The notes under the pieces: generated by a model | Databases searched by the model: none | What the model was told of the DNA's origin: nothing | What the model saw: the letters and a program-made list of their open reading frames with translations, nothing else | Translations under genes and position numbers: made by a program | Shown here: piece after piece, positions 1-62,876 of the stretch | Numbering within the stretch: the first letter of the stretch is position 1 | Layout of the letters: every line of letters starts with the position of its first letter | IMG/VR virus record: IMGVR_UViG_3300048694_000377 | Location: 1 to 62,876 of that record | Length of the DNA: 62,876 nt | Source: a virus | Lineage: Duplodnaviria; Caudoviricetes | Reading direction: 5' to 3' (one strand)

Positions 1-127
1 ATGTTGGGATCAAGCTGCTTGTATCGAGCAGTCAGATACAAGGTTCCCGCGTTAGGAGCAGGGGTGCCAGTACCAGTCAATGCCAGAGTGAACACAAGCT
101 GAGAGAAAGTTCCAGGCTCAACCACAC
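1..127. repeat. 127-bp direct repeat with 62750-62876 (circular-assembly overlap)
   Basis: The last 127 nt repeat the first 127 nt, and an ORF reads through the junction. Confidence 0.95.
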
Positions 128-653
128 CAGTGGGGTTGGTAAAGTCAGCAGTGGTAGACCACAAAGCATCGGGGTTGGTTGTCACTGAATATGTGCCAGC
201 AGTAATTGCATTGCTACCAACAGTCAAAGTGGCAGAGCCATACTGAGTGCCGTTGAACTGATTGCCCACGTTGACCACAGCGGCAGTCATGGTAGAACCA
301 GAGGTTCCCACAGCGGTGCCCACTTCAACCAAAATGTCGAGCAATTGTGAACCGATAGGCAAATACATCACAGCGCCACGGTACACAGTGGTTGCAGCAT
401 CAGCGGTAATGCTTGCAACGGTGGGAGGATAAGCTGTTGCGCTTTGAACGTAAACAGGAGAGTTGACGTTGGGGATCAAGTTGCCGTTTACAAACTGGGT
501 AGAGCCGCCGGGATAACCGGCAGTGCCATTTCCGCCAGTGTTGGCGAAATTCATTTGAATGGATTGAACGAGGTCGGTGTAACCAACGTTGCGAATGAAA
601 CCAAAGCGTGAGTCACCCGAAAGGATTGGGCCATTGAATGTGGAGCGTGCCAT
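1..653 (-). CDS. Virion structural protein, ~230 aa, spanning the junction (653->1, then 62749->62710); not in the ORF track
   Basis: ATG at 653 with TAAGGA SD at 663-668. Reads MARSTFNGPILSGDSRFG...YKQLDPNIGTTTTYPYGNFD* with the stop at 62710-62712. T/G/A-rich and located in the head cluster. Confidence 0.85.
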   Translation of the reverse strand, partial: MARSTFNGPILSGDSRFGFIRNVGYTDLVQSIQMNFANTGGNGTAGYPGGSTQFVNGNLIPNVNSPVYVQSATAYPPTVASITADAATTVYRGAVMYLPIGSQLLDILVEVGTAVGTSGSTMTAAVVNVGNQFNGTQYGSATLTVGSNAITAGTYSVTTNPDALWSTTADFTNPTGVVEPGTFSQLVFTLALTGTGTPAPNAGTLYLTARYKQLDPN

Positions 654-662
654 GACAAAAAG

Positions 663-737
663 TCCTTATGCAAAAGTACCCGTACCAATCGTTGCATCGT
701 CTGCTGGGCCAGTCCGGTACAGGTGAAATCCCAGACA
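663..737 (-). ncRNA. Candidate structured 5' leader RNA with three interlocking helices
   Basis: Complementary segments 730-734/704-708, 716-724/678-686 and 692-697/668-673 lie between a promoter and the RBS. Confidence 0.55.
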
Positions 738-741
738 GGCT

Positions 742-771
742 TTAATATATCGGATTTTCATTCGGTGTCAA
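742..771 (-). promoter_or_regulatory. Sigma70-type promoter
   Basis: TTGACA (771-766), 16 nt, TATATT (749-744). Confidence 0.65.
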
Positions 772-1342
772 GCAACTTATTGGACTTCTTTAAATTTTCT
801 TCTTGCGTAACAACTTCAAGGTTCCACGGCACATGCAACCCACACACAGTTTCACCCTGCAACGGCACAATATGGTCAACTGCGTGCCGCATGCCTGTCC
901 GCCGTGTCAACTCAATTGCCAATCGATACTTCATGCGGATTTCCATCTTGTGTTCCGCAGTCAACCACTTGGGCGTAGCCTGTCGGAAACGGCGACGTCG
1001 CAAACTGACAAGCTCTTTGTATAAATCTGGGTTAGCTTCTTTGTACCGTTGTTTTGCGGCTGCTTTTTCTTTTGGTGGACGAGAAAAAGCTTTTTCAATG
1101 ACTTGCGCTTTGTTGCGATCGTAATACTCTCGTTTGGCTTTTTGACCAGCTTCTGATTGGTTGTATTGGCGAAAATACTCAGCACGCGTTTGATTGCCTT
1201 TTTCCCATTCAATTTTTAAGCATTCAACGCAAGCGCCTTTGGTTTTGCGTGGCGCCACATGCCCGTGCTTACAGGGCTCTCCAGTGAAATAGTATTTGGC
1301 GCCTGTGGCTTTTGCTTCAGCGCGGGTTTTGGGGTATTCCAT
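758..1342 (-). CDS. HNH endonuclease (free-standing, homing-type)
   Basis: C-terminal HAVDHIVPL...GLHVPWNL...EENLKKSN motif and N-terminal YFTGEPCKHGH...C..C Zn module. Likely start ATG 1342 with AGGAG SD. Confidence 0.85.
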   Translation of the reverse strand: MEYPKTRAEAKATGAKYYFTGEPCKHGHVAPRKTKGACVECLKIEWEKGNQTRAEYFRQYNQSEAGQKAKREYYDRNKAQVIEKAFSRPPKEKAAAKQRYKEANPDLYKELVSLRRRRFRQATPKWLTAEHKMEIRMKYRLAIELTRRTGMRHAVDHIVPLQGETVCGLHVPWNLEVVTQEENLKKSNKLLDTE

Positions 1343-1378
1343 GTGCTTCTCCTGTTTTGACACAGGTAAATATAGCAT

Positions 1379-1403
1379 AAAAGAAAGGGGGCGCAAGGCC
1401 CCC
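1379..1403 (-). terminator. Intrinsic terminator after the major capsid gene
   Basis: GGGGGC-CTTGC-GCCCCC followed by TTTCTTTT on the minus strand. Confidence 0.75.
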
Positions 1404-1427
1404 AATCCATTAAACCTTAAGGTTTAA

Positions 1428-2339
1428 TTAGAATGAGCCAGATGAGCCCCAAGCGCCCAGAGGATCAGACCAGCCGAACGAATAACGCTCGCGGGCCTTG
1501 TATCGGACGTTGCCGGTGTCAAAGTCCCCGTCCATGGAGTTCTGCAACGGAGTACGCACAAAATGCTTCAGTCCGTTAGGAACGTCGGTGGTCAGGAACC
1601 AAGCGTTGACGTCGGTCAAGAAGTGGTTGACGGTGTAACCCTCAGGGATTGCGCCGTTGTTCTTGATGGCGTTGATGTCGTTGTTGTTGGTACCAACGCG
1701 CAGCTCAGTTTCGAGCAAGCGGGTAGCCACGAACATCAGGCTGGGAGGAACAATCAACTTCTTGGGCTTTGCTGCGATCAGCAAACCACGCTCATCCGTC
1801 CAGCCAGCGATCTGAATAACGGCGGCTTCCAAGGAAGTCTCGTTCAGGTCAGATTGGGTGCTGGGGGTGTTGGCGTTGGTTCCACCAGAGATCAATGGGT
1901 GAGCGGTGCTGAACAAAGAAACGCCGTCACCACCCACATAGGTGCTGCTGAAGCCGTTGTTCAGAACTGCCGCCGCTTTGACTTGCTTGGTGTAAGCCAT
2001 GGCGCGAGCCAAGCCTTTGGTGTAACGAGCAGACAAGCTGTCGTACAAGTTGTCTTCGATCGCCTCTTCGGTGATCGAGAAACCCAAGGCAATGGTTTCA
2101 TGGTTGTATCGAGTAGACCATGCTTCCTGAGCGTTGTCATACGCAATTGCGGAGCCTTCAGGCTTCACAGGTGCGGCAGAGAAGCCAGACAGCTTGGTTT
2201 CCTCTTCAAAGCTACGCTCCGAGGTTTCGGTTTCGTAGATTTCTTTGTGCTCTTCGCCGTAACGGGCATACTCCAGACCGAACAAAGCGTTCAGACCGGG
2301 CAAGAGCTCTTTCAATAGTTGTGCACGTGAAATTGCCAT
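1428..2339 (-). CDS. Major capsid protein (HK97 fold; resembles the GpT-like family)
   Basis: 303 aa, MAISRAQLLKELLPGLNALFGLEY...YKARERYSFGWSDP. Strong SD; follows the scaffold and precedes a terminator. Confidence 0.85.
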   Translation of the reverse strand: MAISRAQLLKELLPGLNALFGLEYARYGEEHKEIYETETSERSFEEETKLSGFSAAPVKPEGSAIAYDNAQEAWSTRYNHETIALGFSITEEAIEDNLYDSLSARYTKGLARAMAYTKQVKAAAVLNNGFSSTYVGGDGVSLFSTAHPLISGGTNANTPSTQSDLNETSLEAAVIQIAGWTDERGLLIAAKPKKLIVPPSLMFVATRLLETELRVGTNNNDINAIKNNGAIPEGYTVNHFLTDVNAWFLTTDVPNGLKHFVRTPLQNSMDGDFDTGNVRYKARERYSFGWSDPLGAWGSSGSF

Positions 2340-2349
2340 GATTTACTCC

Positions 2350-2964
2350 TTAAACCCCGGTTGAATCGTTGTACTGGGGCAGGTTCCACTTCACGACAAA
2401 CTCATAATAAGTCGTGCTGTTGCTGCTCTGCGGGCCAGTAGCGCTTGCTGAAACCACGTCAATGACGCGAATGGGGAAGGTTGCGGTCGTGGTAGCCGAA
2501 GAGCCATCAATACCGTAGTAGGAATCACCAGTGGTGGTGTTTCCGACGTTGGCGACCATAGCGACGTTCTTGCCAACCATTGCTGCGCGGCTGTAAGCTG
2601 CGGGAACAGTAGAGCCAGCGGTGGTCGCGGCAACTTGGAACACAGCGGCAGGATCATCCACCACATAGGCGTAAGCCAATGCAGAGGCGGTCGAGGTGGC
2701 TGCGGGGTAATATTGACCTTGACGGGTTTGGCCGTTTGAGTCAACGTACTGGCAACCAACCAAGACACCAACGGTGTCACCAGAGTTGGTAGCGGTTTTA
2801 GCGATCAGGTAACCACCAGAGATGGAAACGGTGTCGCCGTTCAGGATAGCGGTAGCATAGCCAGCCGCAACGGGGATTTGACGGATCGCTCCGGCGTAGG
2901 GCAGCCCATCCAATCGCTGGAGGGGTTTGAAGCCATACGTCTTGCTGACGGTGGGATAAGCCAT
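2350..2964 (-). CDS. Capsid-associated (decoration/minor head) protein
   Basis: 204 aa, beta-rich, directly upstream of the MCP with a strong SD. Confidence 0.6.
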   Translation of the reverse strand: MAYPTVSKTYGFKPLQRLDGLPYAGAIRQIPVAAGYATAILNGDTVSISGGYLIAKTATNSGDTVGVLVGCQYVDSNGQTRQGQYYPAATSTASALAYAYVVDDPAAVFQVAATTAGSTVPAAYSRAAMVGKNVAMVANVGNTTTGDSYYGIDGSSATTTATFPIRVIDVVSASATGPQSSNSTTYYEFVVKWNLPQYNDSTGV

Positions 2965-2981
2965 TTAAGACTCCTTCAAAT

Positions 2982-3461
2982 TTATGAACCAGAACCGAAA
3001 GACACCCGTGAGTCGCGTTCAGAGAACTTCTTCATCAACGGATGATTCTCTCGCATGAAGCTTTGATCCACCGATTCCATCTGCATTTTGTTTTGGCGGT
3101 CGTAGTATTGCGCCCGCTGCTTCATAAATTCTTCAGGAATACGGCAGAGCAGCAAACCACCAACTTCAACGCCACCTTTAAAGCGGCCTTCAGTTGAGGC
3201 GTGCATCATCAATTCGGGGTAATCCTCTGCCTTAACAGGTTCGTACCCCTCGCGCAGTTTGCTGGAGATGTTCTGGGGGTCAGCAGTTCCCATGGTGCTG
3301 ATACGGACGTAACGATGGATCCAACCCGGACGTGCATCCGGCATGGGCAAAGTTTCGGGCGGACGCCACATCTGGGGACGGGCGGCTGCTTGCCTAGTAT
3401 CAAGTTCACGGGCCAGTCGGTTTTGGCGGCTGGACGTTTGGGTTTCGTTTTGCTGTTCCAT
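2982..3461 (-). CDS. Head-module hypothetical protein
   Basis: 159 aa, coupled to the scaffold gene. Confidence 0.7.
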   Translation of the reverse strand: MEQQNETQTSSRQNRLARELDTRQAAARPQMWRPPETLPMPDARPGWIHRYVRISTMGTADPQNISSKLREGYEPVKAEDYPELMMHASTEGRFKGGVEVGGLLLCRIPEEFMKQRAQYYDRQNKMQMESVDQSFMRENHPLMKKFSERDSRVSFGSGS

Positions 3462-4432
3462 TATTCACCTCTTTTCAATTGAGCAACCTGCTTTGCGTAC
3501 AGTTCCAAAGGAACCCCAAGTCTGCGAGCAATCGCGGCTTCGGATGCCTTTAACTTAATACGACTAGGCGGAGTGCTACGGGAGGCCGGAGCCACCACAG
3601 TAGCTGATTTTGCACGGCTTTGAGGTTTTTCCTCTTTTGCCGGAGTTTCGGACTCATCGTCCTGTTCAGCACCGAAATGTTCGGGAAAACGCTTTCGCAT
3701 TGTCTTGTCGATGGTTTTGAAGTATTCCTTCGTACCAACATAGTCCGCACCATACTCTCGCTGCAACTTCTTGTCAATACCCATTGCGGCCATCGTCATT
3801 TCTTCGTCTTTTCCAAACCACTCGGCGTTTTTAGCCATCCATTTCTGGGTGCGGTTTGTCAAAGGCGCGGTTTGCGGTTGTTGCTGAGAAGCTGGGGTGT
3901 ACTCTTTTTCTTTGACCTGCACAGGCTGCATGCGTTGTGCTTCACGAAGATGAGCGGCGGCATCTGCGACTTCAGCTTGAGCATCGGCAAGGGCGCTTGC
4001 ATCGCCGGCCTCAAATGCGGCTTTGAGCTTGTCTTTAGCTGCATTCAGGCGGGTTTCTGCGGCGTTTTTGTTAGTCTCGATGTAGCTCTTGCTGCCATTT
4101 GCAACTTGCTGTTGAAGGCGTTTGTTTTCCTCCAACACGCTCTTTGCAAACGCTTCAGCCGCCTCGCGCTCGCGCAAAGCTTCTTCTTTGGCACGGCGTT
4201 CGTCGTGATAGCCACGGGTGAACTTCTTGATGCGAGCTTGAACTTTCTCGTCATACGCAGCAAGTTCGTCTTCTGTAGGATCCTCCACCTTCTCTTTCAT
4301 GGGCTTGCGTCCACGATCTTGCGGGGGAGCATCATCCTCGATTTCAACTTCAAACTTGTCCTCGGCTGCTGCCTCGGCTTTGTTATCAACTTCGTCGGGG
4401 AACTTAAATTCTTCGCCCTTGAATGTTGCCAT
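3461..4432 (-). CDS. Putative scaffolding protein
   Basis: 323 aa, acidic N-terminus, coiled coil, C-terminal IARRLGVPLELYAK helix; lies between portal and MCP. Confidence 0.65.
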   Translation of the reverse strand: MATFKGEEFKFPDEVDNKAEAAAEDKFEVEIEDDAPPQDRGRKPMKEKVEDPTEDELAAYDEKVQARIKKFTRGYHDERRAKEEALREREAAEAFAKSVLEENKRLQQQVANGSKSYIETNKNAAETRLNAAKDKLKAAFEAGDASALADAQAEVADAAAHLREAQRMQPVQVKEKEYTPASQQQPQTAPLTNRTQKWMAKNAEWFGKDEEMTMAAMGIDKKLQREYGADYVGTKEYFKTIDKTMRKRFPEHFGAEQDDESETPAKEEKPQSRAKSATVVAPASRSTPPSRIKLKASEAAIARRLGVPLELYAKQVAQLKRGE

Positions 4433-4442
4433 GGTTCACTCC

Positions 4443-4853
4443 TTAGAAAACACGGCTGATACCGCGAGGATCTTGCACAACTGCTTCCACAGAATCATCA
4501 TTGATGATGCGGAACTCACGGCCGTGGATCTTCAAACGGGTGCCGGAATTGGGGCGAACAATGACAAAATCACCGAGCTTGCATCGAGGGCCGGTTGGGA
4601 ACCTCGTTCTGTCAACATATGCCTCGGGGCCCATCTTGACCACAAAGAGCACCGGGGTGGTGACTTCCTCATAGTGCATGGTTTTAGCGTCTTTAAGCAA
4701 ACCAACATCGCTGTCGGCATACTCTTCCATCGCCTCCGGGACAACACACAGCAGGTAAAACCCAGAGGGTTCGGGCAATTGTTTTGCCTTTTCTTCGGCT
4801 TCTTTATTCAAGATGCCAGAGAGGTTTACTGCGCTCACATCGAACTCAGTCAT
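4443..4853 (-). CDS. GroES/Cpn10-like co-chaperonin
   Basis: VVKMGP..Y, CKLGDFVIV, GTRLKIHGREFRIINDDSVEAVV pattern. Likely start 4853 (GGAG SD). Confidence 0.7.
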   Translation of the reverse strand: MTEFDVSAVNLSGILNKEAEEKAKQLPEPSGFYLLCVVPEAMEEYADSDVGLLKDAKTMHYEEVTTPVLFVVKMGPEAYVDRTRFPTGPRCKLGDFVIVRPNSGTRLKIHGREFRIINDDSVEAVVQDPRGISRVF

Positions 4854-5043
4854 CGTCATGCTCCAGTTTTTGCACAAGGTCTTTGATAATGGACTCTGCA
4901 AGGCTTAGACCTTGGATTACCCCGCAGAGGTTTTTGTACTCAGCAAAGTCTTTGAGGTTCCCGCCGGAGCAGGCGGTTTCCTTCATGACCCGTTCTTTTG
5001 CAATCTCCTTGAGGAGATGGTGAAACGCTTGTGTATCGCTCAA
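4846..5043 (-). CDS. Small hypothetical protein downstream of the portal
   Basis: 65 aa, TTG start overlapping the portal stop. Confidence 0.65.
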   Translation of the reverse strand: MSDTQAFHHLLKEIAKERVMKETACSGGNLKDFAEYKNLCGVIQGLSLAESIIKDLVQKLEHDDD

Positions 5044-7598
5044 GTGTTTTCTTTCTTAGGTGTAGATTTTTGTTGCTGTTGCAAGGCTTGTTGTTGAGCT
5101 TGCGCACGCTGTTGCGAGGCTTGCTGTTGACGCTGGTGGGCCAGAAGTTCTTTATGTTTGGCTGAGTCAATACCAAGCTTGGCAGTGTCGATTGCCGTTT
5201 GACGCATCAACTTTTCTTTGTTGGCAGCGGTTGTGGCGGCTACTTGCATGGCTGCGATTTCTTTTTGTGCCGCGATACGTGCAGCCTCGATTTGGATCTG
5301 TTGCTCTTTGGCTTGCATCTCCATTTGCTGCTTTTGCGCCTTGAGCTGAACCTCTTGCTGCTTGAGCTGGAGCTCTTGCATCTGCATTTGGACCACAGGG
5401 TCTTGCATTTGCTGCTGGGCTGCCTGTTGCTGCGCGGCTTGTTGATTTTGCTGCGCAATTTGTTGTGTCGCTTGCGCTGCCAGCATGGCGATCTGATCGG
5501 CAATCTGCTTCGGAATCTCTGGACGATCTTCACCTTCTGGTGCATTGTCGTCTTGCATTGGCGGCAAAGGCATGCCAATCATCTGTTCGACTTTGAGGCG
5601 ATAGTCAAATGCAAAGTGCTCGTTGACGTGAGCCATTTCTGCGGCCACGATCTGTTGCGCTTGCGGGTTCATTTGTAGCATCTGCTGCGTATGCGGATCT
5701 TGAATAAACGCCATGTGCGTCGCAATATGCGCTGGATGGTTTTGTTCAATGAACGCCTTGACTGGCTTCATCGTCATGATGTTCATGTTTTCTTGTACAG
5801 GATCAATCGGAGTCAAATCGTCTTCCATCGGTACAAGCTTAGTCACATTTTTAACGCCTAAAACCTCCAGCATCTGACGGTGCAAAACCGGCAAGTTGTA
5901 GAGCTGAGGCGCTGTCTGAGCCAACTGCAAAGCTGCTTGGTATGTGACGATCTTTTGCGCCATGGTCGCGGCGTTGGGATCACTCACCGGGATCACATCT
6001 ACCAAGTCATAGTCAGACTGCTTGGCTTTGCGCGAGCCTTGCACCGGCTCGTAGCTGTATTCCTCTGGTGTGTAGTCGGCAATGATGCCTTTGAGCAGAC
6101 GGAACTCTTGACGCATCGCATAGTGGATGCGCGACTGCACAGCAGTCATCACTTTCAAAGTGCGCTCAAGAATGGCCAGCGTGGTGCCCACGGGGGCTTG
6201 GCTAGACATGTCGCTTACCTTCATATCACCGCTGGAGGCAAACGCACGGCCCTCGGTCACGATCTGATTAAAGAGCGTGTACAAAACCTGACTGGGTTCT
6301 TTGTATGGCAGGGGCAGAATGTTGTCTCGGATGGAACCGGATGGCACATCCACATCTCGGAACTCTCCCGGTGAAATTGGGGTGTCGTCGCCCTTAATTC
6401 TCAAGCCACGAGACTTCAGCCCGCCCGGGAGATTACTAAGAGTACCAGCATCAACAAGTTGCCGAATAAGCATAGTAGCGGACTTAGCATAACCGCCAAT
6501 AAGATGAATAAGTCCATAACCGTAGAACCCGAATCCCGGTATGTATTGGTAGTGGACGAAGTGCTGGCGCTTGAGGTGAAGCTTGTCTTCTTCATACCAA
6601 TTCCTACGCACAGCCAAGATTTTGCCGGTGCCTTTTTCAACCGTCACAACGTATGGCAACGCAATGCCCGTTTTTTCTCCACTCTTATCCGTGTGCTCGA
6701 ACCCTTTCAAGTCCAAGTCAACGTGCATCTCAAGCACCCGGTAGCGATCGTCTTGGATCGCTGACATACCGGTTTCTTCTGCTTTTTGCTTCTCAATGTC
6801 GTCAAGGTCCCGGCTGGGCTCACCCAACTCCACCTCACGATAAAAGCCTGCCTCCATGAGCTTGGCCAGCTCATTCTCGGTCTTGCGCATCACATGCGTG
6901 ACCCGCTCGGCACGCTCCAAACTAGACGCACCGTAGGGCACGACGATGTCTTCCGCTGGAATAAACACCGCCACTTGACGTCCCAAACTGGGATCATAGT
7001 AGACCTTCTTGAACGCAGAGCCAGCAAGCGGGAGCGACCAAAGAAGCTTTTCATGCTCGGGGCGATACTCAGCCATCACCTCGGTGAGCTGGTAATTCAT
7101 GTCGTCGCGCACGCGTGTGGACGCCGCTTGCACATCCGGTGTCTCACGGCCAATGATCTGGGTCTTAACAGGCCCCGCTGCGGGGAATGTCTCCATCATG
7201 GCTTCTGACTGAAAGCGCACAACTGACTCAGTCAGCATCGGGTGGAACACCCCACATGCGCCCTGCCAAGGCTCAGTGCGCTCTTCATAGCGCAAACCCA
7301 AGAGCTTCAAGCCTTCTACATACGTCTGCACCCACTCTTTGCGGTCTTGGGTGTCTTTATCAAAATCCGCCACCAACTCAGAGCCTAACGATTCAAGCTC
7401 TCGGTCGTCCATGTAGTCGGCCAAGTTGGCATCAAAATCTTCAGCAGTTTCTTTGCGTGGCTCAAGGTCAATTTCAATGTCGCCAAGACCAATGCGCACC
7501 GCCTCGGGATCCTCGATTTCAATTTCAATATCGGGCCCCGCATCTTCAAGCCCCATTGGTGCTTGATACAAACCTTTGTCAATGCCACTTGTCGCCAT
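5040..7598 (-). CDS. Portal protein with Gln-rich C-terminal coiled coil
   Basis: 852 aa directly after terL. GSAFKKVYYD and GFYGYGLIH motifs; long Q-rich barrel-like tail. Confidence 0.85.
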   Translation of the reverse strand: MATSGIDKGLYQAPMGLEDAGPDIEIEIEDPEAVRIGLGDIEIDLEPRKETAEDFDANLADYMDDRELESLGSELVADFDKDTQDRKEWVQTYVEGLKLLGLRYEERTEPWQGACGVFHPMLTESVVRFQSEAMMETFPAAGPVKTQIIGRETPDVQAASTRVRDDMNYQLTEVMAEYRPEHEKLLWSLPLAGSAFKKVYYDPSLGRQVAVFIPAEDIVVPYGASSLERAERVTHVMRKTENELAKLMEAGFYREVELGEPSRDLDDIEKQKAEETGMSAIQDDRYRVLEMHVDLDLKGFEHTDKSGEKTGIALPYVVTVEKGTGKILAVRRNWYEEDKLHLKRQHFVHYQYIPGFGFYGYGLIHLIGGYAKSATMLIRQLVDAGTLSNLPGGLKSRGLRIKGDDTPISPGEFRDVDVPSGSIRDNILPLPYKEPSQVLYTLFNQIVTEGRAFASSGDMKVSDMSSQAPVGTTLAILERTLKVMTAVQSRIHYAMRQEFRLLKGIIADYTPEEYSYEPVQGSRKAKQSDYDLVDVIPVSDPNAATMAQKIVTYQAALQLAQTAPQLYNLPVLHRQMLEVLGVKNVTKLVPMEDDLTPIDPVQENMNIMTMKPVKAFIEQNHPAHIATHMAFIQDPHTQQMLQMNPQAQQIVAAEMAHVNEHFAFDYRLKVEQMIGMPLPPMQDDNAPEGEDRPEIPKQIADQIAMLAAQATQQIAQQNQQAAQQQAAQQQMQDPVVQMQMQELQLKQQEVQLKAQKQQMEMQAKEQQIQIEAARIAAQKEIAAMQVAATTAANKEKLMRQTAIDTAKLGIDSAKHKELLAHQRQQQASQQRAQAQQQALQQQQKSTPKKENT

Positions 7599-7607
7599 GA
7601 TTTATCC

Positions 7608-9131
7608 TTAAACTGTGTAAAACCGCTCGCGGTAGCGGCTCCCTTTGAAATACACCACATCTTCTGGCTCGTCACTGGGCAAACGCAAAAAGCCACCCTG
7701 CCTGAACCGCATCAGCGCAAGCGTCGTTGCATCAACCAAGTCATCGTGTTCGCCTGCGGGAAACGCAGCTACCTCATCCACCAACTCTTCTGCCCATCGA
7801 GTTTGTGGCACCCATACTTTACCCGATGCAATGATGTCGGCCACTGAGTTCAATCTGGCAATCTTATCTTGTCCTTTGCTCGGCGTATACTCCTGCACTG
7901 GCACGCCCATCGCTCGCATGTCATAGATCAGTGGCGCACCAGACGCTTTCTTCTCGATGATCACACTGTCAGGTTCGTACATCTTGTACTCATCCAAGAC
8001 GTCACGTTTTAAATCAGGAAACTCAACGCGTTTTTTGTACACGTTCAAGAGAATCAAATTTGGTCTGAACCCATCTTCTTTACAGTGAAACACGCCCCAC
8101 GTTGTGCCCGCTGAATAGTCAGCACGGTTATTTTTCTCAAACGCCGTGTCCCAACTCTGAAGGATGTACTCACATTGCGGCGGCTCGTCTTTTTCCCACC
8201 ACTTCCACCAATCGCGTTTAACAATCGCTGACTCGTTACCTACCGGGTTTTGCTGGTACTGCGCTTGCCATTTTGCATTGGGCAGTTCTTCATGCAAAGC
8301 CTCAAGTTCTTCTTTGCTCCAAAACCCCGGCCATAGGGGATTACCCGAAGGCAAAATAGCTGGAAACTCAATCACCTCCCAACCCTCACCGCCTCGCTGT
8401 GCATCGGCTTTTAGCACTTGACCGGTCAAATCTCTTTGAGCCCAGCGAGTCATCACGATCACAATTGCACCGCCTGGTTGCAGACGCTGCCTTGGACCTG
8501 ACGTATACCATTCGTATACCTTGTCGTAAATCTCAGGGCTCGTTGCCGCAAGTGCAGCCTCTTGTTCTGAGTGCGGGTCGTCAATGATCAGAATGTCAGC
8601 GCCTTTACCGGTGACGGCACCGCCCACACCAATAGCAAAGTAGTCCCCGCCCCGGTTGGTATTCCACCGCCCTGCCGCTTTGGAATCCGCTTGCAAACTA
8701 ACGCCGGGAAAAATTTCAGAAAAAACATCTGAGTCCACCAAGTTACGCACCTTACGACCGAAACCCACCGCAAGCTCCGCTGTATGCGATGTCTGGATCA
8801 CTTTTTTCTGCGGAAATTTACCCAAAAACCACGCCGGTAACAGATAAGACGCAAATTCTGACTTGGTATGCCGTGGCGGCATGTTGATGATGAGTCGTTT
8901 TAGCTCTCCACGAGCTACCCGCTCAAAGGCTTCAGCCATTCGCTTGTGATGCGCGCCTTCAATGAAGTGCGGCCACACTTTTTTCACAAACGGTATGAAT
9001 TTTTGGCGAGCTAATTCGCGTTCTGCAAGAATATCGTGCTCTTCAAACGTTGCGTACAGGTCAAGTATCTGCGCGTCGCTCATATTAGGCAGCGCTTTTT
9101 GTAGTTTTAACAGCTTTTGTGCATCAAACAT
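7608..9131 (-). CDS. terL: Terminase large subunit
   Basis: MPPRHTKS Walker A, ILIIDDPH Walker B, SWDTA and HDDLVD nuclease motifs. Likely start 9131. Confidence 0.92.
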   Translation of the reverse strand: MFDAQKLLKLQKALPNMSDAQILDLYATFEEHDILAERELARQKFIPFVKKVWPHFIEGAHHKRMAEAFERVARGELKRLIINMPPRHTKSEFASYLLPAWFLGKFPQKKVIQTSHTAELAVGFGRKVRNLVDSDVFSEIFPGVSLQADSKAAGRWNTNRGGDYFAIGVGGAVTGKGADILIIDDPHSEQEAALAATSPEIYDKVYEWYTSGPRQRLQPGGAIVIVMTRWAQRDLTGQVLKADAQRGGEGWEVIEFPAILPSGNPLWPGFWSKEELEALHEELPNAKWQAQYQQNPVGNESAIVKRDWWKWWEKDEPPQCEYILQSWDTAFEKNNRADYSAGTTWGVFHCKEDGFRPNLILLNVYKKRVEFPDLKRDVLDEYKMYEPDSVIIEKKASGAPLIYDMRAMGVPVQEYTPSKGQDKIARLNSVADIIASGKVWVPQTRWAEELVDEVAAFPAGEHDDLVDATTLALMRFRQGGFLRLPSDEPEDVVYFKGSRYRERFYTV

Positions 9132-9801
9132 TGTCGTTCTCGCTGCTAGGAACCTGTTTCTTGGCACGCGATGCAATATATTCGCCCAGTTCGTCCTCTT
9201 GCGGGACCTTTTCTTCAAGTATTACATCTTCTACAAGGCCCAATTCTTTCTTTACATCCCGTGATTCAACGTCTACAACAGTGGAATTGAGCAGCCTAGA
9301 AATTTTTTCTTGCAAAATCTGTTTGATATCGCCGCTTGAACGGTGCGTGATGGTGACTTCAGACTTTTCTGTGAATGCCCCGACATCACTGAGCTTGCCC
9401 ATGAGTTCGAGAGCACGCAATTCGTTTTTGGCCTCGCCGCAATTGCTTATTTCAAGCAATCTGTTCATTATGTAAGTGCGTGCTTGAGCCGCGTCGAGCA
9501 CAACTTTGTGGTCGTATTCTGTAAGGAGTGCGGACAGTTTGAGGGCTACATTGCCCTGATATAACGCGGGGGGATTAACTGCAGCATTGCCTCTATTGCC
9601 GCTCTTTTTCTTGTCAACTTCAGCAAAAAGTTTGCGGGCTTCTTCCTCATCGTCTGCCGTCATTTCAAACGGCATGCCCAATTCAGACATTAAATTTGCT
9701 GTATTGGCAGCGACACGGGCATTTTCTTGCAGAGTAGGAGCTACCTGTTCTGCTGCGTTAGCAGGTATTGGGTAGTCCGCTGTTGGCTCGACAGGAATCA
9801 T
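9124..9801 (-). CDS. Probable terminase small subunit
   Basis: Directly upstream of terL; ALELMGK...VGAFTEKSEV motif. Start uncertain (9801 or 9831). Confidence 0.6.
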   Translation of the reverse strand: MIPVEPTADYPIPANAAEQVAPTLQENARVAANTANLMSELGMPFEMTADDEEEARKLFAEVDKKKSGNRGNAAVNPPALYQGNVALKLSALLTEYDHKVVLDAAQARTYIMNRLLEISNCGEAKNELRALELMGKLSDVGAFTEKSEVTITHRSSGDIKQILQEKISRLLNSTVVDVESRDVKKELGLVEDVILEEKVPQEDELGEYIASRAKKQVPSSENDNV

Positions 9802-9854
9802 GAGTTGTTGCGCACCTTGAAGGGATGGCAAAAATGTAACAGAAAACTTTCAAT

Positions 9855-9886
9855 AAAAAAAGCCCCCCAGCTTTTGGCCAAGGGGC
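9855..9886 (-). terminator. Possible intrinsic terminator upstream of terS
   Basis: GCCCC...GGGGGGC followed by T7 on the minus strand. Confidence 0.5.
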
Positions 9887-10177
9887 AAGAGGAGAGAGCA
9901 ACTACAAGCTGCGGCGGAGAGAGAACCGCAGCATTCCGATCATACCGATTCCTACGGGTCCCTTCAAGGGGGTGGTTTTGTATATTGTGATTTTGTAGTT
10001 TGCTACGGAGAATTTAATGGGGGTGGGGGGTGTTTAATTTCAATTTGCGGTATCGGGTGAGTGGATTAGAGTGTAGTGGGCCCCTACCTCCCCTTCGCTG
10101 GGTTTTGGGGGGCTGGGGTAGCTGGGGGGCCGGATCGCTGGGCCAAGTAGACCGGATCAGGGGCTGCTGCTGGGCGT

Positions 10178-10205
10178 AAAAAAGCCCAGCTTGTTAGGCT
10201 GGGCT
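10178..10205 (-). terminator. Intrinsic terminator after early paralog A
   Basis: GCCCAGC-loop-GCTGGGC-TTTTTT. Confidence 0.8.
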
Positions 10206-10222
10206 GAATATGAGTTTATATA

Positions 10223-10927
10223 TTACTGGTTGTGTGTCTTGCCCATTCGCATATCGTCCAGTGTGTCGAATAATGATTGATCTTCGATCGTGTATGCGAT
10301 ATCAGTGTATTCGTCCAGGATCTCCAAGACTGCCTCCAGTTTCTCGATATCAGTACATTTGGCTGCAGCTTCTTTGACCTGAGCTCTCAGGCTGCGCAGC
10401 TCTTCGCCATGCGCTTTATTCTCTTCGCTGGTCTTGAGCTTCAACACTTTGTCCAGCTCTTTTTGTTTTTTCTTCAGGTCTTTGTTCTCAGGGTTTTTTG
10501 CCATAGCTTCGTACGTCTTCGCAAGCTGATCACGCAAGTGGATCGCTGGTGTGTCTTCGTACTTTTGCAGCAGCTCTTCGTTTGCTTTCTCACGTTCAGC
10601 ACGTTTCTTTTCGGCTGCAGCCGATGTACTGGTAGGTTTGGTCAACCCGAACAAGTTGTTCAAGAGCTTGGCAAAATCAGCCCAGGCTGCATCGTGCGCA
10701 TTACCAGTGAGCTGCGGGTTTGCGTGAGCATGACCAGCAACCCATTCCATGCGGTAGTTTTCCCAGCGGTCAAAGCTGGGGTTTGTCCCCATCGTCCTGG
10801 CTGCGTCTTGAGCTATGCTCAGGGTTTCCATTTTGCTCTTGGCATAACGTCCACCTTGTTCATAGGCTGCGTTTTTGTCGTCAAAGCTCAAAGCTTCCAC
10901 GGCTGCTGCTACTGTAGTTTTCTCCAT
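10223..10927 (-). CDS. Early helical protein, paralog A
   Basis: 234 aa with SD, upstream elements and terminator; similar to 11151-11777. Confidence 0.8.
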   Translation of the reverse strand: MEKTTVAAAVEALSFDDKNAAYEQGGRYAKSKMETLSIAQDAARTMGTNPSFDRWENYRMEWVAGHAHANPQLTGNAHDAAWADFAKLLNNLFGLTKPTSTSAAAEKKRAEREKANEELLQKYEDTPAIHLRDQLAKTYEAMAKNPENKDLKKKQKELDKVLKLKTSEENKAHGEELRSLRAQVKEAAAKCTDIEKLEAVLEILDEYTDIAYTIEDQSLFDTLDDMRMGKTHNQ

Positions 10928-10971
10928 TTTGATCTCCAGTTATCCCGATCGCCAATCGATCAGGTCTCTTG

Positions 10972-11005
10972 ATACTATGCTATCAAGCTTACAAGACCCT
11001 TACAA
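10972..11005 (-). promoter_or_regulatory. 7-4-7 direct-repeat box plus -10 upstream of paralog A
   Basis: TTGTAAG-GGTC-TTGTAAG, 10 nt, TAGTAT. Confidence 0.5.
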
Positions 11006-11048
11006 AATAAAAAATCTACTTAGGACAAACCCTAACCCAGCAACCAGC

Positions 11049-11075
11049 GACATGATGACCAAAAATCACTATGTC
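11049..11075. repeat. 27-bp palindrome, copy 1
   Basis: GACATGATGAC-CAAAA-ATCACTATGTC (1 mismatch). Confidence 0.8.
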
Positions 11076-11082
11076 CAAGCAG

Positions 11083-11109
11083 GGAACGGTCATTTCAACG
11101 CGGGAGCCC
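11083..11109. repeat. 27-nt exact direct repeat, copy 1
   Basis: GGAACGGTCATTTCAACGCGGGAGCCC, also at 11935-11961. Confidence 0.9.
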
Positions 11110-11137
11110 AAAAAAACCTGAGGGAATTTCCCTCAGG
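11110..11137 (-). terminator. Intrinsic terminator after early paralog B
   Basis: CCTGAGGGAAATTCCCTCAGG-TTTTTTT. Confidence 0.85.
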
Positions 11138-11150
11138 CAAACTGGCTAGA

Positions 11151-11777
11151 TCAACCTATTTTGATATCAAAATTGAGTTCATCAAGGACATCACACGCCG
11201 CATCGATTCGGATCGGGTCGTTACATTCCCTCGCCAACTTGAACAGTCGATCCCTTGATGCTTTCAACGCATCACGATTGACCTCTGCCTGAGCCTTTGC
11301 CCTTTGTTTTACTGCCCTTTCCAATTCACCCAACAATGAGGATTTTTTCATCGGGTTCTGTGCTTGGTCGGCGTATGCTTTCTGTAGCATGCCAGTTAAG
11401 TCGGCGTCAGAATAGGCCTCAAATCGTTGCGCCAATTCCTGAGCCTTTTTGGCCCGTTCCTGAGCCTTTTTTTCGGCGGCCTCCGATTTTGCTTTTGGTG
11501 CTTCGATACCATAGGACTCGGTGAGCCTGCCCTTGAATCGGGCAAAGGCCTTGTCGGCGCTGTTCCCCTTTGCCTGTGGTTTGACGCTAACATAGGCATT
11601 GACCCAACTGATGCGGCATTGGTTCCAATGGTCAATGGTTGGATCGGTTCCAAGGGTTCTAGCGTAAACCTCTAACGAGCCCTGTGCGTCAATTTCCGAT
11701 TTTGCAAACATGCGCCCTGCCTCGCATGCGCCCTCAATGGTGGGCACTGCCACCTGTGTTGCTATTGTGTTGCTCAT
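11151..11777 (-). CDS. Early helical protein, paralog B
   Basis: 208 aa. GTDPTIDHW..CRISWV matches GTNPSFDRW..YRMEWV in paralog A, and both have an AAEKK coil. Confidence 0.8.
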   Translation of the reverse strand: MSNTIATQVAVPTIEGACEAGRMFAKSEIDAQGSLEVYARTLGTDPTIDHWNQCRISWVNAYVSVKPQAKGNSADKAFARFKGRLTESYGIEAPKAKSEAAEKKAQERAKKAQELAQRFEAYSDADLTGMLQKAYADQAQNPMKKSSLLGELERAVKQRAKAQAEVNRDALKASRDRLFKLARECNDPIRIDAACDVLDELNFDIKIG

Positions 11778-11801
11778 ACATTCTCCAAGTTAGTGAGTGT
11801 T

Positions 11802-11828
11802 AACATGATGACCCCTTGTCATCATGTC
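11802..11828. repeat. 27-bp palindrome, copy 2
   Basis: AACATGATGAC-CCCTT-GTCATCATGTC (1 mismatch). Confidence 0.85.
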
Positions 11829-11834
11829 CCTACG

Positions 11835-11867
11835 ATAATAGCCAGTCACCTTACATGGCGCTTACAA
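11835..11867 (-). promoter_or_regulatory. 7-4-7 direct-repeat box plus -10 upstream of paralog B
   Basis: TTGTAAG-CGCC-ATGTAAG, 9 nt, TATTAT. Confidence 0.5.
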
Positions 11868-11934
11868 AATTTACAAAAAGCTAAAATTTTGCAATAGGGA
11901 GACAAATGTCCTATGCACAAGACAATTCGGGAAC

Positions 11935-11961
11935 GGAACGGTCATTTCAACGCGGGAGCCC
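11935..11961. repeat. 27-nt exact direct repeat, copy 2
   Basis: Identical to 11083-11109. Confidence 0.9.
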
Positions 11962-12050
11962 CGCAAAAAGCGCCAAAAACGCCTGTTTTTTGTATACAAT
12001 TTTTAAATGTTCTAAAAAAACACGGAACAATACACTTTTTCAGAACAACC

Positions 12051-12063
12051 TAAGTTGTTGATT
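12051..12063 (-). promoter_or_regulatory. IHF consensus site
   Basis: AATCAA-CAAC-TTA matches WATCAANNNNTTR. Confidence 0.65.
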
Positions 12064-12267
12064 TTAAAGGAAAGTTCATTATTGTTCTATTGTTCTTGGG
12101 GTTTTTGAGAATTTTCGAATTTTCACTTTTGCTGTTCGCACGGGCCTCTCGGCAAGTGCCCCTCAGGGGGGCGGTAGTTTCCCGCGAATATATTTTTTCC
12201 CGCACTCTCCCATAACATTAAGAACATTGATTATTATTTAAGCAAATAAAAAATAAAAACATATATA

Positions 12268-12280
12268 AATCAATAACTTA
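12268..12280 (+). promoter_or_regulatory. IHF consensus site
   Basis: AATCAA-TAAC-TTA with an upstream A-tract. Confidence 0.7.
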
Positions 12281-12492
12281 CGCCAAAAATCAAATGTTCG
12301 AATTTTTCCTTGTAATGTTCGAATTTTTCATTTTTTTAGAACATTGTAAAACTTCTACATTCATCGCTACCCTCATTCTGAATACCTTTGCCAGACATAT
12401 TGTTCTATCCCCCTTTTGTTACATTCAAAACAATCCCCTGCCGAACAACCCAGATCATCCCCCGACACATCCCTTGCAAAGCAGACAACCAC

Positions 12493-12521
12493 TTGACATT
12501 GTATAGTATTTATGGTATACT
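12493..12521 (+). promoter_or_regulatory. Strong sigma70 early promoter
   Basis: TTGACA, 17 nt ending in TGG, TATACT (extended -10). Confidence 0.85.
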
Positions 12522-12580
12522 CAGGCTCTGCCTTCGAGCAGGGGGTCGGCTATGCGTGTTTCACTCATGCCCACCTCAGC

Positions 12581-12607
12581 GACAAAATGACACATGGTCA
12601 CTATGTC
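12581..12607. repeat. 27-bp palindrome, copy 3
   Basis: GACAAAATGAC-ACATG-GTCACTATGTC (perfect). Confidence 0.9.
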
Positions 12608-12652
12608 GTTTCCATCGGTCTATCAACATTTCTTCCCTTTCAGGAGTCAGCA

Positions 12653-12898
12653 ATGCAAATTCGATCTGCCAACAACGCATCACATCAACCTATCAAAGTA
12701 GCAAACCCAATCATCATTGCCTTCGACCGCAACTGGAACGAACTATTCCGCAAGCCACTCAGCGAGATCGAAGGCATGGCATACGGCGTGCGGGAAGACT
12801 ACGAGTCTGGCTATCGCGGTATCAAATCCAACTGGTGTGTCAGCAAATCAACCGACCCCATCATCCAACGCATCTGCGCGTGGGCAACGCCAAACTGA
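12653..12898 (+). CDS. Early hypothetical protein
   Basis: AGGAG SD before ATG 12653; first gene after the promoter. Confidence 0.7.
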   Translation: MQIRSANNASHQPIKVANPIIIAFDRNWNELFRKPLSEIEGMAYGVREDYESGYRGIKSNWCVSKSTDPIIQRICAWATPN

Positions 12899-12912
12899 AA
12901 GCAAACCTCACC

Positions 12913-13155
12913 ATGACATACAAACGATACAAAAACGGCTACTGCCAAGCTGTTGGATGCAACAACGGCATCGGTAAGAAACGTGCATCTTACGGACACC
13001 TCATCTGCAAGGGTTGCGGAGAAGAGCAATCCCGCATCACACGACAGTCTTGGACTGTGCTACAAGAGTATGGAAAGGGTGGCTATATGTTTGTCACCCC
13101 GACCTCTGCGCCGACTGCACTTAAACAAACCAACCAGAAGGAGATACGGACATGA
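12913..13155 (+). CDS. Small zinc-finger protein
   Basis: CQAVGC...ICKGCGE; 3' part of track ORF 12388-13155. Confidence 0.65.
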   Translation: MTYKRYKNGYCQAVGCNNGIGKKRASYGHLICKGCGEEQSRITRQSWTVLQEYGKGGYMFVTPTSAPTALKQTNQKEIRT

Positions 13156-13373
13156 GCGAACTGCGGATCTGGGAAATCGAAGGAGAAGGGGAGTGCGACA
13201 AAGTGATGGACAGTCACCCTGTCCAAAAAACACCAGTCTCACTACGCATCTATGAACACGGCATGCACTTGGCTGAAGCCATGCGCAAAGCCAACTTGAT
13301 CGAGCAAGCCAACGACCTTGAAATCTGGGTGCTTGGCATGGTGCATGAACTGGAGGAAGCAAATGAAACGTAA
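13152..13373 (+). CDS. Early hypothetical protein
   Basis: ATGA coupling with the upstream gene; 73 aa. Confidence 0.65.
   Translation: MSELRIWEIEGEGECDKVMDSHPVQKTPVSLRIYEHGMHLAEAMRKANLIEQANDLEIWVLGMVHELEEANET
13197..13223. repeat. 27-bp palindrome, copy 4 (intragenic)
   Basis: GACAAAGTGAT-GGACA-GTCACCCTGTC (1 mismatch). Confidence 0.8.
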
Positions 13374-13575
13374 TCTTGTTGTAAGGGAACTGATCAATAA
13401 TCCAAATCGAAACGCAGGCAAGCACAGTAGTGCGAAGCAAAAAGCATTATCAACCGCAACCATGAAGGAACTTGATATGGAACTAGTCAAACACGCAGAC
13501 GAACTGCAACACGCCAAAGACTTGGAGGACTTTGGTTTATTCGATGCAAGCAAGCAAGCCCTCAAGACAAAGTGA
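13363..13575 (+). CDS. Early hypothetical protein
   Basis: GGAGG SD; MKRNLVVRELINNPNRNAGKH. Confidence 0.65.
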   Translation: MKRNLVVRELINNPNRNAGKHSSAKQKALSTATMKELDMELVKHADELQHAKDLEDFGLFDASKQALKTK

Positions 13576-13592
13576 CCGGCAGTCATCTTGTC
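13566..13592. repeat. 27-bp palindrome, copy 5
   Basis: GACAAAGTGAC-CGGCA-GTCATCTTGTC (perfect), spanning a stop codon. Confidence 0.9.
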
Positions 13593-13625
13593 ATTCAACT
13601 CAACTGCAACTACTAAGGAAACAAA

Positions 13626-14717
13626 ATGGAAGTCAGACTCTCAACCGAAATCTCTTTGAACGAAGCCGAGGAACTCATCCTTGCTATCGGACATACAAAC
13701 GCTGTGCATCTTGTCGGCGAACCAGGGGTCGGCAAAACTGCGATGTTTGAGCGCATCGTAGACAGAACAGGGTTTCGTGGCATCTACATAGATACGCCTA
13801 ATACAGAGTTAGGTGACATTGGCATCCCCATGCCCAACCATGAGACCAAGACCACATCTCTGTATCCCAACGACCATTGGGGTTTCCACACTGGTGAACC
13901 ACTGGTGATTTTCATTGACGAATTCACCAAGCCCTCATCACAGGCTGTCCAAAACATGCTACACCCACTGCTCAACGAGCGCCGGATCGGTGGCTTTAAG
14001 CAACACAAAGACACCATCGTCATCACGGCGGGTAACAACACAACCGATGGCGTGGGCGACATGCTCAAAGCTCACTCTTTGAACCGACTCACTGTTGTGC
14101 CTATCAAGAAACCACACGCAGGGTTTAACGCCGATGGTAGCGTGGATGAGGACTCATGGGGTATGTGGGCTATCCAGAACGACATTGCAGAGGAAGTGGT
14201 GGCTTGGATCAAAGCCTACCCGCATGCCCTTGCATCGTATCGTGACCCAAGCCAAGCCGACAACCACTACATCTTCAACCCCAAGACTCCGCAGAAATCG
14301 TATGTGTCGCCTCGCTCACTTGCACGGGCAAGCAACATCGTCAAGGGCAGAGACTCCATCACACGCAATGCTCTCATTACTGCGCTATCAGGAACCATTG
14401 GTGAGCCTGCTGCCAGAGACATGGTGGCGTATGTGGAAGTGTCCGACTCCCTGCCGACATGGGCAGAAGTGATCGCTGACCCCAAGGGTGCGAAACTCCC
14501 ATCGTCACCTGCGGCGTTGAACATCATGGCGTTTGGTGCTTTGCAACGGATTGACCGAGCAACTGTGGGCCCATGGTTTGACTACCTGAAACGCACACCG
14601 AAAGAACTTCAATCGGTGTTTTGCTTGTCTGGTATGAAGCACCCCGAGAAGAAGCAACTCATGGTAACGAACGGCGCATTTGTCAACTGGATGCGTGACA
14701 ACCAGTATTTGTTCTGA
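13626..14717 (+). CDS. MoxR-like AAA+ ATPase
   Basis: GEPGVGKT Walker A, IFIDEF Walker B, TAGN sensor, SPRS motif. Confidence 0.85.
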   Translation: MEVRLSTEISLNEAEELILAIGHTNAVHLVGEPGVGKTAMFERIVDRTGFRGIYIDTPNTELGDIGIPMPNHETKTTSLYPNDHWGFHTGEPLVIFIDEFTKPSSQAVQNMLHPLLNERRIGGFKQHKDTIVITAGNNTTDGVGDMLKAHSLNRLTVVPIKKPHAGFNADGSVDEDSWGMWAIQNDIAEEVVAWIKAYPHALASYRDPSQADNHYIFNPKTPQKSYVSPRSLARASNIVKGRDSITRNALITALSGTIGEPAARDMVAYVEVSDSLPTWAEVIADPKGAKLPSSPAALNIMAFGALQRIDRATVGPWFDYLKRTPKELQSVFCLSGMKHPEKKQLMVTNGAFVNWMRDNQYLF

Positions 14718-14729
14718 GAGGAAAGAAGC

Positions 14730-14858
14730 ATGACTGCACATGAACTCTACGAAGCCCTTGATCAAATGAAGATCAAGTATGAAGTGGTGGAAATCTTTGA
14801 AGGCGCAAGGTTCTTGCGTATCGAAGTGGAAGAGGAGGATGAAGATGCTGACGCATGA
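14730..14858 (+). CDS. Small acidic hypothetical protein (42 aa)
   Basis: MTAHELYEALDQMKIKYEVVEIFEG...; SD present; fills the gap. Confidence 0.55.
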   Translation: MTAHELYEALDQMKIKYEVVEIFEGARFLRIEVEEEDEDADA

Positions 14859-14934
14859 AGAGAAGATGGTGCGAGTGGTGCTACTCGTTGCCGTCATTGT
14901 GGTGTTACTTGATATCTTAATTTGGAGGCCATGA
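14845..14934 (+). CDS. 29-aa single-TM peptide
   Basis: MLTHEEKMVRVVLLVAVIVVLLDILIWRP*; GAGGAGG SD; coupled to the next gene. Confidence 0.55.
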   Translation: MLTHEEKMVRVVLLVAVIVVLLDILIWRP

Positions 14935-15206
14935 TGGGAGAAAGCCGCAAAGTTATGGATCACGAAGACCAAGTGGTCATGCACGACTTGTTCGAAGCCT
15001 TGACCGACTTCATCGGTGAGAAGGATGTGGACATGAATGTGATCATGCACGCCTTGTGTCGCACCATTGCATTTGGTGGTGTGCAACTAAATCGCCACGA
15101 CGAAGTGACCAAGCGTCACTTTGTCTCCATGGTGGTTGAATCTGTGAGTGCCCACTACGACCATTTCGTTGAAATGATTCAACAACACGGAGAGCATGAT
15201 GACTGA
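14931..15206 (+). CDS. Hypothetical protein
   Basis: GGAGG SD; ATGA coupling. Confidence 0.65.
   Translation: MMGESRKVMDHEDQVVMHDLFEALTDFIGEKDVDMNVIMHALCRTIAFGGVQLNRHDEVTKRHFVSMVVESVSAHYDHFVEMIQQHGEHDD
15099..15125. repeat. 27-bp palindrome, copy 6 (intragenic)
   Basis: GACGAAGTGAC-CAAGC-GTCACTTTGTC (1 mismatch). Confidence 0.85.
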
Positions 15207-15351
15207 AGCCGACTTTATTTTTGCTTGGCTGTTAGCAAGCCGAGTCAATCCGAGCGTGCGATGGACTGATGAATCCACGCTCAACCATATCAACAAAGCA
15301 AAGCAGATCTATCGCAAGATCATGGAGAGTAGCAATGCAACTAACCGCTGA
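15196..15351 (+). CDS. Small hypothetical protein (51 aa)
   Basis: GGAG SD; MMTEADFIFAWLLASR...; fills the gap. Confidence 0.5.
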   Translation: MMTEADFIFAWLLASRVNPSVRWTDESTLNHINKAKQIYRKIMESSNATNR

Positions 15352-16579
15352 ACAACGCATCGAGAGGGTGCATGTCAACCTGATGCAGAGTAAATTGTTC
15401 TGTCAATTCTCTGGTTTATTCATGGTAGGCAAAGTCACAGTAGATGACGACTGCCCGACCGCATACACCAACGGGCGAGATGTAACCTACGGACGCAACT
15501 TTGTGGGGGTGCTCAACGACAAGCAACTCGCTTTCCTTGTATTGCATGAAGCCTTGCACAAAGCGTATCGGCACATGACTGTGTGGGCAGACATTGCAAA
15601 GATCGACAAGCGTCTGACCAACAACGCCATGGACTATGTGATCAACTTGCAAATCAGGGACGCCGACCCCTACGAGCAAGAGGTTGCCATGCCAAGAGAC
15701 CCGCAGACTGGCAAGCTCATGGGCTTGTATGACGAGCGGTTTCGTGACATGGATACCAAACAAGTCTTTAACCTACTTCTGGAAGAATCCGGTGGGGGTG
15801 GCGGTGGTGGTAGCGGGAAAGGCAAAGGACAAAGTGACGGCGGGTCACCAAGTCAAGGCGAGAGTGACAACTTTGACGACCACGACTGGGATGGTGCGCA
15901 AGATATGTCCGAGGAAGAAGAGGAAGAACTCGGGCGCGAGATCGACTCCGCATTGCGTGAAGGTGCTATGTTAGCAGGGCGCATGAAAGGCAATGTCGAT
16001 CGCAACATCGACCAACTCTTGCATCCTAAGGTGGACTGGCGTGAAGCACTGCGAGACTTCATCAAACTTGCAACCAAGGGAGGTGATCAGTCTACATGGC
16101 GCCGACCAAACCGCAGGTTTCTTGGCGTAGATATCGTGATGCCAACATCGGAAAGCCGTAAAGCTGAGATGTTTGTTCTTGGTATCGACACATCAGGATC
16201 GATCGGAGGGCAAGCGCTTGCACAGTTTCTTGGCGAAGTCAAGACCATTTGCGACGAGGTGGCGCCCGAGACCATCGAACTTCTGTATTGGGATAGCCAT
16301 GTCGCACGACGAGAAACATACAAGGGGCACGAGGTGCAAGACCTCACCGAGACCACGAAACCCGCAGGGGGTGGTGGCACTACGCCTGAGTGTGTGCCGA
16401 GGTTTATGGTTGAGAACCGCATCGAACCACAGTGCGTGATCATGCTGACCGATGGCTACTTCAATAGTGATGGGTGTGGGGACTGGGCGGGCGTGTCTGC
16501 GCCTGTTCTGTGGTGTGTGTATGGCAAGCGTGACTTTGTGCCAACCACTGGCCAAAGCGTTTATGTCGATGGATTGTGA
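15335..16579 (+). CDS. HExxH metallopeptidase-like plus vWA domain protein (MoxR partner)
   Basis: TAYTNG, LHEALH, Gly-rich linker, MIDAS DTSGS, GGGT and LTDGY motifs. Confidence 0.85.
   Translation: MQLTAEQRIERVHVNLMQSKLFCQFSGLFMVGKVTVDDDCPTAYTNGRDVTYGRNFVGVLNDKQLAFLVLHEALHKAYRHMTVWADIAKIDKRLTNNAMDYVINLQIRDADPYEQEVAMPRDPQTGKLMGLYDERFRDMDTKQVFNLLLEESGGGGGGGSGKGKGQSDGGSPSQGESDNFDDHDWDGAQDMSEEEEEELGREIDSALREGAMLAGRMKGNVDRNIDQLLHPKVDWREALRDFIKLATKGGDQSTWRRPNRRFLGVDIVMPTSESRKAEMFVLGIDTSGSIGGQALAQFLGEVKTICDEVAPETIELLYWDSHVARRETYKGHEVQDLTETTKPAGGGGTTPECVPRFMVENRIEPQCVIMLTDGYFNSDGCGDWAGVSAPVLWCVYGKRDFVPTTGQSVYVDGL
15828..15854. repeat. 27-bp palindrome, copy 7 (in the Gly linker of the vWA gene)
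   Basis: GACAAAGTGAC-GGCGG-GTCACCAAGTC (1 mismatch). Confidence 0.8.
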
Positions 16580-16818
16580 GAGATAGTATGAAACAAGACA
16601 TTGATACCAAGACCATCGATATGTTCGGAGCCGAGGGCAATACGATAAGGAAGCGTATGACCCTCAGCATTTCTGCGCAAGCAGGTGATCGTTTGCGTGC
16701 GATGCAAGGACAACTTGAAAGGAGGATTGGCTTTGAGCCTTCACTCGCACAGATCGTGGAGTATTTAATCAGCAACTCTGACAACATGACTGATGGTCAC
16801 TTTGTCGCAACTGAATAA
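16576..16818 (+). CDS. Small putative DNA-binding protein (ribbon-helix-helix-like)
   Basis: RKRMTLSIS strand followed by two helices ending SLAQIVEYLI. The fold is an inference. Confidence 0.5.
   Translation: MRDSMKQDIDTKTIDMFGAEGNTIRKRMTLSISAQAGDRLRAMQGQLERRIGFEPSLAQIVEYLISNSDNMTDGHFVATE
16780..16806. repeat. 27-bp palindrome, copy 8
   Basis: GACAACATGAC-TGATG-GTCACTTTGTC (perfect). Confidence 0.9.
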
Positions 16819-16832
16819 CTTGGAGAAGCAAC

Positions 16833-17717
16833 ATGGAAATCGCACAACAGTTTGACTCGGTAGGCATTGCTACTTCTAGCATGCTAGTAGAACTCAACAT
16901 CTCTTGCTGGACTGCTCGCAAGCTCGACAAGAAAGTATCGGAGGAGGTTGACCAAGCCAAGAACACCAAGGTGAAAGCAGGCAACTACCACAAGCATTTG
17001 CTTGCAGGTAACCCACACTTGGAAGCAGTCAACAAGTATGCCGCCAAGATTCGCTTGTGGAATACCAAGCAGACTATCCCTTGGTCTGACAATGGTGGGC
17101 GCATCGTGACGATGGAGAACTTAATCAATGGTGGATACAAACGCCAACTTGACGAACACAAGGTGGAGTTTGAAAGACTGGCGGATAATTTCATCAAAGT
17201 CTACCCTACGCTGATATCAGCGGCTGCGTTCCAACTGGGTGACTTGTTCGACCGAGACGAGTATCCTGAGCCAGAAGCCGTTGCCAAGAAGTTCCGGTTT
17301 CAGTATACGCTGATGCCCCTGCCAACATCGGGTGATTTTCGTATCGACATAGGCGAGCAAGTCAAGGCTGAGCTGATGCAACAATACGAGCAGCACTTCA
17401 ACGAGCGACTCGACACAGCCATGCGTGATGTGTGGGGCCGACTGCATGAGTGCTTGTCACACATGAGCGAGCGACTCGCAAGCGATGAGGAAGGCAACCG
17501 CAAGGTTTTCCATGGCACGCTACTGACAAACGCCAGAGAGATGGTGGGTTTACTGCGGCGACTCAATGTCACCAATGACCCTAAGCTAGAAGAGGCACGG
17601 CGTGATCTTGAAGCTGCGTTGATCAACGCCGACACCGAGACCATCAAAGAAAGCGACTATGTGCGTGAGACTGTGAAGACCAAAGTCGACGCCATCATCA
17701 ACAAGTATTCGTGGTAA
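16833..17717 (+). CDS. Conserved phage protein (possibly DUF3150-like)
   Basis: 294 aa, LVELNISCWTARKLDK, helical. Family call from memory. Confidence 0.55.
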   Translation: MEIAQQFDSVGIATSSMLVELNISCWTARKLDKKVSEEVDQAKNTKVKAGNYHKHLLAGNPHLEAVNKYAAKIRLWNTKQTIPWSDNGGRIVTMENLINGGYKRQLDEHKVEFERLADNFIKVYPTLISAAAFQLGDLFDRDEYPEPEAVAKKFRFQYTLMPLPTSGDFRIDIGEQVKAELMQQYEQHFNERLDTAMRDVWGRLHECLSHMSERLASDEEGNRKVFHGTLLTNAREMVGLLRRLNVTNDPKLEEARRDLEAALINADTETIKESDYVRETVKTKVDAIINKYSW

Positions 17718-17731
17718 GAAAGGAAGCAACT

Positions 17732-18619
17732 ATGACACCGACACAACTGCCAGAGATTTTGCAAGGCAAGATCGAATTCAACAAGTATGCGGGTAAACCA
17801 GTTGAAGCAAAGCTGATCACCATACTGTGCGAGGCATCCATGTTCAACCCTGCGTTTACCTACAAGGTAACCGACACCCATGGGTATGGTGATAAGGAGA
17901 AAATCAGTTCGGTTGCTGTTTACGAGGGCGCACAACCTGTTGGCAAGATAGGCGCATCCATGCGCTATCGGCGTAACGACAACGAGCCTGTTTTTGAAGT
18001 TTCTTCCGAGGGCATAAACAAGCGCCGTGGCACACAGTCAACCAAGCACTTGAAGATTGCGGTCAAAGTCATCAAGGAAATGTTCAAACCCGCACCCATT
18101 GAGAAACGAGCGGAAGAGTTGGGCGATACTGTATCGGACAAGATCAACCGCATGGTGCGCCGTGCCGCCGATCATGTGGAGGGTTCGGTGCGAATGGCAG
18201 CGAGAGAAGTGGTGGCTTTCCTTGCAGAGTATGACGAGCTTGAGACCAAGCCAGCTAAAGTGCCAACCAACGTGATGGCGAAACTACCACGCGAGTGGCG
18301 AATGTATATTGATAACCATCGCATATCTCGTGCAGTCCAAGCGTCTTTCTCTACTAACACAGGCGCATGCCTACGCATAGAGGATGATGGTTCGCTATCC
18401 ATGTGGGACATGGCAACGAAGGAATTCACCGAGCACAAGTCGACATACGAGTTGCCTACTAACTATCAGGAGAAGATCACCATTCTCAAACTGATGGATG
18501 AAGACCAACCTGTTGAACATATCGGCGTTAAGTTTAGCGACTTCACGCACACCAACGGAGTGCGCCGTCAGATGACATACTTCTTTCTAGTTGCGGGTGA
18601 TACCTATGTTGTAAGTTGA
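17732..18619 (+). CDS. Hypothetical protein
   Basis: About 295 aa; AAGGA SD. Confidence 0.75.
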   Translation: MTPTQLPEILQGKIEFNKYAGKPVEAKLITILCEASMFNPAFTYKVTDTHGYGDKEKISSVAVYEGAQPVGKIGASMRYRRNDNEPVFEVSSEGINKRRGTQSTKHLKIAVKVIKEMFKPAPIEKRAEELGDTVSDKINRMVRRAADHVEGSVRMAAREVVAFLAEYDELETKPAKVPTNVMAKLPREWRMYIDNHRISRAVQASFSTNTGACLRIEDDGSLSMWDMATKEFTEHKSTYELPTNYQEKITILKLMDEDQPVEHIGVKFSDFTHTNGVRRQMTYFFLVAGDTYVVS

Positions 18620-18625
18620 TAGCAC

Positions 18626-18652
18626 GACACACTGACACTTAGTCACTTTGTC
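18626..18652. repeat. 27-bp palindrome, copy 9
   Basis: GACACACTGAC-ACTTA-GTCACTTTGTC (perfect). Confidence 0.9.
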
Positions 18653-18656
18653 CCTT

Positions 18657-18685
18657 AACCTCGGGTTTACCCCCGAGGTTTTTTT
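18657..18685 (+). terminator. Intrinsic terminator ending the first early operon
   Basis: AACCTCGGG-loop-CCCGAGGTT-TTTTT. Confidence 0.85.
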
Positions 18686-18696
18686 ACGCCCAAGTA

Positions 18697-18725
18697 TTGA
18701 CTTGGGTTTTTTTATGCACTATACT
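18697..18725 (+). promoter_or_regulatory. Sigma70 promoter
   Basis: TTGACT, 17 nt, TATACT. Confidence 0.8.
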
Positions 18726-18746
18726 CAGTCAACAAAGGAGTAATCC

Positions 18747-19046
18747 ATGACCCCTGAGGGCAAAGTTAAAGAGAGAGCAAAGCGCATCCTTGATTCAATT
18801 GGCGCTTATTACTTCATGCCTGCGACTGGTGGCTATGGTCGTAGCGGAATCCCTGATATTGTTGGATGCCTCAACGGCGTATTCTTTGCGATCGAGTGCA
18901 AAGCCAACGGGGGGCGACCGACTGCATTGCAGCTTAGAGAGATTGACCGCATCAACGTCGCTGGTGGTTTTGCCATCGTGGTCGACGAGGAAAATGTTTC
19001 GCTGTTGGAGTCGCTGTCCAAGTTGGTCGGCGAGCGACAACTATGA
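18747..19046 (+). CDS. VRR-NUC nuclease / Holliday-junction resolvase-like
   Basis: E...GIPDIV...FAIECK..G.PT.LQ motif. Confidence 0.85.
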   Translation: MTPEGKVKERAKRILDSIGAYYFMPATGGYGRSGIPDIVGCLNGVFFAIECKANGGRPTALQLREIDRINVAGGFAIVVDEENVSLLESLSKLVGERQL

Positions 19047-19276
19047 CCGTTCCCTATAAGGGGACGGAGAGTTTCGTCCTAGCCCTTGGAGAAATCATGA
19101 AATTAAAAGCTGTAAAACTTGAGCACCGAGACAAAACTGAATACCGACCAGTTGGCATCCTTGACCCTAATTTCAAGTATGTTCCTGCTGCTGCGACAGA
19201 TGTAACGCAGACATGGCGCAGGTTTGGATGGAAACCGATTGAACGTAAAGAAAAACACTACGAAGGAAAAAAATGA
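19043..19276 (+). CDS. Hypothetical protein
   Basis: ILDPNFKYVPAAATDVTQTWRRFGW; coupled at both ends. Confidence 0.65.
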   Translation: MTVPYKGTESFVLALGEIMKLKAVKLEHRDKTEYRPVGILDPNFKYVPAAATDVTQTWRRFGWKPIERKEKHYEGKK

Positions 19277-19452
19277 TCACCCCTGATGAGCAAACCAAAA
19301 CCCCCCGCCGTGTCATTGATGACGACGATACTCTGTGCTATCGCAACGACGTGCTTGAAGAAGTGGCCCGTGTCATTGAACAATTCAAAATCCCATTCGC
19401 CGCCGACACCGTGGCAAGTTTTGCGGCATTAGTACGGGAGATGAAGCGATGA
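19273..19452 (+). CDS. Hypothetical protein (59 aa; not in track)
   Basis: MITPDEQ...RNDVLEEVAR...EMKR*; ATGA overlaps at both ends. Confidence 0.65.
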   Translation: MITPDEQTKTPRRVIDDDDTLCYRNDVLEEVARVIEQFKIPFAADTVASFAALVREMKR

Positions 19453-19658
19453 CATTTGATGAATGGTGGGTCACGCTCACAGAGCCAGAGCAAAAGCTGC
19501 TTGGTCGCACCAACGCCAAGTATGTGTGGGTGTGCGCCCGTGATGCCTGCGCAGAGATAGCCCTTCAAGGTACGGGCGAAGCCATGCAGACAAAAACTTT
19601 GGAGATTCTGAATACAGAACGACTGAGGATTGCAAAGAACATCAAGGAGAAGACATGA
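19449..19658 (+). CDS. Hypothetical protein
   Basis: ATGA coupling. Confidence 0.6.
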   Translation: MTFDEWWVTLTEPEQKLLGRTNAKYVWVCARDACAEIALQGTGEAMQTKTLEILNTERLRIAKNIKEKT

Positions 19659-19978
19659 ATGGTTATCCAACCAAGCCACTTACAAAGCAACAAGACCAAG
19701 CGTTGCGAGAATGGTTACAAGAATCCATCGTGCCATTGATCGAGCAAGTGCTGGTCAAGAAGATTGGTCAAGCGATGCAGTATGCGGCTGAAGAACTTAT
19801 ACAGCCCAAATGTGACCGCATCCACTGTCGTTGTGGCCTTAAGAGTGAATGGCAGGGACTGACGGATGATGAAGTGTCCAAAATCCTAGACGATGTGATT
19901 GGCTTCAACAGTTGTTGGGGGCCAGAAACTGAATTCGCCCGAGCCATCGAAGCCAAACTCAAGGAGAAAAACTCTTGA
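19655..19978 (+). CDS. Hypothetical protein with WQGLTDDE...FARAIEAKLKEKN tail
   Basis: The C-terminal module is familiar from small phage early genes. Confidence 0.65.
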   Translation: MNGYPTKPLTKQQDQALREWLQESIVPLIEQVLVKKIGQAMQYAAEELIQPKCDRIHCRCGLKSEWQGLTDDEVSKILDDVIGFNSCWGPETEFARAIEAKLKEKNS

Positions 19979-20304
19979 ACTATTACATTTTTGCAAACGG
20001 TATCGAATTAGTTTTTGACGAAATCAATGATGGGGTGTTTGCTTGTTTTGTGGGCAGGGAGAAAATGCTTGCCTTAAGAAATTACAAACACCCGATATTT
20101 GAGCAATCGGTCTGGGACTTGGAGTTGAGCGTGCGTGCGACCAACTGTCTGAAGTCGGAGGGAATCGAAACGATTGGTCAACTGCTTGAGCGTTTGAGAG
20201 ATAACTGCCACTACCTCACAAGAGTTCCTAATATTGGCAAAGTGACTGAGCGAGAAATAAAAGATGCGCTCAGAAACAGAGGTTTGAGTTGGGGGGAGAA
20301 ATGA
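19975..20304 (+). CDS. Stand-alone RNA polymerase alpha C-terminal-domain protein
   Basis: VWDLELSVRATNCLKSEGIETIGQL...VPNIGKVTEREIKDALRNRGLSWG matches the alpha-CTD signature. No alpha-NTD. Alternative start at 20065. Confidence 0.85.
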   Translation: MNYYIFANGIELVFDEINDGVFACFVGREKMLALRNYKHPIFEQSVWDLELSVRATNCLKSEGIETIGQLLERLRDNCHYLTRVPNIGKVTEREIKDALRNRGLSWGEK

Positions 20305-21017
20305 ACCTCACCGCCCTTCAAGTTGAGCTGCTCAAGTGGCAACACTTTGTCCGTGAGCAAAAGACCCAGCACATCATCCTCTTTGAAGGGGTCGATGCCG
20401 CAGGCAAGTCCGGTGCCATCAAACGCTTCATGGAGCATTTAAACCCAAGGTACGCGCGTGTGGTTGCTTTGGACAAGCCGACCGAGCAGGAAGCCCGTCA
20501 GTGGTACTGGCAAAGGTACATCCAGCAATTCCCGAAAGCAGGGGAGATATGCTTCTTTGACCGCTCTTGGTACAACCGTGCAGGGGTTGAGCCCGTCATG
20601 GGGTTTTGCCGTAAGGATGAGACCTTTCTTTTTTTGCATGAGTGCCGTGATCTTGAGCCAGTTTTTAAACGCGCAGGCATCAGGCTGACAAAATTCTTCT
20701 TTTCCATTACCAGAGAGGAGCAAGCCAAACGCTTTGAAAGCAGGCAGACAAGTCCCCTGAAAGTGGGCAAAATGAGTGCTGTGGACTTGGAGAGTCAGAG
20801 GTTGTGGGAAGAGTATGGTGCCGCATACCAGACCATGATTGACACAACGCCTGATTGGATTATCGTCAACTCCAATGACAAAACCAAAGCCCGCATCGCC
20901 GCCATGCAGTACGTCCTCTTGAACAATGACTACCTTGGCAAAGACTTATCCGCCATTGGGGAAATCGACCCCGACATTTTATGGAGCCATGATGAAAAAG
21001 AAACTGACCATCGCTGA
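20301..21017 (+). CDS. ppk2: Polyphosphate kinase 2
   Basis: FEGVDAAGKSGAIKR, LDKPTE.E, QWYWQRY, FDRSWYNR and SITREEQ motifs; single domain. Confidence 0.92.
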   Translation: MNLTALQVELLKWQHFVREQKTQHIILFEGVDAAGKSGAIKRFMEHLNPRYARVVALDKPTEQEARQWYWQRYIQQFPKAGEICFFDRSWYNRAGVEPVMGFCRKDETFLFLHECRDLEPVFKRAGIRLTKFFFSITREEQAKRFESRQTSPLKVGKMSAVDLESQRLWEEYGAAYQTMIDTTPDWIIVNSNDKTKARIAAMQYVLLNNDYLGKDLSAIGEIDPDILWSHDEKETDHR

Positions 21018-21279
21018 ACCCGCACTGCGTGAAAAGAAGACTGGCAAGGTTGACCCTGCGCCCAGCAAAGCATGGAGCCATGAAGAGATTGAGGTGTCCA
21101 AGGATGTTAAGGACAAGGACGTCAAGCGCGGATTCGTGACCAACACCGGCAAGTTCGTGGACCGCAAGAAGGCCGCCAAAATTGCCAAAGCCGCCGGTGA
21201 AATCAAGAAGCCTGTAAAGAAACTTCATTCCCACGATTTGCGTCAGGGCGCAGGCATCAAGAAAAAGGTTATGAAGTGA
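20989..21279 (+). CDS. Small Lys-rich protein
   Basis: GFVTNTGKFVDRKKAAKIA; overlaps the end of ppk2. Confidence 0.65.
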   Translation: MMKKKLTIAEPALREKKTGKVDPAPSKAWSHEEIEVSKDVKDKDVKRGFVTNTGKFVDRKKAAKIAKAAGEIKKPVKKLHSHDLRQGAGIKKKVMK

Positions 21280-21509
21280 AGGCTGGCATGAAGTGCCCCG
21301 AGTGTGGGGCCTGGACTGAAGTGCTTGAGACAAAGAAGATCAGAAATACCAACATAATCAAACGAAGGAGGGAATGTGGAAACGGACATAGGTTCACAAC
21401 GCACGAGCAAGTCGCCTACGTCGAGACGCCGAGAAAAAAAGCAGATCGACTGGCAGTCATGGAATCCCTTTCAAAGAGCAACGGGCGAAGCCTTACGCCA
21501 ACTAAATAA
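21276..21509 (+). CDS. NrdR N-terminal-like zinc-ribbon protein
   Basis: MKCPECG...VLET...RRRECGNGHRFTTHE; no ATP-cone. Confidence 0.75.
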   Translation: MKAGMKCPECGAWTEVLETKKIRNTNIIKRRRECGNGHRFTTHEQVAYVETPRKKADRLAVMESLSKSNGRSLTPTK

Positions 21510-21572
21510 AAGGCAACGGAAGCAGTCACCGATTGACTGTGTGGAAGAAGCACCATTTTGAAGGAGAAGCAA

Positions 21573-22010
21573 ATGAGAAAACAGACAACCGCCCAAAAAG
21601 TTCGCCGCTACATGGCGAAGCACCCCGCCGCACAGCCCAAGCAAATTGCCGAGGCGTTAGGAGTGAAATTGGAATACGTCTACGTCTTGCGTTCAGTGGA
21701 CAAAAAGAAAGCGAAGCCAGAGAAAACTCTTGTTGAGATGATCAAAGAAGCACAAGATGCTCGCAAAGACTTGCCCATCACGATGATAGAACCTAAACCC
21801 GATCCAGTTAATCACCCCGCGCATTACAAAGTGGGTGGCATCGAGACGATTGACTTCATCGAAGCCAAAGGTCTGGGCTACAACTTGGGTAATGTAATCA
21901 AGTACATCACTCGCGCTGACCACAAGAGCAATACCTACGAAGACTTGTGCAAAGCGCGTTGGTATCTCAACCGTGAGATTAGCAAACATCTTGGAGTAAA
22001 CAATCAGTGA
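21573..22010 (+). CDS. HTH-like N-terminus plus DUF3310 (SaV-like) domain
   Basis: DPVNHPAHY..GGIETIDFI...GNVIKYITRA.HK...EDLCKARWYL. Confidence 0.8.
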   Translation: MRKQTTAQKVRRYMAKHPAAQPKQIAEALGVKLEYVYVLRSVDKKKAKPEKTLVEMIKEAQDARKDLPITMIEPKPDPVNHPAHYKVGGIETIDFIEAKGLGYNLGNVIKYITRADHKSNTYEDLCKARWYLNREISKHLGVNNQ

Positions 22011-23845
22011 GCTTCATCACACTCGACTTTGAAACTTACTACGACAAAGATTTTTCTTTGTCGAAGATGACTACTGAGGAATACATCCGCGACGACCGAT
22101 TTGAAGTGATCGGCGTTGCGGTCAAGGTCGATGACGAGGAAACGGTTTGGTGCGCAGGTTCAAAAAACCAAATCACATCGTTCCTTTCTACTTTTCCTTG
22201 GGAAACGTCCGCAGTTCTCGCTCATAACATGATGTTCGACGGCGCCATCCTTGGGTGGCACTTTGATATTCACCCCATGGCGTTGATGGACACCCTTGCA
22301 ATGTTGCGCGCAGTAGATGGCACTGAGGTTGGTAACAGCCTAGCCAAAGCCGCTGAACGCTACGGGCTGGGTGTCAAAGGTACTGAAGTTATCTTGGCGT
22401 TAGGAAAGCGCCAGGCCGACTTTGACCCTGAGAGCCTACGACGCTACGGTGAGTACTGCATCAATGATGTCGAGCTTACCTACAGTTTATTCAACATTCT
22501 CATCTCATCGTTTAAAAAGTCTGAGCTTAAACTGATTGATTTGACTTTGAGGATGTACACGCAACCTGCATTGCAGTTGAATCTGCCAATGCTTGAGCAA
22601 CATCTAATGGAGGTGGTTGACCGCAAAGAGGCTTTGATAGCTGATGCCAATGCCGACCGAGAGATATTGCTGTCGAACGAAAAATTTGCTTTGCGTTTAT
22701 TGCAGTTGGGCGTTGACCCACCAATGAAGATCAGCCCAACCACAAACAAGTTGACATTGGCGCTTGCCAAGAGCGATGCTGGGTTCAAAGCACTGGCTGA
22801 CCATGACGATGTACGGGTGCAAGCCCTTGTCGCCGCAAGACTTGGGACAAAAAGCACCTTGGAGGAGACACGCACCGAGCGGTTCATTGCAATAGCGAAG
22901 CGCGGTAGCTTGCCCGTACCCCTCAGATACTACGCTGCCCACACGGGTCGGTGGGGTGGAGACGACAAACTCAACCTGCAAAACTTGCCTAGGAAATCCA
23001 AACTCAAGTCAGCCATCATCCCACCTGAGGGGTATGTGTTGATTGACGCCGACTCCAGTCAAATCGAAGCCCGTACGCTTGCGTGGCTGTCTGGACAGAA
23101 AGACTTGGTGCAAGCCTTTGAGGGAGGCAAAGATGTGTACCGAATGATGGCAGGGAGGATTTACCGCATCCCAACCGACGAAGTTGATGACGCTCAAAGA
23201 TTCGTGGGAAAGACAACAATCCTCGGTGCAGGGTACGGCATGGGGGCAGCAAAGTTTCAAGCGCAACTCAAAAACTTTGGGGTTGAATTGTCCGAAGCCG
23301 AATGCCGCCGCATTTTGACAACCTACCGGGAAGGCTTTCCATTCATCACAAATCTGTGGAACCAAGGTAGTCGTTGTCTTGATGCTTTAGCAGATATCAA
23401 ACTCAAAACAGCCGAATTTGGTGTGCAACCTCAGGCAGTCAATGTGCTTCCGGGGGTGGGATTTGACCTACCAAGCGGCTTGCCGTTGAAATATATGGAA
23501 CTCAGGGCAGTTGACATTGACGACAGGGGTAGGCCCCAGTATATTTACTCTACACGGCGAGGCCCAGTGCGAATCTACGGGGGCAAGGTGGTCGAGAACG
23601 TCTGCCAAGCTCTTGCAAGGTGCGTGGTTGGTGAGCAAATGTTGCGGATTGCCAAGCGGTACAAGGTTGTGCTGACTGTGCATGATGCGGTTGCTTGCAT
23701 TGCACCCGAGGATGAGTGGCGTGAAGCGGCTTTGTATGTACAAGAATGTATGCGGTGGCGCCCGCTATGGGCCCAAACTTTGCCTTTAAATTGTGAAGTC
23801 AAAGTTGGAGAGAGCTACGGCTACGCTAAAAAGTTTGAAGGGTGA
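22007..23845 (+). CDS. polA: Family A DNA polymerase with 3'-5' exonuclease
   Basis: DFETY, HN..FD, motif A DSSQIEAR, motif B R..GK..ILG.GYG, motif C TVHD. Confidence 0.92.
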   Translation: MSFITLDFETYYDKDFSLSKMTTEEYIRDDRFEVIGVAVKVDDEETVWCAGSKNQITSFLSTFPWETSAVLAHNMMFDGAILGWHFDIHPMALMDTLAMLRAVDGTEVGNSLAKAAERYGLGVKGTEVILALGKRQADFDPESLRRYGEYCINDVELTYSLFNILISSFKKSELKLIDLTLRMYTQPALQLNLPMLEQHLMEVVDRKEALIADANADREILLSNEKFALRLLQLGVDPPMKISPTTNKLTLALAKSDAGFKALADHDDVRVQALVAARLGTKSTLEETRTERFIAIAKRGSLPVPLRYYAAHTGRWGGDDKLNLQNLPRKSKLKSAIIPPEGYVLIDADSSQIEARTLAWLSGQKDLVQAFEGGKDVYRMMAGRIYRIPTDEVDDAQRFVGKTTILGAGYGMGAAKFQAQLKNFGVELSEAECRRILTTYREGFPFITNLWNQGSRCLDALADIKLKTAEFGVQPQAVNVLPGVGFDLPSGLPLKYMELRAVDIDDRGRPQYIYSTRRGPVRIYGGKVVENVCQALARCVVGEQMLRIAKRYKVVLTVHDAVACIAPEDEWREAALYVQECMRWRPLWAQTLPLNCEVKVGESYGYAKKFEG

Positions 23846-23848
23846 GAA

Positions 23849-24517
23849 GTGAACTACACATGGTCATATTCCAGCATGTCGCTGTTTCAGCAGTGCCCCC
23901 GCAAGTATCATCGCTTGCGGATTGTTAAAGACATTGCCGAGCCGCCTCAAGACCACTTGATCTACGGGTCTGCGGTACATAAGGCAGCCGAAGAATATCT
24001 GCGTGACGGTACGCCGATACCAGAAAAGTTTGCTTACATCCAACCTAAGATTGCGCCATTCAAAAGCCTTCCCGGCACGTTGTATTGCGAGCATGAGATG
24101 GGCGTGACCCGCAACCTTGAGCCGTGCGGGTTTCGTGACAAGAAAGTTTGGTTTCGTGGCATCGCCGATTTGCTCATCATCAATGGTGACAAGGCACGCA
24201 TCGCTGACTGGAAAACAAGCAAGAGCAGCCGATACGCAGACCGCAAGCAGTTAGAACTTTTGGCGCTTTTGGTGTTTAAGCATTTCCCCGAAGTCAAGTC
24301 AGTTGCATCGGGGCTGGTGTTTTTGGTTGCCGACGACCTTGTGACTGCCAAGTTTGAACGCGATGCCCAAGAGGTGAGTTGGCAAAAGTGGTTGGGCGAA
24401 GCCCATTTGCTTGATGAGGCGTACAAGAACGACGTTTGGAACCCCCGCCCCAACTTTACATGCAGAGGCTGGTGCCCTGTGAGTGATTGTGAGCATAACC
24501 AACCCAAAAGGAACTGA
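23849..24517 (+). CDS. PD-(D/E)xK Cas4/RecB-like exonuclease
   Basis: CPRKY, GIADL, DWKT, QL, C-terminal C..CP...C. Confidence 0.85.
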   Translation: MNYTWSYSSMSLFQQCPRKYHRLRIVKDIAEPPQDHLIYGSAVHKAAEEYLRDGTPIPEKFAYIQPKIAPFKSLPGTLYCEHEMGVTRNLEPCGFRDKKVWFRGIADLLIINGDKARIADWKTSKSSRYADRKQLELLALLVFKHFPEVKSVASGLVFLVADDLVTAKFERDAQEVSWQKWLGEAHLLDEAYKNDVWNPRPNFTCRGWCPVSDCEHNQPKRN

Positions 24518-24519
24518 TC

Positions 24520-24795
24520 ATGCCATATGTAAACAAGCCCCGTCCGTACAAAAAAGAATACGAGATGTACGATGGCACCGAAAAAGTGAAGAAGAAACGC
24601 GCTGAACGCAACAAGGCACGACACATCATGGAGCAAGCAGGACTGGTACACAAAGGAGATGGGAAAGATGTTGACCATAAAAAGCCTCTTTCAAAAGGCG
24701 GTAAGACAACCAAAGGAAACCTTAGAGTTAAAACCGCTTCCGATAACCGAAGCTACCCGCGCAACTCCAATCACACGCTCAAACGGAACACTTGA
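24520..24795 (+). CDS. Small HNH protein
   Basis: DVDHKKPLSKGG...NL...DNR. Confidence 0.8.
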   Translation: MPYVNKPRPYKKEYEMYDGTEKVKKKRAERNKARHIMEQAGLVHKGDGKDVDHKKPLSKGGKTTKGNLRVKTASDNRSYPRNSNHTLKRNT

Positions 24796-25111
24796 GTATC
24801 GAGCATCGGGACGTTACCATTTTGGGTGGAGCGACCCGCGTTCCACGTACGTTTCTAAAATATATCCGTTGGGGTTTGAAGATGTGAGTGAAGACAAAAC
24901 ACATTACGCTAGAAGCATGACAGACGAACAGTTGCGTTCTGCGTGGCTGATTTTGTTTGGCAGTGGAACTGTGCCGTTTATAAAAATTGTTGAAGACAAA
25001 GACAAAGACAATATTGAGATTGCACGGGAATGCTACAAGCGTGGGCTCGCAGAACGTGGCTACGGCACGGAATACGATTGTGCAATGTACAAATTGAAAT
25101 CATGGAAATAA
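24659..25111 (+). CDS. Hypothetical protein containing a major-capsid C-terminal-like motif
   Basis: Only ORF in the gap. GTLEYRASGRYHFGWSDP resembles MCP GNVRYKARERYSFGWSDP. Start uncertain. Confidence 0.6.
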   Translation: MGKMLTIKSLFQKAVRQPKETLELKPLPITEATRATPITRSNGTLEYRASGRYHFGWSDPRSTYVSKIYPLGFEDVSEDKTHYARSMTDEQLRSAWLILFGSGTVPFIKIVEDKDKDNIEIARECYKRGLAERGYGTEYDCAMYKLKSWK

Positions 25112-26655
25112 TCAACAACAAAGTGCTGGTGGTTCGCACGCGTGACCCCGGTCGCATCACGACTGCAATTAAAAAAAGCACTGAGGTAGATCAGCGGGGA
25201 GGTGTCACAGCGGTTGCCGTGCATTGGGGACTGCAAGAAGCACAGGCTTTGCGCACCCTTGGTATGAAAAAAGTACCATCACCGATTGAGCGTAACTACG
25301 CATGGCCCGGTATCTACAAACCGATGGCGCATCAGAAAGACACTGCAGGGTTCTTAACGTTACATCGCCGAGCGTTCTGTTTTAACGAGCAGGGGACTGG
25401 TAAAACTGCTTCAGCCATTTGGGCAGCGGACTACCTCATGGAGATTGGTGAGATAAAGCGCGTGCTGATTGTGTGCCCTCTGTCTATCATGCAATCTGCG
25501 TGGCAAGCCGACCTGTTTAAGTTTGCTGTCCACCGCACAGTCGATGTAGCCTACGGCCCAAGGAACAAACGACAAGCCATCATCAAGGGGCCCGCCGAGT
25601 TCATCATCATTAACTACGATGGCGTAGAGATCGTTGCCGATGAGATTGCAAACGGCGGGTTTGATTTGATCGTTATTGACGAAGCCAACGCATATAAGAC
25701 GGCAACCACAAAACGATTTAAGACCATGCGCAGTTTGGTTACACCAACCACATGGTTGTGGATGATGACGGGCACCCCTGCCGCGCAGTCGCCTCTTGAT
25801 GCGTATGGACTTGCAAAACTGTGCGTTCCAGAAAGGTCACCGTACATCTTCAGTGCGTTTCGTGATTCGGTGATGTATCAAATGACTCGGTTTAAATGGA
25901 TTCCTAAGCCCGGGGCTGAGCAGGTTGTTCACAAGCTGCTGCAACCAGCTATTCGGTACGAGAAGAAAGATTGCCTTGATTTGCCCGATGTGACGTATAC
26001 ATCTCGGCATGTGCCGCTGACTCCACAACAATCCAAGTATTACAAATCGCTTAAGAAAGAGATGTTGATTGAAGCTGCTGGCGAAGAAATTTCGGCAGTG
26101 AACGCAGCCGCAAACTTGAGTAAACTGCTGCAGATTTCTTGTGGCGCTGTGTACACTGATACTGGAGGCGTCGTAGAGTTTGACGTCTCAGATCGTTTGA
26201 ACGCTGTATTGGAAGTCATTCAAGAAGCATCTCACAAAATTTTGGTGTTTGTGCCATTTACCCATGCGTTGGAAATAGTAAAAGAATTTCTAACCAAGAA
26301 CGGCATCACAACCGAAATCATTAACGGCAGCGTCAGCGTAACCAAACGCACCGAAATATTCAAACAGTTTCAAGAAGCCGACAATCCCAAGGTGCTGCTG
26401 ATCCAACCGCAAGCTGCCTCCCACGGAGTTACCCTAACTGCGGCGAACGTGATTATTTGGTACGCTCCAGTTACATCCATTGAGACGTACTTGCAAGCAA
26501 ACGCACGCATAGATAGAACGGGTCAGCGCAATCCAATGACTATCGTGCATATTGAGGGCAGCCCAGTCGAGACCAAGTTGTATTCAGCACTCCAAAATAA
26601 ATTGGATGTGCATGAGCGCATCATTGAACTCTACAAAAACGAAATAAATACTTGA
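25102..26655 (+). CDS. SNF2-like superfamily 2 helicase
   Basis: QGTGKT, VIDEA, MTGTP, HGVTL and QANARIDR motifs. Confidence 0.9.
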   Translation: MEIINNKVLVVRTRDPGRITTAIKKSTEVDQRGGVTAVAVHWGLQEAQALRTLGMKKVPSPIERNYAWPGIYKPMAHQKDTAGFLTLHRRAFCFNEQGTGKTASAIWAADYLMEIGEIKRVLIVCPLSIMQSAWQADLFKFAVHRTVDVAYGPRNKRQAIIKGPAEFIIINYDGVEIVADEIANGGFDLIVIDEANAYKTATTKRFKTMRSLVTPTTWLWMMTGTPAAQSPLDAYGLAKLCVPERSPYIFSAFRDSVMYQMTRFKWIPKPGAEQVVHKLLQPAIRYEKKDCLDLPDVTYTSRHVPLTPQQSKYYKSLKKEMLIEAAGEEISAVNAAANLSKLLQISCGAVYTDTGGVVEFDVSDRLNAVLEVIQEASHKILVFVPFTHALEIVKEFLTKNGITTEIINGSVSVTKRTEIFKQFQEADNPKVLLIQPQAASHGVTLTAANVIIWYAPVTSIETYLQANARIDRTGQRNPMTIVHIEGSPVETKLYSALQNKLDVHERIIELYKNEINT

Positions 26656-26679
26656 CAGTGTCTAGGAAGGGTGTATAAT
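26652..26679 (+). promoter_or_regulatory. Sigma70 promoter
   Basis: TTGACA, 16 nt, TATAAT. Confidence 0.8.
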
Positions 26680-26704
26680 TGGCACCCTACAAGGAGAGAG
26701 CAAT

Positions 26705-27103
26705 ATGGAAGACGCACCCATTGAGAGAATCGTCAAGGCTTATATCAAGCTGCGCGATACAAAGGACGTACTTTACCAAGAGTACAAAAGCAAAGCCGAA
26801 GAGTTGGATGAGCAGATGGACACGCTCAAGCACCGACTTGTTGAAATTTCCAAAGAGACTGGAGCCACCAGTTTCTCAACCCCACACGGTGTTGCGTACC
26901 GCACCGTTAAAAACCGGTACTGGACAAACGATTGGGAGGAGTTTTATAAGATGATGCAACAACACGGTGCGATGGGTTTGCTTGAGAAACGCATCCACCA
27001 AACCAACATGAAGGAGTTTTTGGATAACAATCCAGACCTTCATCCAGCCGGTCTTCATATCGACAGCGAATATGAGATCACCATCCAAAGACGAAGCAAG
27101 TAA
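26705..27103 (+). CDS. Conserved replication-module coiled-coil protein
   Basis: 132 aa; AGGAG SD. Confidence 0.7.
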   Translation: MEDAPIERIVKAYIKLRDTKDVLYQEYKSKAEELDEQMDTLKHRLVEISKETGATSFSTPHGVAYRTVKNRYWTNDWEEFYKMMQQHGAMGLLEKRIHQTNMKEFLDNNPDLHPAGLHIDSEYEITIQRRSK

Positions 27104-27113
27104 GGAGAAACGC

Positions 27114-27989
27114 ATGAGTAACGACATTGCTCTTTTGAACCAAGCACCCGATTACCTCAAAGAGGTCGGCCTCGACAACATGACCAAAGCCCTTGCGGGC
27201 AACACTGCGGTCAAGCGCATCTCCATTCGTGGTGGCGTGTTCCGCATGATGGTCAATGGTGAAGAAATTGCCAAGAACGAGAACCGTTCGATGAACGTTG
27301 TGATCGTAAACGGCAACCCCAAAGTATCCCGTCAGTTCTACGCTGGCAAATACGTAGCTGGTGAGACCACTTCACCCGACTGCTGGAGTAATGACGGTGA
27401 GAAACCTGATGCCAGCATTGAGTACCCACAGCACTCTGCTTGCGATGGCTGCCCCCAAAACATCAAAGGTTCTGGTCAAGGTGACTCTCGCGCTTGCCGC
27501 TATCAGCAACGATTGGCGGTTCTTTTGGCCGATGATATTGAAGGCGATGTGTTTCAGTTGCTGCTTCCCGCGCAGTCCATCTTTGGGCGTAGTGACGTAG
27601 ACAAGATGCCCTTCCAGCAATACGCCAAGTATGTTGGTTCGATGGGCCGCAGTCTTGGTACTTTGATCACTGAGATTCGCATGGACAGCGATAGCGCTAC
27701 TCCAAAGTTAACCTTCAAACCCGTAGGTTATCTGAGCCGTGAGCAGTGGTTGGTTGCAAAAGAAAAAGCCGACTCCCCCGCCGCCAAGTCTGCAATCACT
27801 CAAACCGCTGCGCAGACCGATGGTGTGAAAAAAGTTGCCGCACCCAAAGCAGCTACTCCTGCACCTGAACCCGCTGAGGCCCAAGCTGTGCCTGAGCCTA
27901 CTAAGCGTGCTTCCAAAAAAGCCGCTGAGCCCGCACCCAAGAAGGACTTCGTGGACGTCCTGAATACTTGGGCAACCGACGACGACTGA
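27114..27989 (+). CDS. Putative ssDNA-binding/annealing protein
   Basis: Cys motif, Ala/Pro linker and acidic tail (WATDDD); lies between helicase and primase. Confidence 0.55.
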   Translation: MSNDIALLNQAPDYLKEVGLDNMTKALAGNTAVKRISIRGGVFRMMVNGEEIAKNENRSMNVVIVNGNPKVSRQFYAGKYVAGETTSPDCWSNDGEKPDASIEYPQHSACDGCPQNIKGSGQGDSRACRYQQRLAVLLADDIEGDVFQLLLPAQSIFGRSDVDKMPFQQYAKYVGSMGRSLGTLITEIRMDSDSATPKLTFKPVGYLSREQWLVAKEKADSPAAKSAITQTAAQTDGVKKVAAPKAATPAPEPAEAQAVPEPTKRASKKAAEPAPKKDFVDVLNTWATDDD

Positions 27990-28222
27990 TGGATAGCCGA
28001 GGCTACACATGGCGTCTTGTCCATGCCAATAAGAAAGCAGACGGCAGACACCCCGGCGTTAAGCTGGGGAGGTACTGTATCGAGCGAGACATTCCTGTGC
28101 GAGATGTCGCCACTGAGTTTGGCGTCAGCCGTATGACCATATACAAATGGTTTACAGGCGAATGGTTCCCACGAGAGTCGTTCGTTAGAAAGATCGTGCA
28201 GTACGTCCACGTTGGCGAATAG
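27989..28222 (+). CDS. Cro/XRE-type HTH protein
   Basis: VRDVATEFGVSRMTIYKWFTG. Confidence 0.8.
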   Translation: MDSRGYTWRLVHANKKADGRHPGVKLGRYCIERDIPVRDVATEFGVSRMTIYKWFTGEWFPRESFVRKIVQYVHVGE

Positions 28223-28284
28223 GGGTTGCACTGCGGGGCCAGCCGCGCCCCCAGTGCATTTGTTTCAGCGGTGCAGAGGCGGCT

Positions 28285-31131
28285 ATGACAAGAACAGATT
28301 TTTTGTCGGCAGTACTATCCCCAAATGGATGGTATTGTGTCGTCGGTCTCAAAAAGACCGGCCTCCCCAAGCAAGTGTTTGTGCAGGGGTTGGACGAAGT
28401 TGATGGGGTGGTAAGCGACTTACTTGCAAAACACTTTGATGTGTACTTTGCTTGTGCAAAATACGAGACCGACAAGTCTCGAACGACCGACAATGTGAAG
28501 TCGGTTAAATCTTTTTGGTTGGATATTGATTGTGGTGAGGGTAAGCCCTATGCTACGCAAGGCGATGGGCTCGCGGCGCTTAAAACGTTTTGCGATGCGG
28601 TCGGCCTCCCCAAACCATGCGTGATTAACTCTGGCAGAGGCGTGCATGTCTACTGGCCGTTGACTGCCGAGATCACAAAAGAACAGTGGAAACCCGTGGC
28701 GACACGGCTCAAGGCGCTCTGCGCTGAACATGAGTTTGAAGCTGACCCAGCGCGTACTGCGGATGTGGCGTCCATCATGCGCATGCCAGACACTTTCAAC
28801 CACAAGGGCAATCCACCTTTGGAAGTCAAAGTCATGGCGATGGGTAAGCCCGTCGACTACGAGACGTTAAAGTCCAAGCTTGGTGTGCTTGATGAGGTGC
28901 CGGACTACCTGCCGACTTACACAGATGACATGACTCGGGCCCTGATGGGCAACAAACAACACCGATTCAGCATCATCGTGGACAAGAACGCAAAGGGGCG
29001 GGGGTGTTTCCAACTCACCAAAGCCATAGCCGAGCAAGCCACGATTGAAGAGCCGCGTTGGCGTGCTGCGCTTTCAATTGCAGCGCATTGTGTTGACGCC
29101 GACTCAGCCATTCACGACATATCCAAAGACCATCCGGACTACGACGCCACATCAACTGCTGAAAAAGCACACAAGATCAAAGGTCCCTACACCTGCGAGA
29201 AGTGGGAGGGGCTTAACCCAAGCGGGTGCGACAACTGTATTCACAAAGGCAAGATCACTTCCCCAATCGTTCTTGGCGGGGAGATTGCCATTGCAACTGA
29301 AGCCGATAACACCATTCAGTACACGGCGCCAGCCGCCGCCGCGCCGACCACATACAAAGTTCCTGAGTATCCGTTTCCCTACTTTCGTGGCAAGAACGGC
29401 GGCGTCTACCGTAAGAACGACGACGAAGACGATCCAGACCCAGTGATGATTTACGAGCACGACCTCTATGTGGTCAAGCGGCTCAAAGACCCACAGGCTG
29501 GTGAAGTGATTTGGATGCGCCTGCATACACCTCGGGATGGCGTCAAAGAGTTTGCTTTGCCAGCAGTTGAATTGCTGACAAGCGATAAGTTGCGAGAGCG
29601 TTTGGCTTGGTACGGCGTGATCGCATTAAAAAAGCAGATGGACGGCATCATGGCCTACATCGTTCGATTTGCAAAAGAGTTGCAGTACAAAGAAGGAGCA
29701 GAAATCATGCGTTCACAATTTGGGTGGACGGAAAAGGATAAGTCATTTATTGTCGGCGACACTGAGATTTGTGCCGACGGCGATAGATACAGCCCTCCGT
29801 CAAGCGGCACCAACCAACTGGCAGACTACTTTGCTCCTGTTGGCTCTTTGGAAGAGTGGCAGTCTGTCATCAATATTTATGACCGACATGGGTTTGAGCC
29901 CCATGCGTTTGGGTTTTTTACTGCGTTCGGCGCACCGCTGATGAAGCACTTGCACCTCAAAGGCGCCATCATCAACATGATTAACAATCAGTCTGGCACT
30001 GGCAAGACCACTGCGATCAAAGCCATGCACAGCGTTTATGGGCACCCCGAAGAGCTGATGCTCATTCAGCGAGACACAATGAACGTGCGTTTGCACCGCT
30101 TAGGAGTCATGAATAATCTTGGCCTCGGTTGCGATGAGATCACCAAAATGTCGTCGGACGACTTCTCTGATTTTGCCTATGCGGTGTCGCAAGGGCGGGG
30201 TCGAGGGCGCATGAAGTCAAACGAGAACGCTGAACGCCTGAACATGACCAAGTGGCAGACCATCTTGTTGTGTTCGTCAAATGCCTCGGCAGTGGAGAAA
30301 TTGCAGTCATTGAAGTCAACACCAGACGGCGAACTGATGCGCTTAATTGAATACGAAATCCCTGAGACCAAGCTGCTGACCAAGGCTGAAGCCGATAATA
30401 TTTATCCTAAACTCTATACGAATTATGGGCATGCGGGACGCATTTACATACGAGACTTGGTATCAAATCTTGAAGAGCGCATTGCAGAAGTCAAAGAAGT
30501 GCAGCGCATCATCGATCAGAAGATTGGGTTTACTAATAGGGAAAGATTTTGGTCAGGCGTTGCGGCTTGCAATATTGCCGGTGCTTTATTTGCCAAGCGC
30601 CTTGGGCTGTTCGATATCGACGTTGGGCGTGTGTTCAAGTGGATGCTCAAAGAGTTTTCGCAGATGCGCCAAGAGATCAAACCCCCTGCATCGACCCATG
30701 CCAGCGTTGTTGGAGAATTTTGGAACGAACATCGCCGCAATACCTTGATCATCAATGCCGAAGTTGACAAGCGCACGGGTGTCGAGATGCTGCCAATTTT
30801 GGAACCGCAAGGTGAGCTGATCATCCGCATGGAGCCAGACTCGCAACGGCTCTACATCATTGCAAAGAAGTTGCGCAACTGGTGCGCCGCCCATCAGATT
30901 ACCATCAAAGATGTTTTAAATTCGCTCACAGCCGACGGCGTCTACATGGGCGTTGTCAAGAAGCGCATGGCCAAGGGTACCAAGCTGACAAGTGTTCCAG
31001 CCGTGGACACCTTCATGTTTGATTGTTCTAAAGGAGACTTCATCGACCCCGACCTCATAGCAGCCGCCGTGAAAAATGAAGGTGAAGACGCAGAAGAAGC
31101 CGAGGTTGCCAGTGAAGGTGAACGGGCTTGA
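28285..31131 (+). CDS. Primase-helicase (AEP/RepB-like primase, Zn finger, DUF927-type helicase)
   Basis: LDID, SGRGVHVYW, RMP..FN.K, C..C.H, SGTGKTT and DE motifs. Confidence 0.85.
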   Translation: MTRTDFLSAVLSPNGWYCVVGLKKTGLPKQVFVQGLDEVDGVVSDLLAKHFDVYFACAKYETDKSRTTDNVKSVKSFWLDIDCGEGKPYATQGDGLAALKTFCDAVGLPKPCVINSGRGVHVYWPLTAEITKEQWKPVATRLKALCAEHEFEADPARTADVASIMRMPDTFNHKGNPPLEVKVMAMGKPVDYETLKSKLGVLDEVPDYLPTYTDDMTRALMGNKQHRFSIIVDKNAKGRGCFQLTKAIAEQATIEEPRWRAALSIAAHCVDADSAIHDISKDHPDYDATSTAEKAHKIKGPYTCEKWEGLNPSGCDNCIHKGKITSPIVLGGEIAIATEADNTIQYTAPAAAAPTTYKVPEYPFPYFRGKNGGVYRKNDDEDDPDPVMIYEHDLYVVKRLKDPQAGEVIWMRLHTPRDGVKEFALPAVELLTSDKLRERLAWYGVIALKKQMDGIMAYIVRFAKELQYKEGAEIMRSQFGWTEKDKSFIVGDTEICADGDRYSPPSSGTNQLADYFAPVGSLEEWQSVINIYDRHGFEPHAFGFFTAFGAPLMKHLHLKGAIINMINNQSGTGKTTAIKAMHSVYGHPEELMLIQRDTMNVRLHRLGVMNNLGLGCDEITKMSSDDFSDFAYAVSQGRGRGRMKSNENAERLNMTKWQTILLCSSNASAVEKLQSLKSTPDGELMRLIEYEIPETKLLTKAEADNIYPKLYTNYGHAGRIYIRDLVSNLEERIAEVKEVQRIIDQKIGFTNRERFWSGVAACNIAGALFAKRLGLFDIDVGRVFKWMLKEFSQMRQEIKPPASTHASVVGEFWNEHRRNTLIINAEVDKRTGVEMLPILEPQGELIIRMEPDSQRLYIIAKKLRNWCAAHQITIKDVLNSLTADGVYMGVVKKRMAKGTKLTSVPAVDTFMFDCSKGDFIDPDLIAAAVKNEGEDAEEAEVASEGERA

Positions 31132-31309
31132 GTACCGGATTAACTGGAGAAAGTTCCGTGTGGGCTGGTCGTTCTTCGTGCCATGCCTGCATTTGGAGGA
31201 GAGCAAAGAAACCATCGCATCCGTGACTAAGCGCCTTGGCTACAAAGTCATCATCAAACCTGTTATTGAGGAAGGCATCAAAGGACTGCGGGTTTGGCGA
31301 GTGAAATAA
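31112..31309 (+). CDS. Small protein (possible DNA-binding)
   Basis: W.KF.VG.SFFVPC...GLRVWRVK. Start at 31112 or 31076. Confidence 0.65.
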   Translation: MKVNGLEYRINWRKFRVGWSFFVPCLHLEESKETIASVTKRLGYKVIIKPVIEEGIKGLRVWRVK

Positions 31310-31319
31310 TACCCCCCTT

Positions 31320-31345
31320 GGCCCTGCTTCGGCGGGGTCTTTTTT
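31320..31345 (+). terminator. Terminator at the convergence of the two arms
   Basis: GGCCCTGC-TTCG-GCGGGGTC-TTTTTT. Confidence 0.8.
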
Positions 31346-34300
31346 ATCTGTTGCCGTAGTAGAGCATTGGGCCGGTGCGACCGTACAATTTTTCGTCCAG
31401 CTTTGCGCCCATAGCTTCGGCTTGTGCTTTTGCTTCTGCACGGGCGTCAAACGACTTGTCGATAGCATCGCCGTCAATAGCGGCTTGCGGGTATTTAAGG
31501 GAAAACTCGTTGGCTTTTGCCAAGGCATCTGTGTAACTTGGCGTACCACGCTCCATCCACAGCCGGTTTAACAAAGTGTTACGACGGTCAAGGATTTTTT
31601 GCTGGTAGGTTTTGGCTTGGATAGCAGCTTTTTGCGCCAGCGCTAGTTTTTCCGGTTGCAATCCAATCGCTTGCATAGCCAAATTCCAAGTGGTGAATTC
31701 TTCTGGATACAAGCCACCGATGACTTCGCCGCTACGGGTTGTTGCGCCTTCAGTACCGAGTCTATATGCAGTCCCCGGTTTTGAAAACAGCGCGGGCGCA
31801 GCTTTCTCGTACGCTTTGAGGAATTGACCTTCACTCGCCAATTGCCAAGCGTCGGCCCAATTGAACCCAAGGCCAACGGACGGGCCAAGATTAGCAAACA
31901 CTTCTTGTTGAAACGATTCGCGGGCGTCTGGCGAATAACGACCTTCGCGCCACCACAAATTTTTCATATCCAAACTGACACGGTCTGCAAGAGACGTGCC
32001 GGTCAAAGCAGCAACAGGCCCCCGTGCAATAGCTAAGCCAAGTTGTTTACCCGCTTCTTCAGACTTGCCAGCCGCCATACCCATCTTGGTAAAGATCGCG
32101 GCCGCCGCTCCGCCAACGTCTTTCGCCATAAAGTTGTAGAACCAGTTCTCCCAATCAAAGAACTCGTCGTCGTCATCATCCGGAGCAAACATTTTGATCA
32201 ATGTGCCCAACATTGAGAAGAAGGGCTGAGCTGCGATACCACCAAAGAGGAATGTCATGCCCATAACGCCAGCCAAACGTTTCATACCTTCACGGTAAAT
32301 CTCTTTGCGGTACGCTTCGGCTTCGTCCAAACGTTGGTCAATTACAGTTTGCGACAACCCGTCCTTAATCATTTGCTGCCGAAACTGCTCAATCTCAGCT
32401 TTACGAAACGGAGCACCAACACTCAGATAGAAGTCTCTCAGTACGTTGTATGTAGCTGTGATGGCGTACTGTTTGAACTGTGTAATCAAGTTGACTGATG
32501 GCACCGTAAAGATACGACCCTTCATCTGACGGGTATAGTCACCAAGCGTCAAACCAGCAATATCGCGTGCTTCTTGAATGGCAAGCTCAAATGCTTCGTT
32601 TGAAGTGTACTTAGCTGGTTGCCCAGTGGTAGGGTCGCGTTGCACCACACCACGAATGTCTGTGCGGTCGGCTTTAGAAAACTTCTCATGTGCAAGTTCA
32701 AACGCAGTCAGCAGTGCAACTTCTCGGTTGAAACGTTCGCCCTGATGGAACAAGCCCGACATCACCTTTTTGATCGTATTGACTTTGCCAGTATAGAGGG
32801 CAGACGGCTGCTCACTCATGTCAAAAATGTCATTGGTCATGGAGATGTTGATATCTCCGTCGTCAATAAATCGGTCTGCGGCTCGCTTAAGCAATGGGTT
32901 TAGCGTAGCGCCTTCTACAAGAGAGGGGAAAGATACCTGCATAAAGTTGCCGGTTACCAGTGGCGCCAGCGAACGCTTAGGCATCGTAGCTGAATACAAA
33001 GCGGCGTTCTTGAGCATCAGCGCATTTGTTCTGGCATAACCATATCGAGCGCCAATTCGTGGCATTGTAAGTACGGCCATGCCGACAGTGTTCAACAACA
33101 CGCTTGCAGGCGCCGACAGCATGAAGTAGAACGTTGTGTTTGTAACCGCACCGACAGCGCGAGCGACAGGACTTGTGTCTTCTACGCCAAGAACGTTCTT
33201 TGTGCGGTTTTCCAACTCAAGCACATAATCACGATACACCGCTCCTTGCTGGGGAGTAATGAAATGATTAGCCTCCAAGTCGTCGATATAGCCCCGTGCA
33301 TTGTTGATGTTGTTGACGAATGGCTCGGCAAACTTAAAACGTGCTTGTTGATATGCGCTATGCACGGCGGTCTTGGAGAACACCCGCAGCATGTCTGCGC
33401 TTGCACCTTGAATAGCTTTGCGGTTGATAAACATCTTGCGCATGCTCTGTTCAGGCAGCAACAAATAGATCAATTGGTTAATGCTATCTTTGATTTCAGC
33501 CTTCAACCCCGGCACATCGGTAGCAGTCAGCCCATCTACAACTTTTTCCATGTCACGCAAAACTTGCGTGGTAGCAACATTCTTTGAGAACAATTCCGAG
33601 ATGCCATCGCCCATGCGCATGGTTTCAGCGGCGGCTTGCTGTTGTTTATTCCCAGCCAACAATTGGCGGCGACGCTTGTTAAACGCAAAATTCCGTGCAG
33701 TTGCGCTTTCAAAAGTATAGAACTCTTTAAAGTCGCCTTTACCAATTTGGAACCAGTGTTTGCCAAAACGACGCAACGGGAAGTAAGGTTTGACCAATTT
33801 ATCTGGGCCAAACTGTTCATTGATTTTGCGGATCATTTCTTGGCGCTCGGCCTTGGGCAACCCCAAGGCGCGTTGCTTCATCGTGCGGACCATCTCTTTG
33901 ACAGAGTCGGCGTAGAACTCACGCACTTCACGATAGAGCTGTTTGAACTCAGGCTTCAGAGCATTCCAAGCATTGTCAAGCGCATCAGGTGCAGCACCGG
34001 GTGCTGGACCCAAGTCTGGGTCACGAGAACGAATGGTCGCCTCAATCATGATGCGGCCCATCAAACCAGATTGTTTGGGGTTGTTGCTTTGTAGCTTAGA
34101 CCATTTTTGAACAATGTCTTCCGCAATTTTAATTTTCTTACCGCGATATGACACCATCTGCTCAACGATGTTAACGGCGCCTGTAATTTGCGGGAACTTG
34201 GTTCGAGTCAGGTCTTTGAGCTGGCGCAATTGCAGCACTGGCAAAACGACAGCACGGACTGCTGTGCCGCTGGCGTTCCACAAAGCACCGCTCAAGTCTT

Positions 34301-37300
34301 TTAAAGCCGAGCCCAAAGGCACGCGGCCTTTTACCGCATCGGACAGTTCATCTTGGATTGTCGTTTGCACCGACTCGGCGGTGCGCCAAGTGTCAGGCTT
34401 GCTGATTGGGCCGCGAACGCGCTTCCCCTTGGCAAACACCAAAGGCATAGCAGCTACACCTGCCGGACGTTGCGGAGACAACAACTCATTGATGGCAGAC
34501 ATAGAGGCACCGGCTAAATTGCCAAGGCCAAACATATCTGCCACTACCTGCAAAAACCGATTGAATAGCGAAGTCTTTCTGGGTGGGTATTGCACACCTT
34601 TGAGCTTGGCTTGGAACTTTGGGTTTGTCATCGCTTCGGCGACAAACTCAGATATGTTTCTAAACCCATACTCATCGGGCGACAGTTTGGTCTGCGCATA
34701 CGCATACATTGCAAGCAAATCTTTCTTAGCCTGAGCCTGCGCAGGGGTTAGAGCTACCTTTTCGGCAAGAATGTAATCCGTAGCAGCATGCACAATTTCA
34801 TGCAACACTGTGCGGTTGCTGGAGCCAAAGAAGTCGTCCGGTTTGATATTGATCGTATCAAGGGTCGGCGCAAAAAAGCCGCGTGCCGTCAGTCCCGGCA
34901 TGGACTTGTTGTAGGCAAGGCGCACTGCGCCAAGCTCAGTGTTCACTGGGCCAATGTTGATGCCCGACCCCGGTAGCCTACGCAACCCCTCAAACACTCG
35001 CTCAAGGTTCTCGGCCTTGTCGTAGTCTTTGAAGTGCTGCTCGTAGAACTTGGGAGCCTCACGGCTCAAGTATGCAAACAGCCGAAGTTGCTCTTGCGCA
35101 GAACGGTCATCTATTACTCTTTTAACCAGCGCACGTTGGTTGTTAAAAATAATGTTGGTTGGCAAATTCAGTTCGGCCAAACGTTTAGCCAACTCTGAAT
35201 AAAGACCTGACGTGGTGCGTGCAATTGCACGCAGGGCTCCGTTAACATCGTTGCGGTTGATAGCATCTACGATGTCTTGGTTCAGTCCTTTTACGCTTGC
35301 TGGAGCAGTGCTTCCAGTTGTTCGGGGGATTCCGCTTGTTGGGTTAACAGCACCAGCGGCTCGTAGAGCTTCATACCCTGTTGGTCCCCTTCCTGCCGGT
35401 AGAGGCCGTATTGTGTCCGGGTCGCGACTTGCAGCGCTTCCATCCGATGCTGAGGCGGAACCTTTTTCGTAGTCTCTAAGAGACTTTGCAGTGTTTGCAG
35501 TTGTTGAACGTCCATATGCTTCCCTCATTGCGGTGTATGTTGATTCGTGCCGAGTCAGCACATCCATGAGTGCATCACGGAAGTAGTCGGCAAGACCTTC
35601 GTCGGCAAAGTACTGGCGCACTTTTAGCATGTGCGCGTTGTGGCCTTCACCGTGGCCCATGTCTCCAGTATGGGCGATTTCGTGGGTCATAGTTTCCCAC
35701 AAATACTCTCGCACACCAAACAGTGTCTTGGCCCCGAAATCATAGAACGGATTAACCAACACGGCCTTGTATGGCACTTTAATATGTACGCCACCGTATT
35801 GTTTGTCGACCGATACACCCGCAAAGAACAAATTCTCAGGCTTCAATACATCGTAGCCATACATGCGGCTATCGGCTGCGGCTTCTTTCATTTCCACCAT
35901 CAGCGTGCCAAGTTCAGCAAAGAACTGCTCGGGATTGCCATACTCGCTACCAACCGCAAGTAAGTCAACATTGGTGTTGTTATGGAAGATTGGCAGCTTC
36001 GGGTCTTGCGACATTTGCGTGAGGAAGTCCTCCATTTTGGGGGCTTCTTTTTCCGCTTTGAAAGTGCCTTCTCTTTCTTTTTCTTGTTTTTTAGCAGTAT
36101 CGGCCAGCACTTTGCCAGTGTCTATTGCAACAACTTTAGTACCTTCAATTCGCACTTCTTTTGGCATTGGCGGCAATTCTTTACGCTCACCGGTGCCACG
36201 TTGGTCAAAAGCTTTGCGTAGCTTTTTGGAAGCATCAGCAATATCTTTGCCCGCCTCAACGCGAGGCATAGACACAATATTTTTGAAGTTTTCTTGCAAA
36301 TCTGCGGCTTCATTCCCGCGAGCAATTTTTGCAAGGTATTCTTGCAAAGCCTCGATATCGTTTTTTAACCGACCTTTAAATCGCTCGCGACTATTTTCAA
36401 ACGGATAGTCAGGGTGCTTTGCTTCAACATTAGGTTTGATGTTAACAATAATGTCGTACGGAATTTTTTCTTGTTGGTTTAGCTTGAAATCGGAATTGAA
36501 CTGATACACACCAGAAGAAAGCACTTGGTGTTTAATGCTCCAATTGCTGCCGGAATTACGTTCTTTGCTGAAATAAATGTCAGCGCTACCCCAGTCAAAA
36601 TTAACTTTGAACTGAATGTACTTGTCTGCGGGGAACTCAAGTCCAACTGGCAATGTGGTTACATCATCGCCAAACGAAGATTTTTTTATGGTTTCGACGG
36701 TTACCGGACCAATCAATGGCTGTTGCAACGCATCATAGAATTCAGGATTACCCGAAAAATAAATGTCTTTTTTATCGCCCGTTTTAGGATCAGTATAGTG
36801 TTCAGGAATCTTAACTGTAACAGTCGTGCCGTGCTCGCTTTTTGGCGCAGGTGATTTGACTATCTGAAAATTGCTTTTAGCGATATCTTGAGCCGAAGTA
36901 TCAACCCGTACCCGCACGCCATCTCGAACGGTATCAAGGATCAAACGTTCTGAGCCAAGCATAAACCCCATTTTGGCCAAACCCAAACCGCCGCTTCGTT
37001 GGTTTACAGGAACGTCAGATTTATCGGACCCTGCTACAGTGAAAAACGCGTTGCGAACAATCTCAGGTGTCATGCCCCGAGCGTTGTCAGTTACAGTAAT
37101 GGTACGGGCGTCGTCATCAATGGTAATGGTAATTTTGCCACTTTTATACAGCGGTGTAATTTTTTCACCAGCGCCGTTAACATTTGATACTGCACCCTTC
37201 ACAGCGTCAAATGCGTTTTGCAATAATTCTTTAACTGCAACATCGGCAACTGTACCAGCGTACATATTTGCACCGAGTAATTGGATCAAGCCGCCCATGT

Positions 37301-40211
37301 CGGCATTGAGTTTGCCTTGCTCCGAGCCAAATTTTTTATCTTCACCCGGCATAGCCATTGCAGCGGTCTTGCTTGTGGTGTCGGGGCGTGCAATAAGTTT
37401 AACGCTAGTCTTGGGTACGCGATAGTACGCTTTTGCATTTTTAGCGCCATCGGGGTGTACTTTGACGTGCGCGGCATCCACGCCGACCACGACGCCATTG
37501 GTATTGCCGTACCGAACCATATCGCCAACCATGAAGTCGGACGTAATTTTATTAACGGTGTCTTTGATGCGGTCGCCAAGAGCGTTGATTTCGTCGCTAC
37601 CGTAGTATGGCTTATCTTCAACAGGCTTGGGTGTTATAGAATCGACTGGCGACTCAGGCACATTCAGATCAGTAGCCGGTGCAGGCTTATTTACCGGCGC
37701 GGTCTGTGGGGGTACGCCTTTACGCCGATTTAATTCCGCAGTAGCGAGCTCGTACTCTTCGTCAGTCGCCATCCCCATAACGCCTGCAATCTTGACGTCG
37801 TCAAGTTCGTCGTCCGTCATTTTGCGGAAGCGATCTTGTTTTTGTTCTATTGCTTCGGCGGGTGCAGGCTCAGCTTTTACAGTAGGCTCGGCTTGAATAG
37901 CCTCACGCTCTGCTATGCGCTCGTATTCGACGGCTTCTTCGTCAGACAGCAGCCCACGGCCATACAGAAGCTCAATTGCTCGCATGCCGTCTTTTTCAAG
38001 TTGCTCGCGTGCGGCATCAATTTTTTCTTGACTGCCAGCTTTCTTGCCTTTGTAGCCTTTGTATTTCGCCATGGCTTGATTGGCAAGCCGAACAACACCT
38101 CCGGCAATTTGACTTTGTAAGTCCAGCAATTCACGGTCTTCAGCACTGGCTGTTGCTTTGGCGGCAGCACGCTTGCCTTGGTTCTCGCCCGTAATAGCCG
38201 GGTGGTCCCATTTAGCTAGACGGGTTTGAATAAATGACAAAGCATCGTTTGCCTGATCAAGAGCAGCTCGATACGGTTGCAACGCTTCGGGCAGTTCTGA
38301 AGAAGGTTTGCTGTACAGGTCGTTATAAAACGTGTCAAGCTGTTTGTTAATTCCAGTGATGTACGGCAGCAACGGGGTTTGCCGCGCGGAGACAACGTCT
38401 CCATACGGATATGCCGAAAGTTGATTTGGGCCTACTGCACCGGGCTCAACTCTTTCTCCTTGAGGAGTTGCTGCAACATTCGGTCCAGCAGAAACCATTC
38501 CATTTGTGACAGGCGCTCCAGCTCCTGCGGGGGTGGCGACTTGACCGGGCTCTCCAGCCACTGGAACGCCAGCTCCACCTGTTGGGGCGATAGGTTGTCT
38601 AGCATCTTGTCCTCCTTGCGCTGCCAGTTGGTCTTTCGCATCTTGAGCGTCTGCCTCTTTATCTAGCTCGTCAATCAGCTCTTCAATAGTTTTCTTACGT
38701 CCGCCAAGGAAACCTTTAGACCGCGCAAGTTCTTCGGCAGTCATAGGCAGACCACCGCGCTCAGCTTTAAGCTGTAGCTGCTCAACTTGCTCACGAATAA
38801 GATCGTTAGTCCGACCCAGTGCTTTTGCTAACGCAGCGTGACCACCGCCCATAGCGGCTCCCGCCATAAGACTTTGAGCACTGGCTTTGCCGATATCTTT
38901 ATCCCATGGTTGCCCCAAAGCAAGATTAGTAAAAATCTGTTCTTGTACACCTTGCGGCAGTTCTTCAAGCAGGCCTTCTTTAGCCATTTCTTTGAACACT
39001 GCTTTGGCAAACGGATCTTTACCAAGCCCCACTCCGCCTTTAACACCTGCAACACGAGCAGCAATCTCGGTCTCAATATCACCAATACCAAATTTGCTTG
39101 CTACTTTGCCAGATACCATGCCGATCGCCGCAGTACCAAGTCCAGCAGCAATTGCAGGGGCAACGTATTGGCCCCAGTCTCGGCCTTGCTCTCGCGCCTG
39201 CTCAGCAATAGAACCAGTCGTTTGCACGCCTTCAGCGGTACTTGCAGCGGCGGCAATACGCGGGATTTGATCTTTAACTTTGTCTTTGATAAATTTCTGA
39301 GCAGCATAACCTTTTAGCCCGCGCTCGGCGGCTTCTTCAGTTGCTTGCATCATCAGCATTTTGGTAAGCTGCCCACCGGCAGCGCCTGACGCCACGGTGC
39401 CCGGAATAGATTCAACAACCATCGTAGTCAAAGCTACGGGGTTAACCGATAAGGCTTTTAGCGTGTCGATAAATCCTTGAGCACGCTCAACTTCTTCTTG
39501 TTGAGTTTGCGCAATCGGTGTTTGCAGGCCTGTAAAAAACTTGTTAGTTTGCTCGGGTTTGTAGCCGAGCTTATCCATCATCTTGCCCCACTGCCCGATA
39601 TTTAATGGGTTGTCGGGATACCAGCCGGTCAAAATGTTGGCAAGACCAATCGCAGTCTGTCCAAGCCCAACAACACCTTTAGCTCCTGCTAACCCTACAT
39701 CGCGGGCAAGATCAATCGGGCCGTAGTAGCCCTGCGCTTCTTTTTCACGCTGAAGTTTTTCAGCATCAAGCTGTTGGTTGCGCTCCTCAATTGCACGAAG
39801 CTGCTCTTGTACTGCTTGATTTCTTTCAATGATGGATTGCGCCTGTTGCAATCCCCGCCCGGGGGTAAACATGACAGACTCAGGGCTAACGCTGCGCCGC
39901 ATTGCCTCCAAGTTTTTCTGCGCATCAACTGTCGGTGGCTCCATCTTGACGCCACGTTCAAAAATTGATCCACCAGCAGGAGGGCCCGCAACATCCATGA
40001 TGGCAGACCCCAAGTCACCACCCATCGCATCGCCTACTGGCGCGGATTCTTCTGCCGCAACTTTAGTTGCAGGTTTTAAACCTATCTTTGTGTCAAACTC
40101 TGCGCGTGGTATATCCGAATAAAACTTCTGATACAACGCACCAGCCAATGCGTCGTCTGACATATCAGAATATTGCGGATACTTCTCGCGGATTTCTGCA
40201 ATGCTTGGCAT
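31344..40211 (-). CDS. Giant internal virion / polyvalent protein (GHKL ATPase plus two zincin HExxH domains)
   Basis: 2955 aa, last structural gene. KELLQNAFDA, DNARGM, GGLGL, GTTV; THEIAH; LHEIVH...SEFVAE. Confidence 0.8.
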   Translation of the reverse strand: MPSIAEIREKYPQYSDMSDDALAGALYQKFYSDIPRAEFDTKIGLKPATKVAAEESAPVGDAMGGDLGSAIMDVAGPPAGGSIFERGVKMEPPTVDAQKNLEAMRRSVSPESVMFTPGRGLQQAQSIIERNQAVQEQLRAIEERNQQLDAEKLQREKEAQGYYGPIDLARDVGLAGAKGVVGLGQTAIGLANILTGWYPDNPLNIGQWGKMMDKLGYKPEQTNKFFTGLQTPIAQTQQEEVERAQGFIDTLKALSVNPVALTTMVVESIPGTVASGAAGGQLTKMLMMQATEEAAERGLKGYAAQKFIKDKVKDQIPRIAAAASTAEGVQTTGSIAEQAREQGRDWGQYVAPAIAAGLGTAAIGMVSGKVASKFGIGDIETEIAARVAGVKGGVGLGKDPFAKAVFKEMAKEGLLEELPQGVQEQIFTNLALGQPWDKDIGKASAQSLMAGAAMGGGHAALAKALGRTNDLIREQVEQLQLKAERGGLPMTAEELARSKGFLGGRKKTIEELIDELDKEADAQDAKDQLAAQGGQDARQPIAPTGGAGVPVAGEPGQVATPAGAGAPVTNGMVSAGPNVAATPQGERVEPGAVGPNQLSAYPYGDVVSARQTPLLPYITGINKQLDTFYNDLYSKPSSELPEALQPYRAALDQANDALSFIQTRLAKWDHPAITGENQGKRAAAKATASAEDRELLDLQSQIAGGVVRLANQAMAKYKGYKGKKAGSQEKIDAAREQLEKDGMRAIELLYGRGLLSDEEAVEYERIAEREAIQAEPTVKAEPAPAEAIEQKQDRFRKMTDDELDDVKIAGVMGMATDEEYELATAELNRRKGVPPQTAPVNKPAPATDLNVPESPVDSITPKPVEDKPYYGSDEINALGDRIKDTVNKITSDFMVGDMVRYGNTNGVVVGVDAAHVKVHPDGAKNAKAYYRVPKTSVKLIARPDTTSKTAAMAMPGEDKKFGSEQGKLNADMGGLIQLLGANMYAGTVADVAVKELLQNAFDAVKGAVSNVNGAGEKITPLYKSGKITITIDDDARTITVTDNARGMTPEIVRNAFFTVAGSDKSDVPVNQRSGGLGLAKMGFMLGSERLILDTVRDGVRVRVDTSAQDIAKSNFQIVKSPAPKSEHGTTVTVKIPEHYTDPKTGDKKDIYFSGNPEFYDALQQPLIGPVTVETIKKSSFGDDVTTLPVGLEFPADKYIQFKVNFDWGSADIYFSKERNSGSNWSIKHQVLSSGVYQFNSDFKLNQQEKIPYDIIVNIKPNVEAKHPDYPFENSRERFKGRLKNDIEALQEYLAKIARGNEAADLQENFKNIVSMPRVEAGKDIADASKKLRKAFDQRGTGERKELPPMPKEVRIEGTKVVAIDTGKVLADTAKKQEKEREGTFKAEKEAPKMEDFLTQMSQDPKLPIFHNNTNVDLLAVGSEYGNPEQFFAELGTLMVEMKEAAADSRMYGYDVLKPENLFFAGVSVDKQYGGVHIKVPYKAVLVNPFYDFGAKTLFGVREYLWETMTHEIAHTGDMGHGEGHNAHMLKVRQYFADEGLADYFRDALMDVLTRHESTYTAMREAYGRSTTANTAKSLRDYEKGSASASDGSAASRDPDTIRPLPAGRGPTGYEALRAAGAVNPTSGIPRTTGSTAPASVKGLNQDIVDAINRNDVNGALRAIARTTSGLYSELAKRLAELNLPTNIIFNNQRALVKRVIDDRSAQEQLRLFAYLSREAPKFYEQHFKDYDKAENLERVFEGLRRLPGSGINIGPVNTELGAVRLAYNKSMPGLTARGFFAPTLDTINIKPDDFFGSSNRTVLHEIVHAATDYILAEKVALTPAQAQAKKDLLAMYAYAQTKLSPDEYGFRNISEFVAEAMTNPKFQAKLKGVQYPPRKTSLFNRFLQVVADMFGLGNLAGASMSAINELLSPQRPAGVAAMPLVFAKGKRVRGPISKPDTWRTAESVQTTIQDELSDAVKGRVPLGSALKDLSGALWNASGTAVRAVVLPVLQLRQLKDLTRTKFPQITGAVNIVEQMVSYRGKKIKIAEDIVQKWSKLQSNNPKQSGLMGRIMIEATIRSRDPDLGPAPGAAPDALDNAWNALKPEFKQLYREVREFYADSVKEMVRTMKQRALGLPKAERQEMIRKINEQFGPDKLVKPYFPLRRFGKHWFQIGKGDFKEFYTFESATARNFAFNKRRRQLLAGNKQQQAAAETMRMGDGISELFSKNVATTQVLRDMEKVVDGLTATDVPGLKAEIKDSINQLIYLLLPEQSMRKMFINRKAIQGASADMLRVFSKTAVHSAYQQARFKFAEPFVNNINNARGYIDDLEANHFITPQQGAVYRDYVLELENRTKNVLGVEDTSPVARAVGAVTNTTFYFMLSAPASVLLNTVGMAVLTMPRIGARYGYARTNALMLKNAALYSATMPKRSLAPLVTGNFMQVSFPSLVEGATLNPLLKRAADRFIDDGDINISMTNDIFDMSEQPSALYTGKVNTIKKVMSGLFHQGERFNREVALLTAFELAHEKFSKADRTDIRGVVQRDPTTGQPAKYTSNEAFELAIQEARDIAGLTLGDYTRQMKGRIFTVPSVNLITQFKQYAITATYNVLRDFYLSVGAPFRKAEIEQFRQQMIKDGLSQTVIDQRLDEAEAYRKEIYREGMKRLAGVMGMTFLFGGIAAQPFFSMLGTLIKMFAPDDDDDEFFDWENWFYNFMAKDVGGAAAAIFTKMGMAAGKSEEAGKQLGLAIARGPVAALTGTSLADRVSLDMKNLWWREGRYSPDARESFQQEVFANLGPSVGLGFNWADAWQLASEGQFLKAYEKAAPALFSKPGTAYRLGTEGATTRSGEVIGGLYPEEFTTWNLAMQAIGLQPEKLALAQKAAIQAKTYQQKILDRRNTLLNRLWMERGTPSYTDALAKANEFSLKYPQAAIDGDAIDKSFDARAEAKAQAEAMGAKLDEKLYGRTGPMLYYGNR

Positions 40212-40217
40212 GGTTAT

Positions 40218-42704
40218 TTATTTTCCACGAAGTCCAAGGGGGTCGTTATTAGAGGTTTTACCGGGTTCGGATTTTCCCATTTCTTCTTGCAAAATTGCTT
40301 TGCGTCGTGCATCGGCCGCTGCGGTATCTTTTTTACGGATTGCGGCGTTAAGTTCTGTGTCAGTGTAGGCACGTTTTGCTGCACGCTCACGGGCTTTTTC
40401 TTCGGCGGAAGCCTCAACCCGAGTTTTAACACCTTCAAGACCAGCGCTCTTGCGTTCTTGATAAAGCTGGAACGCTTTGGCTTTTTGACGTTCAAGAGAC
40501 AAGTCAGGATATAACTCTTGCACTTCGGGCAAATAGGCAGCGGGGCCAGCCTCAAATTCTTTCGGCCCAGATCCACTGCCCGGAGCCTTGAGCTGACGAG
40601 AAGCATTTGCCAACTTGACACTTGCATCGGCGCCGTGTTCGAGTTTGTCGAGGTTGGCTTTGTTGGCGTCCTTGATATTGCCTCGGTATGCGGCCTCTGC
40701 TGCATCGGCTTCTTTCATCAAGCCCATCTGTTCTTTGCGCACAGAGTCGGCCAAATTGAATTGGGCCAAAGCCAAATGTTGTTTCTCTGCGCGGTCGGCT
40801 TCAAGAGCTTTACCGTAACTTTGAGCAAACGCCCCGCCAGCGGCGCCGAGGCCTCGCATGAACCCGCCGGGTTGCAACATACCTTGCATGGCTGCAAGAG
40901 CAGCCAGACCTTTGCCTTGTTCTAAACCTTGACCTTGGTTGGCTTGAGCTTGATCCAAATATTGCTGGTATTTTTGCGCCGCTACATTGGGGCCGATTTG
41001 CTGGTTAATCTCGTTCAAGCGATTTTGCCGTGCTTGGCTAACGCCTTGTTCAGTAGCTACCTGCGGAATAAACGCATTCACTGCGTTGACACGTTGTTCG
41101 GCCAAATTAAGCAGGCGAGGATCAGCGGGCCCTTGTTGGTACGTCGCAGGCATGTCTTGTTGAACAGGCTGGTCATCGTTGTCCGCAAACGCAACAATCC
41201 CACCACCAGCCAGCAGTTGAGTACGAGTTTGTTGCGGTAGTTGATTAAACGCACTGCCGAGTCCTTGGGCGATTGAAGCGTCTTCGGCGCTTGCAAACTT
41301 TGGAGCGGCTTGGCGCAACAGACTTTGGTTGGCCAACTGTTCTTGAACAGCGTTGGTTTCGTTTGTATCGCCACGGGCTTGAGCAGCTTGGAGTGCAGCT
41401 TGCAATCCTTGGGATTGCATCAGGCTCAGATCGGGGATAGCCTGACCTGTTTGGTTAACGTCACCACCTTTGGCGTAGCCTTTGATGACGCCGCCTTTTT
41501 TGCTGCCGGTGGCATTGGGATCGGTGTAGCCTTGCGGGTCTTGCGCCGCCGTGGGAAGTGTATTTCCTGATGGCGTCGGAGGGGGTACCGATGCATTTCC
41601 AGTGATCTGGTTATAGAGATTGGTCAAGCCGGAGCCAATTGTGTTTAAACCGCCAGTGATGCCGGTTGTGCCGGCTGCGGCTGTGTTGGTTCCAGTGGCC
41701 GTGCCGGTTGGATTGGTTGGATTGGTTGGACTTCCAAACAGTTGGTTTAAACCGTATGCACCCATGCCCAACGATGCGAGTTGTTGCAAGGTCGTCGGGG
41801 CCTGTTGGTAATACTGCTGAGACTGCGTGGCGATTGGCAGGCCGGACAACATGTTCTGCATGAAGCCCAATTGCTGGTACGGGTACTGCTGGGCCGTGTT
41901 GTAGTTCTGCACGGCTTGGTTCAGGATGTTTTGTTGCAGGCCTTGCTGAGTTGCGCCGGTCTGCTGCTGTTGGCCCAAGATGCCTTCCTGTGCAGTCAAC
42001 GCTTGGTTGCCAATGTTGGCCAACTGATTTGCTGCGTTTAAACCTTGACCATACATGCCGGCTGCTGCTTGTTGACCTTGGAGCCCAAGGTTGGCACCAA
42101 ATTGCATATTCTGCAAAGCGTTGTTGTAAGCCGTGTTGTAACCTTGGCCGACCAAATTGCTCATGGCAAGTTGATTGGCTTGGTTCTGGAGACCTTGCTG
42201 AAGCCCGTAGCGCGAGCCGCCAAATGCGCCCGCTTGGGATGCTTGGCTGGCAAGCTGCTGTCCTTGCTGGGCTTGTTGCTCTCCCAGCAATTGCATCTGC
42301 GGGGCTAATGAGGCTTGCAGATAGGGGTTCATGTAGGACTGAACCGCCCAAGGGTTAGTCGCTTGCATGCCGTAGTTCATGCCGGCGTTGGCCGCCTGTC
42401 CACCCAAACCCATCAGGTTGCCGTAGGTCTGGCCGGTAAGGCCCATAGCCTGACCGAATGTAGATGGCAACCCAAGATTGGCTACGCCCTGCTGGGCCTG
42501 CTGTTGAAGCGGAGTGAACCCGGCAAAGTAGTCGGCGGCGTTCTGGCTGTATGGCGTGTAGCCAGTCAACCCTGTGATATTGCCATTTGCGTCAGTGTTG
42601 AAAATCTGATTTTGAACAGCCCCCAACATGTTCTGCACATACGGCATCGCATAGTCGGCTACACCTGCTTGTGTGTCTGTTTGGGTATAGGGAGATGTTG
42701 CCAT
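40218..42704 (-). CDS. Internal virion/ejection protein (Gln/Gly/Ala-rich)
   Basis: 828 aa; YMNPY and QYPYQQL.F motifs; lies before the giant gene. Confidence 0.65.
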   Translation of the reverse strand: MATSPYTQTDTQAGVADYAMPYVQNMLGAVQNQIFNTDANGNITGLTGYTPYSQNAADYFAGFTPLQQQAQQGVANLGLPSTFGQAMGLTGQTYGNLMGLGGQAANAGMNYGMQATNPWAVQSYMNPYLQASLAPQMQLLGEQQAQQGQQLASQASQAGAFGGSRYGLQQGLQNQANQLAMSNLVGQGYNTAYNNALQNMQFGANLGLQGQQAAAGMYGQGLNAANQLANIGNQALTAQEGILGQQQQTGATQQGLQQNILNQAVQNYNTAQQYPYQQLGFMQNMLSGLPIATQSQQYYQQAPTTLQQLASLGMGAYGLNQLFGSPTNPTNPTGTATGTNTAAAGTTGITGGLNTIGSGLTNLYNQITGNASVPPPTPSGNTLPTAAQDPQGYTDPNATGSKKGGVIKGYAKGGDVNQTGQAIPDLSLMQSQGLQAALQAAQARGDTNETNAVQEQLANQSLLRQAAPKFASAEDASIAQGLGSAFNQLPQQTRTQLLAGGGIVAFADNDDQPVQQDMPATYQQGPADPRLLNLAEQRVNAVNAFIPQVATEQGVSQARQNRLNEINQQIGPNVAAQKYQQYLDQAQANQGQGLEQGKGLAALAAMQGMLQPGGFMRGLGAAGGAFAQSYGKALEADRAEKQHLALAQFNLADSVRKEQMGLMKEADAAEAAYRGNIKDANKANLDKLEHGADASVKLANASRQLKAPGSGSGPKEFEAGPAAYLPEVQELYPDLSLERQKAKAFQLYQERKSAGLEGVKTRVEASAEEKARERAAKRAYTDTELNAAIRKKDTAAADARRKAILQEEMGKSEPGKTSNNDPLGLRGK

Positions 42705-42713
42705 GTTGTACCT

Positions 42714-45539
42714 TTACTTTGGTATGAACTTGCCGGGGTTAATCTGTTTGCCTTGAGCTTTGCGGCCTGTACGGGCGTGACGAACTTGGTCCATCATTTT
42801 GTACAGCTCCCTTGCACCAGCCTCAGTCGATCCATTACCAAGGTGGGAAACCACGTCTGCGGGCACGACGAATTCACCATCACCAAGTCGGGCCGGACGC
42901 TTGCCGCCAATTGTCGCAGGAATACTGTCGCTCATGCCATCCCCGGGGCCTTTGAGCAAATGACCGCCATCGGAGTAAGAGCCAAGGCCACCTCCGCTCA
43001 GATTCAATTGACCAAGGGTTGGGCCAGTCGGTGCAGCCACCGGCGCGGTGGGAGACTGTGCTGTATAAGCATCGTTTTGATACTCGGCAGCGGCACGGGT
43101 CCATGGGTCCATTGTTGCAAGTTGTGCTTTGCTGGTGTACTGGGGTTTACTTGAGGCTGTACCGCCCGATGCAAATCCCGCCATCTGAGCCAGCATTTGC
43201 ATGGGATTTGATTGTCCTTGCTGTTGACCGCCTTGTCCAGCCATTTGAGCCATAGCTTGCATTGGACTTTGGTTGCCATTTAACCCAGAAAATTGGGCAA
43301 AAGGGCTCATGACGCTTTGTGCTGCTTGAGCAGGAGCAGCGGCCTGCTGTGCTGCGGCTTGTTGTTGCGCCACCGTGGTCACACCTGTGGGACGGAAAGC
43401 ATTGGGGTCTGGACGATTGGCTTGGTAATTGGAGGCCAAGTTGTACTTGGTCAGGGGGCCAGAGTAGGTGGCCTTGCCCGGGGTCCCAAACTTGGAGTTG
43501 TCAGATTGGATCAATGCCAAAAGACCCGCCAATCCTGCCGCACCTGTCAATGCACCGGCTCCAGTCAAACTGCCAATCAAAGGGCTGTTAAGGAACTTTG
43601 AAATCGAGTTGGAGCCACTGGGAGATGTGCTGGAGCCACTGGTAGATGTGCCGGCACCGGAAGTTCCGCTTGATGTGCTGGTTGACGTATCCCCGTAGGT
43701 CGTCGTGGGAGCGGCATCAATCGGATTTCCATTTGCATCCACAGGATTGCCGTTTGCATCAACATAGGTTGGGTTGCCATTAGCATCAACCTCCCCCGTC
43801 TGGATTATGTTCGGTATTGTGCTGCCGCCATTTGAGACGTATGGATCAGAACCGATGTCTTGAGTTGGAATTGTGGTTTGACCATTCGAAACATATGGAT
43901 CAGAACCATTATCTGAAGTGGTGTTGGTGTCTGCCATATTGGCTCCTGTTGTATCTGTGGTCACATTGGGACCCGCTGGGTTTTCTGCAAATGGGTTGGT
44001 CTCAGGATTGCTTAGGTTTGTCGGAGGGGCGGCAGGACCAAGATTTGAAGTCTCAACCGGTCCGGCAGAATCGGCGACAGGAAGTGATGAAGCGACAGGA
44101 GGAATAACTCCACCCGGTTGAGCAGGTGTGGATGAAGCGGTTCCATCTGTATTCGTGGTAACTGTGCTTCCATCGTCGGAAAGCAAAGTCGTACTACCAT
44201 CGGGATTATTTATAAGGTTGCTGGTTTGTGCAACATTTGCAGGAGGAGCAGCAGGAGGTTGAGCAACGGGGCCAGAAGCAGCGACTGGGTTTGCCTGAGA
44301 TGTATCACTGGAAACGGATTGAGAATCCGAAGATTGATATGGGTTTTGGTTGGAAAGTGAAATCCCAAATGGTAGAGAATTGTCTGCTGGCGGCGATGTG
44401 GTGACGGGCGAGGAAGGGGCTGCTGAATTAGAGCCAAGCGCACTACCGGCAAGTGCTGCGGCGGCGGCGGTAATCGAGTTTGGATTCCCCGATGAAGCAG
44501 CTTGGACAAGGTTTGCAGCCTTGAGGGCGTCAGATATGCTGATGTTTGAATCGGTGCCCGGAATGCTGACGGAGTTTGATCCGGCTCCAGTCAAGGCGGC
44601 GCCAGAAGACAGCACCCCAAGCGCATTGCCAGATTGGGCCGCATTTACCAGATTGTTTGCTGCATTTGCTGTTTTGAGTGCGCTGGTCACATCAGCGCCG
44701 GTAGAGCCCAAGGCGCTCCCAACGGTGTCGCTTACCCCGGGAATGCCCGTGGCTGAAGTCAATGCGGCAAATGGGTTGTTGTTTGCAACTGCCTCACCAG
44801 TGTTTACGGCGGCGGCAATAGGGGCAAGTTCTGGTGCGGCAACAGATGCAAGACTCAAAACAGGTGCAATAGGCGCCAAAGCACTGGCAAGACCACTTAC
44901 AACATTACCCAAAAACCCGCCAGATTGACCACCAACGTACTGAACGCCTTGCGTTAAAAAATTATCTGGAATAGATGCCTTGCCTGAAGACGAGTCAACA
45001 GCAATAGGCACAGCATAAGAACCACCACCATTGATGTCTGGGATAGACACACCCATGATGCCGCTTGTGCCAGTGTTTTGCAGGTTGTATGTCTGGCCAT
45101 TTCCAAGAATAAGTGTATTGCCCTGAACGACATAGTTTCCAGAATTGACGCCGTTTACTAGAGTAGACAATCCGCCATGAGATTCACTGTTGGCGTTCAA
45201 ATTACCACTGAACAAATTACTGTTTGCCAATGTAGACGACATCTGGTAATTTGGATCGGCATTAGGAACTGCTACTTTTGTTCCACCGCTTGTGTTTCCT
45301 TGATCATCTGTTGTGGCTCCTGCCATCACATAAGTGAAGTTTCCAGCCTTTTCTGCGGCGGCATCGGCAGCGGCTTGGGCAGCAGCATCGTTTTGTTGGA
45401 TGGCAGATGGATCAATTTGTTGACCATTTGGTCCAACCCATTGCATGCTTCCATAATCACCCTCAGAAACATTTTGAAGACTGTACCCTGCCGCTTGCAA
45501 TTGAGCAGATGTGGGGTTTGCAGGTAAAGATGTGGCCAT
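42714..45539 (-). CDS. Internal virion protein with low-complexity body and GPGDGMSDSIPA...GEFVVPA C-terminal domain
   Basis: 941 aa; lies between the nozzle and ejection genes. Confidence 0.65.
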   Translation of the reverse strand: MATSLPANPTSAQLQAAGYSLQNVSEGDYGSMQWVGPNGQQIDPSAIQQNDAAAQAAADAAAEKAGNFTYVMAGATTDDQGNTSGGTKVAVPNADPNYQMSSTLANSNLFSGNLNANSESHGGLSTLVNGVNSGNYVVQGNTLILGNGQTYNLQNTGTSGIMGVSIPDINGGGSYAVPIAVDSSSGKASIPDNFLTQGVQYVGGQSGGFLGNVVSGLASALAPIAPVLSLASVAAPELAPIAAAVNTGEAVANNNPFAALTSATGIPGVSDTVGSALGSTGADVTSALKTANAANNLVNAAQSGNALGVLSSGAALTGAGSNSVSIPGTDSNISISDALKAANLVQAASSGNPNSITAAAAALAGSALGSNSAAPSSPVTTSPPADNSLPFGISLSNQNPYQSSDSQSVSSDTSQANPVAASGPVAQPPAAPPANVAQTSNLINNPDGSTTLLSDDGSTVTTNTDGTASSTPAQPGGVIPPVASSLPVADSAGPVETSNLGPAAPPTNLSNPETNPFAENPAGPNVTTDTTGANMADTNTTSDNGSDPYVSNGQTTIPTQDIGSDPYVSNGGSTIPNIIQTGEVDANGNPTYVDANGNPVDANGNPIDAAPTTTYGDTSTSTSSGTSGAGTSTSGSSTSPSGSNSISKFLNSPLIGSLTGAGALTGAAGLAGLLALIQSDNSKFGTPGKATYSGPLTKYNLASNYQANRPDPNAFRPTGVTTVAQQQAAAQQAAAPAQAAQSVMSPFAQFSGLNGNQSPMQAMAQMAGQGGQQQGQSNPMQMLAQMAGFASGGTASSKPQYTSKAQLATMDPWTRAAAEYQNDAYTAQSPTAPVAAPTGPTLGQLNLSGGGLGSYSDGGHLLKGPGDGMSDSIPATIGGKRPARLGDGEFVVPADVVSHLGNGSTEAGARELYKMMDQVRHARTGRKAQGKQINPGKFIPK

Positions 45540-45551
45540 GTTTAAATCCTA

Positions 45552-46235
45552 TCATGTGGGGGTCTTGGACACAAACGTTAGAGTGGCCACGACCGACGGG
45601 ATTGAGGGCATCGTGTACCCCGCAGAATTGGCGGCGTATGCCTCCATGTAACACCCCGTGCTGGAAGATGAAGCAACCAGTTCGACCACATCCCCGGCGT
45701 TCAGTTGCACAAAAAAATTGGCCGCTACGATCAGGTAACCACTGATTGATCCAGACTTGGCTGGAACATCAAACTTACTGTTAGTGCCCACCACGTCCAC
45801 CCCGTTTACACGCAACCATGTGTAACAGGTGTCAATTGAGGTGTCGTCATTGGCCCACTGAATGCTGTACTGGTAGTTGTAAATGCCAGCGTTGTTGACG
45901 GTGATGCCGCTCGTACCAGAATTGGTACAGTCGTTCAGGAAGTCATTGGTGTCCAGTGTGACCAACGTTGCCGTGTTGGCTGTAAAAGTCTGGTTGGTTG
46001 TCCGGCGTGCCGACGCATAGGGGAAATTGAGGTAAACCCCGCCCGGATGATTTGATGTGTTGAGCTGTGGCGCACCAAGCAAACCCCCAAAAGTCGTATC
46101 GATCCCGTTGAAATACAGCCGCAAAACGTTGCTGTACTGCTCCATGAACCGTGGATCGTACTGAGCCGGGGCCGACGGCAAGCGCGGTGCAATCGTTGGA
46201 ACGATGTTGGTGATGTACTTGGATGTCGTGGCCAT
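45552..46235 (-). CDS. Tail-associated protein (beta-sandwich C-terminus)
   Basis: 227 aa; LRLYFN helix followed by GIYNYQYSIQ...LNAGDVVEL. Confidence 0.6.
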   Translation of the reverse strand: MATTSKYITNIVPTIAPRLPSAPAQYDPRFMEQYSNVLRLYFNGIDTTFGGLLGAPQLNTSNHPGGVYLNFPYASARRTTNQTFTANTATLVTLDTNDFLNDCTNSGTSGITVNNAGIYNYQYSIQWANDDTSIDTCYTWLRVNGVDVVGTNSKFDVPAKSGSISGYLIVAANFFVQLNAGDVVELVASSSSTGCYMEAYAANSAGYTMPSIPSVVATLTFVSKTPT

Positions 46236-46243
46236 AAGGGTTT

Positions 46244-48313
46244 TTACCTACGGCCATCTGGGCGGGTATCGAGCCGGGGCGAGCCAAGCTGCCACTGAAC
46301 CCCGAGAGTGTTGGAGCTGACCTGCAAGGCCATCTGGCGTCCGCGCACCCGGACATAGGCATACTCTGTGAACTGCTGAACTGGGAATGTGCGCTGGCTG
46401 GTGTAGTTGTTCCCGCTGGTCACCGTCGGGTTGTCTGTATTGCCGTATGATGCGCCGGGGTTCTGCCGAGGAAGCATGGTCATGTTGACCACAGGAGCCG
46501 CCCCAGTTGAGCCATCAAAAGTCACATCAGGCACTATACGCCAGACATAGGCAAAGTGATCCCCATCCCCGATGTCAAAGTCTGCGGAGGCGATCGAAGC
46601 GGTAATGGGAACGGCCGTGCCGGTGCTGACGTCGTCCACCCCGTTCTCGTGATAAATCAGAGCACTGGACTGGCCGGCGGTGTCGTATTGGCAACCCATA
46701 GGGTACTGGCGCAGACGACTCCCCAGCCAAGACGTTCGGCTGATCGTGCCGTTGTACCAAGTGTTCTCCACATAGTTGTAGATCACATACTTGTCGGGGA
46801 TGTTGGCGCTGGCCGAACAGTAGAACCACCAGATTTCATTGAAGCCTTCGTTCTGACCGCCGTAGACCTGATACCCCTGACTTTGATTGATGTTGTCAAA
46901 GATGTCCCGGCGCAAAGCGCAGGGCAGCGTATCGACCTTACCCGAGTAGACATAGAACTTGTCGATGCCCATCCAATAGGTCAGGTTGTTGGCAGTCACC
47001 GCAGAATTGGGGCTGATGATGGAGATGTTCGACCCCATTGGCTGGAACGACCAAACGTATGGCGCTCCGATGTACTGCATGGAGTACAAAGCCAAATCCG
47101 TGAAGATCAAAATCTCTTGGCGGGTCTGAACAGCCGAGACAATCTGTGAGCCTTGGCTCAAACGGTACGAGCCCGCTTGGTTAGTGATGGCAGGAAGCCA
47201 CACATTGTAAGATTCTTGATCAGACCAGCGAACCAAAAGCGGATCAAGGTTTGGGGTGCTTACCGTGTTGGATGGGTCGTTTGAACCAAAGGCAAGCACA
47301 AATCGGGTTGAGTCCGACACCATGACTTGGTTGACCTGAGACGGGCAAGAGGCGTCAATCGATACGGTGGTGACACCGGAGCCTGTGGCATAGTTCTTCT
47401 GGGTGATGGTGCCGCCTGCAACCATAACCTGCCCGCGATCAAACAAAGCTGCGTTGTTGTTCACGGCCCAGAAATTCATCGGGCCGCCACGGTATGCAAA
47501 GATCAGGTTCTCACCAAAAGCCGCTTGACTCCAAAGGCGTTGCTGAATACCCACCGTGGATGCCGAAGACTGACCCCAACCAGTTGACGAACCCGAAGAG
47601 CCGTTGTACCCACCCCAGCCACCGGTGCCCCAACCTGAAGCGTATGAAGCTGCCGTAGTTCCTGTGGTTGTCTGCGCGTAACCAATGACGGATGCACCGC
47701 CTGTACCGGTGTCGCTTGAGTTGGCCGTGGCGGTCGCCGTAATGGTGAACTGACTTGAGGTATTGACTGCAACAACCCGAAACTCGGCATTGAGGACGGC
47801 TGCCGTGATGTTGCCACCAAGGCTGACAGCTCCAGAGAAAGACACAAAGTCACCCACCTGAACACCGTTAGACGTCCAATTGACCGTGATGGTGCTCGAC
47901 CCATTGGTTGCGGCAAATGTAACTGCGCCAGCGGCGCTCTGGGTTTGAATTGGCGTGACGTCGTAGTACGTGCCATTGGTGCTGTATTGAATGTAATACT
48001 TAAGATTCGTGCCAAGACCAAGCAGATTGAACCCCGAAAGGTTCAGCCAGTTGTACATTGATTTGGCTTCGCCCCAGAACGTGCCAAATACCGACGACGT
48101 GGGCTGCAAAGCTGTGATGGTTGGGCCAGTCGTGAAAGTGCCGGCCGGCTCGGTTGTGGCAAGAGAGCCGGTGTCTTTGACCCAACCGCCGATTTTTTCT
48201 GGGAACCCATAACGAAACCGGACCTTCTCGGTTTGGAACCATGAACCCTCATTTGAGTATGAGGTCATCTCCCGGTTGACACCGGGTTTAAACTGGAGTT
48301 TGGTTAGCGGCAT
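46244..48313 (-). CDS. Tail nozzle/stabilisation protein (tubular B-like)
   Basis: 689 aa; VRWSDQE, EIWWFY and RVRGRQ motifs. Confidence 0.65.
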   Translation of the reverse strand: MPLTKLQFKPGVNREMTSYSNEGSWFQTEKVRFRYGFPEKIGGWVKDTGSLATTEPAGTFTTGPTITALQPTSSVFGTFWGEAKSMYNWLNLSGFNLLGLGTNLKYYIQYSTNGTYYDVTPIQTQSAAGAVTFAATNGSSTITVNWTSNGVQVGDFVSFSGAVSLGGNITAAVLNAEFRVVAVNTSSQFTITATATANSSDTGTGGASVIGYAQTTTGTTAASYASGWGTGGWGGYNGSSGSSTGWGQSSASTVGIQQRLWSQAAFGENLIFAYRGGPMNFWAVNNNAALFDRGQVMVAGGTITQKNYATGSGVTTVSIDASCPSQVNQVMVSDSTRFVLAFGSNDPSNTVSTPNLDPLLVRWSDQESYNVWLPAITNQAGSYRLSQGSQIVSAVQTRQEILIFTDLALYSMQYIGAPYVWSFQPMGSNISIISPNSAVTANNLTYWMGIDKFYVYSGKVDTLPCALRRDIFDNINQSQGYQVYGGQNEGFNEIWWFYCSASANIPDKYVIYNYVENTWYNGTISRTSWLGSRLRQYPMGCQYDTAGQSSALIYHENGVDDVSTGTAVPITASIASADFDIGDGDHFAYVWRIVPDVTFDGSTGAAPVVNMTMLPRQNPGASYGNTDNPTVTSGNNYTSQRTFPVQQFTEYAYVRVRGRQMALQVSSNTLGVQWQLGSPRLDTRPDGRR

Positions 48314-48344
48314 GGCGTGATTTTCCCATCAGACCACAAAGTCA

Positions 48345-48683
48345 TCAAGCGGTCGGGGCGTTGGCTTTTACCTTATTGACCACCGTGGTAACCAGCGTAT
48401 TGACGGCTTGGGAAGCGATCTGGGCACCGGCTGCCTTGAAGGAGTTTTGTGCAGTCATGATGCCAATGTCAATGGCAGCGGCAGTTGTTCCACCACCAGC
48501 CAAAGAACCCAGAACTGCCGTGGCAATTTCAGTCACGCAATTTTGCAAAACAGGCACAGCGATTTTTTCCAACTCGGCCATGCAAGCCTTGAAGTCGGCT
48601 TCGATCATTTGTCCTGTAGTAGACGTGTTCATCCATGTTTCCACAGCGTCAACATCTTGTTTCAAAGTGTCAAAAAAGCTCAT
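48345..48683 (-). CDS. Hypothetical protein in the lysis cassette
   Basis: 112 aa; GGAG SD. Confidence 0.65.
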   Translation of the reverse strand: MSFFDTLKQDVDAVETWMNTSTTGQMIEADFKACMAELEKIAVPVLQNCVTEIATAVLGSLAGGGTTAAAIDIGIMTAQNSFKAAGAQIASQAVNTLVTTVVNKVKANAPTA

Positions 48684-48768
48684 GATTTACTCCGTATCAC
48701 ATTTGATTCCAGCTTCGACGGGTGGAATCTTTCCGTCTTTCAATTGATTGACCGAATCAGGCACATCT

Positions 48769-49047
48769 TCATCCATTGTCGCCCACGGGCGGCAGTCCGA
48801 CACGTTGGCTTGTAACCACATGCATGATGGAGTTAAAGACACCAACGGCAGCAACAATGCCAGCCGCCAAATTCTGAAGAGTATCGTGATCAATGTCGAT
48901 TGCATAGCCAAGTCCCTTTGCAATGCCCAAAGCTGCGGCAAAGAAAGCCACCAGTGCATTGAGCAAGACTGTTCTGTTCTTCCATGTCTCAGCATTTGCC
49001 AGTTCTTTGCCCTGCCGAAAAGCCGTCATGATGTCTGTGATCAACAT
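48769..49047 (-). CDS. Probable holin (2 TM segments)
   Basis: Two hydrophobic helices; coupled to the lysozyme stop. Confidence 0.65.
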   Translation of the reverse strand: MLITDIMTAFRQGKELANAETWKNRTVLLNALVAFFAAALGIAKGLGYAIDIDHDTLQNLAAGIVAAVGVFNSIMHVVTSQRVGLPPVGDNG

Positions 49048-49478
49048 TACAAACTCCCGTATAAATCGGATTCTTTTTTGCGTCTGTTGTATAGCCCAGG
49101 CACTGTTTCGCCGTTGCTTACATCCCAACGCAGAAATGCTTGCTGTGCACCAGCAAAATCACGATTATTGTGATCTGCCAGCACTGTTGAATGCTGGAAG
49201 TTCCCCATACCAATGTTGTACGTCAATGACACCAATGCATCAAATTGATTTTGAGTGGGAATAACCGTACACACTCGATTTAGGAAATTTTCAATCGGCA
49301 CCAATAATTCTTGTGCCAACCTTGCATCGGCTTCTTCTTGGGTGATCGTGTCACCTTCCTTCACGCCTTGAGTAAATCCATATCCAATCGTCCACACACC
49401 ACCAACATCCTGATATGCATCAGGACGAAACCCTTCAAATTCCTTGATGAGATCAATGCCTTGTGGAGAAGTTTTCAT
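49047..49478 (-). CDS. Endolysin, GH24 lysozyme
   Basis: IKEFEG...AYQD.GGVWTIGYG, QFDALVS..YNIG, GL..RR..E. Confidence 0.92.
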   Translation of the reverse strand: MKTSPQGIDLIKEFEGFRPDAYQDVGGVWTIGYGFTQGVKEGDTITQEEADARLAQELLVPIENFLNRVCTVIPTQNQFDALVSLTYNIGMGNFQHSTVLADHNNRDFAGAQQAFLRWDVSNGETVPGLYNRRKKESDLYGSL

Positions 49479-49708
49479 TTACCAGAGTTGAATAAATGAG
49501 TGAAGTATCCAATTGCAGATGAAACAGCAGAGACGATGGCCATACCAGCCCAGAACCCACCTTTACCTTGATTGGCAAGACCAATCAATGTATCTAGTTG
49601 GTCTTCCATTTTGTTCATCTTTTTGCTCATGTCATCAAATCTGCGCTCATAGTCTTGGACTTTTTGCCAAAGAACGCCATATTTGACTGGATCAATTTCG
49701 ACTTGCAT
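49475..49708 (-). CDS. Coiled-coil plus C-terminal TM protein (holin/antiholin-like)
   Basis: GGFWAGMAIVSAVSSAIGYF; directly upstream of the endolysin. Confidence 0.6.
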   Translation of the reverse strand: MQVEIDPVKYGVLWQKVQDYERRFDDMSKKMNKMEDQLDTLIGLANQGKGGFWAGMAIVSAVSSAIGYFTHLFNSGK

Positions 49709-49709
49709 G

Positions 49710-49883
49710 TCAATCAAAGCCTCTCAATGTCTTGGCCAACACCTTGCGTTTCTTCATCTTCGTGGTATCCGATTCCTTGACCTTCAATTTGGAAGCAGGA
49801 ATGTTCTTGCCCTCGGGGACATGAAGCGCCTTCTTCAAAGCACCAGGTTTTGAGATTGCCTTACTGATCCACTTTTCAGCCAT
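49710..49883 (-). CDS. Small basic protein (57 aa), paralog of 59690-59866
   Basis: MAEKWISKAISKPGALKKALHVPEGKNIPASKL...LAKTLRGFD*. Confidence 0.7.
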   Translation of the reverse strand: MAEKWISKAISKPGALKKALHVPEGKNIPASKLKVKESDTTKMKKRKVLAKTLRGFD

Positions 49884-50043
49884 TTTGAGGCTCCTGTTCA
49901 GGTTGTGAAACTTGTGGGGGAACTGCGGGAGGCTTGGCGGCTTCCTTCAACCCATCAATCAGTTGATACACCTCTTGATAGGGCTTGAGTGCCAGATACC
50001 CGATGATTTGATTTGCCAGTTCCAATGAAATGTGCAGTTCCAT
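49876..50043 (-). CDS. Small protein after the tail fibre (55 aa; possible fibre chaperone)
   Basis: MELHISLELANQIIGYLALKPYQEVYQLI...; AAGGA SD. Confidence 0.65.
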   Translation of the reverse strand: MELHISLELANQIIGYLALKPYQEVYQLIDGLKEAAKPPAVPPQVSQPEQEPQNG

Positions 50044-50057
50044 GAATTTTCCTTTTA

Positions 50058-52151
50058 TTAACGCAACTCAATCCAGCTAGATGTTGAAGAAAGATTGCCA
50101 GTGAATGAATAAGTAGCACCAATTGGCACTACAAACTGATAGTTAAATGAGTTATTGATAGCGCTGTATGTGCAGATGGTTACCCCGCCAACAGTGATAT
50201 TTATACCCGACAACATATTTCCGTTGATGGCAACCATGATTGGTTTGCCCGTTGAATTGGTGTATGTTGTGCCAGATGTGCGGCTACTTGATACATCAGT
50301 CCAAGTTTGCCCAACACCTAAACTTACTGGCGCAGATGATGTCCAAGCCGATCCATTACTTGTCAACACGTTTCCACTTGTGCCGGGACTGGTCAATCCA
50401 GTACCGCCCAACGATGCGCCAAGTGTTGATGTCAATGTTCCAGCAGATGCTACAGACTGACTTCCAATATTGGATGATGTAATAAAACTGCCGCCCGACG
50501 CTGGAGATGTAGCATACGTTGCGTTTGTGGCGTTCGTGGCGTTTGTAACTGCTGTGGAGCCGATGACTGAAACCACTTGGGCCGCCGTCGCCGCAGTGAA
50601 TGCACTGGTACCATTGCCATAAGCCAAACCAGAAAGCGTTGCAACACCAGTACCACCGTTACCTACAGGTAAAGTACCAGTCACTCCAGAAGTCAAAGGC
50701 AAACCTGTTGCGTTTGTCAATGTTGCAGCCGAAGGCGTTCCAATATTTGGAGTTGTAAGCACGGGGCTAGATGACAGGACAACTGATCCAGTGCCAGTCG
50801 AAGTTGTAACACCAGTACCACCGTTACCTACAGGTAAAGTACCCGATACTTGACTGGTCAAACTCACTCCGGACAACGTGCCGCCAAGCGTCAGACTGCC
50901 TGAAGAAGTCACTGTGCCTGAGAGCGTAATGCCGTTGACCGACCCTGTGCCGCCGACTGAAGTTACCGTGCCTCCACCATTGGTGGAATTGATTGTTATG
51001 CCACCAGCAGTGTTGGTGATAGACACATTAGTTCCGGCCGTGATGGTGGCTTGGGTATATCCGGTTCCATTGCCAATCAATAGCTGGCCGTTTGATGGGG
51101 CAGTTGTGATGCCGGTTCCGCCGTTGGCGACGGCCACAGTTCCAGTCACGTTGGTGGCGCTGGTTGCTGTTGCAGCATTACCCGTAATGTTGATGCCCCA
51201 ATTACCCGTGGCATTGGTGCCGCTGACGGACGGAGCGCCAATCGTGTTGTAAGACACCGTTATTGGGGTGCCACCATTGAACGACGTACCTGTTGCCGCA
51301 CCGGAGCCAGAGTTGTTAAACGTGACAGCTTGAGACGTTGTAGCTCCAGCGGCAGACCAAGCAAACGCCGATCCATTCCAACCCAAGTAATATCCGCTGG
51401 TTGACGGCGCAGCAATAAACGAAGTGGCGCCAGAAGATGTCTGGTAAGGAATTTGGTTAGCCGCACCGCCGGCGATGTTGGTGGCATTTGTTGCGTTGGT
51501 AACCGCCGTTGTGTTGATGACGGCCACAACCTGGGCTGCCGTGGCAGCCGTGAATGCGCTTGAACCGTTGCCGTAAGCTAAACCTGTAAGTGTTGAAGCA
51601 CCGGTGCCGCCGTTACCTGCAGGTAAGGTTCCAGTTACCCCGGATGTCAAAGGCAAACCCGTGGCGTTGGTTAAAGTTGCGGCGGACGGAGTTCCGAGGT
51701 TTGGCGTCAGGAAGGTTGGCGACGCCATGTAATTTACCGCCTGAACCACATCGGTGCCGTTGCACACCAGAGTCATCTTTGATCCATTAGGAACCGTAAC
51801 TCCGGTCTGGCCCGCAACTTTTACCGTGACCGCATAACCGCCAGTTGTGTTGTTGTAGATGAAATACAGCTTTTTGTTGGCATTGGGGGATGTGCCGGGG
51901 ACAATCAAGTTACGCGATGCAGTAATTGCACCATTCAACTCGATGTATATGTTCCGAGCAGTGGCCGATACACCGGGCGTCATCAATAAAATAGTGTCTG
52001 CACCATCCGTGATGGTCTGCGTGACGTATCCGGAAATGGCCTGTTCGATCAACGTGCCAAGGTTGTTGTTGGTGGTTGATCCCCAGGTACCAGCCTGATC
52101 GCCGGTGCCAATCAGCTCAAGGGCGAGGTTTGTGGAATATGTGCTGGACAT
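50058..52151 (-). CDS. Tail fibre protein
   Basis: 697 aa; repeated GTLPVGNGGTG units; GQTWTDV...YTNSTGKPI tip. Confidence 0.8.
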   Translation of the reverse strand: MSSTYSTNLALELIGTGDQAGTWGSTTNNNLGTLIEQAISGYVTQTITDGADTILLMTPGVSATARNIYIELNGAITASRNLIVPGTSPNANKKLYFIYNNTTGGYAVTVKVAGQTGVTVPNGSKMTLVCNGTDVVQAVNYMASPTFLTPNLGTPSAATLTNATGLPLTSGVTGTLPAGNGGTGASTLTGLAYGNGSSAFTAATAAQVVAVINTTAVTNATNATNIAGGAANQIPYQTSSGATSFIAAPSTSGYYLGWNGSAFAWSAAGATTSQAVTFNNSGSGAATGTSFNGGTPITVSYNTIGAPSVSGTNATGNWGINITGNAATATSATNVTGTVAVANGGTGITTAPSNGQLLIGNGTGYTQATITAGTNVSITNTAGGITINSTNGGGTVTSVGGTGSVNGITLSGTVTSSGSLTLGGTLSGVSLTSQVSGTLPVGNGGTGVTTSTGTGSVVLSSSPVLTTPNIGTPSAATLTNATGLPLTSGVTGTLPVGNGGTGVATLSGLAYGNGTSAFTAATAAQVVSVIGSTAVTNATNATNATYATSPASGGSFITSSNIGSQSVASAGTLTSTLGASLGGTGLTSPGTSGNVLTSNGSAWTSSAPVSLGVGQTWTDVSSSRTSGTTYTNSTGKPIMVAINGNMLSGINITVGGVTICTYSAINNSFNYQFVVPIGATYSFTGNLSSTSSWIELR

Positions 52152-52160
52152 GGAGGCTCC

Positions 52161-55100
52161 TTAATTCAGCGTGTTGATATTTTGCCAGTTTGGGTTCTGG
52201 CTGTCATCAATACCACTCCAATTTGGACTTTGTGGGTCATTGACAACTTGCCAGTTTGGAGTCTGGCCGTCGTTGATGATGTTCCAAAGATATGCCCCAA
52301 TCAGGCTGTCTTGGATGGCGGCAGACTCAAGAACAGGAGCATGGTAGACACTACCCGGCGCATTCAAAGAGTCGACCAAAGACGCAATGGCCACCACCGT
52401 GGCGTGGAAATTGGATGGCGCAACCTTGGGTATGTCCGTAATTGTGACCGTTTCAGCCACCAACCCAACAAATCGCACTCTGACCGCCTCGATGTCGGAT
52501 GCCGTGGCCGCCTCGGAAATTACAGGCTTGGTTGTGTATTTGGGTGAAACCTTGTCCGAACCAGTGGCGGCATCAGAAATGCTGGACTTGAATGCGGCTT
52601 TGACCGTGAGGGAATCCGCTTCTGTTGCGCTTTCTTGAACCCGAGCATTGAACACGCTTGCCGCAACCTTTACAGCATCTGCGGCAGTTACGCCTTCGGC
52701 AATCAACGACTTAAATACCGCAGCAGCTTTTTCAACATCTGAGGCCGTGGCGGACTCTGAAACCTGCGATCTAAGAGCGGCAAGGGCAACAAGGGTGGCC
52801 GCCGCGCTCCCAGATTCCGCAACCGTCGCAACAAACTTGGCTTGAGCAGCAACAAGACTGGCTGCTGTGGCGGACTCTGAAATAGTGGGGCGAGTGATCA
52901 AGCTGGCTGAAACAGCATCAGAAGCCGAGGCAGCCTCAACAAGATACCTGAAAAAACCCTTGATGGCCGAAACAATGTCCGCTGCAGTGGCCGACTCAGA
53001 TACGTTGGAAAAATAACTGAGCGCTGTACGGATGGTGTCCGCCGCAGTGCTGGATTCAGAAACGGTGGCCCGTGCGGTGAATTTGGTTGAGACTGAATCC
53101 GTGCCTGTGGCTGCCTCCAAAATGCTGGCCAAATAACGTTTGACCGCAGAAACGAGGTCTGATGCAGTTGCGGATTCAGACAACGTTGATTTGAACGCTG
53201 CTTTACTTGCAATGTTATCAGCACCTGTGGTGGACTCGGACAAAGCAGATTTGAATGCAGTCTTGCTGGAAATACTGTCAGCACCAGTAGACGATTCAGA
53301 CACTTTACCAAGCAGCCTGACTACAACGTTGATGCTGTCGGCGCCAGTACCAGACTCAGTGATTGTGACGGCATAAACATTTCCCGGTGCTGTGAATATC
53401 CACCCAGTGTTATTACTGACATTTGTGGAGTGTGTCCCTGCATACCAAGTTGATGTTGCGGGGGTGGCGTGGCTATCCTTGATGCTCAAATAGTCAACAG
53501 AAATTACTGGACTTCCTGTATAAGACAAGTTTGCCGCTGTTCCTGATGTACTTGAATTGATGGTCAGGGTATTGGTCGCATTGCCCGTTGCAGTCCAGTT
53601 TGCTACTGTTTGCGTTGTTCCCGCAGTAAATGTAATTGTCGTTGCACCAGTAGAAATGTAGCTTGCAGTGATGTTGCCAAATGTATTTGAGCCAGTAATG
53701 GTCAAAGCACCTGCACCGCCTTGATTAAGTGTGATGCCTGAGTAGGAAACACTTCCACCTTGAAATGATTTGGCTGATGCGCTGGTCAGGCTAATCGTGC
53801 CTGTGCCTGTAATGGTCAGTCCCGTTGATGTAGAGGCATTCCATCCACCAGTGCCACCAATTGTCCAAGTCCCAGAACCGATTGCAACAGTTCTCGTATT
53901 GGATGTGCTTGTCAAAACCGTAGAACTAGAACCTGTCAGCGTGACGTTATAACCATTTGCGTTGAAAGTCCCCCATGCTGGTTGCAAAGCATTTCCAGTC
54001 GCACTGCTGGAAAAAGCATCTTGCAATGTCACAGACCCGCTTGGACTGTTGATCGTGATAGGCTGAGTAAAAGTCACACCAGCATTTGTAATCGTCTGAG
54101 TGCCACGCCCTGCAAAAGTAACAATACCCGTACCCGACAACGTAGTACCAGTGCCGTTGATCCAGTTGCCGTAGATCGTTGGTGTAGTCGTACCCGTTAT
54201 CAGCGTCATCGTGCTGCTGATACGGGCACTCATGTTAATCGTGCCAATGTTGTAGTTGGCGTTTACTGTTACCCCAAGCCCGTTCCCAGGTAGCGGTGAA
54301 GGACTTTGAACAAACACCGCAGTGTCTTGAGCCAGTGGGAAATTGGTGGCACTACCAGCACCGCCATTCGTCAAAGACCAGTTACTTGTTCCCCAGCTAC
54401 CGCCTGAACTTGCAGCCCAATAAACCGTTTTTCCTGCAACAAACGTAATCCCGCTGTTGCCCTTGCAGTCACCCAAGCGAGTGCCAGATACAGGGGACGC
54501 CGCACCAGCAACGGTGATGTCTTGGAAGTCTACGTCAGTTGCTGAGAAAGCGGCGCAAGTCAGAGTACGGGTTGTGCCGAAAGTGTCAGACTGCACAAAC
54601 GTCCGCATCGTGGCATCAGTGCCAGCGGATACTGTCAATGTACCGTTAATGGTTTGATTTGCGGGGAGAACTACGGTGTTAACGCCTGCGCTGTTCCTGC
54701 CTGTGAACGACAAATTATTAAATGTATTTGTCCCACTTAAAGTTGGTGATGCACTTGGGCTTGTAAAACTGACGTTGTAAAAAGTCAGTCCACCACCAGC
54801 AAATGTAAATGCAGAAGCGGTGGATATGTTGATTGTTGATGTGCCAGCATTAAAAGTGAAATTTGTACTTGAAAAGTTAATAACCGAACCATTACTACTC
54901 AAAGAAACGGTACTACTGCCCAAATTCATCGTACGGGAACCTGTGGCGTTCGATGCTAAAGATGCAATAGTGACGTTGTAATTGTTGGTGGTGAATATTC
55001 CTGCGGTAAGAGTGATTGAGTTGGTTGACGATAAGGCACTACCTAATGTCCACCCACCACTAGCACTGCTGAATGAAATCGGAGCGAAACCTAATGAAAC

Positions 55101-55454
55101 ACCGTTGGTTGTAATAGTGTTGCTTGTATTAGTTGCCAAAAACGTCAAAGTTCCGGTATAAGACCAAGTTATGCCCGTACTTGATAAAGTAAAACTGCCA
55201 TAAATAGACCAGACTGCTGTTCCGGAAAAAGTTACATTACCTGATGCGGGGCCAGCAACAGTGATTGACGAGCAAACCGCACCAGTGGAAATCGTGACCG
55301 TATAAGCTGTTGCGTTGGATGCACTGTTAAAAATAACCGAGTCGCCAGTGCCAGGAACACCTGCACCACCAGCGCCACCAGATGATGAAGCCCAGTTTGT
55401 TGTGGACGAACTTGTCCAAGTTCCAGTGCCACCGACCCAATAGTACGTTGCCAT
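52161..55454 (-). CDS. Large Thr/Ser/Gly-rich fibre/adhesin-like protein with ~20-aa C-terminal repeats
   Basis: 1097 aa; many VSESATA.D units. Confidence 0.7.
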   Translation of the reverse strand: MATYYWVGGTGTWTSSSTTNWASSSGGAGGAGVPGTGDSVIFNSASNATAYTVTISTGAVCSSITVAGPASGNVTFSGTAVWSIYGSFTLSSTGITWSYTGTLTFLATNTSNTITTNGVSLGFAPISFSSASGGWTLGSALSSTNSITLTAGIFTTNNYNVTIASLASNATGSRTMNLGSSTVSLSSNGSVINFSSTNFTFNAGTSTINISTASAFTFAGGGLTFYNVSFTSPSASPTLSGTNTFNNLSFTGRNSAGVNTVVLPANQTINGTLTVSAGTDATMRTFVQSDTFGTTRTLTCAAFSATDVDFQDITVAGAASPVSGTRLGDCKGNSGITFVAGKTVYWAASSGGSWGTSNWSLTNGGAGSATNFPLAQDTAVFVQSPSPLPGNGLGVTVNANYNIGTINMSARISSTMTLITGTTTPTIYGNWINGTGTTLSGTGIVTFAGRGTQTITNAGVTFTQPITINSPSGSVTLQDAFSSSATGNALQPAWGTFNANGYNVTLTGSSSTVLTSTSNTRTVAIGSGTWTIGGTGGWNASTSTGLTITGTGTISLTSASAKSFQGGSVSYSGITLNQGGAGALTITGSNTFGNITASYISTGATTITFTAGTTQTVANWTATGNATNTLTINSSTSGTAANLSYTGSPVISVDYLSIKDSHATPATSTWYAGTHSTNVSNNTGWIFTAPGNVYAVTITESGTGADSINVVVRLLGKVSESSTGADSISSKTAFKSALSESTTGADNIASKAAFKSTLSESATASDLVSAVKRYLASILEAATGTDSVSTKFTARATVSESSTAADTIRTALSYFSNVSESATAADIVSAIKGFFRYLVEAASASDAVSASLITRPTISESATAASLVAAQAKFVATVAESGSAAATLVALAALRSQVSESATASDVEKAAAVFKSLIAEGVTAADAVKVAASVFNARVQESATEADSLTVKAAFKSSISDAATGSDKVSPKYTTKPVISEAATASDIEAVRVRFVGLVAETVTITDIPKVAPSNFHATVVAIASLVDSLNAPGSVYHAPVLESAAIQDSLIGAYLWNIINDGQTPNWQVVNDPQSPNWSGIDDSQNPNWQNINTLN

Positions 55455-55456
55455 GC

Positions 55457-55648
55457 TTAACCCCCTTGTGCGGGATCGTCAGCAGGTGTATCAACAGGTG
55501 GTGCAGTAATGATGGCAATCCAATTGTTCAACCTTTGCTGTTTCATGGCTTCAATGTCAGCATCAGATGGCACAGGTTGGTCATCGGGAAACCACAGAGC
55601 ATCTGCGAATGTCCCGTATTGGGTGTCAAATTGAAAGTCGATTTTCAT
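55457..55648 (-). CDS. Small tail-cluster protein
   Basis: 63 aa; GAGG SD. Confidence 0.65.
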   Translation of the reverse strand: MKIDFQFDTQYGTFADALWFPDDQPVPSDADIEAMKQQRLNNWIAIITAPPVDTPADDPAQGG

Positions 55649-55658
55649 CGACGCCTCA

Positions 55659-56228
55659 TCAAGCAGCGGTCAAGCTGAATGTGTAGGTCACGTTCAACGT
55701 GTCACCAGACACCACCGAACGATCGCCGGGGGACTGAAAGTTTGACTCAGAGAACAAAGTGCCTGTGGTACCAGATGCGGCAGAACACAAGAAAGCGCCG
55801 CCAACAGTCTGCGTGGCGTTGATTGAATATGACACGGCCGTTGAGTTGGTAACCACAGAGGGGTTGGCATTAGTGGCCGCCACAAAGGTGATTGCCGGAC
55901 GGTTGCCCGAATACGGCGTGACTTCAGTCCAACCGGAATGCGAAGCCAGTGTGTCAGTACGGGCATATGTATTACCAGAACCGGGCCCAATCAAACCAAC
56001 ATACCAAGCGGTGATCTGAGTAGTGCTGGTCAGTGCAGTGCCAGCCATGTATTGAATGCCGACGTTGACGACCATGTTGTGGCGCTCTTCACGCCACTTC
56101 AAATTACCGTCTTTGTCAAAGCACTCAAAAGTGAAATAGCCCATGGCCAGCGCGGATTCGCCAGATTGGGTCCCGGCAACCAAACCGCCAGAAACAGCGT
56201 CGGATGCGTTTGCAAGTTCAAAAGACAT
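55659..56228 (-). CDS. Virion structural protein
   Basis: 189 aa, beta-rich, ending V.SGDTLNVTYT. Confidence 0.7.
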   Translation of the reverse strand: MSFELANASDAVSGGLVAGTQSGESALAMGYFTFECFDKDGNLKWREERHNMVVNVGIQYMAGTALTSTTQITAWYVGLIGPGSGNTYARTDTLASHSGWTEVTPYSGNRPAITFVAATNANPSVVTNSTAVSYSINATQTVGGAFLCSAASGTTGTLFSESNFQSPGDRSVVSGDTLNVTYTFSLTAA

Positions 56229-56237
56229 GATGGCTCC

Positions 56238-56663
56238 TTAAGTGAGTCGGATGAGTGCAGATGTTGCCGTATTTTGTGGCATCTGTACAGTGAAAGTGTT
56301 GGATGAAATCTTGTTTGAACCGAAGTCCAAAACGCAGACCGCCGGGTTTCCGCCTCCAGATTGATAAATCAATGCACCACGAGCGGTGATCGAACCAGTC
56401 CAAGAGGGAGACGAAAAGTTGACGTAGGTGGTGCCACCAGTAGACGTACCGGACGACGAGACAGTGGCCGTGACAACCTGACCTCCTGCAACATAGTTAC
56501 CACCTGTTGCCTCACCATTTGAGGTGTAGGCTGCTGTTGACGCATCAAGAGTTGCCGCATTTGTGTACAGCGCCAAATAGAACGTGCCAGTGGAAAAATT
56601 GACCGATCCATTTGCAAGGCCGGCCAGCAAACTGTTGCAAGAGAAGTTGCCCGTAAATGCCAC
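56238..56663 (-). CDS. Virion structural protein
   Basis: 141 aa; FYLALYT, ITARGALIY and VLDFG motifs. Confidence 0.7.
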   Translation of the reverse strand: MAFTGNFSCNSLLAGLANGSVNFSTGTFYLALYTNAATLDASTAAYTSNGEATGGNYVAGGQVVTATVSSSGTSTGGTTYVNFSSPSWTGSITARGALIYQSGGGNPAVCVLDFGSNKISSNTFTVQMPQNTATSALIRLT

Positions 56664-57395
56664 TTACTTGACCCCTCGATTTTGAGCCAATGGCATCTGA
56701 CGATATTGACCACTGCGGTACGCATCGCTGCGCTCCAACCCATCGCCCAGACGTTGTGCCAACTGCAATGCTTCCATGTACTTCTGGTTGTACAAGGCGG
56801 TGAGGTCTTGCTCACCCTTCATGTAGGTATTCGCCTCAACAATCGTGCCGTACAAAAGCACTGTGTCAAAGTTGTCGCCAAGCCATGTGGTGCCGCCGGG
56901 GTTGTTCACCGTATCGGCAATCGACACCGGGTAGTAATAGTAGTGCAACTCAACCCCATAAGCCAAATCCGGCGTGGGGCCAAGAATAAACGACAGTTCA
57001 TTTGAAATAACGCCAGAAGAGACCGTTGGTCCAAACAATGCGTAATACTTGGGCGTGCCCGTCACCGTTGTTATTGGATACGCTTCGCGCAAAAAGTTCA
57101 CGTCTTTATTGAGCAAGTAGGTATAGTTGCCCAAAGCATCGATCACCGCAATAGAGTACGTCGAAAGAAAATCTCCCGGCGTAGACAAGTACTGATTGCT
57201 GGCCGTGAGCGTGCCTGTCACGTTCTTTCTAAGCGATGGGAATTGAACAGAGTTGTAGATGCGCTGCTCTGCCTGCTCGATGAACGTGTTGATCTGTGTC
57301 GTTGCAGACACACTGGTGCCATCAGCGAGGAATACGCTTGGGAATTGGTTCTCAAGGTAGGTTTGAACCTGCGCCAGCAGCTGGGTGTATGTCAT
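56664..57395 (-). CDS. Head-tail adaptor-like protein
   Basis: FIEQAEQRI, GTPKYYA, LGPTPD and LLYG motifs. Confidence 0.6.
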   Translation of the reverse strand: MTYTQLLAQVQTYLENQFPSVFLADGTSVSATTQINTFIEQAEQRIYNSVQFPSLRKNVTGTLTASNQYLSTPGDFLSTYSIAVIDALGNYTYLLNKDVNFLREAYPITTVTGTPKYYALFGPTVSSGVISNELSFILGPTPDLAYGVELHYYYYPVSIADTVNNPGGTTWLGDNFDTVLLYGTIVEANTYMKGEQDLTALYNQKYMEALQLAQRLGDGLERSDAYRSGQYRQMPLAQNRGVK

Positions 57396-57697
57396 GCCAT
57401 CGGGCCCCTAGACATCAAACCTTTGGTTGCTGCGCCAGTACCACGGATTTTGATGCCGTCAGTCTTGGGTCCGCGAGTAATGTTGCCAACACTGACACGA
57501 CGAGCAGGCATACCGCCAGGAGTAGACTCATCAGCCTTCATGGTGTTGGGATCAGTTTCGTAATGCCCTGTAGCCGCCTTCATTGCTTTGGCGCCAGTGC
57601 CATTCTTTTCATAAGATTCAGCGGGCTTGTTGTCGGGATTGCGACCAACTTTAACAGCAGGGCTGTCTTTTTTTGTGGGCTTGACTTGAGCGACCAT
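57392..57697 (-). CDS. Small basic protein
   Basis: GGAGG SD; RGTGAATKG tail. Confidence 0.65.
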   Translation of the reverse strand: MVAQVKPTKKDSPAVKVGRNPDNKPAESYEKNGTGAKAMKAATGHYETDPNTMKADESTPGGMPARRVSVGNITRGPKTDGIKIRGTGAATKGLMSRGPMA

Positions 57698-57698
57698 T

Positions 57699-57896
57699 TC
57701 AGCCTCCACGTTGATTGCGAGCACGAGCCATGTTGCGACCCATCTTGCGCATGTCCATGCCAGTGGGGCCACCCTTTTTGAGCTTGGACAAGTTGGTTTT
57801 CTTGCCGGGATGCTCTTGTTTATCGTGCATTGCAAAAGCCTTTTTGATCAGCTTTTTGTCTTCGGCCATGTCGGCCTTGTCGTGCTTTTCTGCCAT
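57699..57896 (-). CDS. Small basic protein
   Basis: 65 aa; AAGGAG SD; LKKGG. Confidence 0.7.
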   Translation of the reverse strand: MAEKHDKADMAEDKKLIKKAFAMHDKQEHPGKKTNLSKLKKGGPTGMDMRKMGRNMARARNQRGG

Positions 57897-57906
57897 GATC
57901 GACTCC

Positions 57907-58335
57907 TTACGTCGTTGCTACCGTTACTGTACCCAAATTTACCGCAATTACCAAGTTGTTTGGCGTTAAAGCGGCATCAAAATATGAAGAGCCACCAACT
58001 GGTGCCCAGCCCCATTGGAAGATGCGGCTACCGCCTTCATTTGTCCCGTACCCAGACTGGTTTGTTCCACCATTGGCGTTGATCTGCAATCCATTTGGTC
58101 CTGATACTTGATAGCTTCGGTCTGGCCGTGGATTGCGAATACCCTGCGGGTCATCTACGGGAAATTCACCAAGATGCAGTTGAGGGTGATCAGGGTCCCA
58201 ACATTCAGGGCAAACCAGCAACTCGTAGTTGCGGCCTTTAATGACCTCTCGTTTTAACTGCTTGAGCTTGAACCGTTGATCACACCGGTCGCACTCGGCA
58301 ATTGAATTCTTACCGGAGGCAAATCTGTTTCCCAT
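57907..58335 (-). CDS. Zn-binding virion-module protein
   Basis: CDRC...CPEC, DPQ...PRPD. Confidence 0.7.
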   Translation of the reverse strand: MGNRFASGKNSIAECDRCDQRFKLKQLKREVIKGRNYELLVCPECWDPDHPQLHLGEFPVDDPQGIRNPRPDRSYQVSGPNGLQINANGGTNQSGYGTNEGGSRIFQWGWAPVGGSSYFDAALTPNNLVIAVNLGTVTVATT

Positions 58336-58757
58336 TACAACATCCTCCCACGGGTTTTACCACGCTTGGCAATACCGTCAGCCCGTTTGGATGCTGTACG
58401 AATAACTCCGCCTTTTTTCTTTGGGGCGGGCAACCTCAATTCATCTGGCTGTGCAAAAGGGCTTTTCCCAACCTTGCGACGTGTTTCAGCCCAAGAACGA
58501 GCTTTGTCCTCAATTTCTGGCGTCACTTCTTCGGATTTCAGTTTTTCAAGTTCTTTTTTGGTCAATGTCGGCACAACCAAGGGATACTCTCCTTTTTCAT
58601 CTTCCGATGAAAACTCAGTCATTGGACCGCGCTTGGTATCCAAAACGCCAAAATAACCGCGACCTTTGGCTGAATCGCCAGCATGACGAATTCCAAAAGG
58701 AGCAATGCCTTCTTCTGGAGAAAAATCGCCGCTGTACTTTTTCAGCCCTGTGCCCAT
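58335..58757 (-). CDS. Hypothetical protein with basic KKGG...RADGIAKRGKTRG tail
   Basis: 140 aa; coupled on both sides. Confidence 0.65.
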   Translation of the reverse strand: MGTGLKKYSGDFSPEEGIAPFGIRHAGDSAKGRGYFGVLDTKRGPMTEFSSEDEKGEYPLVVPTLTKKELEKLKSEEVTPEIEDKARSWAETRRKVGKSPFAQPDELRLPAPKKKGGVIRTASKRADGIAKRGKTRGRML

Positions 58758-59689
58758 TAGTAGGTGCTCCCGATGTACTGCTGACGCGGCACAAACCGAA
58801 CGGCGGCTTTTTCACGATCTTCATCGGCAGCCAACTGCCATGCCTCGTCGTACTGTTGCTTCAGAATGGGCAACCGTGCATCCCCACCGGGAACTTTCAT
58901 CGCAACGTAGTAGGCCAATCCTGCGGCCATGCAGGGGATAAATCGGAAGGGCACGTCCATGACGTTGGAGCCAGAGCCAGCGTCCTGCGTGCGGCGCAGG
59001 CGCCAGTAGACAAACTGATACGGCTGGGCATTGTCGGGTGTGGGCCAAACGGTAACGGCGGGAAGCTGTTGCCAATAGATCGTGGCGCCAGAACTGTGAG
59101 GCGCCGCAGTCGTGTTGTCTTGAGCCCGGAAGCAGTTGTACAGGGTATTCCCTGAGATGTAGCCGTAGACGATGACCTCTGAGTCAATCTGGATGAAGCC
59201 GGTGGACGGCAGGTTCACCACAGAACTCAGTGTGATTTGGGTGTCTGTTGATCCAATGTTGCCAGACAGGACCGATCCGGTCGGCGTCTGCATGGCGTTG
59301 TACCGCTGGACCCAGACTTGAATTGGTCGAGCTTGCTGCAACTTGTTGGGCAGCGTGGCATAGGTGGAAACACTTATACGGGTGATCGTCAGATCAGCCT
59401 GAGTGGCCGCCACATTGGCACCGGTGCGGATCACATGCTCCAGCAAGTCCACGGTGTCGTTGGGCAACGCATAAGTGTTTTGGCCTTGAACAAGGTTGAT
59501 GGTGCCCTGTTCGAACGTCCACATGTTGATGCCACGGTTTGCCCAATCGGCAAACATGATGTTTAAACTTCGACGAGCGGTACGCAAGTCGTAGCCCGTG
59601 CGCATCTCCGATCCGGCACGCTCAAACGCCTCCTCGACCAACTCGGGAAGATCAAGGTTGAATAGGGTTGTACCGGATGTCGTTGCCAT
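58757..59689 (-). CDS. Tail adaptor / tubular protein A-like
   Basis: VEEAFERAG, ARRSLN...WANRG, VWPTPD and GLAYY motifs. Confidence 0.65.
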   Translation of the reverse strand: MATTSGTTLFNLDLPELVEEAFERAGSEMRTGYDLRTARRSLNIMFADWANRGINMWTFEQGTINLVQGQNTYALPNDTVDLLEHVIRTGANVAATQADLTITRISVSTYATLPNKLQQARPIQVWVQRYNAMQTPTGSVLSGNIGSTDTQITLSSVVNLPSTGFIQIDSEVIVYGYISGNTLYNCFRAQDNTTAAPHSSGATIYWQQLPAVTVWPTPDNAQPYQFVYWRLRRTQDAGSGSNVMDVPFRFIPCMAAGLAYYVAMKVPGGDARLPILKQQYDEAWQLAADEDREKAAVRFVPRQQYIGSTY

Positions 59690-59866
59690 TTACTTCCCCA
59701 TTTTCTTTAGGGTCTGGGCCAGTCTCGCACGTTGGCCCATTTTTCCGGGAGCTTTTGCGGCTGCGGATAGTTTTTTGGCGGGGATCGGCTTCCCTTCTTT
59801 CGCGCCAAGTGCAGACCTCAACGCGCCAGGTTTTTTGATCGCCTTTTGAATCCATTTTTCTGCCAT
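59690..59866 (-). CDS. Small basic protein (58 aa), paralog of 49710-49883
   Basis: MAEKWIQKAIKKPGALRSALGAKEGKPIPAKKL...LAQTLKKMGK*. Confidence 0.7.
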   Translation of the reverse strand: MAEKWIQKAIKKPGALRSALGAKEGKPIPAKKLSAAAKAPGKMGQRARLAQTLKKMGK

Positions 59867-60123
59867 CATTTGCTCCTTGCAGACCTCATGTTATCTACCA
59901 AATTTGGGTACGGACGACCGCCAGCTTTGGCCATTGCCTTGGCTTTTGCTTTCTTACCCGAGCTCAATGCCTTGGGTTTACCCAAACCTTTGGGGCGAGG
60001 CTTATCCCAGACCTCTCCGCCCTTGGCGTATTCAGTAAAGTCAGTGTCATCCCGACGGGCTTTACGCACGCCTTTTGGCATCTTGGAGGGGGCAATGTCT
60101 CCCATGCCCCGGCTCGCCATCAT
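59866..60123 (-). CDS. Small basic protein
   Basis: MMASRGMGDI...YAKGG...YPNLVDNM. Confidence 0.65.
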   Translation of the reverse strand: MMASRGMGDIAPSKMPKGVRKARRDDTDFTEYAKGGEVWDKPRPKGLGKPKALSSGKKAKAKAMAKAGGRPYPNLVDNMRSARSK

Positions 60124-60449
60124 TTTTTGCTCATCCCGCCGCCACACATTTTGGCGACTTTTTCATGTTCCATCATGTGTCCGGCAGAGTGTTTCCCATA
60201 ATGTTCACTATGGTGTGCAAAGCCAGCGGCATGCTTCTTTACATGATGGATGTCGTGCTTGTATGAGATTGAGCCGCCTGCGGAATACTTGTTGTAGGAC
60301 TTTTCAGCTTGTCGCATATCACGATCCTCTTGCCGTTGTTTTTCCATGGCGTAACGGTCCGATGGAGACACGTACGTCGCATCTGACTCATCAACGCGCT
60401 GGGGGTTTACAAACCCCCGGCCAGCTCCAGCAGATTTTTGTTCGGCCAT
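60120..60449 (-). CDS. Small His-rich protein
   Basis: 109 aa; AAGGAG SD. Confidence 0.65.
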   Translation of the reverse strand: MAEQKSAGAGRGFVNPQRVDESDATYVSPSDRYAMEKQRQEDRDMRQAEKSYNKYSAGGSISYKHDIHHVKKHAAGFAHHSEHYGKHSAGHMMEHEKVAKMCGGGMSKK

Positions 60450-60459
60450 GATGGGCTCC

Positions 60460-60894
60460 TTAGCGTTTGGCTTTACCGCCCTTTTTCATGCCGGTAGTAC
60501 TACCAGCCATCTTGGGCATCATGGCTCGGGTGTGACCTTTGAGCTGGATAGTGTGTTCGCCGTGCGGACGTTTGCCTCCAGAAGTGACTTTAGCCATTTT
60601 TTCCATGGTCATGCCACGGCTTTCCTTGGACTTGTTTGACATGCTGGTGTCGTCTTTTTTAGCCATGACATGGCCTCCTTTTGCAAAAAGTGCCGATTTT
60701 CCGTGTTGGGTTTTCGGCTGGTTGATGGTCTGACGATCCGGACGAATTTCCGAACCGCCGCCAAATTTTTTACCTTTGTCTGCTTGCATGAACTCTGCGC
60801 CCACAGACTGCGGGATTCCCATCTGCTTGGCCTTCTTTGGGTCGTTGGCGACCATGGCCATCAGATTGTGTTGTTTCTTGCTAGTTGAGGGCAC
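60460..60894 (-). CDS. Small basic protein
   Basis: MPSTSKKQHNLMA...FAKGG...MKKGG. Confidence 0.7.
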   Translation of the reverse strand: MPSTSKKQHNLMAMVANDPKKAKQMGIPQSVGAEFMQADKGKKFGGGSEIRPDRQTINQPKTQHGKSALFAKGGHVMAKKDDTSMSNKSKESRGMTMEKMAKVTSGGKRPHGEHTIQLKGHTRAMMPKMAGSTTGMKKGGKAKR

Positions 60895-61129
60895 TTCGTT
60901 GCTCCTTCATAAAAGCATCCAACTTTTCATCCATTCGGTCAAGACGGATAAGCACCCGGTTGATGTCGTTGTGCATGTCGGTCTTGGTGACAAACTTGTC
61001 GGAGTGTTCTTCCCGAGTCTTGCTCAAAAGAATGCCAATCCTTCGTGTTTCTTCATGCGTGGTCTTGATCCACAACAAAATTGCTGCGGAGACGAAAGAC
61101 AACACGATGTTCCAAATCAAGAGTTCCAT
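60881..61129 (-). CDS. N-terminal TM plus coiled-coil protein
   Basis: MELLIWNIVLSFVSAAILLWIK... Confidence 0.65.
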   Translation of the reverse strand: MELLIWNIVLSFVSAAILLWIKTTHEETRRIGILLSKTREEHSDKFVTKTDMHNDINRVLIRLDRMDEKLDAFMKEQRSALN

Positions 61130-61130
61130 T

Positions 61131-61391
61131 TCAACAATTCCATGCACGCAAAGATTTATTGATGCGCGAGTCCGGGTCTTTTTTGGCCTTGTCGCCAGTC
61201 AGCTTGGATTTCATCCCTTCCATTCGAGCACAAAAGGACGCACGGCGTCCTTCGTCTTTCTTGGTCTTGGGATGAGGCGCCGGAGGCTTCAGATTCATGC
61301 CTTGCTTCTTGGCAGAGGCTCGGCCTTTGGCGTTCAAGCCGCCCTTCGGGTTCTTTCCTTCGGATCGTTGCCATGCTGGTGACTTAGCCAT
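61131..61391 (-). CDS. Small basic conserved phage protein
   Basis: GGLNAKGRAS...RRASFCARM...LRAWNC. Confidence 0.7.
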   Translation of the reverse strand: MAKSPAWQRSEGKNPKGGLNAKGRASAKKQGMNLKPPAPHPKTKKDEGRRASFCARMEGMKSKLTGDKAKKDPDSRINKSLRAWNC

Positions 61392-62124
61392 TTGCAACTT
61401 TCAATTTTTTGGTGCGCTCATCCTCAAGTAAAGGCATGATCACATCATCAACAAAGTTGCGCTCGAATGCTTCAGTGCCCACATGGGGCAGGTTGATTTC
61501 TACATCAACCCAGACTTTGAACCCTGCTTCAGTTGCGCGATCACAGAAGAGGTAGTCTTCACCAATGTATTTGCCATCTTTGATAGCGAAGTCAAAAACT
61601 GCCGCAACATTTCCATCTCCTTGTCGGTTTTCAACCAGCCACTCGGGATGATCTGCGATCAGATTCTCAATGACATGACGCTTGATCAGCATGAACCCAG
61701 TGCCCACGCGATTGACGCGCAGCAAAGGACCATCAAACACCAACGAATCGGTGTCATCACGGTACAGATCAAGGAAGAAGTTCTTGTCTTTGGCACGACG
61801 TGGGTACATGCCAGCCAAGATGTCTCGACCTTCGCTTTGCGCCAAGATGCGCATCACATCGTCAGGATTGACAATGACATCTGCGTCAATGAAAAGAAGT
61901 TCGTCTGCGTCGGTCTTGAGAAACTCGCTGACCAGAGCGTTGCGGGCCATCGTGATGATCGAGCACCCAGACATGTGGCTCAAGTGCATTGAGACTCCAT
62001 GATCCAAAGCAATCGGCATCAGTCGTGCCAGCGAAAACGCAGTCATGATATTGAGCTTCCCGTCATAAGCCGGGATGCCAATGAAGACTTTGCGTCCGCT
62101 CAGGTCAACTTGTTTATCAGCCAT
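61384..62124 (-). CDS. Glycosyltransferase-like protein (GT-A fold)
   Basis: IGIPAY, ARN, LFIDAD, GTGFMLI, GEDYLFC and HVG motifs. Confidence 0.75.
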   Translation of the reverse strand: MADKQVDLSGRKVFIGIPAYDGKLNIMTAFSLARLMPIALDHGVSMHLSHMSGCSIITMARNALVSEFLKTDADELLFIDADVIVNPDDVMRILAQSEGRDILAGMYPRRAKDKNFFLDLYRDDTDSLVFDGPLLRVNRVGTGFMLIKRHVIENLIADHPEWLVENRQGDGNVAAVFDFAIKDGKYIGEDYLFCDRATEAGFKVWVDVEINLPHVGTEAFERNFVDDVIMPLLEDERTKKLKVANG

Positions 62125-62668
62125 AGAATATCGTGCAAAACGGAATGTTTGTCATCTGGGCATACAGACCATTGGCAATCAAAACGCCTTCACCTGGAAT
62201 CAGAACCTGTTGGGTTGATGTTTGCCCCGCAAAAGTATCAACCGAACTCACCCATTTTTGTGGCGGAGTGTTATTGCCGTTTGCATAGGCGACTACGTAA
62301 TAACATGCAGTTCCACCCGAAACAGTCCCAGAACTTGGGTCTGTGACGGTAAATGTATTAGCATCAACAACAGTAATGGTGTAATTTCCATCGGTTGCCG
62401 CCACATTGCTTGAAGACATGAACCCAATACCAATCGCAGTTCCTGTGCTTAAACCATGACCTGTTTTGGTGACGGTAACTGTATTACCACTGCGGGCATA
62501 TACAGCAGATGTTGGAGTTTGCAGCGAATCAAAAAAGATCAGCGTCCCAGCTTGGCTACCATTGGGTGCGTATGTAAATTGCTTAAAACGAGTACGAGTT
62601 GCCGTACCGTTGAGCAGAAAAAATCCAGTCGCATTGAGGTGCGCGGATAAAACATCAGTTTGCATCAT
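62117..62668 (-). CDS. Virion structural protein
   Basis: 183 aa; MQTDV start and IPGEGVL...IFYG end. Confidence 0.7.
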   Translation of the reverse strand: MMQTDVLSAHLNATGFFLLNGTATRTRFKQFTYAPNGSQAGTLIFFDSLQTPTSAVYARSGNTVTVTKTGHGLSTGTAIGIGFMSSSNVAATDGNYTITVVDANTFTVTDPSSGTVSGGTACYYVVAYANGNNTPPQKWVSSVDTFAGQTSTQQVLIPGEGVLIANGLYAQMTNIPFCTIFYG

Positions 62669-62682
62669 GATTGATTTCCTTT

Positions 62683-62703
62683 AAATAGGGGGCCGAAGCC
62701 CCC
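62683..62703 (-). terminator. Hairpin/terminator after the junction-spanning gene
   Basis: GGGGGC-TTCG-GCCCCC-TATTT. Confidence 0.6.
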
Positions 62704-62749
62704 AATCAATCAGTCGAAGTTACCGTAGGGGTAGGTCGTGGTGGTTCCG

Positions 62750-62876
62750 ATGTTGGGATCAAGCTGCTTGTATCGAGCAGTCAGATACAAGGTTCCCGCG
62801 TTAGGAGCAGGGGTGCCAGTACCAGTCAATGCCAGAGTGAACACAAGCTGAGAGAAAGTTCCAGGCTCAACCACAC
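62750..62876. repeat. Second copy of the 127-bp terminal overlap
   Basis: Same sequence as 1-127. Confidence 0.95.

Follow-up and report, generated by a model that had tools for sequence, protein, structure and literature searches.

A doubly pseudoknotted 5′ leader preceding a putative capsid cement gene in freshwater and marine phages

The locus and its leader

The window, that is, the whole stretch of DNA analyzed here, comprises 62,876 nucleotides of a Caudoviricetes record. On its minus strand, a promoter-like sequence is followed by a leader of about 70 to 75 nt and by the gene of a 230-aa all-beta protein. The leader contains five helices and two pseudoknots, with a three-way junction formed by P2, Ha, and Hb. 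The features are listed below in transcript order.

1387–1403, minus strand: terminator-like hairpin that follows the major capsid gene and closes the upstream unit
766–771, minus strand: −35-like hexamer TTGACA, inside the final codons of the HNH gene lying upstream
744–749, minus strand: −10 hexamer TATATT, with a 16-nt spacer to the TTGACA
730–734, minus strand: 5′ strand of Pk1 (Pk1a), CUGGG, 2 to 3 nt from the predicted mRNA 5′ end
725–729, minus strand: linker AUUUC from Pk1 to P2 (A/U-rich and 3 to 8 nt in type I)
714–724, minus strand: 5′ strand of P2, with the core ACCUGUACC at 724–716
701–712, minus strand: Ha mini-hairpin, CUG (712–710) paired with CAG (703–701)
690–699, minus strand: Hb mini-hairpin, CG (699–698) paired with CG (691–690)
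678–688, minus strand: 3′ strand of P2, with the core GGUACGGGU at 686–678
668–673, minus strand: 3′ strand of P3 (P3b), UUGCAU, one base before the Shine-Dalgarno (SD) sequence
663–667, minus strand: SD sequence AAGGA, with the ATG at 653–651
1–653, minus strand: regulated gene of the 230-aa protein, continuing through the terminal repeat of the record to 62710 (stop codon 62712–62710)
62688–62703, minus strand: hairpin GGGGGC-UUCG-GCCCCC, beginning 7 nt past the stop codon and followed by UAUUU

The promoter that an earlier, sequence-only reading of this DNA had proposed (TTGACA-16-TATATT) sits in its place on direct reading of the minus strand, and the pair scores 11 of 12 in a promoter scan. 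The match by itself is not above chance, since the scan found two promoter-like sites in 4 kb, where 2.6 are expected. The position of the −10 hexamer predicts a transcript start at about 736–737. Among 144 anchored leaders, 121 have a −10-like hexamer ending 6 to 9 nt 5′ of Pk1a. TTGAC occurs within 45 nt upstream of Pk1a at 116 of 190 type-I loci and is missing at the other 74. Where the HNH gene is absent, a hairpin and T-run similar to those after the capsid gene abut the −10 box of the leader. A one-gene transcription unit probably ends at the hairpin at 62688–62703. A search of sequencing runs for RNA data returned no RNA run; it yielded four runs of one study, probably DNA, with word shares of 0.08 to 0.09. 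At 85% likeness, these four correspond to short contigs of relatives and are uninformative on transcript ends, strand, or level.

The strands of the leader follow each other in the order Pk1-P2-Ha5′-(Pk1′)-Ha3′-Hb5′-(P3)-Hb3′-P2′-P3′. In this double pseudoknot, the loop of Ha pairs with the first bases of the transcript (Pk1), and the loop of Hb pairs with the bases just 5′ of the SD sequence (P3). The 6-nt Ha loop consists of G709 and CCCAG (708–704), the latter being the 3′ strand of Pk1. The 6-nt Hb loop AUGCAA (697–692) is the 5′ strand of P3, and A700 and A689 flank Hb. The sequence-only reading had seen three interlocked helices, P1 (our Pk1), P2, and P3, in the order P1-P2-P1′-P3-P2′-P3′, and reading the minus strand recovered each of them in place. 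The picture needed enlarging, however: the total is five helices, as Ha encloses P1′ and Hb encloses the 5′ strand of P3, and P2 is longer than first described, with 11 pairs (724–714 with 688–678).

For this copy, P2, Ha, and Hb together give −14.5 kcal/mol, to which the Pk1 and P3 duplexes add −6.7 and −4.6 kcal/mol, respectively; the best nested fold has −20.7 kcal/mol. The nested minimum free energy obtained by single-sequence folding was −22.6 kcal/mol (z = 0.00), and 96 of 200 shuffled sequences folded as well. Such folding is uninformative here because the program is unable to model pseudoknots.

Conservation of the fold and its association with one gene

The same fold occurs in hundreds of phages, cultured SAR11 phages among them. 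Similar leaders in related aquatic phages, which the earlier reading had mentioned, were found in both freshwater and marine relatives. The topology is retained in the Pelagibacter phages HTVC023P and HTVC027P and in phage DSL-LC04, but the letters of every helix are different. Across the leader types, helix lengths are fixed and letters vary, with 80 variants of P2, 7 of Pk1, and 8 of P3 among 113 cores. A separate count over the types gave six different Pk1 pentamers and ten different P3 loop hexamers. Within type I, Pk1, Ha, Hb, and P3 (its 3′ strand included) are almost invariant, whereas P2 drifts freely, and 73 distinct P2 helices are found among 122 leaders. Linkers vary between types in both length and sequence. 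The unpaired or closing letters that are universal in types I to V, as judged by eye and by parser, are the A before Ha and the A-C...G-A that frames the P3 loop.

The Ha stem is CUG/CAG in 98 of the 122 type-I leaders; the remaining 24 have CCC/GGG (20), CCU/AGG (2), or CCG/CGG (2). In other types it is CAG/CUG, or AGG/CCU by eye in the relatives L229 and L233. These Ha variants bear on an alternative pairing, GUCUG/CAGAC, that had been suggested to compete with P1. The pairing exists in this copy, but it is not conserved, as the 24 variant leaders differ at the CAG of the CAGAC partner, and we rejected it as a family feature for this reason. Hb is CG..CG in 114 of the 122 leaders, UG..CA in 5 (plus 2 in shifted register), and mismatched in 1; DSL-LC04 has C-U..A-G. 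The SD sequence is AAGGA in 112 leaders and AGGA in 10, with a spacer of 6 to 9 nt to the ATG. In types I, II, III, and V, P3b ends 0 to 4 nt before the SD sequence, and in type IV it shares 3 nt with the SD sequence in 29 of 30 leaders.

Covariation in homologous leaders, which the sequence-only reading had proposed as a check, is strong. In alignment A3 (99 aligned sequences, 93 distinct rows), 98.1% of the cells are paired, compared with 34.0 to 46.0% when the partners are slid by 1 to 3 columns. The covariation score of 0.385 (0.143 in shuffles) was reached by none of 500 shuffles. Changes on both sides are seen in 13 of the 23 pairs of A3. By helix, they are seen in all nine pairs of P2; two of the three Ha pairs are compensatory, and Pk1 is 100% paired with G-C replaced by A-U in three rows. 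A MAFFT alignment of 37 rows gave 96.5% paired cells versus 32.8 to 46.6% after sliding. RNAalifold, run blind on 99 sequences, recovered P2, Ha, and Hb and nothing else (for the Hb pair, C-G in 91 and U-A in 8), and no conserved alternative or competing helix appeared in that analysis.

For support across types, we relied on swap tests in place of a formal column count because the alignment A4 from the covariance model (CM) puts Pk1a and P3b in the wrong register. P3 matched its own flanks in 143 of 144 cases versus 79 of 9426 swapped combinations, and Pk1, by Watson-Crick pairing, in 144 of 144 versus 149 of 9470. The corresponding values within type IV were 30 of 30 versus 0 of 442 for Pk1 and 30 of 30 versus 0 of 162 for P3. 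The type-I CM reaches the divergent types weakly (33 of 53 loci at 15 to 36 bits, filters off). A parser that fixes the AC..GA frame alone accepted 138 of 245 distinct real upstream sequences, compared with 2 of 4900 dinucleotide shuffles and none of the 245 reversed or the 245 reverse-complemented sequences. We regard it as practically certain that the structure of the leader is real.

The downstream ORF was a homologue of the window's protein at all 190 testable loci, 120 of which had come from a search with an RNA-only pattern. In 99 of 99 sources, each locus has a single copy of the motif, as does the 62.9-kb genome. The RNA is very probably a cis-acting leader of this gene. The gene comes after the capsid gene in all relatives examined, and its product is, from sequence and model comparisons, probably a capsid cement or decoration protein. 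In hhalign, it matches a DSL-LC04 protein annotated as "cement protein" with a probability of 90% and an E-value of 1.7e-6 over 71 columns. The AF2 model (mean pLDDT 89.3) is an all-beta sandwich. Its best-probability fold match in the PDB is chain H of the cyanophage Pam1 capsid, at a probability of 0.89 but with an E-value of 0.017 and TM scores of 0.30/0.43; the fold search of the PDB returned nothing at E ≤ 0.001. Sequence searches gave no match in Pfam, PHROGs, or PDB (PDB none, or E = 0.25 at best), and tblastn against 50,697 phage records gave none either. Matches in BFVD are uncharacterized proteins only.

The N-terminal motif M-A-x-(S/T)-T-F-x-G-P is common to all three protein subfamilies. 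Each of the leader types III and IV is combined with two subfamilies, which align over approximately 17 N-terminal residues only. In the DSL-LC04-like subfamily, 42 of 79 genes have other leaders without the fold, either of a CCCUGACAG...GACAGGAG type or of short types; therefore, the fold is not indispensable. On reading, the leaders of CRP-902, Pag-Yong1, and Alcaligenes phage QDWS535 show no such fold.

Scanning the whole window against Rfam 15 at the gathering score gave no match. At E ≤ 10, positions 600–820 matched only 6A (15.1 bits against a threshold of 41.2) and mir-144 (12.5 against 60), with no riboswitch, ribozyme, or xrRNA model among the hits. In five marine and freshwater relatives (L204, L205, L206, L212, and L272), E ≤ 1 gave sub-threshold matches in the flanks only, two of which, going by their coordinates, overlap the first few bases of the leader. 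The earlier guess that the leader might already be an Rfam motif thus did not hold, as no family was reached in these scans. A 2023 screen by Fremin, Bhatt, and Kyrpides (PMC10690425) lists 8,495 structured-RNA candidates from IMG/VR. It thus drew on the database from which our record comes and covered the kind of element that our leader represents, located no more than 25 nt upstream of phage genes; the main text of that study names no such motif. Its cis-regulatory table covers genes with known protein domains only, and the 230-aa protein has none. The leader may be a new RNA family, and it may sit unnamed in the candidate lists of PMC10690425. The glutamine riboswitch described in a methylophage paper belongs to a myophage and is unrelated to this leader.

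Possible functions of the leader

We favor, at a probability of about 0.4, a mechanism in which the 5′-terminal fold protects the end of the mRNA and governs how ribosomes gain access. Transcripts started at the 771–744 promoter would fold over their first ~70 nt into the P2/Ha/Hb three-way junction. Pk1 would bury the 5′-terminal nucleotides, which may protect the mRNA from 5′-end-dependent decay. The rigid P3/Hb stack, ending at or overlapping the SD sequence, would fix the approach of the ribosome to the start site. The function would then lie in shape rather than in letters, the leader being a built-in stabilizer and translation-setting element without metabolite sensing. It would serve a one-gene unit closed by a hairpin and a cement-like capsid protein presumably needed in high copy late in infection. 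The pairing of types III and IV with two protein subfamilies each supports such a generic function.

Several considerations temper this favored mechanism. One is that the fold is dispensable, given the other leaders of 42 of 79 DSL-LC04-like genes. A plain 5′ hairpin suffices for 5′-end protection in known cases; hence, protection alone does not explain an elaborate, length-constrained knot. The −35 element is missing at the 74 type-I loci mentioned above. Moreover, the invariant Pk1, Ha, Hb, and P3 beside a drifting P2 could mean sequence-specific recognition by a partner.

The main rival, somewhat unlikely in our view, is a protein-responsive translational operator, in which a phage or host protein binds the knot and blocks or traps the ribosome at the SD sequence. 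Such binding would match the output of cement protein to capsid assembly, and the operator would act in the manner of the S15/rpsO and T4 gene 32 pseudoknots. Possible binders are free cement protein, a different late protein, or a factor of ribosomal or host origin. In all types, the P3 strand lies directly beside the SD sequence, and a permanent fold should hinder initiation where the two overlap, as in type IV; therefore, a regulated operator fits those leaders better. The strong conservation of the pseudoknot letters within each type next to a variable P2, as well as the N-terminal motif common to the three subfamilies, also agrees with an operator, and precedents exist in rpsO and gp32, as described in PMC3985624 and PMC10690425. 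However, the letters of the helices differ between types, so a common binder would have to read shape. The reassortment of leader types with protein subfamilies weakens autogenous recognition by the variable body of the protein itself, and the 42 fold-less DSL-LC04-like genes keep the N-terminal motif family. In addition, the all-beta sandwich shows no detectable nucleic-acid-binding family. This rival corresponds to the protein-binding operator suggested in the sequence-only reading.

That reading had also called the leader riboswitch-like. A promoter-proximal, doubly pseudoknotted 5′ leader ending at the ribosome-binding site of a head-cluster gene is indeed present; "riboswitch-like" fits poorly, given the few universal letters, the structural gene downstream, and the RNAalifold analysis, in which no conserved competing helix appeared. 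An aptamer for a small molecule or ion, in which the ligand would stabilize P3 and alter access to the SD sequence, is improbable. A compact pseudoknotted fold of ~70 nt beside the SD sequence resembles pseudoknot riboswitches, and the As of the junction and the A-C..G-A frame occur in every type. A metabolite riboswitch is nevertheless unlikely because conservation across types extends to very few unpaired positions, RNAalifold detected no alternative pairing that is conserved, and the motif precedes nothing but a structural-gene family (190 of 190). Neither did any Rfam riboswitch match at E ≤ 10, and the associated protein was found on one contig only among 185,579 species genomes (a protein search, not an RNA search). 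Of the generic features of riboswitches, the leader shows the structured, conserved 5′-UTR element and lacks a universal set of unpaired pocket nucleotides and an association with genes that make, use, or carry a ligand.

Its position directly after the promoter, with a strong hairpin after the gene and further structural genes beyond, could suit a transcription-level element, i.e., a put-like processive antiterminator or an attenuator that governs readthrough past the post-gene hairpin into tail genes. We consider this quite improbable, as the constant spacing of 0 to 4 nt to the SD sequence is not needed for such a role. Known put RNAs consist of two stem-loops and contain no pseudoknots. 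P2 followed by CUUUU was rejected as an intrinsic terminator: the stem is A/U-rich, it encloses ~33 nt, and there are four Us only.

Least expected, and extremely improbable, is a self-cleaving ribozyme or an RNase-processing site that would trim read-through transcripts to a defined 5′ end. The leader is a small double pseudoknot with few conserved letters, as are HDV-like ribozymes, and readthrough from the capsid gene is conceivable. However, almost nothing would be left to cleave off, since a dedicated −10 box lies only 6 to 9 nt upstream (121 of 144 leaders). Its strand order also differs from that of HDV, in that the Ha loop, rather than the segment after Ha, holds the 3′ strand of Pk1, and no Rfam ribozyme model matched at E ≤ 10.

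A bolder idea, which we consider unlikely, is that of a mechanical RNA knot, a phage counterpart of xrRNAs. Such a knot would lock the mRNA 5′ end against 5′-end-dependent RNases and possibly dock on the 30S platform, so as to capture ribosomes, late in infection, for the message of a capsid protein made in high copy. If the leader were such a nuclease-resistant or ribosome-docking knot, a mechanism of eukaryotic RNA viruses would extend to phages and would be at work in the most abundant known SAR11 phage group. If it were bound by a protein or a ligand, it would represent a new operator or riboswitch class.

Irrespective of its function, this is a complex and well-supported fold, with five helices and two pseudoknots in ~70 nt, that has no entry in Rfam. 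Among freshwater and marine podoviruses of the HTVC023P type it is widespread, and it is confined to a single late structural gene. Structured leaders of phage structural genes have been little studied, and the many natural sequence variants sharing one topology make this one ideal material for structure-function work. Cultured systems that carry the fold are HTVC023P and HTVC027P on Pelagibacter HTCC1062, as well as DSL-LC04. For HTVC027P on this host, PMC12753301 reports an RNA-seq time course.

Comparison with known systems

The E. coli rpsO leader adopts pseudoknot and double-hairpin forms, and S15 binds the pseudoknot only, according to PMC3985624. Both rpsO and our leader have a 5′-leader pseudoknot at the SD sequence to which two hairpin-forming segments contribute, and rpsO in its folded form can sit on the ribosome. 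In contrast to rpsO, the present leader has five helices with two loop-tail pseudoknots inside a closing helix, RNAalifold finds no conserved double-hairpin alternative, and the gene encodes a phage structural protein, any binder being hypothetical.

In T4 gene 32, an unstructured tract follows the pseudoknot up to the SD sequence, whereas here the fold itself reaches the SD sequence. Furthermore, gp32 binds nucleic acids, while the protein in our study is a beta-sandwich without a nucleic-acid-binding signature. In both phage mRNAs the leader begins with a pseudoknot, and that of gene 32 controls translation of its own gene, as PMC10690425 summarizes it.

The preQ1-II/III and SAM-II/V riboswitches likewise have a small pseudoknot that places its 3′ strand at or within the SD sequence. 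Those classes have many universal pocket nucleotides and precede metabolic or transport genes; our leader has few such nucleotides and precedes a structural gene. Like HDV-like ribozymes, the leader is a nested double pseudoknot with few conserved letters and contains a 3-bp helix whose loop is short. The strand order of these ribozymes, P1-P2-P3-L3-P3′-P1′-P4-P4′-P2′, with cleavage 5′ of P1, differs from that of the leader, which also gave no Rfam match.

In flavivirus xrRNAs, the 5′ end pairs with junction nucleotides, whereas in this leader its partner is a hairpin loop; none of the Rfam xrRNA models matches the leader. The xrRNAs are known from eukaryotic RNA viruses, and the text of the xrRNA paper contains no mention of phages. 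The topology is similar: both are compact three-way junctions of ~70 nt that hold the 5′ end in a pseudoknot and pair a hairpin loop with the 3′ tail. By analogy, the function of the leader, like that of xrRNAs, may reside in its topology rather than in its sequence.

A double pseudoknot ahead of the cement-like gene

In the minus-strand 5′ leader of the 230-aa cement-like gene, the promoter, helices P1 (hereafter Pk1), P2 and P3 and the Shine-Dalgarno (SD) sequence lie where the sequence-only reading had placed them. As it had proposed, the order of the strands makes P1 cross P2 and P2 cross P3, forming a double pseudoknot.

Elements of the leader and its surroundings in the window, in minus-strand order
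2339-1428, minus: major capsid gene (Pfam Phage_capsid_4 and PHROG 371), upstream of the leader
1403-1387, minus: terminator-like hairpin, upstream of the leader, between the capsid and HNH genes
about 1342-758 (region 758-1405), minus: HNH endonuclease gene (PHROG 1035, 'endonuclease VII'), between the capsid terminator and the leader promoter
771-766, minus: -35 box TTGACA
749-744, minus: -10 box TATATT, 16-nt spacer from the -35 (promoter scan 11/12)
734-730 with 708-704, minus: Pk1, CUGGG with CCCAG
724-716 with 686-678, minus: P2, ACCUGUACC with GGUACGGGU
697-692 with 673-668, minus: P3, AUGCAA with UUGCAU
667-663, minus: SD sequence AAGGA
653-651, minus: start codon ATG
downstream of the leader, through the terminal repeat, minus: 230-aa ORF, the cement-like gene
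from 7 nt past that ORF's stop codon, minus: GGGGGC-UUCG-GCCCCC hairpin, read from the sequence

As a viral record the window is complete (62,876 bp, 127-bp terminal repeat, 50.6% G+C), and a search with the leader model found one copy in it. On its own, the window's single sequence does no better than chance: nested folding of its 91-nt leader gave z = 0.00, and the promoter scan returned 2 promoter-like sites in 4 kb where 2.6 were expected. Excluding pseudoknot penalties, P2 with the mini-hairpins Ha and Hb amounted to -14.5 kcal/mol, Pk1 and P3 added about -6.7 and -4.6 as duplexes, and the best nested fold reached -20.7. The HNH gene, whose final codons (..L-L-D-T-E) encode the -35 box, looks like a mobile insert bringing or preserving the -35 for the downstream unit. 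A same-strand HNH homologue occurs in only 38 of the 177 loci of the window's leader class (type I) having 800 nt of upstream sequence. Because a hairpin begins 7 nt after its stop codon, the cement-like gene looks like a one-gene unit. Just downstream of it, two minus-strand ORFs occupy 62117-62668 (183 aa) and 61384-62124 (246 aa); the 183-aa ORF matches a baseplate wedge PHROG over a short stretch, and the 246-aa ORF matches PHROG 1574 and glycosyltransferase PHROGs.

Covariation among type-I leaders

With the window's protein, 80 IMG/VR loci were recovered (identity 43-75%), and each one with enough upstream sequence had the same leader (36 distinct sequences); one anchored parse fits 37/37 distinct leaders, window included. 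An RNA-only pattern yielded at least 120 further stretches, a set that could not reveal variation in P1′ (the 3′ strand of Pk1) or P3, whose letters the pattern fixed. A stricter regex was passed by 192 of the 201 loci; the other nine are four without upstream sequence, three cut by contig ends and two with an extra A before GGA. The link to the gene is exclusive, as each of the 190 downstream ORFs with 30 aa or more is homologous to the window's protein (identity 36-100%); full-length proteins have 222-243 aa, plus four of 324-335 aa. The 122 distinct type-I leaders have 73 distinct P2 helices. They also contain two features absent from the sequence-only account: Ha, a 3-bp stem closing the 6-nt loop that holds P1′ (CUG/CAG in 98 leaders, CCC/GGG in 20, CCU/AGG in 2, CCG/CGG in 2), and Hb, a 2-bp stem whose 6-nt loop is the 5′ strand of P3 (CG..CG in 114, UG..CA in 5 and 2 register-shifted, 1 mismatch).

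Covariation in homologous leaders, proposed earlier as a check, is present. Of the cells in a 37-row MAFFT alignment, 96.5% paired versus 32.8-46.6% when slid, and 12 pairs had changed on both sides. A 99-row alignment (93 distinct rows) was built from a P2 and Ha model only, with Pk1, Hb and P3 not fitted; 98.1% of its cells paired (34.0-46.0% slid), and its covariation score was 0.385 versus 0.143, with 0/500 shuffles as high. Compensatory pairs occurred at 9/9 positions in P2, 2/3 in Ha and 1/5 in Pk1 (three rows), and P3 was essentially invariant. A model search found one copy in each of the 99 sources (797 kb in total). RNAalifold, run blind, returned P2, Ha and Hb, and in its output for the 99-row alignment no helix competed with these. 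The earlier proposal of a riboswitch-like or protein-binding operator stands as regards a cis-regulatory leader. A metabolite riboswitch is unlikely, considering the few universal unpaired letters, the absence of a conserved alternative helix from the RNAalifold output and the structural nature of the gene.

In runs X1-X4 ('probably DNA', relatives' contigs at least 85% alike), the leader bin 641-720 had a summed contig depth of 153-297 and neighbouring bins 0-34; these depths have no bearing on expression and agree with a leader better conserved than the flanking coding sequence. A protein-based scan of 185,579 species genomes gave a single match, locus L202 (contig DAIQAR010000022.1, 17 kb), with the HNH gene, a standard type-I leader and the protein. 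It is binned with a Candidatus Nanopelagicaceae MAG and may either hint at the host (acI Actinobacteria) or be a misbinned phage contig.

One topology in different letters

The capsid protein ties the window virus to HTVC023P-type podoviruses (identity 72% with Planktothrix and Synechococcus phages, 63-65% with Pelagibacter phages HTVC027P and HTVC023P, 63% with DSL-LC04, 54-55% with Roseobacter CRP-901 and CRP-902). The HTVC023P gap between gp40 (capsid) and gp41 reads terminator, TATAAT, CCUAG, UUUUGUAG, CUG-A-CUAGG-CAG, ACG, and then GUAUAG, AGA, CUACAAAA, CUAUAC, AGGAG. The DSL-LC04 leader precedes a gene annotated 'cement protein' and has the helices CUAGG/CCUAG, CUCGUAUC/GAUACGAG, CUG/CAG, C-U..A-G and UAGUAG/CUACUA. 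HTVC027P and 023Pt_psg01 carry a layout variant, type IV. The knot fold was not seen in the gap after the capsid gene of CRP-902, Pag-Yong1 and Alcaligenes phage QDWS535. DSL-LC04 and HTVC023P proteins as queries gave 160 further IMG/VR loci, whose 100 distinct leaders were sorted by eye into types I-V and leaders without the fold.

A topology parser whose only fixed letters are AC..GA around the P3 loop accepted 169/351 loci, or 113 distinct cores with 7 Pk1, 8 P3, 80 P2 and 2 Ha variants; among the loci it turned down are type IV, leaders lacking the fold, and type-I leaders in which two additional bases follow Ha. It accepted 138/245 distinct real sequences versus 2/4900 dinucleotide shuffles, and 0/245 reversed sequences and 0/245 reverse complements. 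Swap tests were anchored solely on Ha and AC-N8-GA (144/245 sequences qualify), the swapped sets taking loops and flanks from leaders with different loops. The complement of the own P3 loop lay downstream in 143/144 leaders versus 79/9426 swapped. With Watson-Crick pairs only, Pk1 could pair in 144/144 own versus 149/9470 swapped combinations; owing to the similarity among the pentamers, the swap rate rose to 38% once G-U pairs were allowed. The 30 distinct type-IV leaders (14 distinct P2 helices) gave 30/30 versus 0/442 for Pk1 and 30/30 versus 0/162 for P3. Therefore, P1 and P3 are backed by full compensatory replacement between types, beyond conservation. The sequence-only observation is confirmed and widened to a family of leaders in HTVC023P-type phages, with five helices, two pseudoknots and a fold under selection.

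The fold sits between the -10 box and the SD. In 121/144 leaders, a -10-like hexamer ends 6-9 nt ahead of the 5′ strand of Pk1 (Pk1a), and therefore Pk1 takes in about the first eight nucleotides (+1 to +8) of the predicted transcript. A role at the level of transcription is very unlikely in our estimate. At the other end, the 3′ strand of P3 is followed by 1 nt and AAGGA in type I; its distance from the SD is 0-1 nt for types III and V and 3 nt for type II, and in 29/30 type-IV leaders its final three letters are also part of AGGAG. Type IV (L205, that is HTVC027P; L207; 30 distinct IMG/VR leaders) has GTATATAA(AAA) or GTATAAAAAA before Pk1a, without a -35, and many type-I loci have GTGTATATT straight after a terminator T-run. 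These boxes resemble the -35-less late promoters of T4-type phages; the phages that carry them may have their own late-promoter system.

Knot-less cement-gene leaders of CRP-902 (L208) and 18 IMG/VR loci (L221, L232, L244 and others) follow another conserved design: CC(C)UGACAG, a covarying 7-bp hairpin (e.g., CAGGUGC/GCGCCUG versus CAGUCGC/GCGACUG), CUGAC and GACAGGAG. A further set of short leaders has CCCUAAGAC..AACGAC..AAGGAG in common. Such designs may represent one or two additional families of leaders of this gene.

The protein, the role of the leader and known RNAs

The 230-aa protein had no match in Pfam, PHROGs or PDB sequence searches. Its AlphaFold2 model (57 aligned relatives) is all-beta (pLDDT 89.3, pTM 0.86). 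A PDB fold search gave no match at E<=0.001, the top probability (0.89) being a weak match to chain H of the cyanophage Pam1 capsid, and BFVD returned uncharacterised proteins of uncultured phages only. By hhalign, the family matched the DSL-LC04 'cement protein' (probability 90%, E 1.7e-6, insertion of ~50 aa) and HTVC023P gp41 over the first 17 residues only. The DSL-LC04 annotation, gene position and weak fold match point to a protein that probably cements or decorates the capsid. An N-terminal motif, M-A-x-(S/T)-T-F-x-G-P (window 653-627 and equivalents), is common to all three protein subfamilies, even between otherwise unalignable proteins such as the window's and HTVC023P gp41, and is also kept behind non-knot leaders. 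The motif might serve as an arm that anchors the protein in the capsid; alternatively, the first codons might form part of an initiation-region signal.

Leader types reassort with protein subfamilies. In the 236 loci whose ORF is complete, proteins like gp41 (172-179 aa, n=80) had type III (27) or IV (53) leaders; DSL-LC04-like proteins (150-156 aa, n=79) had types II (18), V (7), III (6) and IV (6) or, in 42/79, leaders without the fold; and window-like proteins (230-335 aa, n=75) had type I, 71 passing the regex and the other four including register-shifted type I. Because of this reassortment, an autogenous operator read by the protein's variable body is weakened. The shared N-terminal motif, and the part of the SD inside P3 in type IV, speak for a protein-responsive operator, which we consider possible but doubtful. 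We favour, with a probability of about 0.4, a shape-based 5′-terminal element, which would shield the mRNA end and fix how ribosomes reach the start site of a late protein made in high copy. That the leader is a ribozyme or a processing site is highly improbable.

The thought that the leader might already be an Rfam motif was not borne out, as Rfam 15 had no matching family for the whole window (gathering score) or for 600-820 (E<=10). We found no description of the knotted leader in literature searches or in the passages compared from PMC12753301 (temporal profiling), PMC12397905, PMC9004378, bioRxiv 10.64898/2026.09.22.753630 and PMC10690425. For IMG/VR, PMC10690425 predicted 8,495 structured RNA candidates, and the leader may already be among them, unnamed. 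The leader family is testable in cultured systems. HDV-like ribozymes, put RNA, flavivirus xrRNA, pseudoknot riboswitches and 5′ stabiliser hairpins offer comparisons; the leader is a new RNA family of a general kind already known.

Follow-up and report, generated by a model that had tools for sequence, protein, structure and literature searches.

Cluster A mycobacteriophages such as L5, Bxb1 and TipsytheTRex encode one protein that acts at a promoter and at many sites across transcribed DNA, and this repressor and its stoperator motif diverge together between related phages (PMC9283540, PMC6550527). The stoperators are 13-bp asymmetric sequences found genome-wide in temperate phages and bound by a monomer with a helix-turn-helix (HTH) and a "stoperator" domain (PMC9283540, PMC6550527). 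The locus discussed here lies in a virus record of 62,876 bp from an uncultured freshwater phage, analysed over its whole length (the window). It resembles the stoperator system in that many dispersed sites would serve one phage protein, and in that protein and motif diverge together. Unlike the stoperators, the sites of this array are palindromes of 27-28 bp within about 8 kb; and, unlike the Cluster A repressor, the candidate protein (gB) has no match to an HTH and a dimer is predicted for it. No lysogeny genes were seen here.

Numerous operators, several of them away from promoters, are a feature of the P1 C1 repressor and of the phiC31 repressor with its conserved inverted repeats, whose phages are temperate; these repressors belong to other families. 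To our knowledge neither frequent intragenic sites nor the exchange of an inner box next to an outer box that stays constant has been described for systems of the P1/phiC31 type. A literature search on the phiC31 repressor and inverted repeats gave no relevant match, and searches on DUF3150 and on dispersed or intragenic phage operators yielded nothing relevant. Intragenic operators such as lac O2 within lacZ and the internal operator of gal raise repression by looping, but each such operon has one or two of them, and the repressor is a host protein of known family, whereas here six or seven sites over 6 kb would be read by a phage protein. The plasmid sites of KorB/ParB and the matS sites of MatP are palindromes scattered over a region, some of them intragenic; the array differs in site length and half-site spacing from the matS form quoted in the first-pass annotation, and no ParB-like or MatP-like protein or domain was found among the proteins of the region. 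In the lambdoid immunity regions, near-identical genomes carry alternative sets of protein and sites that do not cross-react. There the sites lie beside the genes and move as a block, whereas here sites up to 7 kb off have been rewritten.

A scan for GACA-N3-TGAC-N5-GTCA-N3-TGTC with at most one mismatch returned nine matches in the window, four perfect and five with one mismatch, at the very starts listed by the first-pass annotation (Table 1). The same pattern was absent from 100 dinucleotide-preserving shuffles (nine versus none). With three mismatches allowed, the same nine sites and no more were recovered (shuffles: mean 0.41, largest 3), and a reversed-pattern control had no match in the 62,876-bp genome. 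Since the window is the complete virus record, there are no sites elsewhere in the whole genome, which bears out the earlier impression that copies are limited to the early region. The gaps between sites range from 369 to 1846 bp, and the nine span 7.6 kb; a single operon holds seven. The series ends, as had been noticed, at the operon terminator, copy 9 finishing at 18652 and the hairpin beginning at 18657. The most frequent half-site is GACAAAGTGAC (5/18), again as first reported. Most sites are distant from promoters, and copies 4, 6, 7 and 8 fall within ORFs; the copy that had been assigned to a Gly linker is copy 7, in the VWA protein.

Table 1. Coordinates of the palindromes and associated features in the window.
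Feature	Position	Strand	Remarks
gA	10223..10927	-	234 aa; 33% identity to gB; proposed site-binding paralog 2
Site 1	11049..11075		1 mismatch; between gB terminator and gA; 122 bp upstream of gA ATG
gB	11151..11777	-	208 aa; all-helical; proposed site-binding paralog 1
Site 2	11802..11828		1 mismatch; 25 bp upstream of gB ATG
Early promoter	12493..12521	+	predicted; sigma-70 type (TTGACA, 17 nt, TATACT); conserved in relatives
5′ leader hairpin	12526..12545	+	in early transcript; distinct from the palindromes
Site 3	12581..12607		perfect; early-operon leader; starts 60 nt past early promoter -10
C4 zinc-ribbon protein	12913..13155	+	80 aa; considered as binder, set aside
Site 4	13197..13223		1 mismatch; in small ORF 13152-13373; 42 bp past zinc-ribbon gene
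Site 5	13566..13592		perfect; over stop codon of ORF 13363-13575; 60 bp upstream of ATPase start
Site 6	15099..15125		1 mismatch; in ORF 14931-15206
Site 7	15828..15854		1 mismatch; Gly-rich linker of DUF2201 metallopeptidase/VWA protein (15335-16579)
RHH-like small protein	16588..16818	+	considered as binder, set aside
Site 8	16780..16806		perfect; C-terminal tail of RHH-like ORF, just before DUF3150-like gene
Site 9	18626..18652		perfect; past last gene of operon; 5 bp before terminator
Terminator-like hairpin	18657..18680	+	closes operon and array

In related genomes the outer GACA/TGTC is constant and the inner tetranucleotide is genome-specific, with 11 dominant types. The palindromes are 27-28 bp long, and the centre is free in sequence and measures 5 or 6 nt depending on the genome. 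In each half-site the outer box, GACA, would be invariant and the inner box would determine the type. All nine sites could be transcribed, the early leader is structured, and its separate 5′ hairpin shows covariation, with pairs altered on both sides in 3 of 12 sequences; these features, like the fact that inner boxes remain complementary whenever they change, would suit RNA hairpins that serve in the early or leftward transcripts for processing, stabilisation or protein binding. We consider this very unlikely. A sense-strand G.U bias, suggestive in the window (four of five mismatches), was gone family-wide, where 80 mismatched stem pairs comprised 19 sense G.U, 15 antisense A.C and 46 other. 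The N3 arms are complementary at the level of shuffled sequence in two of three positions, and a free loop on a stem fixed within the genome is the reverse of most RNA-protein sites. Hairpins of the nut/boxB, RNase III or stabiliser type combine compensatory and G.U pairing with conservation of the loop or structure instead of the stem sequence, a pattern that the palindromes do not show, and Rfam contains no matching family. The symmetry, the variable centre, the non-complementary N3 arms and the lack of G.U bias together argue that a dimer binds the sites as double-stranded DNA, and against RNA hairpins; the N3-arm and G.U counts thus back the protein recognition proposed at first sight.

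The sites are real, confined to the region and syntenically conserved. It had been suggested that absence from close relatives with the same genes would count against the array; instead, 32 of 33 related loci have sites (≤2 mismatches) at matching positions. One whole relative record of 70.5 kb has eight sites inside 7.9 kb, three further whole records have seven or eight inside 7.6-8.3 kb, and a fifth, of a variant type, has three inside 5 kb; reversed-pattern controls in whole relative records gave zero matches. A large family of metagenomic phages thus shares the array as a conserved trait. The position of site 5, upstream of the ATPase, is the most constant among relatives, and the site just past the zinc-ribbon gene also recurs. 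Site 6 is found in those relatives that retain ORF 14931-15206, and relatives without the RHH-like ORF still have the equivalent of site 8 in the interval from the VWA gene to the gene that follows. The VWA-linker site occurs in 33 of 34 sources at an offset of 487-544 nt and always in frame 1, and its inner box matches the type of the genome, altering the encoded residues. Because this site is kept in one frame while its inner box follows the type, the sequences indicate that the sites are under constraint at the DNA level. As for cultured relatives, no near-DNA match was present among 50,697 phage records and no tblastn match to gB was obtained. The ATPase is matched only distantly, at <30% identity, for instance in the phages Vibrio VBP47 and Acinetobacter At2, and a profile search with it for prophages through 185,579 species genomes found no relative.

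In many lineages, including gB of the window, the site at the gA/gB genes starts 5-8 nt after a -10-like hexamer (these promoters being predicted) and lies 22-62 nt before the ATG. For window gB the hexamer is TATTAT (minus strand, 11835-11840), which ends 6 nt before site 2. Another class of gA/gB sites is located 109-150 bp upstream of the ATG. Window gA is without the layout of -10 followed by site, and site 1, about 120 bp upstream of it, is not over a clear promoter. On the minus strand a conserved 20-mer (11083-11102) directly precedes site 1. The layout at the promoters of the two paralogs suggests repression of the ordinary operator type, to which the dispersed operators would be an addition. 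The leader site follows the -10 of the early promoter by 60-61 nt in 14 of 34 sources, with other lineages ranging from 35 to 142 nt; a fixed distance of 60 nt was consequently dropped as a constraint. After the terminator-like hairpin the next promoter-like site is at 18697-18725.

Across metagenomic contigs, in an argument that rests on linkage, the site type co-varies with the gA/gB allele. Contigs L285 and L287 have ATPases that are 99% identical and DNA that is 89-97% identical, and carry sites of type CTAG and CCGC, respectively. Their gA-family gene has been replaced (36% amino acid identity, no nucleotide similarity). At two orthologous sites the outer 8 nt agree at 8/8 and the flanks at 94-97/100, the inner 19 nt at 5-6/19. 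Sites as far as 7 kb from the gA-family gene, in genes that are 96% identical, have been rewritten to match the type. The zinc-ribbon region of this pair has also diverged beyond background (71%). Among seven genomes, gA identity is 55-94% in nine same-type pairs and 31-38% in 12 different-type pairs. For 48 genomes, the median gA/gB identity where ATPases are at least 90% identical is 88% for the same type (n = 25) and 41% for different types (n = 3); at 80-90% ATPase identity the values are 66% (n = 18) and 38% (n = 13). The zinc-ribbon medians exhibit a far smaller gap, namely 84 versus 71 and 66 versus 64 in the same two classes. L310 and L311, of types TGAC-N5 and TAAC-N6, have ATPases and zinc ribbons that are both 99% identical and gA proteins that are 62% identical; each retains one site of the opposite type. 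Other hybrids were encountered as well. L294 has a CTAG-type gA and a matching site at its own promoter, yet its operon sites are of the CCGC type, and in L288 the left-hand sites are CCGC and the right-hand ones CTAG. Such hybrids imply either that full matching of protein and sites is not essential, or that these are recent recombinants or chimeric assemblies. On the whole, related phages look like they have switched protein and sites together, in a manner resembling the immunity types of temperate phages.

The paralogs at 10223 and 11151, already named as candidate binders, gain from this co-variation of their alleles with site type. Two other phage proteins might be considered. Relatives in which the upstream region is covered all have the zinc-ribbon gene, which has sites on its flanks, and the model of its product is a helix plus β-hairpin; the RHH-like gene contains site 8. 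Binding by either is nevertheless improbable. The zinc ribbon does not track the type, being 99% identical in L310/L311 and 81% identical between L306 (CTAG) and L280 (CCGT), pairs in which the types differ; it has no family match, and its model has no significant fold match. The RHH-like gene, also proposed at first as a binder, is missing from many relatives with full arrays: L125, L134-136, L139-147 and others keep their arrays in its absence, with 8-10 sites in L134-136 and L146/147, among others. In addition, its β-strand residues differ between phages of the same type.

A DNA-binding protein of the host, with the inner-box variation reflecting different hosts, would account for the few single matches in Limnohabitans and Burkholderiaceae contigs. 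This we regard as extremely unlikely, since the type changes together with the phage gene between phages whose ATPases are 99% identical, and the host factor named among the initial candidates is disfavoured on the same ground. Among the 120 matches listed from prokaryote genomes, 109 are single, the rest being clusters 8-48 bp apart, and kb-spaced arrays are absent; the one cluster with early-module genes belongs to a phage fragment within a MAG. By our estimate, chance alone would give about 140 single matches in 596 Gb.

Relatives differ in the small genes that lie between sites, and some genomes are hybrids of two types, as might be seen if the sites were mainly recombination points that shuffle cassettes among related phages. 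The identical 27-mers at 5406 and 10187 of L285 also suggest conversion between sites. Against this, the VWA-linker site is constant inside a conserved gene, the similarity break between L285 and L287 lies about 60 nt past a site and not at it, and no recombinase is linked to the array; recombination as the main function is thus highly improbable. No positive evidence emerged for cassette recombination or for two further roles offered by the first-pass annotation, parS/matS-like loading and the pulling of DNA at entry.

Neither gA nor gB has a recognisable DNA-binding motif, a Pfam or PHROG family or a structural relative. The AF2 model of gB (pLDDT 86) has no Foldseek match at E ≤0.001 in PDB or BFVD. 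PDB sequence profiles give weak coiled-coil matches only, and a protein atlas places gB in unnamed viral clusters with a 0.81 lead to DUF3102. gB is predicted to form a homodimer: the model has an ipSAE of 0.75 (best control, 0.00), a level that 20 of 30 solved homo-pairs and one of 23 single chains attain, contacts agree by at least 94% between runs, and the partner pLDDT is at least 81.

We think it rather probable that the nine palindromes are dsDNA operators for the phage's own dimeric, all-helical gA/gB proteins. They do not match a characterised regulator with conventional promoter sites. The locus is most likely a dispersed-operator repressor system with stoperator-like logic which, going by its sites and proteins, falls outside the stoperator family. 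Host RNA polymerase would first transcribe from the strong early promoter and from those of gA/gB. As gA/gB accumulate, they would bind the site covering their own transcription start, giving negative autoregulation, and would also bind the leader site and six more along the 6-kb early operon. There they might block or slow transcription, and possibly bridge sites, so that the early operon is shut off; a further genome of that type entering the cell would likewise be silenced. From the foregoing we infer direct binding by gA/gB, its repressive sign, and an exclusion or immunity-like benefit that drives type diversity.

The effect of bound gA/gB could also be activation, anti-termination, shielding from silencing or nucleases, or bridging and compaction as a mark of self, as in the regional DNA marking proposed by the first-pass annotation. 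The array occupies a single region, with a terminator at its end, most of its sites are far from promoters, and site 1 of the window and the 109-150-bp class sit where activators often bind. Type diversity would likewise fit self/non-self marking. Still, many lineages have a site over the gA/gB start point, the usual place for a repressor, and neither a ParB nor a nuclease-inhibitor domain, nor any other that would support it, turned up, so we judge an effect of this kind unlikely.

Returning to repression by gA/gB, no integrase, partition gene, known repressor family or other lysogeny gene was found among the approximately 55 ORFs scanned, and classical "immunity" may therefore not apply. We tentatively suggest, with more doubt than attaches to the operators themselves, that these apparently virulent freshwater phages possess a type-specific, immunity-like self-recognition. 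It would comprise a protein of new fold and 5-10 operators in the early operon, some intragenic. New types would arise by allele swap, with operator interiors rewritten by short-patch conversion between flanks that stay 94-97% identical, and the pay-off would be to exclude, or escape from, co-infecting relatives.

Should binding be confirmed, gA/gB would be a new family of DNA-binding proteins with no structural relative, and the sites would embody a modular code in which the outer box is constant while the inner box, with its spacing, can be exchanged. It would also provide something rare, a natural set of near-identical genomes between which the specificity of the protein and all of its dispersed sites have been switched together. 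The joint switch in such genomes, for example L285/L287 and L310/L311, makes the evolution of regulatory specificity testable. If binding holds, phages without lysogeny genes may run an immunity-like, type-specific control of early genes, which bears on competition between co-infecting lake phages. Orthogonal protein-site pairs could serve in synthetic gene circuits.

A giant protein of 2955 aa was considered as a virion RNA polymerase; by Pfam it is not one and has LPD39 and HATPase domains, and N4-type hairpin promoters were dropped for this reason. The idea of two site subtypes for the two paralogs gave no clean rule: the gA-promoter sites in L146-L151 are TGAG/CTCA, and L139 has a single paralog and TGAC sites.

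A pattern scan of the whole window for GACA-N3-TGAC-N5-GTCA-N3-TGTC, allowing at most one mismatch, returned the nine copies recorded in the first-pass annotation at the same coordinates, four of these being perfect; none arose in 100 dinucleotide-preserving shuffles. Loosening the cut-off to three mismatches yielded no further palindromes (shuffle mean 0.41), and a reversed-pattern control gave no matches in the window. As the window spans all 62,876 bp of an IMG/VR virus record that is complete and bears terminal repeats, the confinement to 11049-18652 that had been noticed by eye holds genome-wide, even at three mismatches. The palindrome region is where the two gene orientations of the genome diverge, with the paralogous genes gA and gB pointing leftward and an early operon pointing rightward. 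This operon encodes small ORFs, a MoxR-like AAA ATPase, a DUF2201 metallopeptidase/VWA protein, an RHH-like ORF, a DUF3150-like protein and one further ORF.

Features of the early region and placement of the nine palindromes
Feature	Position	Direction	Remarks
gA	10223-10927	leftward	33% identical to gB; own terminator
gB	11151-11777	leftward	33% identical to gA; own terminator
Site 1	starts 11049		122 bp before gA
Site 2	starts 11802		25 bp before gB start codon; 6 nt past -10-like TATTAT
Early promoter	12493-12521	rightward	near-consensus, sigma-70-type
Early-leader 5′ hairpin	12526-12545		compensatory changes in relatives; separate from the palindromes
Site 3	starts 12581		operon leader
Sites 4-8	start 13197, 13566, 15099, 15828, 16780		in or between operon genes
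Site 9	starts 18626		5 bp ahead of terminator
Operon terminator	18657-18680	rightward	closes early operon

An exact-match scan of viral contigs gave at least 119 stretches, 62 with two or more copies, and among the matches listed 60 of these 62 encode early-module homologues. The scan of related phages that the first-pass annotation had proposed, made on 33 loci fetched by their ATPase (64-88% identity), found palindromes with at most two mismatches in 32, and their placement is kept: one each ahead of gA and of gB, then within the leader, past the zinc-ribbon gene, approximately 60 bp ahead of the ATPase gene, in the Gly-rich linker of the VWA gene, ahead of the DUF3150-like gene and past the last gene. 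Five whole records were scanned: a complete 70.5-kb relative has 8 sites, all within 7.9 kb; three others have 7-8 sites within 7.6-8.3 kb each; and the fifth, of variant type, has 3 within 5 kb, the control counts being zero throughout. The array is a trait of the phage family. No ATPase relatives were found in prokaryotes (one genome per species, 185,579 species). The motif occurs there in at least 120 stretches; among the matches listed, 109 are single, the others are clusters 8-48 bp apart, and only one is accompanied by early-module genes. It lies on L166, a 3.1-kb contig in a Methanoregula MAG that encodes homologues of the operon's final two genes and of the gene after them, and that is probably a misbinned phage fragment. 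No close cultured phage was found, and the runs containing the sequence are labelled freshwater metagenomes.

Inverted repeats in transcribed DNA might act as RNA hairpins. The fixed positions hardly vary across 147 distinct sites and the centre is unconstrained in sequence, its length being set by the genome (5 nt in most, 6 nt in some). Pairing between the N3 arms is at shuffle level at two of three positions (65 against 57.6±5.3 and 49 against 48.4±5.0) and in excess at the third (89 against 62.5±5.3). When 154 distinct sites were oriented by transcription, their 80 mismatched stem pairs comprised 19 sense G·U, 15 antisense A·C and 46 others, a split without an RNA-pairing signature, and no Rfam family matched. 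The compensatory changes at the early-leader hairpin, which is probably an mRNA-stabilising stem, indicate that the method can detect RNA structure where present. We read the palindromes, as had been proposed, as double-stranded DNA that would be bound by a symmetric dimer. The VWA-linker site occurs in 33 of 34 sources at an offset of 487-544 nt, always in frame 1, within an otherwise variable, low-complexity linker; in three loci (L130, L132, L152) the inner box differs and the linker site differs likewise, changing the encoded residues. Judged from these sequences, the site is under DNA-level constraint.

A wider fetch of 55 further loci revealed that the outer GACA/TGTC is kept (AACA/TGTT in a few genomes) and that the inner 4-mer, or type, is genome-specific. 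A dominant type was present in 63 of 73 sources: TGAC in 42, TTAC in 5, CTAG in 4, CCGC in 3, TGAG and TAAC in 2 each, and TAGG, TGTC, CCAT, TTAG and CGGA in one each. Such sites are absent from all 16 loci whose ATPase is at most 47% identical. The window has one inner type despite its two paralogs; GACATGATGAC is the half-site common to its two promoter sites and GACAAAGTGAC is favoured by the operon sites. A clean rule pairing two proteins with two site subtypes was not found.

Three candidates for the protein reading the sites were weighed. The RHH-like protein, put forward in the first-pass annotation, was rejected because many relatives lack its gene yet keep full arrays. Wherever the upstream region is covered, both the zinc-ribbon gene and gA/gB-family genes occur, so presence alone cannot tell them apart, a distinction that natural experiments do allow. 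Two related loci, L285 (CTAG) and L287 (CCGC), are 89-97% identical in DNA and 99% in ATPase; their gA-family genes have no nucleotide similarity (protein 36% identical), and their zinc ribbons are 71% identical. A 4.25-kb block that is 96% identical holds two orthologous sites, which match at 8/8 outer nucleotides and at 94-97/100 flanking positions, and at only 5-6 of the inner 19. Pairwise comparison of seven genomes from this clade gives gA identities of 55-94% in 9 same-type pairs and 31-38% in 12 different-type pairs; zinc-ribbon identity is as high as 81% between a CTAG and a CCGT genome. L310 (TGAC, N5) and L311 (TAAC, N6) have ATPases and zinc ribbons 99% identical and gA 62%. Among 48 genomes, median gA/gB identity for same-type versus different-type pairs is 88% (n=25) versus 41% (n=3) at ATPase identity of at least 90%, and 66% (n=18) versus 38% (n=13) at 80-90%; the corresponding zinc-ribbon medians change little (84/71 and 66/64). 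This co-variation of alleles with site type singles out the gA/gB family, also among the binders first suggested, as the putative specificity determinant.

Some genomes are hybrid: L288 has CCGC sites on the left and CTAG sites on the right, L294 combines CCGC operon sites with a gA and an own-promoter site of the CTAG type, and L310 and L311 each retain one site of the other's type. These may be recent recombinants or chimeric assemblies, or full matching may be dispensable. Identical 27-mers at 5406 and 10187 of L285, and at 4647 of L306, a relative 72% identical, suggest copying or conversion between sites.

The gA/gB proteins match no Pfam or PHROG family, and their relatives form at least 265 clusters; among the 120 listed, none has a Pfam domain or informative name. 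The gB model is all-helical and confident (pLDDT 86), with no structural match in PDB or BFVD. A predicted homodimer makes contact via the N-terminal domain and last helices with an ipSAE of 0.75 (best control 0.00), a mark that was attained in 20 of 30 cases among solved homo-pairs and in 1 of 23 among single chains; at least 94% of contacts agreed between runs (pLDDT at least 81). The prediction supports dimerisation of gB. Conservation is highest in a basic helix that follows an invariant proline, and we guess that this helix might read DNA.

In many lineages the site of the gA/gB gene begins 5-8 nt past a -10-like hexamer and so covers the predicted start point, as is usual where a gene is negatively autoregulated. 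The distance from the early promoter -10 to the leader site downstream is 35-142 nt (60-61 nt in 14 of 34 sources), and the remaining sites are not at predicted promoters, in line with the earlier remark that most copies lie away from promoters. Given this layout we favour a repressor that would have one operator close to a promoter and several more dispersed, on which it would block elongation or aid looping, shutting down the early operon after a first burst. The many orthogonal types in near-identical phages suggest selection arising as relatives interact during co-infection. P1, phiC31, the lac and gal auxiliary operators and KorB are each similar in single respects. Closest in logic is the repressor-stoperator immunity of Cluster A mycobacteriophages, where transcribed DNA holds many binding sites for the repressor, and site motifs diverge along with their repressors (PMC9283540, PMC6550527), as protein and motif appear to do here. 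Unlike what is seen or predicted for the window family, the stoperator is 13 bp and asymmetric and the repressor a monomer with an HTH; the life style may also differ, and the window's system falls outside that class.

Several further features were observed. Both gA and gB are preceded by a copy of an exact 20-nt direct repeat (minus strand, 11083-11102 and 11935-11954; none expected in shuffles) that contains a -35-like TTGAAA; in many relatives this element directly precedes a palindrome 109-150 bp upstream of the gA/gB gene. The AT-rich stretch from gB to the early promoter (~11980-12350) has repeated TGTTC/GAACA words, with similar inverted repeats at the same place in L132, L137 and L138, and could hold a second regulator's sites or an origin. 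Upstream of the terminase operon, the segment at ~10020-10150 is flanked by two minus-strand terminators and carries G-rich runs; a packaging site or the physical end of the genome might be close by. The gA-family gene(s), divergent in the window, lie upstream of the early operon on the same strand in L285, L287, L296, L299, L305 and L067, an arrangement seen in several clades.

The approximately 55 ORFs scanned include terminase, portal, head, tail, lysis and replication genes, with no match to an integrase, a partition protein or a known repressor family. The product of 19975-20304 matches the RNA polymerase alpha subunit C-terminal domain (Pfam E 3.4e-15) and adjoins a polyphosphate kinase 2 (20289-21017; E 3.5e-75). 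A 2955-aa polyvalent protein (31344-40211, minus strand) carries LPD39 and HATPase_c domains and has PHROG matches to DarB-like giant proteins.
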